From: Auanema rhodensis
Lineage: Eukaryota > Animalia > Nematoda
Length of the DNA stretch: 64,000 bases
Direction of reading: 5' to 3'
NCBI GenBank assembly: GCA_964057225.1
Contig: OZ059899.1
Coordinates: 5,394,001-5,458,000, forward strand
The position numbers were made by a program, and so were the translations under genes. Positions within the stretch are counted from its first letter, which is position 1; the number at the start of each line of letters is the position of its first letter. Shown here piece after piece: positions 1 through 64,000 of this stretch. Under the pieces are notes generated by a model, which was not told the DNA's origin, did not search any database, and worked only from the letters and a program-made list of their open reading frames with translations.

Positions 1-2015
1 CTCTACTCCATAACCGTGATAGTAGAACTTACAGAATTATATTGTCTGGTGTCATTCTTCTTCTTACATGACTATTCTTATATAGATTGCCTGGCCTTCA
101 TTCATGTATATATTCGTGTATCTTCAGCGTAATAATGGCATTGCCTCAGGCACCTGTATTACTTGATCTTTTTTTGCTTTTCATTTTCCTCCTTATCTTG
201 CGATTCCGTTTGGAGTTTTCTCATTATCACCTCATGGCCTCATTCGTGTTCATCACAGAGCTTTTTGAGCCAGTTTTACCTCAAATCTTTCTCAAATCAC
301 TGCCAGACTATTGCTGAATGTGCTAACTACGTCTTTCTGGATTATCTATCTCCTCATTATCCTTGCTTTTCTTTCGTTTTCTCTTTTCCGTTCAATCTAT
401 ATCACCTGATACATTTGCTTCTAAACAGTCGTCAAGTAGGTCTGATTACGAGATATCAGAAAAACCGAACGCAAACTTCCAAAATCTCTGAATCTTCATC
501 AACTTGTGAAGGCGCTGTAACGTAATAAATATGTTTTTTCATTACTTTATAAAACAATTAATCATGATCATTTTTGTTTTCATATAAAGTAAAAAAAGCC
601 ACACATACAATAAGAATAAATGTGATATGGTTCATAAATTGTCTTCAATATTTGACAGCTGTTGGTGATCTTGAGGGTCAAGTTCAAGCCAGCTGTTCTT
701 GTATTTTCAAAAACTTTTCTCATCGTTCGGCACTTTGCGTCGAAAGAGGAAGAGAAAAGCCGGGAAGATATCCTCACTAGTACATATGCGGCTTCAACTT
801 CGTTGTCATTGTTGGACACATCATATGATATATCTCATTTCATCCATCACAATCAGTGAAGTAACGATCAAACATTTAGATAATAATTATATTATTAGTT
901 AGATAAAGGTGAAATTCTTGTTAATATTGTCTAAATTTTCATCTTAATATCTTAGAATATTAATAACGACATTTGAATTGTCATAGTGTTATGTTTGAAT
1001 GAATATCAGAACTTATGATTAAAACTTATTTAGTTTAATCAAAAAATTTAGAAATGAGAAATGAATTTAACAGTTCATTTTCTCATTTATCGATAAATAA
1101 ATATTTCCTGTCCCGGTTTCCTCTGCCATGTGACTGACAACACTTCTAACAGTGTTGATCAATCATGCCTAATGATTCATGGTGCTTGTGGATAATTCTT
1201 GAAATTTTGCGTACAAATAAACGACGTACTTGGATGTGATAGACTAAAACCATTTTTTTTATTCTCACCTTCAACTTAAATCTTTATTAAAACCTGTATA
1301 GAATTCAATCTATATGTTTTGATATGTGTGATTGTTGTGAAAACATGAATTTCTTTAATATGATATGATAATCATATTTGAATAGCAACAATGTTTTATT
1401 TGGTTAAAAATTAAAATTTTAAATACATATAATGTGTTAATTTAATATATTATATATATTTATAATTATAAATAATATGAGTAAAAAAATTAAAAAAATT
1501 ATATAAGAACAACCGGTCTATTTAAAAATTTATTTCAAAAATGAATAAATCAGTTTACTCATCAGGTCATATGTTAACTGTTTTTCTTTGTTAGTCATTA
1601 AATGAAAACAATTATTTTTAAATAAAAATAATACTGTTTAATATTGCTACATATGTATATAAACTAATTTATATATATATATATATATATTATTTTTAAA
1701 TAATAATTGAATATACATGTGTACATGTTTCATTGATGTTAGTGTTTTCAGTTATCAATCATTCAACTAACCAAGTTTGTTTTACGTATTAGTTATACAT
1801 GGCCTCATCAAAAGATATCGTCTTCATCGTCGTCCGGCAATGTCATCAACCCATCATTACAAATGTTCGTTTACCTTATTAGGAACCTGATTGGGAGACT
1901 ATCTTGAGGCGTGCACAACCATCGTTTCGTCTTTTCCTTCTCTCGCTCCGACCCTCTCATACGTATTCTTCCTTGTCTACTATAACCCGTACTTTTTCAC
2001 ATGTTCACAATCACA

Positions 2016-2018
<3 letters not shown>

Positions 2019-2066
<48 letters not shown>

Positions 2067-2072
2067 TCTCTC
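2019..2072. repeat. (CT)n microsatellite
   Basis: Direct reading. Confidence 0.95.
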
Positions 2073-2910
2073 TTTTTCTCTTCTTGCATCTTTCTCTTTC
2101 CCTCTTTTCTCATTCTTTTCTCTCCTCCGTTCTTTTTAACAGGAGAGTCTTCTCTGCCATCACCAGCCTTCAGTCCATATAACTATCCGCATCGCCTTAA
2201 CCCCACCCCATCTCCTATTTTCACCCGACATCACCACCATCACCCAAAATGAAGACGACCACGACGATGACGATGACAATGAAGTTGACGATGCCGACCC
2301 CATGTTGTTCCATTTTCGGGCGGTATTAACCTCTGTTTTCTACATTCAATCGAGTATTTCATTTTTCTAATTCCATATGTATCATCGTGTACAAGCTATT
2401 CTTGTCCACATACATATCTCAAGTACTGGAATTCTTTTAAAAAGCTCACAGTTCAAACATCATCATGTACTATTTTCGCTGTCATCATTATTATCTTTTT
2501 ACTTTTTATATACTATTCAATACAAATCTAATCATTCAACTTGATTAATAGTAAAATTGATCTAACATTCATTCTGTTATTCCCTTCCACGTTTTCAATC
2601 ATAAGATTCAATAAGCCACTTCAACATGTTTTTGATTGTCTTTTATTCATCAATATATTATTTTAAACATAAAAAATTAATAAGAACCAGATCATTTTTT
2701 TCAAAATAAGAACTATTACTGTAGTTCCGTATAAATCTTCTAATATAAATTTTAATTTATTTACTAAACAAAAATAAATTCTAAGTTTTCCTAAATTCAC
2801 TATTAAAATATGTTTGATTTTTTTATCATTACTTATATAATTTATGTGATGATTTTCAAGATTTTAATTATAGCAAGATAGGATATTTAATTTTGATAAG
2901 CTTATATATG

Positions 2911-2917
<7 letters not shown>

Positions 2918-2983
<66 letters not shown>
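2918..2983. repeat. (AT)n microsatellite
   Basis: Direct reading. Confidence 0.95.
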
Positions 2984-2987
<4 letters not shown>

Positions 2988-5900
2988 TTAACAAATTAAT
3001 AATTATTTATTTAGTTTTACCGATTACTGAGAAATATTATTTTTATATTTAATTATTATTTACATAAATTCATTAAACATGTGGCTGAATATGTTACATA
3101 GATTAGAGCATTTTCTTATCATGTTTCAGTTGTTATGATAGTTTATTGAACTTATTGTACTAAAAAAAATTATGATTAAAGACAAAAGTAATGTGTAAAT
3201 TTGAAATAATATGAAAGATAACAGAAAATGTTTTAAAGTTTATATATAAATATGTATGTATTAAGTTATCACAATCAGTTTCAACAAAAAAATTAATTAC
3301 AAGATAACAGAATATTTTAAAATTATTTTATTTTACTCAATTCTTTATGTGTTTTTATCAGTTCCTATATATATATTATATATATATAAAATCTTATTTT
3401 GTTTATATGTAATATATAAAATTATTTATTAAAATATTTATTTACATTTATAAAATTTCTTTTTTTTCTTCAATTTTTGAAATATTTAATCTTATATAAT
3501 CAGCATAGCATTTCATAAACAGATAACAATTATGCTATGATTCTACTCCCATACAATCGTTTGATAGAAACTGATTTCTGATTTTTCAAACATGTAGTTT
3601 CAAATGAAAAAATGCTTTTCAAGTAGGGTACAACTTTGCCTGCTCAGCTCAAAGAATAGTTTCTGAGTGAGTGGAAGATTAAGTGATGTGAACCTTCTTC
3701 TTCTTTTTCTGTCATGCTTATCTCTGTCTCTGTCACATTCTTGTCGGGTATAACCGCAGAAACATTCATTTGTTTTATTCAGACATGATAATCTTAATCA
3801 TTCGTGCAATATTGAACCGTTTCTGAACTCGTGGGAGCTGAATCGCTTTAATGTATCAGGGCTCCACCTCCTTTTAACACCATGGATAATGGGTCTGTCT
3901 GCTTTCTTCTAGTTGCCTTTCTTATACATATCATCCTATATGCTCATCATGTTATATGTAATAATGTTGTTACTACTACTATGATATGATGTTATTGCTA
4001 CTTGTTCACATCCATTGAGCGAACAAATCAGACATGGGCTGGTTTTCATCTGATTCGGCCACTGTCTGACTCGGCTACACAGTCCCCGTTGTTTTCACGG
4101 ATAATTTCCGTTAATTTCATTCACCATTTTCCATGATTGTTCCCATTGCAAATGAACATTTTTTTTGCATCTTTTCGTATCAACTTTTCCATTCAATTCG
4201 TGAATTAGCCACGCCCTTGGTTATTCACAATTTCGTTACGAGACCATATATACACTAAGAAAGCGTAACTCTGATTGCTTGAAACAGTGAAGCCATCAAA
4301 GTACCGTTCAATCGTTATGCATATTATTTATCTTAAACTATAATAAACATATAATATACTTAATCATTCATATTTTTATTATTAATATGATTGAAAGTAA
4401 ATATGTGTTCTTATGTGGCAATTTCTCCATTTGTAACGTTTTTTGTCTTCATTTTTATTATCAAAATATTCTAAATATGTCATAAAATCTCGTTATCGTC
4501 ATCAAATCGTCATATCTCGAATTGCTTAATATATAGTTTGTGTTATTCTTAATCAAATGATCAAGCAAACTTTTTCAGACAAATTTTTTTCTTTACAAAA
4601 CCAACCAAACAAACAAACATTTGTTAATTCATTCCCAAATAAACCAAAATCTTTTAAACTTTGACTAACCCATTCAGCTGGGTAAGGATCAGACATCATT
4701 TTTGACGAACTCTATTATTTGTGGTAAATTTTGATCGTACATAAGATAAACTACCTCTTTTTGTATGTTTTTATATTTTTTTTTATGCCTAAGTCTTCTT
4801 TACTATTTTTCTAAATTGATTTTTTAATATTTTATTATTTAAATGCATTGTATTAATATTTCTGATTATTATTGATTATTAATCACCAGAAACATTAATC
4901 TTTTTTTGTGTATAAGAAGTGTCGGAGTAGATAATTAATAAAATAACCTGATAATGACCCGTAGATTTACGTGAAGAAACGTGCGAATTATTGTATTTCA
5001 TGCAGATGTTCTAAGCGGTTATTCTTGCCACTTTTGAATCTCTCGATCTCTTTCCTACTCTCTTTCAACCTCTATCTTTCCCTCTCCTTCTCTAATTCTC
5101 TCTCTTTCTCTCTATCTCATTCTATCTTTTCGTATTCTCTATCTATTCCCTTTCCTTTAATTTTGCGCTCTCCAGCATGGTATCAGACAGCCTATCAGCA
5201 AGTCAACCATCACCATCATCACACATTCTTTCAGTTTCTCCTCGCTTCAAACCTGTTCATCATCAGAAGTTAGATGACAGACAGACAGACAATCAGGCAG
5301 ACAGCATGGGCGTTTCCCATCTTCTGAACTCCGCACAAGAATCCTTCTTCTTCCTCTTCCTCGTCATCTTTGTCATCTTGTTCTACCTTTACCTCGTACA
5401 CCACCTCCTACTCGTTGTTCTTACTTCTCTCCACATTTTACTTCATCTTTTCGACTCCTTTTCCCATCATCGCCTCATCATCCTCGTCATCTTTGTCAAT
5501 TTTCACGCAATTGTTCTCCGCAATCAACCTCCAACTTTTGTCTTTTTTTATTGTCCAATCCTTTTATAGTTTTCTTACATTTCGAATGAGATTTTCAAAA
5601 ACCCTCGTTTTAGTACAAACATAGTTTGAATTTCTTTCTTTTATTTGTTTCATTCATTACCATTTTGCACTTTTTTTTTGAAAAATGAAGCTCTGATATT
5701 TATTTATCATTGTTCTATCATATATAAATGAATATTTAACATCAAGAAATGTCTAAAGTATTTTTATAATTTCTTTTGGTTTTCAAGTATTTTTACCTTC
5801 TTTTCATAAAATAAAAAATATTTTATAGATGACAGAATTGAGATTTCGTGTATCCCCATATTACTTATGACTGAAATATGGCAGTTACTGGCTTATGCTG

Positions 5901-7254
5901 TCAGATCATGCAAACCACCTAGGGTATAAGGCAAATGATTGTCTTAGCCTATTTCTCATTCAGTAAACCCTTCATCTTTGTCTGTATTCGAACACACACT
6001 ATGAAAATCCTTTTATTTCTTCAATACCTTCATCATCATCAATGATTCTTATCCTCTCTTTTCTTTTTTAATCTTTCATTCATTCATATTCACACCCACA
6101 CACACACACACACACATACATAACGCTCTTCTCGTAGTTTTTAAATTGTTTTATTCTTTAATTGAAATATTTATTAAATATTCTATATCATAATATTATC
6201 AGATAACTTTCTTTCTACTTTCTCTTCATCATCCTTTATTCATATTTTGATGTTGTCTCCAACATTTGTGTTTGTTTTCTCATCTTACTTTCCGTATTAG
6301 TCAAGACATTTAACTTTAAGTTTTTCCTTTATTTTCTTTTTATTTTATGATATCATCTTTATATAGATATAGAGGTATATCTTATAATCTTTATTAATAT
6401 AATTTCTAATTGTACTTTCTTTAAATATTCGATTCGTTCGTTTATATAGAAAGTTTAATATTAATTATTATAATTTAAATGTTTATTTTCTTTTATATTT
6501 CTTATTTGACCCCTAAAATAATCTTTTTTTTATATATTTATATTATATTTTACTTTAAATCTTCTTATGTATTATATAATCAGGATTATATATTTCTTAT
6601 ATGAATATTTTTCAAAACTATAAGGTCATTCAACAATTTTTTTTTCGTTTTCATATTCTTATTCTTCTGTTTTGTATATTAATTCTCTTTTGAAGATTTG
6701 TTTCCGTTTAATACCTTATCTTTCTATATATTGCACTTCAAAAATTCATTGGTCTTCCAACTGTTCACAGTTCCAGCTCTTTGTCATTTTTCTTTTCCCT
6801 CTTTATCTTCTTCTTTATTTCTATTTTCCTCTTCTTTTCTCTGCATCTCTCATTTTTCAATGAAATAAATTTAAAAAAACACCAAAAGACCTCCGAAAGT
6901 AAAGTTTTCTTTTCCTACCTACTCCTTGAAAATCGTCTTTGTTTTTATCATTTTGCAATACTAAAGTCATCACTATTCACCTCAGACTGCCTTTGTTAGG
7001 CTAGGTCAGTAGAAATGGTTGAAGGAACACTGTCCATCGTTGCTTGTCTTCTTGCAATACTGCCATAGGAAGTGGGCGACCCCAGCCTCACCTTCTTTTC
7101 ACTCAGACCTTTTCGTGTTATCTGCCACGCCCAAGGACGATGGACGTCCAACTTTCTTCGGTGTTTACTTCATTCTTTTCATTTCTTTTTAAAATTAATA
7201 AAAAAATGCAACAGCATGAATTTCAGTGAGAATTTCAAAGACAAAGAAAAACGT

Positions 7255-7258
7255 GAGA

Positions 7259-7334
<76 letters not shown>
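7255..7334. repeat. (GA)n microsatellite
   Basis: Direct reading, one interruption. Confidence 0.95.
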
Positions 7335-7340
<6 letters not shown>

Positions 7341-9831
7341 TAAAAAAAGAAAGAGATAGAGAAAGACTAAGCTTTACTATAATGTTTCATGTTACTTTCT
7401 TAGCTTAACATAACAATAGTTTTTGAATAATTTTTCAAAGAAAATCGTTGATTTTGCCATCTTCGAACATGAAATCTAAATTTCTAAATCACTGATTTCT
7501 TTCTGGACAATTGCTGTCGTCTCAAAACTTAAGTTTTTCTTTTGCTAACCGTTCAAAAATCGTCCATAACAATCGAAAAATCATTGTCGGTCTTTTAGTT
7601 TTGTCCGACTGTCGTCTGCCAGTCCGATTGTCGGATAGTTGTGTTGCCACTCTTGGACGGTTGTCGATTAAACTTGTTTCTGTTTCTCTTGGTAATTATG
7701 GTTGGGCATTCCCATACTTTTAGTGTTGTAAATTATTATCTTCATCATCATCATAATCATTATAAAATTATAATTAGATGACAACTGTTATCATGTAGAC
7801 AGTATATTCGGAGTATTCTTATAAAATGTTTCACATCTTCTTATTCATAAATTTGTTCAAATTCTAATTTTTCTATAGTTTTATATGATAAGATGTTGCC
7901 CACATATAATCAATCGCTCTCTGTATCTACTAATCACAGTTCGAATTTTGGACGACAACTTCTGATGATGAACACGTTTGAGCTGACGATGAACGGAACG
8001 CTTCAGATGAGAGGCGATTTCGGCGGTCTAGAACTTGGTCCAAAAGTTATGATCATCTGATGTGAGATCGATGAAAGAAGAACTTGTTTTCCTTATATGT
8101 CATCACCCAGTTAGCTCTGCTTGTCACACGAATCTCCAGCTTCGCCTCTTTCTCTCTCTCTTTTTCCTCTCTTTAATTCTTTTCCCCTCTACGACTCTCT
8201 CTTTTTATATTTTCTGTCAATATCTCTATTCTAGTCTATCTGCTATCAAAACTGTTCTACAAGCCCTCAAGCTATATTCCTCGTTTTTATGTTTCCCCGA
8301 GGCTGTGTGTCTTGAACATGTGTATTCTCACTCTCTATACAACACATATAGTCTCAAAATTTTAACTAGAAAATCAGAAAAAAAAATTGTTTGTATTCCA
8401 ATATTCTATATCATGAACCTATGTATTATTATCTTTGTCATCATTATCATCCATTCATCGAATACATCTCTTTTCAATTCTTTAGGTCCTTTCTTTAGAT
8501 TGAAAAGCCATATCTGAAATCAGTTTATCACCTTGTTCACAACGGCTAGTTCTTACATTTGAAGTACATGTATTAGCTTTTGCAAATCATCTGATGCCTT
8601 TAATCCTATTACAAAAAAACTTTTCTTTATCGATTTTCAGCGTTTAACATCTGAAAAAGTCGATGATAATCTCAGGAATATAAAAAAAACGGAAATGCCC
8701 AATTAAGGACATTAGTTTGCAAAAGACTAAAGGAGAATGAACAAGGCCTAGCACCTACGTCGTCTTCTATCCCGCCCTCTCTACATGCGCCTCTCAGATC
8801 ATCAACTTCAATGTTCATGATGTCGTTTTAGATATCTTCGTTGTTCGATGTCGACGTCGTCTTTGTACGATGTTGTTTCGATGTTGACAGTGACATTGCC
8901 GACGACATGATGTCGTCGTGGGTGCTGCGCTTCAGAAGATGAAAATTCAGCAGCAGCGTTAACGTCGACAACGCATCTCTGAAAGCCAAAAGGTCATCTG
9001 GGGCGTGGTTGGGACATCAACCACACAGCAGCAAGTTGTATTCCTGTCCTTTTCTCTCTTCCTCTCCCTCTCTCTTTTTCTCTCTTTTTCAGTTCAGGAA
9101 CTCCTCCCTCTTTCCCTGTCTCCCTCTTCCCTTCTTCAACCACAACCCGTAACCCATTCACAGTTCCAATAGAACGTACTCTTTTCAACTTTTCAATGTC
9201 TCCCACCCCCTCTTTCTCTCTTCTATCTCTATCTAATACTAACGACCCATTTGTTCATCTTTTTTTTTCATTTTTCATCATTAAAAATTTGGAATATACG
9301 CCATAAAACTTCTTGATAAGCTTTACCACTCTATCCGGGCCATCGTTGTCAAGTTAGGCTTCGTCGCCTATCAGTTCATCGTCTTAGAAGTATCTTATGA
9401 AGATTGCTAATTCTCCTATTTCATTTAATCTGTCAATATAATTTTTATTTTCATCAACTAAATAGATTGTTTTTCTATTAATTTAAAAAAAAAAAGATTT
9501 ATTTCATCTCAATTAACCCGGCAACAAGTTATAATTCTTACACATTCACATAGGGAGATCAATCCAAGTTGCTGCTTAAACAATACTGAATGTATTTTTA
9601 TTATTTTTTATTCTTTACGAACAGTTTTTTACTACATTTTGGAAAAACAAGAAAAGTTTTAAAATTTGCGTCATCTCCTAACCTCGTCTTCAGTTTTTAT
9701 TTTATTTTTTCAATAATTTGCTTTTTGATGTCTTCGTCCATTTTGTCGTATTTTCTTCCTCTTCCACTTCGATATGTTCAACCACTAATCGCAAGTTTGT
9801 TGATTTCAGAATCATCTCTCAGCCGGTCTGG

Positions 9832-12012
9832 ATGATTAACAACACCGGCAGCTCATTCGAATCGACAGTTCAGTCGTCGTCGAGTTCATCGACAACAACA
9901 TTTTCAGTGGAAAATGTTGTGCATATTCCTAATAAGCCACGACTATCCATTGATGCCACTGCCCGAGCCACCAATACTATTAGGCTGTCCCCCGGCTTCT
10001 TAGAAACAGGTTCGAAATACAAACTAAATTTTTATTTTTAATAAATTAACATATTTATATAAATATCTCTATATTTAACTTTACAATAATAATGTTATAT
10101 ACTATATGGCATAAATTAAATTTATTCTTTACTTAATTTGCACTTAAGCCAAGTTACTAAATTCAGTGGGAGTAAATTTCACGTGAATATATTGTGTAAA
10201 AGTTCACATTGAACTCATTAAAGTTTAAAAAATAACATTTGAAATACGAAAAATGTTGTTTTTAAGGTTAATATTCAAATATCTATAAAATAACTTTTTT
10301 TTTCTGATATGGTTGATTTTCTGTAGGATTACGGTAGCCTACCGTAACCCATTCATAAATACAATATTCAATTGTTTTATTACCGTTGACAACCTAATAT
10401 CATCATCAACATCATGCTAATAGCTTTTCAAAAATATTCTTCTTTTTTTTCTTTTTTTAATTTCTTTTTTGTTGACAAAAACGTTATTATTCTATCATTT
10501 GTCAAATCAAATCAATGTTTCAGTTGCTTCTGGAAGTAAAGATGACGAAATTTCCAGACGAATACATGAGGCTACTAGACGTTATAATCAGTTTGGAGCT
10601 CAGTTTTTTGAACGGTTTGATAAATCATAATTTTAATCAATTAAAATCATATTTATAGGTTTCGGGAAGAATTGAATGGATCATCAGCAACATATGACCG
10701 ATTGAGAAGTAACTCATTGAGACGACGGCTAAGTAAGGTAAGCATCATATATCATTTATCGAAATTACTGCGAATGGGAGTAATAGGTGTGGGCGGGCAA
10801 TAGAGTGGCATTCCACGATGAATGTTACAGACGTTCGCTGATTATCTGTACTTTCGTCTCATCCTACTCCTACCTGATAATATTGCTTCCCCCCAATATG
10901 ATCAATCAACTGCCGTTCGCTGCCGTAACATCTTTAGCAAAAAAAGGTTTTCTATTCGTTCTGAAATCGTTTCGGCACCCTTAAAATCATTAAATCTGGT
11001 AGGGAACGAGCCTATGAACTCCGAGGGTTCTGCCTTATGGCTGACTGGTTGTCAGCATAGCGGAAGAGCCACACCCTGTTGGGTGGAGTAGACGACGATC
11101 TTCTGGTCAACGTCGTCAAGTATACGGTAGTTGATCGGAGTGAGCGAAGATGAGATGCCATAATGCAGACATCGTCTTTATCAGAATGAAGAGGAACAGG
11201 ACAATGACGACAAGGCATCAGACAGAGGATGTTCTCCAGAGTGATCATTCACGGCAACGACTACGAGGCATCATCATTTGTCATTAGCATCGATGCTAAT
11301 CAACGTGATAGTTGCGTGTAGATCAATTCAATTCATGAGATTCATGTTTTTTTATCTTGTAGCTGATAGAGGGAGGATGAGACAGACAGAGAAAGAAAGA
11401 AAGAGAAATATAAGAGTGAGAAGTACGAGAGAGAAAGTGGAAATCTGAATCACGTCGTTACTAGCTACGTAGGTCTATGTATCGATGATTCTAGAAAATT
11501 CTAGAGTTCGACCAAAGGTATTTAGATAAGCAAAGTATAAAAGAAACATCTTAATGAAGGATTGATTAAACACCATATCGAGAAGCATTTGAAAAAATCA
11601 TGGATGGCGAACATATACGTTTGATCAATTTACACAACCTATATTTCTCAAATTTTTGTTCTATAAATAGGAACTGGTATCTTCTCATTTTATCTCTCTA
11701 TCTCTCGCTCTCCCTCTATATCTCTCTTTCCTCTATTTTCTCCTTATCCTTTCCATCCCCTCTCTCTATCAATCATATCTCGTTCTCTATTCATCAGAAA
11801 GCTCTTTATTTTTGCATGAACAACATCACAAATCGTTAACTTCATGGAATGAGTTGAGATGAAAATGTCTGTATGGATGCGGTAGACGCCTTCTATGTTC
11901 TTTTCGTTTTAACTCCACCCCCAATGGTATTTCTCTTTCTCTATTTCTTTCCGAATATCGCAACTTTACTCTATCTTTCTTTATAAGAAACCCATGATTC
12001 TATTGAACAAAT

Positions 12013-12074
<62 letters not shown>

Positions 12075-14370
12075 ACACGTGTTTGGCTGCTGATTGATAT
12101 ACTAAACATCGAATATAGTTGATCAAACAATAGAAAAAGTGATAGTATTTATCACGAGTTTTATATACATTCTATTTAATTCTTAAAATAAAGAAAAAAT
12201 GAACAAAGAACAGAGGTAAAAAGAAAACTAAAATTTAAAAAAATTTCTAAACTATTCTAAAAATAGGAAAAAAAGATAAAATATATTCGAATTTATATAA
12301 TATTATTTTATAATTAAAAGAATTAATCTAAATTATTTTAAAATATATCAAAGATTATTGATGAAATTAAAAGAAAAACTCTTTGTTGATGACGATTGTA
12401 ATGAACAAAGATCTTCTAAAGGAGTCATCTCTGTCTTCTTCCAAAGACACATACCAAGTATGTACACACCTCTTTCCGCTTTCAAACATTTTTTTTTCAT
12501 CACATCGTGAAAGGTTTAAATATAATATAAAAATTATTAATAAATATAATTATATTAATAACTTTTAAGATTAAATAATTATTTTATTTCAGATGGATAG
12601 TGCTGATGATTCAGGGCGTGCTACAACATCATCTGATACATCGTCCATATCTGATCTACTGATAGAAGATGAGCCTACTGGTGGTAAGCTTATAACTCAT
12701 CAACTTTTTAAACTTATTAGCTTATGTTTCTAGCATTTTCACCATATCGTTCTCGCATGTCTGCCTTTCCATCATCCCAATCTCTTTTTGATCCTCATGA
12801 GTTTTCTACAATGTCATCACGTCTAGAGCAGATTCAAAAAGAATTTTTCGAATATCCGCACAGTATGGAATAAATTCTTTTTTTTTGTGTTTAAACTAAT
12901 ATTCTTGTATTTCAGAAACTTTCTCTTCTATCTCTGGCTTTCAAACACCTACTACTGCCCTGGGGGCAGCATTTCAAGATCTCAATATGAAAAGTAAATT
13001 TATTTTCATCATATATTTCCATAATTATTTATTATCGTTAATCTATTACTGTATAAATTATCTTTCATCTCCAGGTGCCTTTGCTCCTGTATCCAGCAAG
13101 ATTCGTCCAAACCCTTTACGAGTATCAGAGAACGTTCCTATAGTAACACCAACAACATCTAACAACGCCCCAACAATATCGAGAAGCAATACAGGATACC
13201 GTATCTCTGATCTTCTTCAGGTTCAATTTTTTTTTCAATTTTTTTCATCTTTCTCTATATTTTAGGATGAGCCAGGCTTCCGTGCTTCCAGCTCCATGAC
13301 ACCTCTAAATTCAAATGTAGGAAATTCTAAAGTTCATCGAGTTCCAATAAAGTTGGTTTCAACTGAAAATTCAAGTTTGTAAAATGTTTGAAAACCTTAT
13401 AACTTTTAAAATTTAAGATTGTGAAAGTCGGTCTACTGAAAGCCGTTTCAGTAGTTTACGTGAAGAACATGTAGATCATGATATGGATGTTCCAACATCA
13501 CCTATAGCAAAGCATGCTCGACGTAAGTATTTATCTATATAAACTATATGTATAAATATATTTTTATAGGATCATCAGCTTTTCCTTTAACAATTAATAT
13601 TGAAACTCAAAGTACAACATCTGATTTACCAAGTTCTATATCGTCATCAGTAAATAGCTTTGTTTACCAACCAAATTCATTTAATCAGGAAGTTCTGAAG
13701 AAGCAACTTGATGACTTAACTGTATAATATATAATTTATAATATTATATTAATAATTATATTTCTAATAGGCTGCATCATGCTTATCAGTTATGCCTGAT
13801 ACTAATGGCATTGTTGATCCAGAAAAAGTCCGAGAACAAGTAAAATATAGAAATTTGAAATGATACTAATCTCTTAACTTATTCAGATTAATGCTGTTCG
13901 TAATCAGATGGCTCTTTTTGAGGAAATGATTGCTAATGCTAAAACAGAACTCAATATTGAAAGATCAGAAGCTGATAGTCAAGATTCTGCTCATGTTGAT
14001 GATATGTGTGAACCATCACCATCATCATCTCATACAGACTCTGAATCATCATCACGTGATCGACGTCTTCATCATTGTACACATCCTCAATGTGGAAAGA
14101 TGTATACAAAGAGTAGTCACCTTAAAGCCCATTTTCGAACACACACAGGTTTATAATTATTTTGTCATTTATCTTAATCATTATCATCTTATAGGTGAAA
14201 AGCCATATCATTGCTCATGGCCAGGATGTGATTGGCGATTTGCTCGATCCGATGAGCTAACACGCCATTACCGTAAACATACTGGAGATCGACCTTTCAA
14301 ATGTCCAAACTGTGCTCGAGCATTCTCACGATCGGATCATTTGAGTCTCCATATGAAGCGACATTTCTAG
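9832..14370 (+). CDS. klf-1: Kruppel-like factor (three C-terminal C2H2 zinc fingers), klf-1-like; multi-exon
   Basis: C-terminus [26 protein letters not shown]|[58 protein letters not shown] is the KLF finger triplet and, from recall, closest to nematode KLF-1. The first exons join in frame through GT-AG introns: 9832-10009, 10524-10614, 10659-10737, 12593-12683; further short exons follow to the TAG at 14368-14370. The 5' exons are less certain than the finger exons. Confidence 0.9.
12016..12070. repeat. (AG)n microsatellite in klf-1 intron
   Basis: Direct reading. Confidence 0.95.
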
Positions 14371-17007
14371 ATCAATTAGAATTCAATAATATCTGATACA
14401 CAATCAGATATTGAGAATTATTATCCCATGATTACAGTTATTCATCAGATTCATCACCAGAATTGAAAACTCATATATACGTGTCATGTTGTCTTTCTAC
14501 CGTAATCCCACACTCCTCATCTCCTTTATTAGAAAATGCCACAATCAACATTTCGGTGAAATATCAACTATACTCAAGTATTATGACATCATTGTTTATT
14601 TGTTTGTTTACAATGCTGCCTTTGTTTTCTGAGTTACGTTGTTTCCAGCATTATAATACGTGTCATATTATTTGAATTTCCTTGAATTAATGCTCTTTAG
14701 CTGAAGTTCAGTTTTCTATGTTTATTTTCTGTTTAACTATACATAAATTCTAATGTAATATATCTGGAATATACCTAAGCTATTCAAATCGGGTTTTCTC
14801 ACTGCCACACCAGTGATCTGAAATTTTTTTTTTTGCTTTTCGAAACTCTTGCCAAACTTGAGAAATCGTTTGAATTCTTTCTTTTTTTTTGTTATAAGCG
14901 CATATGAGATTTACCAGGCCTAGGCTCTCAGATTTAAATGGTTATTCCAGCTATATCAATTCAAAATTCTTTTATTCTTATGTATTTATTTTTAAAAAAA
15001 CGAGACGTACTACAGTGGTCATATCTATTTACAGGGTCATTAAGCGGTTTTTAACTTCTTGTTGTATCACTTAACTCCCTCATATCTCACCCTATATCCC
15101 CCTCCCCCTTTCTCTCTATCTCTTTGTATCCGGAAGAAATTATTTTCGCTTTTAGGATATAACAAACTCAGATAGAACGATTCAGCAGACATGTAATTCT
15201 AGTCACATAGTATACTTGTGACGTCTATACACATGTTTCAATTATTAAAAGATTATATATTGAATATAGTTAATAAATTAGAGACATATATTGTCTTTAC
15301 TATATACATATATAATAAAATCTTCATTGTCATCGGGTTAATATGTTTAAAATTAAAAAATAAATATTTTATTTTTATAAATATTGTATTATTATATTAT
15401 ATATACAAAGAAATTTAAATATATTTTATTTTATTTTATATTTTCTATTTAAAAATTAAAATAATTAAAATATTTTTCATATTCATATTCAAACAACAAC
15501 AAAAAATTTGAAATTTGTTTCTTTTTGTGTTCAGTTTTAGATGAACGGTTGTTCATTATGTTTCAACATGTGAAAATGAACAAATAAAGTTTTGAAAACA
15601 AAGAAAAACAGAAAAAAAAGACAAAAAACTGTAATGTAACAGATAGTTTATACACATTCCAAAATATACAAAAGTTTGTTGAAAATTTGAAAAAAAAAAA
15701 ACAAAAACAATATGTTTCATATGATTTTTCATCTACTAAACAACAATATACCATCTGTATAATATATATTGACTTCTGATCTTGAATATATTATAATACA
15801 ACATATATAACTTTCTTTAACTATACTACTCTAACTATACTTAGTTTATTTTTAAAAAAAGTTTTATTAACTATATGATTTATAAATATATATTATGTAC
15901 ATATAAATATAAGTAATAGTTAATCAAAATCGGAAATACGAAAAGGTGAAAAGACGACGAAAAAAAAACTTTTTTTTGTGAAAAAAGTTGATAGAAATCA
16001 GCATCTTTCCTTATACTTCTTTCATTTTTTTAAATCTGCTTGTTACGCATTTATGTTTTTGTTCGTCAACGATTCCCATTGGCGCCTTCGTCTGTCCGTT
16101 CCAAGGTCGTCACTTCAGTCTCAACCAGTCGATTCTCAACCTCGTGCCGTCGGTTTCTTCTTCAGAAAAATCTTTCAATTTTTTTTCTTTTAAATAACCT
16201 TATAGTACCCATACAAAAACTATTTTTTGTATATTTATCAATATATTTATATATTTATATAATATAAAGAATTATATTAAATACTTCAATACTATTCATA
16301 TCATCATCATCATCATCATCTTCTACACATTTCATTCTCATACTATTTCTATTTTTTTATTTCTTTTTCTTATTTCCCTCTTTCTCTTTCTTTCTTTCTC
16401 ATTCTCTCTCTCTCTCTCTCTCTAACCCCTCTACCTCTTCTTTTTTTATTTTTTTACCTCTTCTATTCTCTATTTTCTACATGAATCTTTTTTTAATTCT
16501 GAGTTTCGTAATGTCCTTGTATCGTAAAAGTGCATTTACCTTAATCATTTCGTTTTTGAAGATTATTCAATTGACTTTCCTCATTTTTTTCTTCTTTCTT
16601 CGACATTTTTTTAACGAAAACCTTCTAACATTCTTGACAATTACATATACGTATGTCAATGTATTTTATATATAAAACCTTTTATTTCTTTATAATTTAA
16701 TTAATTTTATATATTCTTTTAATGAAATAAACACTATTTCTTTGCCAATAACTCTTCTTACAAAACTTTTTGAATTATTGAAATCCAGTGTCCGTCTGTC
16801 CTCCCCATACTCTTCACCAATATTGGATAGTTGTCTATTCGATCTCAAGGACTTTCACTATATATGAATAACTTTACGCATTTTTGTCAGATGTTTTTCG
16901 GTTTTTCTCTTCAAATTCAACTTTTTCTCTGTTGCAGGTTCAGATATAGTCATATACACCTGTTTGCTCCAGTATATTTCACGTGAATATCACATCCACT
17001 TGAAGAC

Positions 17008-19257
17008 ATGACAACTGCTACGGTAACATACCATGAGTTACCTAATTGGGAATCAGGCACCCAACCATTACCTCGTCTCGACACACATCAGATGACTTCA
17101 TCAACATCTGTACATTCACCATACCATCCGAATATTTATCCAACTTCTGCTCAATATAATTCTGGTTAGTAAGCACTGATCAGAAAAAAAGTAAACCATT
17201 TTTGCAGAAGCAGATGATGATAAGTGGCAAGTATATCGTAGTGCACGAACTCCTACAACTTCAGCTGCAAGCACCTACACCAAATCTCATCAAGTAAACA
17301 TAGTTAAATATATATTATAGTTAGTGCCAGAAAAAAGAAAGAAACGACTTTGTTTCTTATTTCTCACATCATCTACTGGTTTTCTTTTTCTCTTTTTTTT
17401 AGACTATTAACTGCTTTTGAAGGTCGTTTCGAATTTGATACATTAAACATGCCTAAACATATATTTATAAAATATATTATTTTTTTTAAAAACAAACATT
17501 TAAAAAAATAAAAAAACAAATATTTAATTTTTCATTTAGATGCCTATCAAGCGTGTAACGAAAAGTCGTAGTAGACCATTTACAGTGTCTTGTGAGGAAT
17601 TATGTCTTGTTTGTGGTGATAAAGCTTCAGGATATCATTATAATGCTTTAACATGTGAAGGATGTAAAGGTATATTGATATTCAATATAGTTATATTCTA
17701 ACTTCTATAGGTTTCTTTCGTCGTTCTATAACTAGAAAAGCTACCTATTATTGTAAATTTGGTCAAAATTGTGAAATTGATATGTATATGAGAAGAAAAT
17801 GTCAGCATTGTCGACTTCAAAAATGTTCCAAAATTGGTATGAGAGCTGAACGTAAGTTTTAATCTTTTATAAATAAATTATTTGAAATAATAATTTATAT
17901 ATATCTATCTATATGTAGTTGTTATACCTGAAGAACAATGTCGAATAAAACGAGAAGCCAAACTTCGACAACGAAATACTAATGCTTGCAATAGCACAAC
18001 ATCAAAATCAGAAGAAGGAGTTGTTGATACATCAGAAACACCGAATGTATATTTTATTTTGTTTTTTGAATTTTTAAATTTAAAAATTTATAAATATAAA
18101 TAGTTAATATTACTAATTTAGATTGTTATAAATCAAATGCCTATTGAAACTCAAGAATTAATATCACGTTTATCATCAATATCAAAAGAATTTTTGATGC
18201 CTTCTGATGAAGCAATGACATCTTTATCGGCTAGTTCCATTTTTATATTTATTCTTTATATTTATATAATTAATATAAATATAATAATACTAATTGGCAT
18301 TTTTTAGATGCATTGTTCGTCAACTCAAGTATCGTTGTTTCAACATTTGGCTGAATTAACGATACTGGAAGCTCAGTTAGCACATGAGTTCATACGTCAT
18401 CTTCCAGGATTTTTACGTTTAGACGAAGAAGATCGTAAAACAATTCAAAAGGTACTAACATATAACTTATAAGTATATATAGTTATATTTGAATTTGATT
18501 GACATTTCAGTCAAGTAAATCGGATTTGTTCCTCTTACGTGCCGTTCAACGTTACGATCCCAGTTCCGATCAAGTTGTCTATGGAAACGATAATCACAAA
18601 TATCGGTTCGGTTTCATCTATCTGGATTTTATTTTTAAAAAAATGAAAAATATTCTTAACTTTTCTTATTTCAGCTTATCAGAAACCGATTACTCAAGGG
18701 CAGGCCTTCAAAAATCTGTTAGTATTTTCAATTTTATCCGTTCATTAGCTAAATTATGTCCGGACACAACAGAACTTGCATTATTACAAGCTATAGTTAT
18801 CTTTTCAGGTTTGTTTTTCAAACTTATCTTATGTTATTTCAAAAATAATTACAAACTTTTGTTTTAAGAACGTGATGTATTCAAGAAGAAATCTCAAGTT
18901 GATGAAATTCAAGAAATATATACTTTAGCTCTTCAACAATATATTGAAACTAATCGACCTATTGGACAAAAAACATTATATGCTAAGTATATTGTTAAAT
19001 TAGCTGATTTAAAAAAAATTAATACAGTAAGTTAGTTATAATGAAGAATAAATTATATTAAAGAAATCCTTCTATATATATATTTCTTTGAAAAACTTTA
19101 AAAAACTTATTTTTAGAGCACGAATACAACATCAGGAAGCACGCCTACAACCCCAACATCGCTACATTCGCCAAATTTCGGTCCATGTCCAACTGATATT
19201 TATCGAAGTGATTGGAGTGAACATCACAGTGGATCAAGTCGGACAAGTACTCCATAA
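17008..19257 (+). CDS. EcR: Ecdysone receptor orthologue (NR1H/EcR nuclear hormone receptor), 11 coding exons
   Basis: [90 protein letters not shown] is EcR-diagnostic. The LBD has [30 protein letters not shown] and [11 protein letters not shown]. Exons: 17008-17164, 17208-17293, 17540-17669, 17711-17851, 17919-18046, 18122-18229, 18308-18451, 18511-18605, 18675-18808, 18869-19026, 19117-19257. Confidence 0.92.
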
Positions 19258-20319
19258 TATTATATTATATAATTAATATAATTATATATTTATATTATTA
19301 TAATTATCAATATCATCATCATCATTCAAAGCTGTAACTGTTGATACCTTATTATCAACAGAAATATGATAGTGAAACTACACATCATCGTCGTCATTAT
19401 GAAAGTTTCCAAAGATATTCTGAAATCGAAGAAAATGAGATTTTCTAAGTGAAAATGACGAAAGAAAGAAGAAATAGAATATATTTATAATAAAAATTAA
19501 TATTTTTTCTGTATTTTTATTTATAAAATATAGTATATTATCATATAATTATATATTAATTTAAAATTATTAGATTTAAGATAATTTTAAAAAAGAAATA
19601 TATACACCATAATAGGTAGAAGTGAAGATACATCACTATATCAAGCCTATGTCTTATGCATATAGATTGTAATGAATTCCTCATAATAACCAACTATCAT
19701 GAACAAAGAAACAGCTTTTCTCAGACAATAACTATTAAAAATTTTAAAAAATAACGACGAATATCCTGAGACAATGATGAAGCATCTTCTAACATCAGCA
19801 TCAACACTGACAACACAGCTAGTGGCCTTGACGACTACTTCCCCATCTCAATGACAAACTGTCATCAGATTGCCATTGTTACTTTAAAAGCAAAGAAAGG
19901 AATTTTTAACGAAAATTCAAAAAACTTCCTGAAACACGTCAAATATGAAAGATCAGTAGCAACGTTGGCTTCCCACCATCATAATATTACAAAGGTCATT
20001 AGCTTTCAGAGAACATATTAACTGATACAAAAACTTTCAATGAATCACTTTTTGGCAATTTGAATCAAAAAGATTGAATGGGTCGTATGATAAAGAAGGT
20101 TATAAGAGATAGAATAATATGTGTAGAGAAAGAGAGTGAGAGAGAGAGAGAGAGAACGCTCAGTTAACGTGAAAGACAACAAAATTTTAGAAAATTGATG
20201 AATGACTACTGATTTATTAACTCATCAATTCTGAAAAAAAAAAGTTCAAATGATTCTTGACTTCTAAACCAATCATCTTTCAGATCGGTATGGGTTGGCT
20301 ATTACAACAATCATGCCCA

Positions 20320-20325
20320 TATAAA
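20320..20325 (+). promoter_or_regulatory. Candidate TATA box of the secreted peptide gene
   Basis: CATATAAAGG about 95 nt upstream of the ATG; TGATAA (GATA) sites also lie upstream. Confidence 0.45.
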
Positions 20326-20417
20326 GGTAGATCAACCATCGTTTCACAAAATATAATCATTTTTCAACTTATTTCTTATATGATAATTGAAACTTTATTC
20401 AATAATTTCAGAAAATC

Positions 20418-20813
20418 ATGAGAACTATTATCGCAGTTCTTCTTCTTGTTGCTGCTGTATCTGCTCAATTTGGTAATAATTTCAATACAAAAATATTTTT
20501 ATTAAGATGTGCTTTAGGGATGAACAGAGGACCAAGTTATCACGGACAAACTGGATTCAACAGTGGCCCCAACTACCATCAACAGTCCAACTTCAACCGT
20601 GGACCAACTAACTACCATCAACAGACTAGCTTTAACCGTGGACCAACTGGATTCAACCAACAGGGAAGCTTCAACAGAGGACCAACTGGATTCAACCAAC
20701 AAGGAAGCTTCAACCATGGCCCAAGTAACTACGGCAACCATGGTCCAGTAGGATATCACCCAGCCACCGGAGCTCACCCAGCTGTTGGACTCGTTGGACA
20801 TTTACTCGGATAA
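20418..20813 (+). CDS. Small secreted Gly/Asn/Gln-rich repeat peptide, caenacin/NLP-29-like antimicrobial peptide candidate
   Basis: Signal peptide MRTIIAVLLLVAAVSA followed by QFG. One 45-nt intron (20473-20517). Repeated FNRGPxxFxQQxS units, ending HPAVGLVGHLLG*. TTTCAG acceptor immediately before AAAATCATG. Confidence 0.85.
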   Translation: MRTIIAVLLLVAAVSAQFGNNFNTKIFLLRCALGMNRGPSYHGQTGFNSGPNYHQQSNFNRGPTNYHQQTSFNRGPTGFNQQGSFNRGPTGFNQQGSFNHGPSNYGNHGPVGYHPATGAHPAVGLVGHLLG

Positions 20814-21263
20814 TCTACCTTACTAATGATCTTTTTAAACTTGTTTCTTTTGTTATTGTTATATACATACGTATGTATATATAATTGTTTTACAAATATT
20901 TCATAAAAATTAAATTAAATATCAAAAAAACTTATTCTTCTCTTGATACAAAAACCCAAATTCTTATAAAGTTGACAGAAATTAAATCAATATATGTATG
21001 TCTATCTACATATTGTATGTAATTATTGTCAATTTAAAAAAATTATATAATAATTCATATAAAATATAATTTATTCTTCAGTTACTACTGCAAAATAAAT
21101 ATAAGCGAAATATTCAAGAAGTATCTTTTTAATTATGAAGAAATCTGCTTTGCAGATCAAATTTTAAAAACTCAATTAATAATTAGAGTTAAAATATAAG
21201 GATATATTATATCCTATATCATTCGCCTGAAATATTCTATACTATACATATAATAATAATAAT

Positions 21264-22469
21264 TCAAAGTTTAAATTTACAGTTAAATGATTCTTTAAAT
21301 GATTGAATTATATTTTGGGTTATTCGTCTGATTGGAGATAAAGTAAAGCAAATACTTAAAGGACAAACTATATGTGAAAATACTATTGATACAACACTTA
21401 AATCAGCAATATCTATAAAATATATTATTTTGAATTAAAAATTATTTTAAAAATAATAAAATTACTTTTTACATGTATACGAAATATATTAACAAATGCC
21501 ATTATAACATAAGGTATAAGAAGAAGTGCCGTATGTGATATACCCTATTCATATAATTTTTTATTTTTAAATATAAAATATATAATTTACCATAACTAAA
21601 GTAGTTGTCGTAATTCTACGTTGTGTACTTATAACTTTAACAGATGTTGAAGTTTTTAGTTTATAAACTAAAAATAAAGATGCTACAAATCCAAAAATAT
21701 AATATCCAACAACAATATAAACAGCACAATAGAATAATATTTTAGTTTTAGTCATAGAAAGATCATATGTCATTACTTTATAATTACCAAAATCAGATAA
21801 AGTCATATTTAAAGCCTAAAATTATAATTTTTAAACTTATTATAGTTTAATATAATTAATTAATAATAAATAAATAAAAGAAAACAAACGTTTAAACATT
21901 TAGAAAGTATTTGATCATCTGGTGCTAACAAATAGTATCCAGCTACTATTACTGATAAAGTAAAAATACAATGAGTAAAATATGAATAATATATTAAATT
22001 TTTATAAATAGGTGATAAGCATACTGATATTTGTATATATCTATTTATTAAAATATAAGCAAGTACAGTTAATTCTCCTTAAAAATATTTTTCATTTAGT
22101 TTATAAAATGTTTATTTATTTTATAATAAACAAATTACCTGCAAGTAAAGTTACTTGTATAAATATATATTCACGAGCTGGTAATCCGAATATCGTTGAT
22201 ATTGGGCCAACTGATGAAAATCCTGAACATGGATAGAGTAGGACAGGCCTACCAAGTACTATGAATACACCTGAGAAGTATGATCTAAGATTTAAAAAAA
22301 ATATTATTATTATATAATATATAATTAAAACATACAGTAATATATAACTTAAAAATAGATATTGACTTGTTCTTGTCATTGATTCATTTTTAATAACACA
22401 AAATGAGGTAAATATGGGTACAATAACACCAAAAACAACAATAACCATTGAAACAATTTCAGGTCTCAT
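21264..22469 (-). CDS. Serpentine 7TM chemoreceptor (Str superfamily, srh/sri/str-like); multi-exon
   Basis: Hydrophobic exons in series: MRPEIVSMVIVVFGVIVPIFTSFCVIKNESMT..., VLGRPVLLYPCSGFSSVGP (typical PvllyP..g.ys.G segment), ...ISTQRRITTTTLVM, and terminal HIVCPLSICFTLSPIRRITQNIIQSFKESFNCKFKL*. A TTTTCAG acceptor lies upstream at ~22576. Confidence 0.8.
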
Positions 22470-25465
22470 AATAAGTTACTATAATTACTGATTTACTATA
22501 TATTGAACTTTTGGATGCTATGCACGTTTGCAAATATAAAAAAGTAGAACAGAATCCGTAATTCAAATAAGATATCTGAAAAAATATAAAATGATAAGAA
22601 ATTTTTGGAATATTCAGCTGTTAATTTTAAAAGTAATTAACAAAATATCAAGAGAATCGATAATAATTAATTCAAATAACTTTAATATGAAATAATATAT
22701 AAATCCATATGAATATATACATAAATATAATAAAATAAATATATAATTTAGATATATTGATATAAGGTTATGATCTTTATTTTAATTTTTTTTGTTTAAT
22801 ATCTGAAGTTTCCCTTTAAATATATTTCATGGATAGTACTTAGATGTCTCTTACTTGCCTTGGTAACAGGATCTATAGTTGAAACATTCATCTTCAGCCT
22901 TTCTATCTCTTTCGACCTCTACCTCTTTTCTAATCTCTCTATTTTACTCATTCATTCATTATCTTCATCTGCTCATTGGAAAAATGAGATAGATAGAGAA
23001 TGGAAAAGAATAAGTTGGTGAAGAAAATGTTAACGATAAAATGGCATATGGAGAAACAGTTGGCTAGATGAAGACGTAAAGCCTGAGCTTGTCCTCCGTT
23101 TGCTTCTTTTACCTTTTTCTCTTTTGTGTAATAAAGTGGAAAAAAGAGAAAAAAAGGAAAGGAAAGACGATGATACTGATGAGAATGACAGAATAGAAGA
23201 AAGAATGAACGATATTTTAATTGAAATGATAATTTGAAGCTTTTGACGTCATAAATTGGTCAACAGCTGCTTTTAAGAAAAAGTTCATCATGTAAGACAT
23301 ATGAATAAATGTAGTTTTTATATTACTTATGTACTATAAAATATTCAAAAAATGATAATAAAGAAAGAAGATAAAAGATTATTTAGTAACATATTTTCAT
23401 AATTTACATATATAATACGTAATAAATAATATTATTTTTGTTCTTTCATCTATGTGATGTCAAGAACATTTTTTTCTTTTTATAAGAACTTTTCATGCAT
23501 GAAATATTAAATACAAAAAATTATTTATAAAATAAAATAAAGAAGTGTTATAATTAGAAATATAAGTATAAACAAAAAATATAAATATTTATCATAATAA
23601 TTATATAATGTTTCTTAATTAATTATTAAAAAATATTATTTAAATATATTTTTTTAATATTAAAATTTTAAAAAAAAGTAAATATAAAATTATATTTCAT
23701 ATTCAATGTTAATTGAATCGTGAATAAAAATTTGAATGATACGTAATGATAATCTTTTGAAATAAAAAGAATTCAAATGAATAATCTTCTAGTAATCTTA
23801 GTGAATTCATTCAATATTTTCATGGCGGTACAATACACTTTTTGAAATTAATATTCAATATTTTATAATATTTGTATTTTCATCTATGCATTGGAAAAGA
23901 CAATTAATTGAACAAAAAAAATCAAAATAATCAAAACTGAGGTGGGGGGAGGGTTGGTCTGTTTCTGATAATATGTACAAATATTTATATTTTACATAAT
24001 AAATAAAGTTTTTTGAATCCAAGTTCTGAATTTCATGTGATCCCTCACGTTTCAAGCGTTTCCGAATACAAATCTTCTCATTACACCCCAATTGCGACAA
24101 AATGAAAGAAAAATGAGATGAAAAAGAGAATGAGGGAAAAGAAGAATAAGAGAGAAATTAGTTAAAAAGTTCCTGAAGTTTTCTCTCAATTTTATTTATT
24201 TCTTTCATCATTATCAGTCTTCAAATCATATATTCTTCAACATTTTTTTCAGCTTTATCTCTATATTCTCCACAAGATAATTCATCAAAATCGTCACCGT
24301 GTTCTCTTTTCTCTCAAATTTTATTTTAAATTTAATTCTCATTTATTTTGATTTTTACCCTTGTTGGTTCCTTTAATACTTCCTGGTTTAAATCAAGGTG
24401 ATGATAATTTTAAAAATTGATAATAAGAGAATACAAAGAGAAAGAAAAAGAGAGAGAGAGAGAGAGAGACAGACAGAGACAGAGAGAAAAAGAGAGAGAC
24501 CAAGAAAGAGAGAGGGAAAGAGAGAGAAAAAGAGAAATGTAGAAGGGAGGGGGAGGAATGTGAAAGTAGAGAAAGGACCGACATGCATATACACATGTAG
24601 AGGAAAGACTTTTGATGAATTAATATAAACCTAAAGTAAAAAGATTTTTCTAGCTCTAATTTATTATGAAAAGCTTCATTAAGCTGTGAATATTATTATT
24701 GAACGTTCATTGACTAATAATATTTATTATTTATTTGTAAAGAATAATGATTTATTAAAAAATAATATATTTAGTTATATCACATTGAGCTGAAAAGACA
24801 CGAATATATGTTTTTACAGGTAAAATTTTAATAAAAAGTGACATAATTGGTTAAGTAGTTAAGTGAGAAAATAAAGAGAATTAAGGAATATTGTAATAAT
24901 AATCAATTAAATGATTATGCAAATTATAAAAATATATATATTTCATAGAAATTAAGGAAATAATGGAATTTCTTTTGTCAATTTTTGCTTTTAAAAGCAA
25001 AAAATAAAGAAAATACACATGTATACATATGCACAGGATATATATAGAAAATAAAGTAAATCACCGACATGGTCAGAACAACGAGACGAGGCTTACAGAA
25101 AATATTTCTTTGTTAAAACAATGTTCAGTAAGAAAAATTAAAAAAAAACATAAAGCATTATAGCATAATGCTTATAATTCAAAACTTTGAAATAATAATG
25201 AAATTATCAATTTATAACAAAGTTATAATAATATAAACAAAGAATGAAATAATTCAAATCCTATACGAATTTTAAAGGCTTATGGCAGTAATATTTGAGA
25301 TAATAAGCAATTCAATTAAAGTTTTTCTACATTTCTTTTAGCAAATAAGCAATTTATTCTTATTCAAGCTTAAGAAATGTTTTGCAGAAAAGAAACAACT
25401 TTGAGAATTAAACTATAGAACTTAAAGCTTTCAATTTTTAGTATTTCAATCTACATGTTAATCAT

Positions 25466-26786
25466 TTAGATAGTAGATTCGTGGAAAGCCTGTGTATATT
25501 CCACTGGTGTTGATCGAACATATCCGGCTGGTCCCTTAAATAATAAAAACATTTTTAATTTAATTCTAATTAGTAATATTATTATATTATTCTTCATAAA
25601 ATAAAATTTATACAAACCTGAGTATAGATAACATCAGGTTGAACTTGCTGGATACGGTTGGCGTTTATGTAATCTTGACTAACTGGAGTTACAAGGGGTG
25701 GCTAAAGTAAAAACATTTTGATTAATACATATATTCTATATACTATATATGTATGATCATATACTATACTGAATTATCTTATAACATACCTGAGAATATT
25801 GAGGATTTGGACGATATGGATCAGGGTTGTAGGTTTGGTTCATGGACATTGGAGATGGTGCTACAACTGGTGATCGTGGATCAAATCTGAATTAACTATA
25901 TTACATCAATCCATATTCTACTTGACTTACTCAAAGTTTTGCGAATTTTGTTGCGAATTTTGTTGCTGAGGTGGTTGATACATTTGAGATGAAGCTGGTC
26001 TGTATGATGGAGCTTGAGCTGGCCATTGTCCAGAATTTCTACTACTGCCTGTGTAACGTTTTTTCTCTTTATCATCATCCCTCATCTGAAATAAAATTCA
26101 TATTTTGACGTCTTCATGTATATTTTGTTTCAGAATATGCCTTGATTTCGTTAAAAATTCAAATTTCGTGACATCGTCATTGCATCTGCTTAAGAGAGAT
26201 TGCAAAAGCATTTTGATTGCTCTTCGTCTTTATGATTTTCGTTTGTATTTCTTGATACATACAGAAGAATATGTATGTATGTAATATGAATTTCGCTTTA
26301 TTGGTTCATCTTCGGCTTTCTTTCTCTTGTTCTCTCTCATTCCCTACCTTATACTCTCTGTATCTATCTCTTATTTTTCTTCTTCTCTCCCGGAGGTCAA
26401 GAACAACTTAATATTTTCGAAGAAGCTTGAGCGCTGTTGATGTTTCATGAAGACTTCTCTCTTGGAAACTACATTCGAATAGAACACCAATATCCTACAT
26501 TCTCTTCTTTTTCCCTCAACTACCTTCATTAAGATATGCTCGAAGAGAGAAGTCAGAAAGATAGATAGAACATAAAGAGAAAGGAATGAAGAGAAAGGGG
26601 ATAAGCAAGATGAAAAAGTACAGTGAAGGGAGGAATGTTAAAGCTGCTACAATTGTCCTTTTACCACAATATGTTTGTCTTTTATGTGATGACGGATAAG
26701 ATGAAGATGAAGGAAAAGAACCATAGAATCATCCCTTTAACCCAAAGAACTGTTATTAGGGTTTAAATAGATGAGAAAGAGAGAAC

Positions 26787-26830
<44 letters not shown>

Positions 26831-28529
26831 TTAAATCTAACACCTGTTCCCATTTGCTTCTCGTATTCTTCCATTCTCTTTACGTACACATCTGTGTATG
26901 TTTCAGTTGCTCAGCTCATCTTACGTCATATTCTCTCATTCCTCTACTTTTACTCCCTGTGACACCTCTCTCTCTCTCTCTTTATCTTTCCCCCTTTCTC
27001 TTTTTCCCTCTCTTTCTCATTCTTTCTTTACATATGACCTAACTCGATCTGAGGAAACCGTTACCTCTCCCAACCTTATATCTCTTTACTCTCATCTGTT
27101 ATGCCTTCTGTCTAGCCTCAAGCGCATAACACATCGACGATCTCGCCCAAGGGTCACAGACGTGGACAAACAGAATCAGAAACTCTAATACAATCAAGCT
27201 ATATAGCAAGACTGAAATGTACAGATACAATGAATATAAAAGAATAATAATTATTTTTAAATATATAAAAATAATAAAAGAAATAAGAAATTCTAAATTA
27301 ATTTAATTTTTTCAATTATTTCTTATTTTTCATCTTTTTTTTTCTTATTCAAAAATAACTATTATATTAGAGATCATATGAACGTGCATTCTGATGATAT
27401 AGTTACAACTTCAAGTTTTACTAAAACTTGAATAACGCCTATTGGCAGAGTGATAGTTAAAAAATCAAAATTTGATCCACTTTCCCAGGCTCACACCAAA
27501 ATTTGCATTTTCCTCATGATATCGTCCTTCACATCGTCTTTGATACTGTCCTACTTGAGGTTTCCGGTTTTTGTCGTTTTGATTGCAGGTTGAAAGCGTG
27601 AGAAACAGCTTGAAAATTGCCAAACATAGCCATTTATCTATAGAAATGGTGCTCTCAAATAGACATTTTGTATTCAGTGTTTATATGGAATAGCACAATA
27701 CAACAAATGAAAGAAGATGATTGTAAAATGATTCTCTTCTTCAATAATTCTTTAACATCTTTTCATGTTATTTCTCGAATCCTCTCTGTCTCTCTCTCTC
27801 TCTCTCTTCATAACTAAATTATTTAACTTTTACTGAATATGTTTATATAAATCATATAATAACATATCTTATATATTTTTCCTCAAGTTATATTGTTGAA
27901 ATGATCTCTTTCATCATTTAATTTTTTTTTCCATAATCACATTCAAAACGAAAAGCTTTTACAAAGGATTGAAATCCAAATATTTGATAATGAGAATTAA
28001 CTATATGTATAGAATATAAGAAGAATGATAAGAAAATAGAATTATATATATATTAATCTATATGTATAGTTATAATGATAAACTAAGTAAAATGATAAAA
28101 CTAACCGATTTGGTGCAGACATATAAACCTCCAAGAACTAAACCTAACAACAATAATGCTCCAACCAAAATGGCAAAAATTACTGCCACCTGGAATAAAA
28201 ATACTTATATTTCAAACTTTTAAATATAATAAATGTTTTTCTTTTACTATTATTATCTTCAGATTATCAATTATAAATTAAACAATTGTTGATTGGAAAA
28301 AAATGTCTAAAAACGATGACTAAAATTTACAAATCAGTTTTTCTGCTGTTGGTAAACTTCCAGAGAAAAACAAAATAGTTATTATATTAATTCAAAGATA
28401 ATATTTAATATAAATGTATAGCAATTAGATAAAAAATAAAAATGGATGTGATGTTATACAGTAAGATAACAATTGAAATAATGAAAAATTTTATTTTACC
28501 TGGTAATTATAGTGATCTGTATAACTCAT
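25466..28529 (-). CDS. Single-pass membrane protein (~170 aa) with a 10-aa ectodomain and a Pro/Gln/Tyr-rich cytoplasmic tail
   Basis: Six exons join in frame: MSYTDHYNYQ (28529-28500) | VAVIFAILVGALLLLGLVLGGLYVCTKS (~28190-28107) | MRDDDKEKKRY...QQQNSQQNSQNFE | FDPRSPVVAPSP...PQYSQ | PPLVTPVSQDY...VIYTQ | GPAGYVRSTPVEYTQAFHESTI*. All introns are GT-AG; a TTGCAG acceptor lies 31 nt before the ATG. Confidence 0.8.
26790..26828. repeat. (AG)n microsatellite in intron of the membrane-protein gene
   Basis: Direct reading. Confidence 0.9.
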
Positions 28530-30403
28530 AGTTAGTTAAGAATTCGTCTTCTGTCGTACTCTGCAAGGAAATTTTCTTGAATGGAAAGGTAAATAGACAA
28601 GAGACAAGCCTCGGGGCTGGCTCTAGCAGGCCCGAAGGTACGCGAAGATAAGTACCAAAGGAAGAGATGGTGCAAGAGAGGAATAGAATAAGAATAATAA
28701 AGAGACGAAAGAAATTAAAGAAAAACAAGGAAATACAGTGAAAGAGAGGGAGAGAGAGAAAGAGGGAAAGAAAGGGGAGGAAAATGAAGGGAAAGAAGAA
28801 GATGATGTTAAAGCAGAGTATCTTCTGCTACTGTATATAAAATCTTCAAATAAAGAACCGAAAAATTAATGTTCGAAAGCTTTGAACAAGGTCGGCAAGT
28901 CAAAACTCAAATGCTGAAGATATTCTTGATAAGAGGGTGAGATGAAAGATAGTATAGCATGAGAAACGATGAAATGGAAAGAGGTAAAGAGAGAGAAGCA
29001 GAGAATATTATGGGAAAATTTTGATAAAAATAGAAAATAATGGTTCGTATGACAATAGTGATGAGACGAATTAAAAATTTGTCGGTAAACCTGTGAGGCA
29101 ATGCTTTATCACGCTCAGTGCAATTGAGCTCGAATCAAGAATGTTGAACATACTCACACATATCATGAAACATACAATATAATGAAAATCAGAAAAAGAA
29201 TTAAAGAAATGTTTTTAAAGAATAAAATAGTACAATATAAGGATATGATGAAAACATTTTGATTATATTAAAAATAAGGAAAATTAGTTGTTGTTTAAAA
29301 AATAATTGCCATATTAGATATATGTAATAGAACTATTTTTCTTATAATATTTTTTATATTTTAGGTTATTTCATAGATGTTAAATTCAAGTTTTAATGAT
29401 TAGTTGGATTTAAAACGAAAAAAATAAAAAATAAAATATTCAGTATAACTGTGAAAGACAGAAATTTTGTGAGCAACTGAGAGTTTGGTGTGTTGGAAAG
29501 GATATGTAATCCTAAATCAATTGTAGAATCTTGAAGAAGATTCGTAATACAGTAACAAAGAAAGTATGTGAATGTGTATTCTGACTGTCTGTTTTCATGA
29601 TCAACGATAGAAATTCAAGAGAATGTTATGAAGGTGATGATGAGAAAAAGTGAGAATTATGAGAGAAGAAGAGAAAAATAAAAATAAGAGTGCATGTAAG
29701 TTGAAGAGATAACAGAGAATTGTAAAACAAACAGAACACTGGTTCCAGCATTCTTTCAAATATTCAAAATTTTTGTAAAAAAAAAGAGGAAATAACGGTT
29801 AGTTGACAGGCTTTTTCTGCGATTCTTAAAGTTTGTTTCATGTTACGTGTCTCACAATTGGAATCAAAAATGAAAAAAAAAACAGAAAACGATTAAAGAA
29901 TAGAAACTACAATGACCATGCTAATGCTGACAATCTGTTTTGAGCGAAAAACGATATAGAGATGAAGCTGAATTGAACTATACGACATAATACAAACGAT
30001 TTGATGGAATAATCCGATGTATAACTACGATTAGATAATATTTTCATGTAATAGTTAGATAGTTGGTTTTGCTTGTCTGAATCAGAGGTTGATGCTTATA
30101 AGCATAAAATTAAAGAAGTGAATGTGAATATCGTTATATTCTACATATAGTTAGTTACTATATGTATATACATTATATGTATCTTTCGATTATATAATGA
30201 GAGAATGGAAATTAGAAGACTGTGATAGTATACTCACAAGGTTTGTGAGTCCAAATAGCCAGCCGTCTGACGACACAGAGTCGCTGCCCCTCTGTAGAAA
30301 TGGAATGCACGTTGGTCAATAGAATATGAGAGAGTATTGACGATGTAGAGGATGAAAGGAGTCAAAATAAAATGACAAAGAGAGAGAGGAAGATAAAAGA
30401 AAG

Positions 30404-30408
<5 letters not shown>

Positions 30409-30456
<48 letters not shown>
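30409..30456. repeat. (GA)n microsatellite
   Basis: Direct reading. Confidence 0.95.
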
Positions 30457-30463
<7 letters not shown>

Positions 30464-31633
30464 CATGTGAAACTGAATATTTGGCAACCCTATCCAAATC
30501 ATGTGTTGATGTTCGTCATGTCCTTTTATGAAGAAATGAGCTTTTATGTTACATAATAATAATAAGATTATAATATTTATAATATCAATGTATATATTTA
30601 TATATTATTATTAAATAATATAATTTAAATAAACTTATAAATAATAGTTTGATTGATATTCATAATTTTATTCGTATAATCGTATAAAGTAAAAAATTAA
30701 AAAAAAAAAGGTGCAACCGTTTCTGTTATGATGCGAAAGAAAAGAAAATATCTGTTTGTTTTGTATTTGGTGATTACGTGCTACGTACGTGAAACATTTG
30801 CATAATTTCTGTATAGTAAACGTAATTATAATTTTAAGATTATCGTATCTAAAGCATACATACATATAGTGTATACTATATGTCAATACAAATATACGAT
30901 TTGAAGTATTTTACTAAAATAATATTTTAAAACAAAATAAAAATATTTACAATGAATAATTAGTTTTTCTTTAAACTAACTACTCGTTTACTCACTCTTT
31001 TTATGTTTCTAAGCAATTTTTTTTCTTATTTTTCCATTTTAACATCCTCATTATGCTCATCCATGTAACAGGCAATCATTCATTCAGTCAGTTAGCTCTC
31101 TCACTCGTTGTGTAATATTCTTTCGTGTGATAGATGAAACATACGTCGACACACAAAAAACTTCACAAGTTGATTCATTACGTCACTCTTTCATCAATAT
31201 ACCTTCAGGCAATACTATATACACACACGTACACACATTCTATCTCACCGTTTCTTCTCTCTTTTCCTCAGATGCTTATTCTTCCTTAGGATGAATCAGG
31301 TTTCCCTCTCTTTTCTTCTTAACTTCGACCCCTTTCATGACATAGCTTTCAAACTTTTTTTTCCAATCCCTCGTTCCCCTCACCTGCTCACACATACACA
31401 TATACACCAGACGTTCAATGAAATTCTGAAAAAAAAACTTTTTTATCTTTTATTTCTATTTTTACAAAAAAATCAAGAAACGTGTGTTCAACAACTGACG
31501 TATTATACATGAAATTAAAAAATTTCAAACAACAACAACAACAATATCAAAAACAAAACAAAATGCTTTCTTTTTAATTTTTAACAATTAATCTTCCGTC
31601 TCTCTTTCTCTCTCCCTCTCTCTCTCTCCCTCC

Positions 31634-31665
<32 letters not shown>

Positions 31666-32979
31666 ATTTATCCTTTAACCAACTATCTAACTACGAAAGA
31701 GTTACAAAAATAAAAAAATAATTAAGAACATATGCCTCGATGAAATGATTTTGTTCAAATTTCTTTTGTAAACATAAAGTTTCAAGTGATAGAAAAGTTG
31801 AAAAATGATCCTAATTGTATTATTTGTTCCCCCGTTCATTCAAAACCTATTCTTCTTTCTTCTTTAAACTATTTTTACTTCTATCTATATAATCTTATAC
31901 AAAGAATAAATATATTTATTTACTAATTATTATGATAAGTAAATTAGTTTAAGATATTTTTTCTGAAATCTTAAGTATTAAGATACTAATATACTCACGT
32001 TCAATCACCATAAACCAAGATATCTCCATTTTTCTATTTGAAAACTCTTAGATATTTTAAGCTATTTCAAACAATTTTTAGAACGTTTTGCAACTTCATA
32101 AGTAGACTTTTTCTAGCTTCACTTACGCTATACAGAAAGAATGATCAAGAGCGACAGAGATAATGCAATTCTGAAACGGATTTACAACAGTGAAATCTGA
32201 GTTGATACTCATTTTCTCTTAGTTCATCCTCTATTTCTCTCCCTCTCAACACCTCTCCCTTCCTGGATGTGTTTGCCTGCGAGAGATTTTGCAAATTTTG
32301 AGAACGATACGGAGTGTTTCAATATGAAACGTGGCAGTCAAATATGATTTTGAGACAAAATTTTTTAAAAGTTGACAGAAAAAATATCGAAGAACTTGAA
32401 AAATGAAGTGGCTAACTCGGATAGATAAACCGAGAAAATAGGAGATATGACAAGAGTTCAAGAGGAAAACAAGCAGAAACAACAATTTTTTTTAGAGCTG
32501 AGTTGATCTAAGCTTGAAATGTATATGCTAAGAATCACACAAAGTAGAATAAGACGATGCAAACGTTTGAATCAGATGACTGAAAGGCCATAAACATTAC
32601 TGAACGTACAGTTTGTTTTGATGAAATTGCGTAGGACTGTAGACACAGTTGTTGATGACTAACAATTATATTTCTTATCTCAAAATTGGTGAAAAATGCT
32701 TTAAGCTTTCATTTGATGATAAAAATCTAAGAAAATTTAGAATTCGATGTCTAGGAGAGATGTGTAACCAACTTTCTATAAGGAAATATTGAAACACATA
32801 TGTGATGTAAGTGAAAGAGGATGTATGATTAGCCCGTAATAGGACAAACATCAAATATGCAGAAATGAAGAGTCGAGACATAACGTAAGACGTAATACAA
32901 ACAACAAAAACTTCGAAGCCATAAGAAGAAATAGACAGAAAATAAAGAAATATATTCAAAATAGTACGAAATTAAGAAG

Positions 32980-33034
<55 letters not shown>

Positions 33035-33755
33035 ATAGAGAGTATAACTAATTTGAAGGATTAACCAAAAAACAAATTGATGTGAACCACTTTAGGCTTG
33101 TCAAGCTTATGTTTCAGCTTTTAACTAAATGTGATAAAGCAAATGTACTATCAACTATCTTGCTATCATTCCTTCTTTAAATGCTTTGGTTCCTCGTATA
33201 AAATCAATTGTGAACACTTTAGAGCATTGTGCAATACATTTCCATTTCAGATTTTTCAGTATTATAAAGATTCAGAACAAACCAAATAGATGAAATAGAC
33301 CTCCTTGGCCTGGTTATTGATATGATTTGACAAACATGCAATCATGAAGCTTATTGTAAGAACACATCGACAAGATAGTGAGAGATAGAGGGAGAGGGGG
33401 AGAGATGGAGAGAGAGAGATAGATAGAGAAATAGAGAGAGAGAGAGAGAAAGAGAGAGATAAAAAGAGTATGAAAGACAATGACTTGAATGATAAAGAGA
33501 ATAAGAAAGAAAAAAGTTATTCAATTAAAAGTAAAAAAAACGAGCCAAGAACAGAAACTAATACTGAATACTTTGAATATTTGAGTACCTACAGAATATG
33601 TTGTTGGCCTGGAATCATTTTTAATACAACAAGCTCTTGAATACAAAACTGATGTATTCGGAACGGAATAGGCGATGATGAGTCATGTTGATCGGCATAT
33701 CGAACAATCGTCGTCGTCTTCGTTTATCGTAGCCGTCCAAGAGCTCCCATAATGA

Positions 33756-33794
33756 TATGAAAACGTATGAAAACGTATGAAAACGTATGAAAAC
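33756..33794. repeat. Tandem 10-mer (TATGAAAACG) x3.9
   Basis: Direct reading. Confidence 0.9.
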
Positions 33795-36757
33795 ACCGTC
33801 AAACCGATGATGCTTTTATGATCCAAAAAGAAAAAAAAAGTTGAATAGACCAATATGATATGTATGAAAAAGCTAAATATATGATATAGTATATATCAAT
33901 TCAAAGAAAAAAAAATATTATTTTTACATTTTATAATCAATGTTATTCTTTTAATTTATAGATTATGATATTTATAATTTTATTGATTATATGTATAGAT
34001 ATATAACTATATTTTTCAGATTATTTAATATCAATTTTATGAGATTTTCAAATAAAAACTCGTAGATATGATAAGGCTTTTTCATCTTTTTTTCATAATC
34101 TGAATCATTTAAATTTTTTTATAACATGAGAAATATGATTATTTCTTTTTGTATATACTCCTCCCACTTAGTTTATCTCTTTCTCTCTGTTCTATCTGTA
34201 TTTTTCTGTTAATATTATTTGATTCATGTATGGAATTGTATTCTTTTCTAGAGATTATACTTATAACTTGTTAGCAAACTTTACAATTTTTTGTTTTAAA
34301 TTACATTTATACATGAGTTTTGTGTATTGTTGTGTACTAGTTCCGCTTCTGAAGTATTAGACATAAGCTGATTGAAATAGCTTCAATGATGAGAGAAATG
34401 CTGTACATCGTATGTTTTGAAAGTCTGCTGCCTCTTGTTCTTTCAGCTATCATGGCTTCCAAGCACATTTTGATTTAAGGCTCAACTAAAACTAAGAGAG
34501 AACGTGTAGTATAGAGATGAAGAGAAAATTTATGAAGAGGAAAAGAGGGAAAGAGAAAGTAAGAGAGAGGGGGACAGAGGAAGAGAGAGAGGGAAGACTT
34601 AAATAGAGAGAATGAAAGTAATAGAGAAAAAGAAAGATAAAGGAAGAGAATTTCAAATTATCCAGCCAACCTGTTCAGTCTCCTCCTCTTTCTTCCTCAA
34701 CACCGAATCCTCCTGGCTTTCCAACCGGCAAATGCATAGTTTGAAGACATGTCGACTTGCCAGTTGGCAGACATTAAGCTTTCATCTTACTTTCGTTTGT
34801 TCCGCTTTCAAACCAAATGATGCATTCAATAGTTCTTCTACTTCTTCTTCCTTCAAATTTTACATCAAATTCATCTATTGGGTGCCATTGTTTCATTTTA
34901 ATTTTATAGAAAATTTAAAATTTTCTATTATAACTCAGAGGCATAAATAGTCTATCTTCTAAGGTTTTCTTTTAATTACATGGAATTTGAACTTATTTCT
35001 TGAACAATTATCTATCATTCTCCTCCCTAACCTATGTCTGTCACATATACAGTTTTTCTCTATGCCAAATTCAATGTTAAAACTTGTGGAAAAGTGATAA
35101 GACAAACTTGACCTCGAAGTATCATGCCAATCAGTGAACAAAACCTTCAACATATAGATGTGCGCACACATTTTCTTCCTTCACATTCTATATCTCTATG
35201 TCACTTCTTTAGTTTTTCATCGTTCATTTCGCATTAAAAACTAGATTCAACTCCGAACTGAATCCGGATCATCGTGTGTTACTTCACCCATCACGCCATA
35301 TCTAAGTTTCAACCTCTCTTGCACCTGCTCTCACTGTTTCACTTCTTCTATATTGCTGTCTCTCTTATTCTTTTAGTCCGCCCCTCCCTTTCTCTCTCTC
35401 TGAATTTTCTCCTCAATATAGTATATTTGAGTTCAACTATCTGCCTACAATCCCTCCTTGCTCTATTCATGCTTTATCTATCTGACTATCTGTCCTACCT
35501 ATCTCTCTTCATCCCCATCTCGAAAACCATACTGTCTCATGCTCCACGCTTCTCCGAATGGTCTCTCTCTTACGATGACACTGTCCTTTTCACTTGAGCT
35601 TCACCCAACTCTGTATAACTTCTCCTCTCTCGTTATCTCATCTTTTCACTTCCTGTATACATTTCATTTTCAAAATCCGTCATTGATAGATAAATATAGC
35701 CGACGGAGGCAAGCGATCGTATTTGCCTATCAAATCGCTTCCATCAGCCGAAGAGAGCAACCTATCTTCTTATCCTCCTCCACATCGGACTGTACAGCCT
35801 TTATATGCTTTCATGTAGCTTCAGTCAGTTCAAAGTTATTTCTCCATCATCTTCTCCTTCTGCGACGTCGACGATGTCATCGAATCAACTTCATCCCGCC
35901 GTCTTAAACAGAAAGAAAAGAAACGATTCTTTGAATAGATCTTGCAATATTTCATTTTTCAGTTTTTTTTACGTCATTTCTCCATCGGCAAACGTTTTTT
36001 TTGATCTTCAATTTCAGCAACTTTTCAAAATCTTTTGCAAGCTTTACTTTGCTTTATCTTTTCCACTCCAAAAAAGACTAACATCAGCCCACAATCCTTC
36101 GACACATTAGATCTCAGCTTCAATCCTTCATCTCAACATCATCATAGTTCATCATCAATATGTCAGTGAAAGCTCAATTTAGTTTATGAATTTCCTTTTC
36201 TGAATCTCTGTTTTACCAGTCTGAAGCTTAAAGCTTGAAATATCTCAAATTACTCTTCATATCGCAGTAACTGCGATCATTCATATCCGTTTTCTTCTGA
36301 TTCCGTCAATTTTTTTTTCAAATTATGTCGTGTAATTTTAAGAGGGTTCAACTCCCCGCCTCTATATTTCAATCATTTTGACACTGTTTGTCTCAGGAAT
36401 AGTCTCCCCCTCCCCACCTCTATCTTTTCCTTAATGTCATCCCTTTTCAATTTCTCTCCTCTTCTCTTTCTCTACTGAGGTTAGCTTCAATTTATCTATG
36501 AAGGCGTAGGTGTCAAGTCGGCGGCGAGCCACCTCTTTGACAATGTCTACTTTCAATTCATTTTTTAATTTTTTTTTTGATATCTGTCAACTTATGACGT
36601 ATTTCACAGCTTCAAATAGATATCTTGTTCAACTTCAATCCCTTTCAATATTTCTGTCATTTTCAAGAATCATGTTATTCGTTATCTTTTTTTCAACTAT
36701 GTATATCTTCCTTACGATTTATTGTCAGACCACTTCAACCTCACACATACATATACA

Positions 36758-36761
<4 letters not shown>

Positions 36762-36805
<44 letters not shown>
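36762..36805. repeat. (TC)n microsatellite
   Basis: Direct reading. Confidence 0.95.
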
Positions 36806-36807
<2 letters not shown>

Positions 36808-39800
36808 TTTTCTCTTTCTTATTATCTTTCTCTTACTCTTTATCGTGTTCTTTTCTATCTCTTATGATTCTTCATATCTTTTCTCCCTATCTATATCACT
36901 TATTTTACCTGCTTATGTTTATATACAATTTCAGTAAAATGTCAAAGAAAGCTAGATTCATATGTGCATATATAGGTACTGAATCAGATCATTCCGTGTT
37001 TTATCAATTATAAGGAACTTTTTCTGCTGTCAAACCAAAAGTTAATCTGCTCTAATATTACCTGACATCATCTTTTAATATATTTTTTCTATCTGAACCT
37101 TTTTTATTATTGTTAATGCTATAACACTTCAAGGATGACTCATGTCTTGAAGTTTGAATATTGTCCGTGATGATAGTTCTTTGGAGCATCATCATGGTAT
37201 ACATATATTTCGAACATAGTTTTTACAAAAAAATCTTTAAGAAAACCCCTTAAAAATATTTTTTTTCTCTTCACATTCATAATATTAGCACATTTTGCTC
37301 TCAATACTCAGCGAGCAACATCATCTGATTAGTTGACTTCTACCGGAACCAGGGCAACAAGATTGAAGATACAGAACCTACAGAAAAATAGGAACAGAAA
37401 TGAAGATGATTAAGAGAAAAGATACAGATGATGAAGAGGATACAGCTTGAAACTAACATTGAGACGACCACTCAGAATCCAGATGGCATATTGCCGAGCA
37501 AAAAAGACTATTTTTCATCTAGTTATCTCTACCATTTATCTTTTTCTTCTTTTCTCTCAAACAAAATCTAAAACGTTTTTCTTTGTTTTTTTTCTAATAT
37601 ATATATATATCTTTCCTTTATCTACCTTGTATAACAGAAGAAGACAAATCTCAAAGATTAATGTGTAGAATAAGAGTATTAGTTACCCGTGTTCCTTTTG
37701 ATTATTTTTCTGTATATATTAAGAACTTTCTTGCACTACTTCTTTCCAATCTATCTCTCCTTTTCTTCGCGAAAGCTCTCATGTCATTTCTCTCTATACC
37801 TCTCACCGTCTTTGCAACATTTATTTCTCTACAGCCTCTCTATATCCCTTTTAAAATTGAAAACCTCTCAAATTGAATACAGAGGTTTAGATGGTGCTAT
37901 CAGACGATACTGATACAGGCAGAACATAAGTTTGATAGTCTTAGTAAGAGATAACTAAGAAAAAGATCAAGTCAACGAGTGAAAGAAATAGAAATAGAAT
38001 GGAAGCAAAAGAGAGAAGTGAATACAGTGAATGGGTCAACCTAGGTACTATTTCGTTATCTACCTAAAATCAAGATGATGGCAAAACGAAAGGTTATAGA
38101 GAAGGCAGTACAGAAAATGAAAATATAAAGATATTTTGAGATGAAACACACATATATTGAGAGTGATTATGTAGTACTTTTTCATATTTTCTCTCTCTAT
38201 CTATCTTGTTCTGCTTCTCTCTTTCTCTGTTTATCTCTCTTTTTTCATCTCTTGTCTCGGACACTTTGCATTCTATATTCTTTCTGAACCTCGAACCATG
38301 TGTAGCATTCTGTTAGCTTCCAGCTAACATCTATTCTTTATATTCATAACATTAGTACGTTGAATATTCTTCAGTTAATAACAATTATTTTAGAAAGTAA
38401 ATCAAATCATTACTTTCAGTATTTATTCAATTTCTCGACCTACTATCATAATAGAAACCTTCCGGGTTGTTGAAGTAGGTCAGGTGTTTTTTAATTCCGT
38501 GACTAGTAATCCTTCTTCCAAAATATCAAAATACTGATCACAGTTATGTAATATTGAAGTATTAGTGAGAACAATCCACAACGACAACTCACTACAACAT
38601 GTAACTTTTGTTTCTTTGTCAAAGTCGGGTCGGTTGAAGAACTCCTTTATCAAAACTAAAATCAATCATTTTCAACCTTTCTGAACTTGAATATATGGAT
38701 AGAATGAGCAATTTATAGACTTTTGTAGTAAAAAGTTCAACCAAATGGACTAATATTCTTGCACTTTACATTTTTTTTGGTATTATCATCATTCATTGTC
38801 TTTATCGTAATTTTTACTCGTCATCCTTACCATTCTACTTTTTGATTCAACGCTGTTTGTATAACTTCATCATTTTTTTCGTCAAATTCGTCTCTTACTT
38901 ACCTCTTATCAACAGCATTCTCTGATCTGCCATCCGCTTCTCATCGTCTTCGTGGTAGGTATCACACAATTGATCGATTAAAACTCAAGTAAATTTTTTT
39001 TCTTCGGAAAAAAAGTAAAAATTGTATGTGTTTTCATTTTTTTGTATAATATGAAGCAATAACAAAAGATTCTTAAGCGGTTTCTTCTATTTCTCTTTTA
39101 CTTTGCTGTTGCTTTTCGATATTGTCTTCAACTATTTGTATTTTTCCATTTCTCTTACTCCCCCTCTTTCTTTCTGTTTTTTTTTTCCATCTCTCTCTCT
39201 CTCTTTCTCACAGAACCTTCTCTTCGGTTCTCCCTCTGTATATCCAATTACTTTTTTCCTATAATCGATTAAAAGTTATTTTCATATATTATTTCTCTAT
39301 ATATTCTCTCTATCTTATATATAAGTTTTTGTTATTTTCAGGAATTAAACGATTAATGCAGAGTTTGAATCAATGAAAACAGGCTGTTGTTTCCAGGTTC
39401 CTGATGTGTTCGTATGGCAATTTATACCATATTTTACCAAAAAACTTGAAATTATTAAACGGACTTAAATAGAGTTGTAGAATAGAATCTTATGTATTCC
39501 GTTTGAGTCTGCTAGAAGGAAAACGGTTATGTCATCAACTTTTGAAGTTTTGCACAATTCATCGTTTGAAGAATGAATTCGTTTTTGAAGATTTTTTTGC
39601 GAAGGAAGAGGCCTTAATTTGACTTCGTTATCATCTTATTTGTGGAGTACCAATAGATAATAATAATTATTCATTTTGGACTTTGCTAGTGATCTCCGAT
39701 TCATGCAAGCCCTTTGGTATTTATAATTAAAAGATAGTATGATGATGATAATATTGATATTTATAATAATTTTATATTACAAATCAACTTAAATTAATTA

Positions 39801-42800
39801 TTTTTTTATAAAATAAAAAAAAACAAAAAAAAACTATTAAAGATACTTAAATTTTCTCACATCTTAAGCTATTCTCCTCACTTTCGCCCAACAACTTCGT
39901 GCAGTAGTGGCAACAGCTATACCAACTTGATGTTGTTATTCCTGCAAACATTGTTTTGCGACTTGTTTTTTGAATAAGAGGAAGAATAGACAGAAATTCA
40001 GAGAAAGTGAATATGAGATAGAGAGTTCATAAAGAGAGATAAAGGAAAATAGAGAGAGAATACTAAAGAATGGGGAGGGAGGGTAATAGTAGTGTGGAAG
40101 AAGCTAAATGTTAGAAGAATCTTCAATACAAACTTGCTGCTGACATCAACTTTTTTATATTTCAAATACCGATTGAATCGAGTAGTTGCTTGCTCTAATC
40201 ATCAAATCAGCTTATGTGTATGATGTTCGTCTACAAACACATATGTGTATATCTTCTGAATATGAAAGCTTAGATTTACTTTATTTCATAACAATTATAT
40301 TCAAATACAGATGTTCCCTTTCAATCCATATTTTGACTAGTTCATTTGTTCGTATTATTGTAATGTTTTCAAACGAGACCTTTTAATCTTTTGTAATCAG
40401 TTGAATCAAATACGAACAACCTTACCATCATTAGTTCGTCTCTATCTGCATTTCTGATAGAGAAAAAAAGAGGAAAAAAGAGAAAATCGACGGCAAAAGT
40501 ATTGAGGAAGAATGGAACAAATACCTCGAGGTATATCTGTTATATTTGAGCCAACTGTTTCGTAGCCCATTCGCCTCACAATCTTCATCTTCTGGCCCTA
40601 CTGAACAGAGTATAAGATAGAGGAAGAGGCAAAGAGAAGCAAAAAGAAAAAAGAAAAAAAGATAAAGAGTTTGAAAGTAAAGAGAGAAAATGTCATACGA
40701 TGTGTATGCTAGTGTGTATATGTCTGTGAAAAATCTATTTATCTCTCTAAAATCTCTCAATTAACGCATGTTTTATCTTGATATATCTCACATAACCATA
40801 GCTTCATTTTCTCTCTGCCAAACGTCTATCATATAACGCTTTCTTTTTCTCTCTATTTCTCCGCCTTTCTCTCTGTATCTTATTCTTTCTCTAGCAACCT
40901 TCCCATCTTTTTCTGTTTTTTTGTTATCCCCACCTCTATAGTACCACAGGAGCAGCTTGTCTTCCGCGGATTCATTCTCATGGCATGTCTTCACTTCATT
41001 TTCAAGTCGTTTAGTCAAGTGTAGTAGTCTACCTGTATCTACGATGAAGTTGAGTCGAATACCATTTTTCCATGTTTCTATAGCTTTAAGTATGATCGCA
41101 AGAAAGCAATCCTGTATCTTGTTCTACTGTTTCTATCATTCTCATCTTCTCTCTTCTTCACATCTAAGATGTAATTCTATGAACGTTATCCGGTACATTC
41201 TCTCTCTGATCAAAGTTTCGATTCGATGCCTCAAACAGAACATTCTCGCTGTTCATCATCAGAATAATACTCTTCTTTATTCATTTTTCTACAAAATCTA
41301 CACGATTTGATTTTTTATGTCTCTACAGAAGTAGAAATTATAATTTCTAAGTTCAAAAATCAGCTTAGTCTGATAATTCGACTTAAAAGTAAAATTATGA
41401 CAACTTATGCTTTAATATCAACAATTGAATATTTCAGCACATATTGCTACCTAGCTATGCTTTTACAACATTTGTATTTATGTATAAAGGTCATAAAACA
41501 TCTACAACCCATTTCCAATCAGTAAATTAATAAGATTCAGATATATTTTTGATAAAAACAGAAGTGTATAGCATCTTCTTTCATCCAACAACATTCACAC
41601 CGTTTTCTCAATTTTCTTCGCAATTTGTTTTCTAGGCACCTTTTGATTCGAATTATTTCCTGTGCATTGTCTTCAACAGTTTTTATTTATTTTATCATAT
41701 CCCAAGCTGGAAACCAACTTTTCGCATAGTTTTGTTTCCATCCTCAGTATGTTTGAGCTTGCAAGGTTTAAAGTCGAAAAGCCGTAAAAGTTGTAATATC
41801 GACGACGGGGAGGATGACTAGCCATACGGCAAGATCTCTGTTTCAGAAGAAAAATGCAAAAACTCAGGAAACTAGAGATAATGAGCAAATAGGAGAGTAA
41901 GTGGCAGATAAGAAGAGGAGAAGGGATAGGATAATGTTATAGAGAGAAAAGCAGCAGTATTAGAAAGAATACAAAGAGAAGGAGAATGAGGACGATCAAA
42001 TGTCTGCGTGTTCTTGTCCCAAAGCTTGGCATTGGCATTGACATTTTACTTCTTCTTTTTTTCTTCTTTAATGCATTTAATAGTGAAATTGTTTTTAAAA
42101 TAATTACCAATATAGAGACTGATCGCGAATACTCGAGCCTTATCACACCTGGTCCCTACAATCCTTTCGCAGTGCAGATCAAGCACGCAGACCCATATAA
42201 CATTCGCTCTTTCCTATCACGTTCAGATTTACAACTCAGAGAAAATCTTAAGCATTATAATTTTTGAAAATGAAATAATTATATAATCTGGTATTTAATG
42301 AAGAAGTAGAATATTATCAAAAAATTTACTGTTCATAAGTTTTTGTGGCAGAAAAAGACACAAAAGATGAACTACACAGCCAAGTGCAACAACGTCATTT
42401 GCCCTTTTTGCGTCATATCATGACGCAAAACACCCTTTTATCGTCCATGGATTCTTACTTCCACTCTTCTCTTATCTTTTAATCACTTGAATGAATATTG
42501 TAATCAACAATATCTAGCTACTCTTCTAAACTATCTTTATAGATAGAGATAGCCCCATCCTCCCTATTAGAAGTATATATGTATATATATATATCTAAAT
42601 TGGTCAAAGCCAGCCATTTTCCTATGTTAAAGAACAAACATAATTCATTAACTTTCCAATATCTTACCTCACTAATATAAAATCTTCGAAAACCTATCCC
42701 AATTCGGTAGCTTCGTCCATAGCCAGCAATGTATGCTATATGTTCCCTCCTTCCCCAGTATCTATTCGCTCGTATTACTAACTAGAGCTTAATGGTAATG

Positions 42801-44808
42801 CCATTTTATATAAAGTCTTTCGTTTACCATTTTTTAATTCTTTTTTCTTCATTTTACTTTTCTTCTTATAAATTCATTTTTAAAACTACATATTATTCTT
42901 AATTTTTTCAATAATTAACTATTGAAAGAAACATCCTTAAAATGAAAATAGAGTTGGTATTCATAACTCAAAATCCAACATAATGACTATTTTCTTTTCT
43001 TTCTCGTTTACGCTATCAATCATCTCTACATCTTTCCTAGAATTTATTCACAAATACGGAATTACTCGATCCAATGACCACTAGCCTTCTCAGGCTCTAT
43101 TGATCATGCAGTTTCACTCGCCTATGGCTAGTCGGACAACAACTAGTCGGACAAGGATATGCTGTCATACAACCACAAATGCCTATTTCACCTTCCAGCT
43201 GCTTATAGATCTTTTAGCTCTTGGGGGTATTTTCTTTTGCGTTTTCTAGTCAGAAAAAAACTTTCGATTAGGTTTGTATGTCGTATAAATAAGTGCTACA
43301 TGGCCATCATGAGGTTAGTCCTCACTCACATTTTCTTTTGTTCTTCAAAATTTTTCTCTAGTTTCTCTTCTATTTTTTTCACTCGCTTTTCTCTGGATCC
43401 GGTGCACATAGTCTGGCATTTCGGACGTCGCACCGCAGCCAAAGTATTACACCGTCAAGTTCACCGCACAAATAATCCCTGGAGCCCGTTGCTTGCTTTC
43501 AAGTAAGAAGCTCAAATTCCTTTCTCTATAGCTGTAAGGCTATGTTGCGACTTGTGGTATTGCTTTTAGACTCCTGAATGCAAGTTCTAAGTAGTCCAAG
43601 TTAATGTAGTTGAGCTGCACAAGTCTAACAAAGCAACTTCATACAGCATCAAAATATGTGATACTTTCTACATTTCCTAATATTTGAGCGATGATAAACT
43701 GACGTTTTCATATGACACGTTGACTAAAAGGTCAAACTTATAAGAAAAACTAGAGTAGGTTTGATTTTCATAAGATTTCCAACAAAAATTTTTGTAATTA
43801 TTGGCTGATCAAATAGAAATATTTCATCCACCTTATACCAGATTAATTATTTGCATATGCCTTCTCTTCAGATATACAACAGATTTATTTCAAAAATTTT
43901 TAGAATTTTAGTTTTCTTCCGTTCACTTTGCGTACCTGGACGACTGAATCGAACAAATCTAATGCTCGTTTCCTATTGTTATTTTCTCTCACCTTCTTTC
44001 TTCATTTGATTGCTGTCGGTCTGTAGCTCTTTGAGTCTCCCTTTTGCCTCACATCAACTATTAAAACTCAAGTTGATATGCTTTTAAAGTTTTTCTATGA
44101 ACATAAGAGTACTCCAGAGCCCGAAAAAACTAATTATTTATCCAGCAAATGAATTATTTTTTCTGCTAGGGGTGATGTAAAATATACATACCTGAAGAGA
44201 TGCTCTCTCTACTAACAAAAAACAAGTCAATGTCTTTTAATTTCAGGTCTTTTGACTGACATTGCGAAACATTTGTAAGATAACAAGCATTATGTGCAAC
44301 AATCAACACAATAGTTTATCTTTTACTCAACTAGCCCTACCAATTATCACTGCTTCCAAGTCATATTCTGTTTTTCTTATGTCAGGTGTTGTTAGCATAC
44401 AACAGCCCCTGTTAAGATTTTAATCTCAATAGCTAAATCTAAAGCTCTCTTCTAAAACAATTCAGTTCTTTTATTTATTAACAATTGTTTAAACACAATG
44501 TCCCACATTTCTATTACTATACGAGAACTATATATCATAGTAGCATTGAATGGCCTTGAATGTTAAAGGTCTGTGTCAAAGGGTCCTATCGCTTTTTCAC
44601 AGTAGACACATATACGATGACGTTTATAAAGTACTGGTCACTCAAAAGTACCCGTTGATCTCTGCTTTCATCCATACTCGGTTTTTATTAATTGAATTGA
44701 ATAATTTCTATAAATTTAATATTGTCTTGTTATTACATATTATACAATATCTTTACAAAATCTTTTTTGTTTAATATTCTTGTTTTGAACATTGTGTTCA
44801 TAATCTAC

Positions 44809-44820
44809 TTTGACGTCAAA
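44809..44820. promoter_or_regulatory. Palindromic CRE (TTTGACGTCAAA) upstream of the sca-1 first coding exon
   Basis: Perfect TGACGTCA about 310 nt before the ATG; function not demonstrated. Confidence 0.35.
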
Positions 44821-45132
44821 TTTCCAAAAAAAGCCAAAAAAAAAAAGCGTTTCTTCAAACTTTTATCAGTTATATTACGCTCATTGTCAATTATACGTTA
44901 AGGACGGTCTATCAGATTGATTTTTTTTGTGAATGGTTATATATTTTTGATTAGAATCTCCTCAAATCCATAGATTAGTTATAATATTGTTGCAATCTAT
45001 TGTGTTCATGTACTCCAGTTTTATTTACATTACGTTATTTTTTCATCTCGTATTTTATTATTTGATCAAATATTCATTTTTATCAATTTTTGTTTCAGAA
45101 ACGCCGAAAACTCTTGGGTAACTAGTCCAAAT

Positions 45133-49074
<3,942 letters not shown>

Positions 49075-49956
49075 GCGTGTGATATAATAACCACTTCTGA
49101 TGTGTCTAATACGGTTTCCTAGAGTGAATAACAGTTCGTAATATTTTCCCTTCTGTTGTTCTCCTTATTTCCCTGTGTTTTGCTCACACTATTGCACGTC
49201 ATGTTTCTGTCAAGCTTTCCTTCTACTGCTACTTTCCACGTTTCTGACGTATGGGTGTGTGCAAAATAAAAGTCTCTTAATGGATCATAATATTTCCCAT
49301 AATTATGTTTGATTTACTCCTTAGGATATTTCTCTTCGTTACTAGTCGCCTTTCACAATGTGGAAGGCGTCCTCTTGTCAAAATTTGCCAAACCAGTCGT
49401 GCGGTTGTTTAAAATTAAATTATTCATGTCTGTCTTAATATTTCTTTTTATTCCTATGTATTTAACTAACAGTCTATTATAACTAGATTGCTGAGTGTTC
49501 TTGTGTGTTGATCACTCACAAATTTTTACAATTTTTAAAATCTTATTCAATATTTTTCTTTCCCATTTGTTAATGTTGCGTTGGATAAAATGTCATGAGT
49601 CCATAAGTTACTGTCAGAATAAATGCATATTACGGTATATGGTTAGTTATCCGTTTCTACAATTGGGTAAGTCGATTTTTTCCTTTGTATGTTGTATTCC
49701 GTTTGTGGTGATGCATGGAGTGTTGATTAATATGATGTAAAAGCAACGAAGTCTGATTTGGATAGGTTTGAAGTACCAAGGAGTTGAAAAAAACGTTTAA
49801 GCAGATTTATTGAACAAGCTAAATTTCCGATTTTGAAAAGAGCGTCGTGCAAATGAAAATAGTTCACCTAAGGGGGTGAATTTCATGTCGTACTGTAGAT
49901 GTTCCATGTTGTCATCTTTTTTTTTTATACAATTTTTCTCATAGTTTTATTTTCAG

Positions 49957-49991
49957 TGGAAACAGTCGACTCCAAGAAGAAGAGAGAATAA
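49957..49991 (+). CDS. sca-1: Alternative terminal exon of SERCA short isoform (..NYID-VETVDSKKKRE*)
   Basis: An internal donor ATCGATG|GTAAGC after 48901 joins in phase 1 to TTTTCAG|TGGAAACAGTCGACTCCAAGAAGAAGAGAGAATAA. This matches the known two-tail splicing of nematode sca-1. Confidence 0.9.
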
Positions 49992-50777
49992 GCTCTCTAG
50001 TATACAAAGAGTTTCAAAATTTTCTTTCACCTCAGACAAGTATTACTAAAATTGTTATATTTTACCATGTAGACTAGGTTTAACGGATATAATTCCGTAA
50101 TTCATAGTATATTTGTTTATTTTTTACTTGTGTCAAGTGCTTTATATCATATAGTTCGGTGGTGATTTTGGTCTTTACCTGGTCATTTATTCGCTCGCTC
50201 TTGACTTTCGTGATTGTTTTAAACGAACCTAATTTTCTATCTACATACGATTTTTTGCTAGTTTAACGGTTAGCATCTGCTCAATTTTTTAGAAGATTTA
50301 TCCAGCTAATTAACTGGAGAAATAGTAACCTTAGAACCTAGTGTTTGCAGGTCGCGCATAACCCTTCCCATTATTGATGGTTTTTTTGTCATTAAATTGG
50401 ATAGAATTATGTAAATTAAATTTTTTCTAATTGTCATCCTTATCAGAATAAAGATATAAAAAATGTATTAATTGCTCAAATAAGTCTTGTTATAACGAAT
50501 ATAGTATTGGTTTATAATAACACAAAAGCCATATATATATATATATATATTATACACATCGGACGTGCTAATTGAAGTTACATATATGACAAAATTTTTT
50601 ATTCAATCTGTTATGAAACTCTTATTTGTGACTTGTATTTATTCAATTCGATTGATACGCAAGCTTATGCCACGTCTTGTATTGACTCTGGACATCGTTT
50701 TACACATGAAAATGCATTATGCTCTTCTTCGTTCACAAAATCTGTTTTAATTATATTATTTACAGACTTTCTTTAGT

Positions 50778-53351
50778 ATGGGCATTGCCCGGTTATTGGT
50801 ACCTAGAAAAAAAGAAAATATATTCAATTTCTTGCTGTTAATAATTTGTGCATTTGTGATTTATTATTATTATTGGGTTGTTGTACCACAACGTATAGCA
50901 GGTTAGAATTTCTATATTTCTTAGTATCGTATTGAAAGTCGCCGCATCTCAGAAGAAAACGAGGAGAGATTAATCCGTGATCCTTATCTCTATGGCAGTC
51001 TTCGTCGAGGTGCTCGGTATGTAAGACCGAATTTAGTGAAAAAAGTTCGAGGGCAAGGAGAGTTAGGAGCAGCAGTCATATTAACTGGCGTAGACAAAGA
51101 ACTAGGAGAAAAAGACATGAAAAATTGGTTCATGAATGTTAGAGCAAGGTATGGTTTTTGAAAATTGAATTTGTCGCTTATTTTCATTAGAAAAAGCAAT
51201 TGTTTCTTTTTGTGTTCCTTTACGTAACAGACTTTTGTTACACAACTCATCAATCCACATGAGCATTTTCTGTTCTTTTTCACAGGTTGTTAGAAACCTA
51301 ACATTTAAAAAAATATATCTGTTTTCAAGGCTTTTTGTTTTGAATTTTTTGAAAAAGAATACGTTCAAATTTCAGTGACAAGATATCATTAGATAGAACT
51401 CTGCCAGATACAAGAAGGGATGAATGTAAAACTATAAAGTATGATTATGAGAACTTGCCTAAGGTTGTGAAGTAGAGAAGTACATTCTCTAATTTTCTGT
51501 TTTTTTAAGGCATCTGTTATTATAATTTTCACGGACGAAGCTTGGTCTCCTTTACTCCGAACAGTTCACTCTGTTGTTAATAGAAGTCCTCCACAGCTGT
51601 TGGAAGAAGTCATTCTTTTGGATGATAATAGTCAACGGGGTTTTCTTAGTAATTATCAATCTATGACCTTTTTATATTTTATAGAAGAATTAAAAGGACA
51701 ATTAGATGATTACATTCGTATTTTTGATGGAATCGTACGAATTATCCGAAAAGATACTCGTCATGGTCTTATAAGGTATGTATCAGATGATAAGCTCTTG
51801 TAACTAATATATTCAGAGCAAAATTAGCGGGTGCTAGAGAAGCAGTTGGAAGCGTTGTTATTTTTTTGGATTCCCACTGTGAAGCTAATGCCGGATGGTA
51901 GTATATTTATTATTATATTCCTTAATAAATTATGTTAAGGCTGGAGCCTCTGCTGCAAAGAATTCATGATAATCCGAAGGCTATTGTTTGTCCAGTTATA
52001 GATCATATTAGCGCTGAAACTATGGCCTACAATGGTGACAAGTATGCCACTTCGGTGGGAGGTAAACTTTCATAGGAAATATATTTTGGTATCCAATATT
52101 GCTTAGGCTTTTCATGGGCTCTTCATTTCACCTGGGAATCTATGCCAGAAAGTGAAGCCGAGCGAAGAAAAAGTGTGACAGAATATATAAGGTATCTAAG
52201 TTACTACTTTTTCTCCAGGCTAAATAGTAAGTTTTAGATCGCCTACTATGGCTGGGGGACTTTTGGCTGCAAATCGCGACTACTTCTTCAAAATAGGAGG
52301 CTATGATGAAGAAATGGATATTTGGGGTGGGGAAAATTTGGAAATATCCTTTAGGGTATGTTTGTGGTTCAAATTATTACAATATTGTTAGTAAAGGTTT
52401 GGATGTGTGGAGGTTCCATTGAGTTTATCCCCTGCTCCCATGTTGGGCATATATTCAGAAATGGTCATCCTTATAACATGACAGGTTTTAATAAGAACTT
52501 TTTTTTTTCGAAAAATTATTAATGAATGTTATTTAGGAAGAAATGGCAATAAGGATGTTCATGGGACGAATTCTAAACGCTTAGCTGAAGTGTGGATGGA
52601 TAATTATAAACGACTTTATTATTTACACAGGCCAGATTTAATTGTGAGCGTATGAATTGTTATATAGATTTTAAAACCAATTTTATAGGATAAAGATGTT
52701 GGGGATTTGACTGATCGAATTGAACTTAGAGATAGGCTTAGTTGTCAATCATTCAAATGGTATTTAGATAATATCGTACCAGGAAAATTTCTCATGGATG
52801 AAAATGTTCAAGCATACGGAACTGTAAGAAAAGTAAAGTTACATCTAGAAATCCAAAATATTTCAGCTTCATACTTTAGTTGGGGGATATAGAATGTGTA
52901 GTGATACCCTTCAGAGAAACGAAAAGTCGAATTTTTATCTAGGTGTTTTTCCTTGTCAAGGTAAAGGTAGTTCTCCACAGGTTAGTTAATTCACGAAATT
53001 TTCAAATTTATCTTAATATTGGAGATTATGTCGCTTGCACGATCAGGAGAACTAAGAAGAGAAGTTGTTTGCGCTCAAGCTTCAGATTTTAATATGCTCC
53101 GTACTCGCGCGAAAGTTCTTATGGTTAGATGTTTTGAAGGTATTGATAAATGGACATATGAGGTAATTTCCATTTCATATAATGATTACAGAATATTTAA
53201 TCCTATAAATTTTTAGTACTCGCAAATAAAACATGTTAAATCAGGACTGTGCTTGTCTACCAGAGATTTAACTGGTGGTGATGATATTATTTTGGAAACT
53301 TGTGATAGCGGAGATGGACATCAACTTTGGAGATTTACCAGTCCAAAGTAA
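50778..53351 (+). CDS. gly-9: Polypeptide N-acetylgalactosaminyltransferase, gly-9-like copy A
   Basis: Type II TM N-terminus, [49 protein letters not shown] (DxH), [57 protein letters not shown] and a C-terminal ricin lectin domain. From recall, closest to C. elegans GLY-9. Confidence 0.93.
52302..52416 (+). repeat. 115-bp exact duplicate, copy 1 (in GalNAc-T A)
   Basis: TATGATGAAGAAATG...GTGTGGAGGTTC is identical to 55941-56055, including the 41-nt intron 52356-52396. Confidence 0.95.
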
Positions 53352-53716
53352 AAAATTTAACAAAATCTTTTTTCATTATACGTAATAGCTCGTAGACGAA
53401 TTTAGCACGAACTATAGCGAACTTACAACTGGGTTAAAATAATTGCTCTTGAACATTCACTTGTTATTTATTTTAAATTACGAGAATACGATTCATATAA
53501 TATTCTTATAATTAATTTTTATTTGTATTTGTTATTCTCTTTGCTTTAATTCTCAACTTGGCTGTGATTCATGAAATTGACTGTGATGTGATCGTAATAG
53601 TTATTAATATCTATAAATTTATGTTTTATTTCGAGCATTTTATTTTTTTGTTTATTTCTGTAATTATTTTCTTTCTGTTTTATATATAGATTGCTTTATT
53701 AGCTTATTTAGAAAGA

Positions 53717-54444
53717 ATGAGTGATGGAGAAACAGAGGTTGTGTCCTTGGCCCCTGGACCAATTCCAGGAGTTTCTTATCCCCTAAGAATGGTATATTGT
53801 GGAGGTATGATTATACAAAATATAATTCATTTTAAAATGTTGTGTTTCAGAATGTTCTATGCCTTTGGAATATTGTGAATTCAGTGGCATCACTGAAAAA
53901 TGTCGTAAGTGGGCTGAGAACAACGCTCCAGATGCTTTAGGAGCTTTGAAACTTGAGGGAGATGGAGGAGAATTCGATGGAGACGAAAAGAAACATCAGA
54001 AAAGAGGAGGGAAGGGTGTTAAGGTTCTGTTCAATACATTTGTAAAAATTTAATTCATGAATTTTCAGCCTGTTAAGGAAAGAAAACCTGGATCCGGTAA
54101 GATTACTCTCCAAAGAGAGCCTAGAGGAAAGAAAAGTGTTACTGTTATTAAAGGATTGGCTTTGAATGGTTAATAAGAACTTAAAATAGGCTAATCTTTT
54201 AAAATGTTTAGAAATCGATCTCAAAGTTGCCGCGAAGTTTTTCGCACAGAAATTTGCCTGTGGAAGTTCTGTTACTGGAGTAGACGAAATCGTTATTCAA
54301 GGAGATGTTAAAGATGACCTTTTTGACCTTATTACTTCAAAGTGGCCTCAGGTTTAGTAATTGCATTAGAAAACATAAAAATAAGCTTATTGATTTCAGG
54401 TTAGCGATGACCTCATCGAAGATTTGGGGGACAAGAAGCGTTAG
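53717..54444 (+). CDS. DENR: Density-regulated protein (DENR/Tma22, SUI1-domain re-initiation factor)
   Basis: [20 protein letters not shown] zinc-binding N-terminus, [51 protein letters not shown] and IEDLGDKKR*; five exons. Confidence 0.96.
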
Positions 54445-54659
54445 AAACGGGGTTTAGAAACTGTTTTCCACTTATTATTATATCTACTTCTTTTTGGTGT
54501 TTCTTTATTTTACATTGTGCAAGTTTCATTTGGTTTCTGGTAAATATTTTATAAGTTTCTTCTGTTTTACGTGATTATTCAATATGGATTTAATCGAATT
54601 TAATTATCTTTAACTACGAAATTTTTTGTTCAAAAGTTAACGTTTTTTATAGGCCTATA

Positions 54660-56936
54660 ATGAGCCGTATACGATGTACATTAAGACAGAAGGCTAGGAT
54701 ACGAAACATTGTTTTTGTTTTAATTGGAGGATTTTTTTTTGTTACATGGAGTAGGGATGGCTCCAAAGCATATTCTATTGATTCTGATACATCCTATGAT
54801 CCTGGTTTTCATCAGGTGATTGCATCAAGTCTACATTATTTTCAACAAAACGTATATCCATTATTAATCTTTTTGTTCTTAGATTCCAGATTATACCAAA
54901 CCTAGAGAAGGTCCTGGTGAGGATGGAGCACCTGTTGAATTATCAGAGGAAGAGAAAAAAATATCTGAAGAGCAGATTAAGAAATACTTTATGAGCGTGA
55001 TTTCAAGGTATATATAAAATACTTATGCTTTTTTGAACTATGTTAATTAAGTGATAAAGTCCCATTAGATCGTAGCATACCGGATTCTCGATCTCAAGAA
55101 TGTCGAGCACTAAACTATGATCATATTTATCGTGATCCTCCTACCATTTCAGTTGTAATTATCTTCACAAATGAATTTTTTTCATGTGGGAAAAAATCTG
55201 AATATGTTTCATATAAAAGTTTTTTTAGCTGTTATGAGAACTGTTCACTCGGTTGTTAATAGAACCCCTAAAAATTGGTTAAAGGAGATTGTTCTTGTTG
55301 ATGATGTTAGTGAAAGAGGTACATTTAAAAAATTTTTGTTGAATAAATTTAAATTCTATTCAGAGGAACTCGGAACTAAATTAGAAGAGCATATTAAACG
55401 CTTTGGATCATTAGTGAAATTATTTAGATCAACTGAGAGATTAGGTCTTATTAGGTTTATTTTTAATTTGATTCTTGTTATTCAAATTTCATTAGAGCCA
55501 AGGTATTTGGTGCTAAGCGAACAACAGGAGAAATTTTGGTTTTTCTGGATGCTCACTGTGAAGCCAATATTGGATGGTAATCAGTTATAATCAGTTTTTG
55601 TCATTTTTATTAAATTTTTTTTGAAGGGCTGAACCAATTGTTGCTCGAATTAGAGAAAATAGAAGAGCTGTAGTTTGCCCTGTAATAGATTCTATTTCTG
55701 ACACTAACTTGGCATACCTGGGTGGATCCCATGGTGGTGTTGGAACGTTTTGGTGGTCCTTACATTATAGTATGGGCCCTATGCCGAAAAAAGAAATTGC
55801 TCGCCGAAAAAATCCAGAAACTGATTACATAAGGTTGAAGTGAACCGTCCCACCTACTTAAGCAAAGATATTTTAGATCTCCCACGATGGCTGGTGGTCT
55901 ATTTGCAGCTAATAGGGAATATTTCTTTGAAGTTGGAGCATATGATGAAGAAATGGATATTTGGGGTGGGGAAAATTTGGAAATATCCTTTAGGGTATGT
56001 TTGTGGTTCAAATTATTACAATATTGTTAGTAAAGGTTTGGATGTGTGGAGGTTCAGTAGAAATCCTTCCTTGTTCTCATGTTGGCCACATATTCCGTTC
56101 AGGTCATCCATACGACATGACAGGTATGACTAAATAATGTTTTTTGATAATATGATAATTCTATCAAGGAAGAAATGGTAACAAAGATGTTCATGGAACC
56201 AATTCCAAGAGATTGGCTGAAGTTTGGATGGATGACTATAAGAGATTCTACTATATGCAAAGAATGGGCTTGAAGGTAGTTTGTATTTAATGCTGAAGTA
56301 TTGAGATTGTTTTTAGGATCTAGATGCTGGCGATCTTACTTCTCGTAAAGAATTAAGAGAAAGGTTGAAGTGCAATTCTTTCAAATGGTTCTTGGATAAT
56401 GTGATTCCTCAAAAATATGTGCTCGATGAAAATGTTCATGCTTTCGGTATTGTTAGAGGTGAGCGACGCCTATGTTTGGACACTCTGCAACGTTTGGAAA
56501 ACAAGGTTCCTACTTTGATTTTTTATATTATTTATCAGAGATTCAGGGTATTGTTAATGTAGGAGTTTACAATTGTCAAGACGCTGGAAGCTCTTCTGAG
56601 TTTTTCTCGTATTCCCGTGATCGGGAATTCCGACGTGAAACAACATGTGTAGATGTTGGAGATTCCATAGCAGCAGGCAAATTTAATGTGATATTAAGAG
56701 ACTGTGACGAAGATAATCTTATTCCGTTTGAACATACGAAGGTCGGATTTTACTATCAAGAAAATAAATGAAAAATATGTTTCTAGGGTGGAGGACTGAT
56801 CAAACATATTCAGCGTGATTTATGTATAGATATGGAAAATGTAGAAGCAGGTGGAGATGTATATTTCACTCATTGTGATTCTAGTAAACCTAGCCAAATA
56901 TGGAAGATGGCTGATTATTATAATCTTCCAAACTAG
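54660..56936 (+). CDS. Polypeptide N-acetylgalactosaminyltransferase, gly-9-like copy B (diverged paralogue)
   Basis: TM N-terminus, [69 protein letters not shown] lectin repeats and terminal [11 protein letters not shown]. Mostly the same intron positions as copy A. Confidence 0.92.
55941..56055 (+). repeat. 115-bp exact duplicate, copy 2 (in GalNAc-T B)
   Basis: Identical to 52302-52416. Confidence 0.95.
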
Positions 56937-58063
56937 GTTATTTGTTAGCGTTTTATAGTTTATAATTCAACGATATCGCAAATATTTTTATCGTTAAGCG
57001 AATCTATAGGATCCTATATTATCAATTATCCCAAGACAGTATATAATACTTCAAAATGCTATTAATTATGCCTTTGTGATATGAGCAAACTATTTATCGG
57101 GTGGTATGGGAACACGGATATCTTTTCAATCATGATAAATAGCTTCTGTAATAACATTCAGTTTTATGAAATAAATTATTTTTTTAATTTTATCCCTTCC
57201 GATTTATTTTACTTTCTATATTTTGTCTTTATTAACAACATAATGTTGAATGAAACTGAAAAAAAATTTTTAATTTAAAATTAGTAAAAAAAGATTCAAA
57301 CAGTAGTTTCTTAAAGCAATTCATACTTTGTATTTACCTTAGTCAGTTATGCATTTGCAAGTTTGCTTAAGGTTAGTAGTAAGACAAATCTTTTTACTAA
57401 TGTTATTTCGTAATAAGAAATATTTGCTTATTCAATAGAGTGAACAGGTAAAATGTTTTATTGATGTTTCACCGCTTTCGTCACTTATAATAGAAATAAT
57501 TAATTATATCCTATTTCAAATGATATAAATCAATGATTGTTTAAAAAATTTCAACGAAATTTATGTCTTTTGATAGTAAAATTCTCTGTCAAATTTGAAG
57601 AGCACTGTCACAATTTTAATCGTTAGATTGGCATCATAATAAAGCAAAATCTGGTTTTTGCTAATGAATAAGGAAATATTTTTTTTATCTCAGATGAAAG
57701 GTTGGCGTTGTAGAAGAATAACGGAATATGAGAAGTAAAACAATATGATTACAATAAAAATATTCTTATAAAAGTACTGTAAGTAGAAAAGCAGTAAGTA
57801 GACTTTTACAAAATACAAAATAGAAATGACAAGATTGAATATGAAAAAAGAGAAAGAACTCGCCTATTCTGCTGTTCTTCGAGACAAAAAAAACCGTATA
57901 TGGTGGAATAGTTGGTCATAAGCCGGATATAAAGACAAAGAACGTGGAAGTTTGAAGCCTAATCACTGCTACGAATCATCGATGAACTTTCCTCGCTATT
58001 CGCTCGCTATTCCCGGTTTTCAATCGTCACTTCTCCAAGTCTTGCAGTTGCTGTTTCATCTAA

Positions 58064-60887
58064 ATGCTGATCATCCTCAATTTACTTGTAATTGTTGCAA
58101 TTTTCTTAGATTCTTCTCCGGCTGATGCACAAGATTTTAAAGGTATTACATAACTAATAGTAAACGATTTATATATTATGATAAGTTTCTTGAATATCTA
58201 CAAATTAATCAACTCTGAAATTTATTTTAGACGTGAAAATCGCGAATTTACCCAGTGTTTCCGACTATGATGAATACGATGAAAACTTGCCATTTGAAAA
58301 AGATATTCTAGTTATACCAAATCGTTTTCCAAAGGATTTGAATTTCTTCTGTTATCCAAGGTATAGCATGCAATAGATTGAGATTTTTGATTTTTTAGAA
58401 CAAACCTATTACGAGATCGTATGTGTTATGGTCAACTAGACGCATTTTCTATACTATGTGTAGGTGATACACCTCCTATACATATGGCTCCCTTTTGTAT
58501 AGCCTTTAAGGTATTTTACTGTTTTATAATTTGTACACTCATTGCCAGCACAAAAAAATAAATAAGGAAATTTTATACTTTCACTTTTTGTGTATGATCT
58601 TTATATAGTGGCATGTCATTTCTCTCTCCCTCCCTTCTCATTTCAATACCTTTGTGATTGATGACCATGATATGGGTGGCGGCTATAGGAGCATGTAGAA
58701 GGAGGAAAACAGAGAATAACGCTGAAGAAAGAGAAACTGTGTGAATAGTTTGACAAGACAATGAATTTCCATCCAAAATTATTCAGAGCGATCGTGTCGA
58801 TAAACGGACAACCGCACTTGAATTGAAGAGAAGAGTAGGAAAGTATCAACAACAATGTAATCGTAAAGCATTATTGAAGTTTGAAACTAGTACACATATG
58901 CTAATGAAATTATAATTTCGAATACTGGGTGTACTGATAATCCAACAAGTTTGTAGTAAATTGCTATAGAAATATATTTCAATCTTAAAAACTAACCAAA
59001 AATAGACGAGACAGAAATATATGATGCTTTAGACAGCGTTATATATATATGTATATAAGATAGATAAAGAGATATATGCTCCTATGATTGGAAAAAACAA
59101 AAAAAGGAGAGGAGAAAACCGGTTTGATGTTATGTATTTTCAAATTAGTGAGCAGAATCAACATACAAAATTCAAATCAAACTCCACATGAAAGTATTAC
59201 ATCTAAGTAATGATTAACATATTGAAAAACGTATTTATTCATTCATAACTTATTGTAACCTATATACTTATAAATCTTTTTTTATTTCAGCATTCATGCT
59301 CCGAAATAAACTATCCAGGTGAAACATTCTGTAAAGTAGAGAAACGTCATCATCGTAAGTACTGTAAACATATCAGACTTCAAACATGTGTAAATGAGCA
59401 ATATGATGTTAGTTGTAGTTGTGAACCGTACGAAAATCACTGGCGGAGGTACTTTTTAAATTGAAACAAACAAAGAGCTTTTCCACTTAAATATTTTGCC
59501 AGGTACGGTTATGAAACAGCTGTTTTTTGCCAAAAGTATGATTTGTTCTGCAATGAGGAGAAAAGACGTGAAAAGGCAAATGAGATTGTACCCGTGTTGA
59601 AAGATGCTGTCCGTGTTCATTACAGGTTCAGGTTTATATGTGTATTATTGCGTATATGAAACAATATATACAAAGCTTTGAATATTATGGTATTGATTTA
59701 GATGCTTTCATATGTTCAACTTGGTCCAAGTAATATGTGATCCATTTCGCAGACAATTCGATTGGCAGAGATGTATGAAGGTCAGATTTGGCAGGAAAAA
59801 TGAAAAGATAGCAATCGTTTGATTGTAGTTTCAAAAACAGATCAAAAGAAGTTAAAAGAAAACAAAAAAATATCTAAATTTAGTTTTTGTTGGACTGCGA
59901 ATTGATCTCAGATTTCGAAGCAGATGATGCTGAGCCTTCAGTTCAGGAATCAACAAGTCCAGAAGTAGAACACATCGATAGTTAGTTCTTTCTTGTATTT
60001 AACTAAGTACTTTTGCCACGGGACTATTACTTAGAACAACCAATAATCTAATATTTAAAGAATGTTGACAAGAAAAAAGTTTCAGTAGAGCCAGACGCAA
60101 ATAAATCCTCAACTACGAGTAATGAAGGATTTGTTGGAACAGCTGAAGAAGAGCAATCGGCTAAAAAAATTGCTGATGAAGAAAAATTATTAGAAGAGCT
60201 TATTCGTGAAAGTGAGAAAGATGAAAAACTTCATGTAAGATTATGCTAAATGGTGACGACTTAAATGCCAAATTTTAGAATGCAATTAATGCAACTACGC
60301 CTACGACAATGACTGTACTAACTTCGTCTGGAACGAACAATTCAATAAGTATTGCTGAAGAAAAAAAAGAAAAACTGCCGTCTAATTCTGTGAATAAAAC
60401 AGATGAATTAGAAGACGAACTTCCACCAGGAACTGACTTCTTCAGTTAAGCCTTTCGATCTTTTTCAAAAAACCGTTGTCTTCATTCATTCAAGAGCCAG
60501 CTGGAAACATGGCCTCCGACAAAAAAAATGTTGAAAATGTCACAAAATCCACAGATGTAGAAATAGGACTAGGAGACAAGGATGATCCAAAGCAAATACC
60601 GCCATCGCCATCCTCATCCACCCCGGCGTCGAAGCCGTTGTCGTCGTCGCAGCCGTCGCTCGAAGTACCCAAGGCGCATGCGGTACGCCCACTTCTATTT
60701 TCATGAAATCTAACACCCTCTATCTTTTTTTCTTTGTCAATCCATCTATGAACTTCAGGCATCTCCGGTTGTCTCTCCGATTGCCTTTTCCCGATCCATC
60801 CTACGGCAACGTCTCGCAATGGGTTCATCAGAGTTTTCTACAGCCTTTGCCTCCGCCTTCAGAACCTCTTCGAAACATCCTCATTAG
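58064..60887 (+). CDS. Secreted Cys-rich protein with acidic/Ser-Thr-Pro low-complexity tail, function unknown
   Basis: Signal peptide MLIILNLLVIVAIFLDSSPADA after a TTGCAG acceptor, with TATAAA at 57928. In-frame Cys-rich exons include FFCYPR, RMCYGQLDAFSILC, PFCIAFKHSC, FCQKYDLFC and [25 protein letters not shown]. The 3' end is uncertain (alternative stops at 60448, 60706 or 60887). Confidence 0.75.
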
Positions 60888-62301
60888 GCTGTCTTCTACA
60901 AAAAAGTTCAAGTTCATCAGTCATCCTCTCAATGTTATCAGAGCAAAAAAAGTTTTATATTAGTATTTAATTCTAAGAAGACCTACATATGTCACAACGT
61001 ACAGTTATCTCTCTCATGTACATAGTATTCGAAACATCTATTGATTTTCACCTCATTCAATATATTCCTACAGACTTTAGTTTTCTATTCAAACTCTCTC
61101 TCTCTTGTCATCATCCCACTCAATCCCTCTTTGTCTTGTGCACAAAACTGATTTATAAACAACGTAATTTGAATTTGGCGCCAATCGTAAACAGCTCGAT
61201 TGCTCTTTAACAATGCTGCTAACCGGAATTATCATAATACCATCATGATCATGTGGTCGTAATATTTTATTTCGAAATGTATGCATTAAAATCAGTTGAC
61301 TTTCAATAAAGTTCTATTTAGTATGGAGGTTGGCATAGTTCACATTTATAGATGTGATTTTATTATTTTGTAACAAGCAATAATCACGCTAATCACTCAA
61401 AGCAATAATTTATAAATTATTTCGAATTTCAGCGCACATCTGCTGGCACTTGTTATATATGCATGTTTTTATTTTTGTCATAAGCGTTTCTCTTTGTATA
61501 TTTTCGTCATATTGTATCATTCGAAGAAGAGATGCTGACAGAGAATCTTCCTACACGAGAGATAGAGGAGCCCGAATTCCATTTACGACGCTGTCATCAG
61601 TCGGCGCTTTCGTACTTTTCAAGAATATGCTCTTTGTCAATCTTCTTCTATTGTTAACTATATCTAATAAGGCCTTTCTCTTTGAGTGATGATGTTCTTT
61701 AATCATTTGCATATCTTCCGCTGCTCTTGAGATTGCCCCGAATGTTTGCTTGCTCATTATAAGTGTGTTGTACGACGAGATTATTGCAGGAAGCATGGTT
61801 ATTTTATACAATCTGTTACTGTTCTTTCTGAGATCTTTCTCGAGGAACAAAATCCCATTTTTCACTTTGCTTTATTTCTAATATCTTTTTCAAAACCTGC
61901 TCATTCATTGAAGTCCTCTTAGTTGATCGTTCTTAATGGAGTTTAATACGGTGCCCACCGGTGGCTCACTGGATTCAACAGCATGGTGTTTTTTGTGTTA
62001 AACTTTATGAAGATGGCATGTTTAAGATTGTTCCGTTTAATATGAATTATTTCTTAGCCCTTTTGCCTCGAGCTAGTAATGCATTTTGCGTGTTTTATCT
62101 TGTTTCAAATCTTTTTTGACACAGACACATTCGTTTTATCTACGAACCATGATCGTGTAAAGTATTTTGTACAAAATCTTCTATTTTCTCAAATTAAGAA
62201 CAGTTTATACTTTTCTCACTTTTTTGACGAATTTGTCACGTTTTTTGGTCGTTAAGTTCATGTGTTTTATTTTATAGCCGAGTATTTAACTTACTAAAAA
62301 A

Positions 62302-63958
62302 ATGTCAAATAGCGAAGAGCAGCGTCTAAGACAAAGAGTTCTTGAGGTATGTTCAGTTTTTACTACAATTATTTACTTTACTCTGTAGCATCTTCGAAGA
62401 GATCCGGATAATTTGGTGAGTTCTGGTGACTTATATCTGGCTCTAGGAGGTCAAAAGGTTCTACGATACACAGAGACAGAATTTAGGTGCTGGCTTCATG
62501 TTTTTCATGCAATTTATTTAATATTAACTCTTTAGAGAGTTTCTTCGAAATTCTTGTTCGTTTGTAGAAGAGCAGGAGAGTAAAGGAGATGAGAATCGTT
62601 CACCTAAGTAACAATTGATGTTATTCTTTCTTAACCGTTTTGTTTTTAGATATGCTTTGCAAGATACTTTACGTAGAAAACGTACTAGTGTGAACAAATT
62701 ACGTTCAGCTAGCTCATCTCACATCAGCTCGGATAAATCCAGAAAAGGATTTACTGTGCAAAAGGTTAACAACATATTTATGCAATCATTCAACGCAAGT
62801 TCTTTTTAGGATGGATTCAGAGCTATTATCTGTGCTGCTAGGAGGTTATCAGAAACTTCAGGAGATGGAACTATTGTATGGAATGAGCTTAGAACTAATT
62901 ACAGGTATTTTTTTGAATATATATATATATATATGGTCTTGAATTGAAATATTAATTTTTAGAAAGGAAACTGGAAGACATCTAACCGTAGATGAATTGA
63001 ATAACATGCTTGGCACCAAAAATCTTACTAAGTAAAAACTTTTTGAACATATTGTTTATTTAATTTTCATATACAGATTCCAAATTCTTACAACTAAGTT
63101 AAGTGGAATTATGGAGCCTGTTGATAATAAAGGATTAATTCTTCGATTAGTCAATTCAAGAAGCCTATCATCACCAAGTCCAATGAGAGTTTCATCAGTT
63201 TCTTCCAATGGATCTACTAACAGCGATCGTTTGTTTATTCATTCTTTTTGCTTTCATGGTTATCCTATTTCAGATACTTCCCCTCCACGTAGTAACCAAT
63301 TGTCAGCAACAAGTCCACAAGTAGATTTTTTTTGTTTGTTATCTACTATGTTTTCCTTTATTTTAGCGTTCTCCTTCTGAAATTGTGGAATCTGCCTCTC
63401 CAAAAACCGAGCCTTGCCTATCAACAGTATCTGAAAACAAAAATGAAGCTGTTTCGGTATCTGCTTACGAGTCTAACTCCGACGTCCTCACCCAGGAAAC
63501 AATTGTACGTGACGTAAAACTCAGAGAAAAGGCTCCAATTTCTAAAGACGTACTTGAGGCAAGTGTATATATCGAAGATTTTAATGTGAATAATACTCTT
63601 ATAGGGAGATGATGATGTTTTCACTTCAGAATCTAATGCTGAATTGAACACGCAAACTGTAAGTAATTGCTAGGAAAGCTTATATTTCTTTCATTATTTA
63701 CAGCACTTTGAGAATGATGAAGAGACTGTCAATAAATTTGCTGAGAGTTTAATTCAACATAGAAATTCTCTTCCAGATGAATTTGGAGATGAGGTTTTTT
63801 CATTCTGTTTTTCATTTCACTATTTTGTAATTTCTTACTTCAAGATTTATGGTGGAGAAGATGTGAATGTTACTGAAACAATCAACGCCGAAAAAGTTGA
63901 AGACTCAACTGTCGATAAATCTCAGTTTGATGAGAGTTCGATAGCTTTGAATGAACAG
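62302..63958 (+). CDS. Uncharacterised protein, N-terminal winged-helix/LOTUS-like segments then disordered Ser/acidic region; 3' end outside window
   Basis: MSNSEEQRLRQRVLE|HLRRDPDNLVSSGDLY... and ...GDGTIVWNELRTNYRKETGRHLTVDELNNMLG... join through a regular series of short introns; no stop codon before the window ends inside an intron. Confidence 0.75.
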
Positions 63959-64000
63959 GTTTGTATATCAGATAAGTTCAATAAGTAATTTGCATTTTAC

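Follow-up and report, generated by a model that had tools for sequence, protein, structure and literature searches.

An ecdysone receptor gene of the nematode Auanema rhodensis with a Ser/Thr/Pro-rich tail and no recognisable helix 12

Introduction

The present gene bears on how nematodes passed from moulting control by ecdysteroids and EcR-USP to the EcR-less condition of Caenorhabditis. Nematode ecdysone receptors (EcRs) outside Caenorhabditis, some of them without helix 12, have already been published, and the advance made here is incremental. The EcRs of the filarial worms Brugia malayi and Dirofilaria immitis have a conserved DBD and conserved LBD helices 3-10 (Tzertzinis et al. 2010, PMC2834746). 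In Brugia EcR, the conserved helix-12 residues are missing and helical propensity is not predicted at the helix-12 position; the protein keeps a recognisable helix-11 start (SEQSEII...) followed by a glutamine-rich helical segment, and its LBD remains able to relay an ecdysteroid signal in cells (PMC2834746). The usp gene is reported to have been lost in Strongylida and other Rhabditina, and species that lack usp and have ecr were proposed to be intermediates towards ecr loss (PMC13195034). According to work cited in the same paper, Haemonchus EcR does not pair with insect USP, and 20E has no effect on the L3-L4 moult (as cited in PMC13195034).

Here we describe the EcR gene of Auanema rhodensis, which shares with the filarial receptors the N-terminus, the conserved DBD and LBD helices 3-10. 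Like Brugia EcR, it lacks the conserved helix-12 residues, but it ends in a short Ser/Thr/Pro-rich tail and has no glutamine-rich segment, and the two losses lie on separate branches of the tree (Spirurina versus the Auanema lineage in Rhabditina). The gene is probably an intact and functional single-copy orthologue of EcR (NR1H1), in which a tail predicted to be disordered replaces a helix 12 lost in the Auanema lineage.

Gene structure

The gene occupies positions 17008-19257 on the + strand of the window (the whole 64-kb stretch of DNA analysed) and, in the gene model, consists of 11 exons totalling 1422 nt, or 473 codons and a stop (Table 1). Its nearest relative is the EcR of Auanema sp. 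JU1783 (P0003, a computational gene prediction; 78% identity), and the genes flanking the EcR locus are syntenic between the two species. Exon lengths are 157, 86, 130+141, 128, 108, 144, 95, 134, 158 and 141 nt in A. rhodensis and 133, 119, 271, 122, 108, 144, 95, 134, 158 and 102 nt in JU1783, while those of Haemonchus EcR end with 95, 137, 161 and 138 nt. The last intron is in phase 0 in all three genes. The GC donor of exon 6, at 18230, is supported by the JU1783 counterpart, since this exon is also 108 nt long (ending TTATCG/gt). The N-terminus encoded by the A. rhodensis gene is also found in the EcRs of Brugia (primer sequence in PMC2834746), Ascaris, Haemonchus and Auanema.

Table 1 Features of the A. 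rhodensis EcR gene (positions in the window)
Feature	Position	Strand	Content	Evidence
Exon 1	17008..17164	+	start codon and A/B domain	translation
Exon 2	17208..17293	+	A/B domain	in-frame GT-AG splice; homologous exon in JU1783
Exon 3	17540..17669	+	DBD zinc finger 1 (CLVCGD...CEGCKG)	Pfam zf-C4, E 2.8e-10
Exon 4	17711..17851	+	zinc finger 2 (FFRRS...)	Pfam zf-C4, E 2.1e-14
Exon 5	17919..18046	+		translation; alignment with P0003
Exon 6	18122..18229	+	helix 1 region	GC donor TCG/gctagt, sole frame-keeping end
Exon 7	18308..18451	+	helices 3-4 (...EDRKTIQK; also EFIR)	top PDB sequence matches EcR LBDs, then LXR, FXR
Exon 8	18511..18605	+	helix 5 and first beta strand	translation; alignment
Exon 9	18675..18808	+	beta turn (DYSRAG) to helix 8	weak Pfam Hormone_recep match; alignment
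Exon 10	18869..19026	+	helices 9-10, end LADLKKINT, phase-0 donor ACA/gtaagt	VDR, PXR, EcR helix 9-10 matches
Exon 11	19117..19257	+	46-codon Ser/Thr/Pro-rich tail and TAA	translation; position matches strongylid last exon
Stop codon	19255..19257	+		
AATAAA	19489..19494	+	candidate poly(A) signal	sole AATAAA between EcR stop and next gene

Four small sequencing runs from one study contain a fraction of 0.38 of the words, which would be compatible with spliced mRNA. An Rfam search and folding of a conserved upstream block found nothing.

Identity as EcR

The gene encodes a C4 zinc-finger DBD with the P-box EGCKG and an EcR-type second finger, and the Pfam zf-C4 matches and the translation agree with the original prediction that the DBD is intact. 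The second finger is 80-85% identical to those of strongylid, Ascaris and Acrobeloides EcR DBDs and 70-77% identical to most other listed proteins, and the peptide of exon 4 is 100% identical to P0003. In the LBD, Pfam Hormone_recep gave weak matches, to exons 7 and 9. Top matches in a word-index search include Dictyocaulus, Angiostrongylus, Oesophagostomum, Steinernema and Acrobeloides; a second such search, limited to helices 3-5 and seeking EcRs of other free-living Rhabditina, returned strongylids only. The best 120 database relatives of P0003 were all EcRs except for one FXR-like protein in the bottom row. In a maximum likelihood tree (IQ-TREE, 29 rows, with one FXR-like protein as the only outgroup), the nematode EcR clade had a support of 99/98, the gene fell inside it, and A. 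rhodensis and JU1783 were grouped with a support of 100/100. The pair was sister to Strongylida (97/95) and had a long stem branch of 0.91. No other NR DBD was found within the 64-kb window.

The identification as EcR of a rhabditid nematode thus holds on database relatives, PDB ranking and tree. It is extremely improbable that the gene is another NR1 receptor, either LXR/FXR-like or of the DAF-12/NHR-8/NHR-48 group. The peptide of exon 10, taken by itself, does match VDR and PXR slightly better than EcR, but the whole LBD of P0003 matches EcR 15 orders of magnitude better than LXR or VDR in a PDB sequence search (EcR 3e-34, then LXR 1e-19 and VDR), and DAF-12 structures are absent from the top 60 PDB matches. 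The EcR-specific motif DMYMRRKCQ and an EcR-type N-terminus are present, and the gene is placed within nematode EcRs in species order. A DAF-12/VDR-like identity was rejected on the PDB ranking and the maximum likelihood tree.

The C-terminal region

The LBD of A. rhodensis EcR reaches helix 10/11 and is followed by the phase-0 intron and a 46-residue tail without a helix-12/AF-2 motif. The S+T+P fraction of the tail is 0.59, compared with 0.20-0.38 in strongylids, and JU1783 EcR agrees with A. rhodensis in its intron positions and in the type of its tail. The last exon encodes a fast-evolving, low-complexity tail, predicted to be disordered, at the same place and in the same phase as the last exons of Haemonchus and JU1783. 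From its composition, exon 11 looks coding: its GC content is 0.45, whereas the flanks have 0.16-0.20, the acceptor reads tttttag, and at the composition of the flanks a frame would stay open over 46 codons by chance with a probability of about 0.014.

Several isoforms are known from the Haemonchus and Brugia EcR genes, and the C-terminus might accordingly have been mis-modelled, another 3' exon supplying helix 12 and the Ser/Thr-rich exon being false or belonging to a minor isoform. We consider this quite unlikely. The position and phase of the intron and the size of the last exon match those of the JU1783 model and of a Haemonchus EcR that has been cloned, and the GC content and improbable open frame of exon 11 also speak against it. 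No FLxEIWD-type motif was found in any forward frame of 19027-20420, and profiles of H11-H12 from arthropods, strongylids and basal nematodes detected nothing in 18869-22500 (best score 4 bits) and no H11/H12-like peptide downstream of JU1783 EcR. Neither tblastn nor blastn of the region downstream in the window against the JU1783 locus revealed a conserved block, and the next gene begins at 20418. An unrecognised downstream exon carrying helix 12, which the original prediction had named among the findings that would overturn it, was sought up to 22500, and no hidden exon was found in about 3 kb downstream of the gene. The absence of helix 12 was borne out in the CDS, in the downstream frames and in the fit of the orthologue AlphaFold model described below.

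The sister group offers the nearest comparison. Strongylid EcRs (Haemonchus contortus D3X8I0, Ancylostoma, Necator, Cylicocyclus and Dictyocaulus) share with A. rhodensis the Rhabditina signatures ILEAQ, HEFxR-LPGF and EDRxxxQK-SK, as well as the exon structure and the phase of the last intron, and their last exon is about as long (138 versus 141 nt). However, their last exon encodes D(V/I)KPEK(S/A)(L/M)L(E/M)Q(M/I)M, and this motif and its helix are absent from A. rhodensis and JU1783. In AlphaFold models, the short amphipathic strongylid helix sits at the place of helix 12 in EcR and LXR crystal structures, with low model confidence (pLDDT about 57). Sequence homology of the strongylid KPEKSLLEQMM helix with arthropod helix 12 was rejected, as profile scores were all negative, and the correspondence is supported by position and structure only.

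Structure of the ligand-binding domain

The structural evidence comes from an AlphaFold (AF2) model of residues 200-461 of the 78%-identical orthologue P0003, which serves as a proxy for the A. rhodensis protein. The model had a pLDDT of 85, with helices up to residue 236 and pLDDT below 50 for residues 244-262. The top six Foldseek matches were EcR LBDs (target-normalised TM 0.81-0.83), and a VIA alignment with 4ozt_E gave a Z of 28.1 and an rmsd of 2.1 Å over 217 residues. By proxy of the orthologue, the A. rhodensis LBD is thus predicted to adopt the EcR-type fold over helices 1 to 10/11. The VIA alignments of the P0003 model end at 4ozt 503, 2nxx 530, 2r40 514 and 1z5x 399, whereas those of the Haemonchus model reach 4ozt 518, 2nxx 546, 2r40 529 and 1z5x 415, i.e. 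through helix 12, the Haemonchus helix at PEKSLLMQMML being aligned in the helix-12 position. The fit of the P0003 model to EcR crystal structures stops about 15 residues short of the C-terminal helix 12. Structure prediction, proposed earlier as a check, thus gives for the orthologue an EcR-like LBD with a disordered tail and alignments ending before helix 12.

Compared with arthropod EcRs (Tribolium 2NXX, Heliothis 1R1K/2R40 and Bovicola 4OZT), the DBD of A. rhodensis is about 75-85% identical, and the LBD fold of the orthologue model lies within an rmsd of 2.1-2.4 Å (Z 26-28). The helix-3 Thr, the helix-5 Arg and the beta-turn Tyr are common to both. In contrast, A. rhodensis has neither the arthropod helix-11 sequence GNQNSEMCFSLKL nor helix 12 (LPPFLxEIWD), helix 3 carries Arg in place of the charge-clamp Lys, and the beta sheet contains three inserted residues, an insertion common to all nematode EcRs.

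Coactivator groove and ligand pocket

Translation and alignment reproduced the sequence strings and ecdysteroid-pocket residues of the original prediction: the first helix-3 Thr is kept and the next Thr is replaced by Glu, while the helix-5 Arg and the Tyr of DYSRAG are kept. Two of its interpretations did not survive comparison with other nematodes. First, the coactivator groove had been called degraded. The changes EFxK to EFxR and DQIxLLK to DRxxxQK, together with the helix-3 Thr to Glu, occur in all sampled Rhabditina EcRs, including those of Haemonchus, hookworms and Mesorhabditis, and are not a local degradation. Second, ligand independence had been suggested with the missing FLxEIWD in view. 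The arthropod AF-2 motif is missing in every sampled nematode EcR and therefore does not define the nematode EcR branch, and since Brugia EcR signals without it (PMC2834746), its absence alone does not imply ligand independence.

It is conceivable, though somewhat unlikely, that an ecdysteroid or another sterol still regulates the A. rhodensis receptor through a route other than AF-2, with the ligand stabilising dimerisation with a partner, so that the loss of helix 12 has little consequence. The kept pocket residues, the constrained LBD core and the ecdysteroid response of the Brugia LBD are in its favour. However, the pocket of insect EcR uses residues of helices 11 and 12, and in A. rhodensis the helix-11 stretch is polar and of low complexity (INTSTNTTSG) and helix 12 is gone. 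The reported loss of usp in Strongylida and other Rhabditina (PMC13195034) also argues against it, as do, so far as they are cited there, the Haemonchus findings on USP pairing and 20E.

Selection on the gene

Between A. rhodensis and JU1783, identity was 100% in the DBD, 86% in helices 3-10 of the LBD and 33% in the tail, while synonymous sites were saturated (pS 0.63-0.87). Because the DBD and LBD are this similar despite saturated synonymous sites, the sequences indicate that purifying selection on both domains is strong and that the gene is constrained, not decaying. This bears on the suggestion that the gene is a possible intermediate towards EcR loss, as strong purifying selection speaks against a drift to loss. 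A decaying remnant, pseudogenic or nearly neutral and heading to loss as in the Caenorhabditis lineage, would fit the long Auanema stem branch, the degenerated tail and the published hypothesis that Rhabditina without usp represent intermediate stages in the loss of ecr (PMC13195034). It is nevertheless very improbable, given the interspecific identities, a frame that is open over all 473 codons with every splice site usable, and the confident LBD core of the AF2 model of P0003. EcR thus appears remodelled rather than eroded in a free-living Rhabditina lineage near Strongylida, with the DBD and LBD core tightly conserved while a disordered, phosphorylatable-looking tail replaced the activation helix.

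Evolution and possible function

As the sister strongylids keep a C-terminal helix and arthropods the classical one, the Auanema lineage apparently lost helix 12 independently and in parallel to filarial worms; the direction of change (loss in Auanema versus gain in strongylids) is assigned by position and parsimony.

Rev-erb receptors (NR1D) are natural repressors without helix 12, in which the corepressor-binding groove is permanently open. The A. rhodensis LBD likewise has no helix 12. Rev-erb, however, keeps a normal helix 11, binds haem and belongs to a different subfamily, and sequence and tree put the A. rhodensis gene in NR1H/EcR. The likeness, drawn by analogy, is one of mechanism only and not of membership.

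By this analogy, a Rev-erb-like or repressor-only EcR may be envisaged. A. rhodensis EcR would still bind EcR-type response elements. As there is no AF-2 lid to close over the pocket, the groove of helices 3-5 may be permanently open, and the receptor could act without AF-2, regulating constitutively, by recruiting corepressors or in dependence on a partner. A second option is that it responds to ligand via dimerisation rather than via helix 12, as shown for Brugia EcR. In its full form, a naturally AF-2-less and probably USP-independent EcR, having independently shed helix 12 under strong purifying selection, would serve as a constitutive or partner-gated repressor in the genetically tractable, free-living Auanema lineage; this we regard as doubtful and put forward only tentatively. 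If the repressor reading is true, the gene would represent a surviving intermediate stage between moulting controlled by ecdysteroids and moulting that is independent of them. The function of this natural helix-12-less EcR is directly testable in Auanema. In addition, the TP/SP-rich tail may add phosphorylation-based regulation.

The alignment of last-exon peptides from A. rhodensis, JU1783 and strongylids is ambiguous and varies with the MAFFT mode. Within this ambiguous alignment, D-x-Y...W-x-E is common to both Auanema-like tails, which we note as a lead only.

Gene structure and identity of the EcR orthologue

Reading of positions 16500-20500 with splice-phase tests gave an 11-exon gene with a CDS of 1422 nt (473 codons and a stop). 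Its introns are 41-246 nt long, AT-rich (GC 0.08-0.33) and of the GT-AG type except for one GC-AG intron after exon 6, where the donor (TCG followed by gctagt) is the sole choice that keeps the frame. The GC donor is supported by the corresponding exon of Auanema sp. JU1783, which is likewise 108 nt long and ends in the same TTATCG; that species uses a regular GT donor at this codon. The exon series (157, 86, 130, 141, 128+108, 144, 95, 134, 158 and 141 nt) matches that of the Haemonchus contortus EcR (139, 80, 145, 141, 236, 141, 95, 137, 161 and 138 nt; UniRef D3X8I0, "isoform +9.1_B", mapped onto the genome). An extra 41-nt intron separates the zinc fingers. Its position is shared by an intron of Haemonchus, but in JU1783 the DBD lies in one 271-nt exon (positions 6357-6627 of its locus, L001), implying intron loss in JU1783.

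Exons 3 and 4 encode a complete zf-C4 domain (Pfam E-values of 2.8e-10 and 2.1e-14) with an EGCKG P-box and an EcR-type second-finger sequence. The best matches of the helix 3-4 exon were EcR crystal-structure sequences, followed by LXR and FXR, and the helix 9-10 exon matched VDR, PXR and EcR about equally. In an exhaustive HMMER search, the second-finger exon was 100% identical to a 461-residue protein (hereafter P0003), which a word-index search placed as an unnamed product of JU1783; none of the protein collections searched contained the window's own EcR protein. Next to P0003 in similarity came the nematode EcRs of Haemonchus, Ancylostoma, Nippostrongylus, Necator, Cylicocyclus, Ascaris, Plectus, Dracunculus, Toxocara, Steinernema, Trichuris, Trichinella and Brugia, with arthropod EcRs after them. 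Its LBD matched seven EcR structure sequences at 2.8e-34 to 4e-23, LXR at 1.4e-19 and VDR at 1.9e-19, and no DAF-12 structure was among the matches listed. In a maximum likelihood tree (LG+C20+F+G4, 29 rows, FXR-like outgroup), the window gene fell within a nematode EcR clade (99/98) that branched in species order. It paired with JU1783 (100/100) on a long stem (0.91), and the pair was sister to Strongylida (97/95). L001 (contig CALQYR020007468.1) is syntenic with the window locus. Domain content, structure-sequence matches, phylogeny and synteny therefore identify this gene of an Auanema-like rhabditid as its EcR orthologue.

Selection on the gene

Region identities and dN/dS were obtained from the window and JU1783 CDSs, between which synonymous sites are saturated (pS 0.53-0.87). 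Conservation ends exactly at LADLKKIN, and the S+T+P fraction of the following tail is 0.59 and 0.58 in the pair. This pattern marks a functional receptor in which the LBD core is constrained and the tail evolves fast but within a constrained composition; it is not what a pseudogene would show.

Features of the EcR locus and their conservation in Auanema sp. JU1783
Feature	Window position	Identity to JU1783	pN
Match to upstream C2H2 zinc-finger gene of L001	~9800-14400		
Conserved non-coding block	16033-16171	85% (139 nt)	
Conserved non-coding block	16504-16537	88%	
Conserved non-coding block	16831-16906	78%	
EcR gene (+)	ATG 17008, TAA 19255-19257		
A/B domain		59%	
DBD		100%	0.011
41-nt intron between zinc fingers	17669/17711		
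Exon 6 end, GC donor	18229/18230		
Hinge		75%	
LBD helices 3-10		86%	0.09
Exon 11	19117-19257		
Tail		33%	
Next gene downstream (+)	20418-20813		
Match to L001 sequence downstream of EcR	~21300-29760		

The C-terminal exon and the missing helix 12

Exon 10 ends in phase 0 (LADLKKINT followed by gtaagt), and reading on past this donor adds two codons before a stop. Exon 11 follows a tttttag acceptor, has a higher GC content (0.45) than the intron (0.16) and the 3' flank (0.20), and contains an uninterrupted frame of 46 codons (probability of about 0.014 at the base composition of the flanks). The last intron of JU1783 lies at the same codon (LADLKKINH followed by gtaaac), and its last exon (102 nt) is likewise Ser/Thr-rich and lacks an AF-2 motif. 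Haemonchus likewise has a phase-0 last intron, which lies about two codons or less from this position in the alignment, and a last exon of 138 nt. Exon 11 therefore corresponds in position to the usual last exon of EcR genes; given this match, a stray ORF was rejected.

The helix-11 stretch is polar and of low complexity (INTSTNTTSG in the window, INHTVNSSS in JU1783), and the window tail is rich in TP/SP and predicted to be disordered. Three-frame reading as far as the next gene revealed no helix 11-12-like motif, no block downstream of the stop was conserved between the window and JU1783, and profiles of arthropod, strongylid and basal-nematode C-termini scored nowhere above 4 bits in window 18869-22500 or L001 7516-10700. 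The absence of helix 12/AF-2 noted originally was thus borne out, since a downstream exon supplying it was sought to 22500 and not found. That the 3' end is mis-modelled is quite improbable, given the agreement of the last intron and exon with JU1783 and Haemonchus and the lack of a helix 11-12 profile match downstream.

Predicted structure

Residues 200-461 of P0003 were folded as a proxy for the window protein, using a 47-sequence alignment (mean pLDDT 85, pTM 0.80). The six best PDB matches in Foldseek were EcR LBDs (target-normalised TM 0.81-0.83, rmsd 1.7-2.4 Å). Helices reach model residue 236, the helix-11 stretch continues helix 10 with falling confidence, and residues 244-262 have pLDDT <50. 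An extra helix, PEKSLLMQMML (segment residues 242-252, pLDDT ~57), is present in the LBD model of Haemonchus (pLDDT 86). By VIA, the P0003 model covered 4ozt_E to 503, 2nxx_F to 530, 2r40_D to 514 and 1z5x_E to 399, and the alignments of the Haemonchus model extended through helix 12 of these chains, to 518, 546, 529 and 415. From these end points and the extra helix, the models place a helix-12 equivalent in the strongylid receptor and none in that of Auanema.

Lineage-specific and shared features

The arthropod LPPFLxEIWD motif is present in no nematode EcR of our multiple alignment. Strongylid EcRs have a helix-11 start (FCxEH...) and a D(V/I)KPEK-SLLxQMM helix, whereas the Auanema pair has neither. 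Because a helix 12 occurs in arthropods and tardigrades and a helix occupies this position in strongylids too, the more parsimonious reading is a loss within the Auanema lineage, probably independent of that in filariae. Homology of the strongylid helix to arthropod helix 12 was not detected, all profile scores being negative, and the AF2 confidence of this helix was low.

In the multiple alignment, ILEAQ, HEFxR and EDRxxxQK-SK are common to strongylids, Mesorhabditis, JU1783 and the window. The groove, first described as degraded, therefore represents the norm for Rhabditina. The Glu in place of the second helix-3 Thr is present as described (in ILEAQ) but is shared by the Rhabditina sampled, so it is not lineage-specific. 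Plectus, Trichuris and Trichinella retain the helix-3 Lys, which is lost in Spirurina and replaced by Arg in all Rhabditina. Pocket positions follow the insect EcR residue numbering; their conservation itself was read from the multiple alignment.

Possible mode of regulation

The window EcR combines an intact DBD and a constrained EcR-fold LBD core with the lack of helix 12 and a TP/SP-rich tail predicted to be disordered. It adds a new, well-conserved member to a described class, the nematode EcRs that lack a conventional helix 12. Our literature search yielded no publication on EcR in Auanema. According to Yamakawa et al. 2026 (PMC13195034), Rhabditina other than Caenorhabditis have ecr, usp was lost in Strongylida and other Rhabditina, and usp-lacking species are proposed as an intermediate state toward ecr loss; we found neither helix 12 nor AF-2 or truncation mentioned there. 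A passage of that paper citing Graham et al. 2010 reports that the Haemonchus EcR fails to pair with louse USP.

The window EcR would bind EcR-type response elements. Its AF-2 surface would be unable to form, so that the helix 3-5 groove would be constitutively exposed. It may act via a partner or corepressor, or by ligand-stabilised dimerisation by analogy with Brugia. We tentatively favour AF-2-independent, largely ligand-independent regulation. The Brugia LBD, in which conserved helix-12 residues are absent and the helix-12 position has no predicted helical propensity, still transduces an ecdysteroid signal in cells (Tzertzinis et al., PMC2834746). Retention of ligand control by another route in the window EcR appears somewhat less likely. 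The original observations (the gene, every quoted protein string and the missing helix 12) are confirmed, and their interpretation is supported in part only, a Rev-erb-like or repressor-only role being one possible reading.

Flanking regions

The three conserved non-coding blocks lie 0.1-1 kb upstream of the EcR ATG, despite the saturation of synonymous sites in the CDS. Neither an Rfam match nor a stable fold was found for them, and they probably represent a 5'UTR exon or promoter/enhancer elements. No obvious counterpart of the next gene downstream was found directly 3' of EcR in JU1783. The product of this window gene starts with a signal peptide followed by tandem FNRGPTGFNQQGS-like repeats, and the gene therefore encodes a secreted Gly/Asn/Gln-rich protein.

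Follow-up and report, generated by a model that had tools for sequence, protein, structure and literature searches.

A 115-nt identical tract in two diverged, neighbouring GalNAc-transferase genes of Auanema rhodensis points to recent interlocus gene conversion

How can two genes that have lost most of their silent-site similarity still share an entire intron, together with the codons on either side of it, base for base? This question is raised by a 64-kb window of contig OZ059899.1 of the nematode Auanema rhodensis (the whole stretch of DNA analysed here, 64,000 nucleotides, numbered from its first letter), in which two intact genes predicted to encode polypeptide GalNAc-transferases (ppGalNAc-Ts) lie 3.6 kb apart on the same strand. 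They are called genes A and B in the following, and all features described are on the plus strand.

The exon models were built from the reading frame and GT-AG sites, both of which are kept in the two genes, and contain no stops. Gene A (50778..53351; open reading frames, exon models, and Pfam families PF00535, PF02709, and PF00652) is predicted to encode an N-terminal transmembrane segment, a GT2 catalytic domain with a DSH motif, a Glyco_transf_7C domain with WGGEN, and a ricin-B lectin domain. Its core is divided into 11 exons (50925-51148, 51376-51463, 51510-51639, 51685-51775, 51817-51897, 51940-52061, 52107-52191, 52238-52355, 52397-52484, 52537-52643, and 52689-52832), which are followed by lectin exons after 52832 up to the stop at 53349-53351; the donor site of the first exon and the first lectin junction are provisional in this model. 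Gene B (54660..56936), the paralogue, is recognized from the same types of evidence with a weak PF00535 match, and comprises exons at 54660-54815, 54883-55007, 55052-55185, 55229-55318, 55364-55454, 55496-55576, 55627-55833, 55877-55994, 56036-56123, 56169-56275, and 56317 to about 56460 or beyond, with lectin exons up to the stop at 56934-56936. Between the two lies a gene for density-regulated protein (DENR, 53717..54357), whose exons match the Pfam families DENR_N (2e-12) and SUI1 (9e-11). This gene stands outside the exchange discussed below and sets the 3.6-kb spacing.

The domain searches were performed on exons submitted singly and not on a joined spliced protein, while exon codons were joined only in scripts, for substitution counting. 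PF00535 scored above cut-off on the gene A exon at 51510-51638 (28.4 bits) and weakly in gene B, and the DxH metal-binding motif reads DSH in A and DAH in B. PF02709 passed its cut-off in each gene (31.4 and 24.3 bits), the Gal/GalNAc-T motif DxxxxxWGGENxE is found in A as well as in B, and the exon carrying the shared tract aligned best with residues 288-326 of GalNAc-T1 in the PDB (E = 1e-13). For the lectin domain, PF00652 exceeded its cut-off on A 53217-53348 (30.5 bits), and the scores on B 56463-56768 and 56787-56933 (25.1 and 21.7 bits) were each singly below it because each search scored one exon only. Like the members of family GT27, including the C. elegans gly genes and mammalian GALNT1-20, the two predicted proteins combine a type II membrane topology and a GT-A domain with DxH with the DxxxxxWGGENLE motif and a C-terminal ricin-type lectin domain, and no feature unusual for this family was seen in them.

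Direct comparison of the two genes delivers 115 identical nucleotides at 52302-52416 in gene A and 55941-56055 in gene B. The match is maximal, with a mismatch at both edges (52301/55940 and 52417/56056), and its exon and intron limits follow from the exon models. Each copy consists of the last 54 nt (18 codons) of one exon, a complete GT-AG intron of 41 nt, and the first 20 nt of the exon that follows, which encode VWMCGG with 2 nt left over. The intron occupies 52356..52396 in gene A, where frame continuity from ISFR to VWMCGG defines it, and 55995..56035 in gene B, with the same sequence and in both cases entirely within the tract. The 18 codons include those for DxxxxxWGGENLE, the Gal/GalNAc-T motif, which makes contact with the donor's GalNAc (PMC3825155). 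The initial annotation had reported a 115-bp base-for-base identity that includes the whole 41-nt intron and VWMCGG, and had named WGGEN as the Gal/GalNAc-T motif for UDP-GalNAc binding; the former is confirmed by the exact match, and the latter is correct as well. Within the 64-kb window, this pair is the sole exact repeat of at least 30 nt, and a search of the full 181-Mb assembly finds the 115-mer exactly in these two places only. A third paralogue, located 490 kb away, is 72% identical to the 115-mer in a whole-assembly search, and as the next best genomic copy at only that identity it was dismissed as a shared donor.

Apart from the tract, A and B are anciently diverged. Outside it they share 59% of amino acids and 62% of nucleotides, and their synonymous sites are saturated (pS 0.71, corresponding to a Jukes-Cantor dS of about 2.2; dN 0.36). 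In the 20 codons on each side of the tract, pS is 0.84 and 0.98, and saturation therefore reaches the very edges of the identical stretch. Flank identity is only about 70%, and the similarity around the tract is not graded. Moreover, three intron positions differ between the genes, and the duplication must thus be old. When the introns at shared positions were compared with shuffled sequences, the pair inside the tract stood out (z = 11) and the remaining seven were indistinguishable from shuffles (z = -1.3 to 1.5). Together with the flanking pS values, this upholds the earlier observation that neither the flanking codons nor the other introns show identity of this kind.

The length of the tract is likewise exceptional. 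It contains 74 coding nucleotides (115 with the intron), against a longest identical coding run of 19 nt elsewhere, and a run of 74 nt was never reached when the 1176 aligned coding sites were permuted in a Sawyer-type test (n = 20,000; mean maximum run 14.5, largest 38; p <= 5e-5). The next run of 19 nt lies within chance expectation, and no second conversion tract was found in the A/B coding alignment. Among degenerate codons specifying the same amino acid in both genes, 20/20 are identical inside the tract versus 104/199 (52%) outside, and the probability of the former under the outside-tract null is about 2e-6. Over some 53 nearly neutral sites of the tract (41 intronic and 12 synonymous) not a single difference is present, which by arithmetic puts an upper bound of about 0.06 per site (95%) on its divergence, compared with saturation outside. 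By the GENECONV/Sawyer criterion, the tract is longer than the divergence of its flanks predicts, and the identity extends to synonymous and intronic sites that have no protein-level protection. Each locus also sits in its own diverged context, the DENR gene is still in place, and there is no crossover product, deletion, or fusion, as is characteristic of a non-reciprocal transfer.

Such a sharply bounded match could in principle have been created during assembly or polishing, if reads or consensus sequences of the two paralogues had been mixed and only one copy truly carried the tract. The assembly holds no alternative haplotig copy of the tract for comparison. An artefact would, however, need two switches within 115 nt, each of them returning the copy to its own diverged context, and base-level polishing does not replace a whole 41-nt intron that, judged by the other introns, should be unalignable between the copies. 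Flanks diverged by about 30% would keep reads from being placed on the wrong copy, both genes retain their frame and GT-AG sites, and no further exact repeat of at least 30 nt is present in the window. An assembly error is for these reasons considered unlikely.

Long-term purifying selection on the nucleotides themselves has to be considered as well, in which case the tract would have harboured a functional element (a small RNA, a splicing regulator, or an antisense target) since the duplication. The tract does coincide with the protein's region of strongest conservation, and its minus strand folds slightly better than shuffled sequences (z = -2.0). On the other hand, the plus-strand fold is not above shuffles (z = -0.45) and Rfam returned no match. 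Mirtrons and snoRNAs need more length than the 41 nt of this intron. Selection does not yield 115/115 identity with knife-edge limits beside saturated sites, and the introns at the same position in other paralogues and nematodes are unrelated in sequence and length. We regard nucleotide-level constraint as very improbable, even more so than an assembly error, and a structured or known RNA in the tract was rejected, with nothing relevant in Rfam and folds not convincingly above shuffles.

The history of the intron position provides further insight. The intron after ISFR occurs at the same position in three further paralogues, with an unrelated sequence each time, and the position is also found, again with unrelated sequences, in a metagenome contig and in open reading frame fragments of many nematodes. 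As the position is ancestral and the sequences are unrelated, the identical introns of A and B reflect replacement and not intron gain; gain by copying was ruled out by the occurrence of the position in other paralogues and species. A protein word search with the gene A frame over the exon and the start of the intron retrieved 477 exon-sized fragments, all from other species (at most 83% identical over the whole query and at most 86% locally; best 80-86% on the exon). The same intron read-through was absent from all 477 fragments, and therefore no close relative is on record. An exact scan of metagenome contigs for the tract intron gave no match, and a degenerate scan (exon motif, intron of 30-60 nt, VWMCGG) returned one distant nematode-like contig with an unrelated intron, which is informative only for the old age of the intron position.

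Judged from the sequence, a recent, short, non-reciprocal interlocus (ectopic) gene conversion between the tandem, same-orientation ppGalNAc-T paralogues is with high probability the origin of the tract. The initial annotation had likewise proposed ectopic conversion across 3.6 kb between diverged paralogues, and with intron and synonymous sites identical this is the best-supported explanation. The event may have started when the DNA of one copy was damaged within or beside its 41-nt intron, most likely by a double-strand break, and the other paralogue, situated at a distance of 3.6 kb on that chromosome or on its sister chromatid, would have served as the repair template. The intron and the codons bordering it could then have been transferred by synthesis-dependent strand annealing or in a short heteroduplex patch. 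Both patch ends lie in those exon stretches whose DNA is most alike across the family (TGGGG.GG.GA.AA and TGGATGTGTGGAGG), and strand invasion and re-annealing might have relied on the homology of these stretches.

The scant homology available for canonical homologous repair, with flanks about 70% identical, counts against conversion; other paralogue pairs have no more than 14-17 bases identical over the exon parts of the tract. This objection is eased if earlier conversions had already kept the spot alike. The patch would then be the latest of many exchanges at a recurrent or ongoing hot spot, confined by selection to the invariant motif. With flanks of about 70% identity, the event would be easier to explain if previous exchanges had maintained the similarity of the stretch, and repeated conversion in tandem pairs has been described for C. 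elegans (PMC3966223). In the A/B pair, however, a single tract is seen, the next run does not exceed chance, and the similarity around the tract is ungraded. Recurrence is a possible but clearly minority version of conversion, and its probability is contained in the one given to conversion as a whole. Slightly more doubtful is that, instead of classical homology-dependent conversion, a short-patch repair anchored by microhomology and templated by the paralogue at a distance of 3.6 kb produced the patch. This reading rests on flanks that are about 70% identical and on conserved exon stretches of at most about 17 identical bases. If such microhomology events were common in the genome, this would show that nematode repair is able to swap sequence between paralogues even when their silent sites have long been saturated.

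Regarding the consequences of the proposed conversion for the enzymes, the 24 residues encoded by the tract are nearly invariant across the paralogues and other nematodes, and the event therefore altered little or nothing in the protein; it was probably silent at that level. The patch would have been selectively neutral, and hence able to persist, because the two proteins (nearly) agreed at these residues beforehand. The claim that conversion homogenised the donor-binding core while the acceptor-specificity regions remained distinct is overstated in its functional or selective implication given this near invariance, and most simply the patch is a neutral one that survived where both proteins already matched. 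No new mechanism, new enzyme, or functional change is revealed by the tract. Its value lies in being a natural minimal conversion tract, with exact limits and a whole intron carried along between genes that are otherwise saturated at silent sites. It also calls for caution in phylogenetic analysis or dating of the family, for which the catalytic-core exon of A and B should be masked.

In size, spacing, orientation, and inclusion of an intron, the tract is typical of interlocus conversion in nematodes (PMC3966223), and it represents a clean but ordinary case of a well-known process. Conversion tracts in the C. elegans survey have a mean length of 117 bp (range 12-2958), conversion is commoner between equally oriented genes that lie 1-8 kb apart on one chromosome, and introns are reached in 15% of the events (PMC3966223). 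The tract described here measures 115 bp, the genes share chromosome and orientation with a spacing of 3.6 kb that is within the favoured range, and, as in Caenorhabditis tandem paralogues, the tract crosses a compact intron and is sharply delimited against diverged flanks. The Caenorhabditis record comprises the genome survey of Semple & Wolfe as well as fog-2/ftr-1, col-12/col-13, hsp-16, and zim/him-8 (reviewed in PMC3966223). Unlike in these classical examples, A and B are far more diverged, with saturated synonymous sites and flanks of about 70% identity, whereas fog-2/ftr-1 has a KS of 0.28, 82% identity, and a 70-bp identical stretch adjoining the converted region (PMC3966223). According to the Caenorhabditis review, the flanking homology needed for interlocus conversion is not yet well estimated (PMC3966223), and the A/B tract contributes a data point on how little of it nematode interlocus conversion needs.

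Two polypeptide GalNAc-transferase paralogues lie on the forward strand of the window (C7:5394001-5458000 of the assembly), gene A at about 50778-53351 and gene B at 54660-56936, as modeled from open frames and GT-AG junctions. Domains were searched one exon at a time, and exon codons were joined solely for substitution counts. Both genes encode a hydrophobic N-terminal anchor, PF00535 (GT2-type catalytic), PF02709 (Glyco_transf_7C), and PF00652 (ricin-B lectin) domains, a DxH motif (DSH in A, DAH in B), and a DxxxxxWGGENLE-type motif, a layout that is the polypeptide GalNAc-transferase architecture. DxxxxxWGGENLE is the Gal/GalNAc-T motif, which touches the GalNAc of the donor (PMC3825155). 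The "tandem" pair is split by an unrelated housekeeping gene on the same strand, DENR (about 53717-54357; DENR_N and SUI1 domains). The contig is not human: introns of 41-52 nt and a window G+C content of 32%, together with the spliced-leader array and the exon fragments described below, mark the host as a nematode.

The two genes share a tract of 115 nt (52302-52416 in A, 55941-56055 in B), which is identical at 115 of 115 positions, with a mismatch immediately beyond each end. Direct comparison of both copies confirmed the coordinates and description in the initial annotation. On the forward strand, the frame and GT-AG models place in it the final 18 codons of an exon, carrying DxxxxxWGGENLE, a complete intron of 41 nt (52356-52396 in A, 55995-56035 in B), and the initial 20 nt of the following exon (VWMCGG and two bases). 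The tract is the sole exact repeat of at least 30 nt in the 64-kb window, and across all 112 contigs of the 181-Mb assembly the 115-mer has two exact copies; a third match (72% identical) is located 490 kb off, within a further paralogue.

Outside the tract, A and B are strongly diverged. Amino-acid identity is 59% over 392 aligned core codons, and outside the tract nucleotide identity is 62%, third-position identity 45%, pS 0.71 (Jukes-Cantor dS about 2.2), and dN 0.36. Synonymous sites are saturated up to the tract edges, with pS of 0.84 in the 20 codons just upstream and 0.98 in the 20 just downstream, and the portions of the tract's two exons that lie outside it are 70% and 69% identical. 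Three introns differ between the genes through gain, loss, or sliding after duplication: 51464-51509 and 52062-52106 in A are missing from B, and 55186-55228 in B is missing from A (all forward strand). In best global alignments, the seven other introns at shared positions match no better than shuffles (z = -1.3 to 1.5), whereas the tract intron reaches z = 11 against shuffled controls.

In a Sawyer-type permutation (1176 aligned coding sites, 419 differences, 20,000 trials), the longest permuted run averaged 14.5 nt and never exceeded 38 nt, compared with 74 coding nt observed (p <= 5e-5). A stricter null was conditioned on amino-acid identity and considered only degenerate codons for the same residue; these were identical in 20/20 cases within the tract versus 104/199 outside, a probability of about 2e-6 with the intron left out of the count. 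Since identity extends to intron and synonymous sites, protein-level selection is not the cause. The sharp limits against saturated flanks point to a single recent copying event, and the exchange was non-reciprocal because A and B keep their own context with DENR still between them. Interlocus gene conversion, as the initial annotation had proposed, is thus supported by intron and synonymous identity against saturated flanks. About 53 nearly neutral sites (41 intronic, about 12 synonymous) show no difference, which bounds tract divergence at roughly 0.06 per site (95%; arithmetic from substitution counts), making the tract younger than the A/B duplication by an order of magnitude or more. An assembly or polishing artefact is very unlikely, as it would need a double switch inside 115 nt and would have to replace an unalignable intron, yet frame and splice sites are intact in both genes. 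Constraint at the nucleotide level, through an embedded RNA or regulatory element, is spoken against by the lack of any Rfam match in the tract, by folds that are not convincing relative to shuffles (z = -0.45 on the plus and -2.0 on the minus strand), and by the unrelated intron sequences of other paralogues.

The GalNAc-T family of this genome has 10 members. An intron exactly after ...ISFR is also found in three other paralogues (L003, L004, and L006); it is missing from L005 (G000:C7:15372844-15373660, minus strand) and shifted a few codons upstream, after WGGENL, in L009 (G000:C3:5970453-5971260). A distant, nematode-like GalNAc-T gene from a metagenome (L011; ODIC01003748.1, 1475-1582, minus strand; 30% G+C) has an intron at the same position, and in many exon-sized ORF fragments from other nematodes the open frame continues into such an intron. 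The sequences of all these introns are unrelated, and their lengths vary. Creation of the intron by the event was therefore rejected; an existing intron was replaced. Scans of metagenome contigs yielded nothing useful for the polarity of the event. In one ORF from an ENA assembly of another nematode (P0001), an 11-residue junction peptide of exon end and intron start occurs in four tandem copies, a small tandem repeat derived from this same junction.

Among other paralogues and nematode fragments, the tract's 24 encoded residues hardly vary; a fragment from a relative (P0002) has the same peptide, and other paralogues vary at a few positions only. Conversion thus probably left both enzymes unchanged or almost so. 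The earlier suggestion that it homogenised the donor-binding core and left the acceptor-specificity regions distinct over-reads residues that were already nearly invariant. Survivorship is the better reading of this pattern: where the proteins already match, a patch is tolerated.

Mechanistically, one copy may have broken within its intron or close to it and been repaired off the other, with the patch ends resolved in those exon stretches whose DNA is most similar across the family. Other pairs of paralogues are 68-82% identical over the tract's 74 coding nt; for the 5' part their longest common runs are 6-11 nt, and for the 3' part 14-17 nt (TGGATGTGTGGAGG). Such runs offer canonical recombination scant homology, so that either short matches were enough or prior exchanges had preserved likeness at the tract. 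Conversion at this spot may have been recurrent, which is a variant of the main conversion reading. In Caenorhabditis, conversion tracts average 117 bp (range 12-2958) over 7,829 duplicate pairs; conversion becomes rarer as same-chromosome copies lie farther apart within 1-8 kb, favors same-orientation pairs, and in 15% of events extends into compact introns (PMC3966223). The A/B tract fits these figures closely and is a fresh example of an already well-known process.

Among solved structures, the tract exon best matches GalNAc-T1 residues 288-326 (E = 1e-13). A protein word search found no close relative; the nearest exon fragments were from nematodes, with Meloidogyne the sole named source. 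Elsewhere in the genome, SL1-like spliced-leader RNA genes form a large tandem array (G000:C3:6741531-7099372) with at least 51 full-length RF00198 matches, which score 54-62 bits, short of the gathering score, and often lie 252, 504, or 1008 nt apart.
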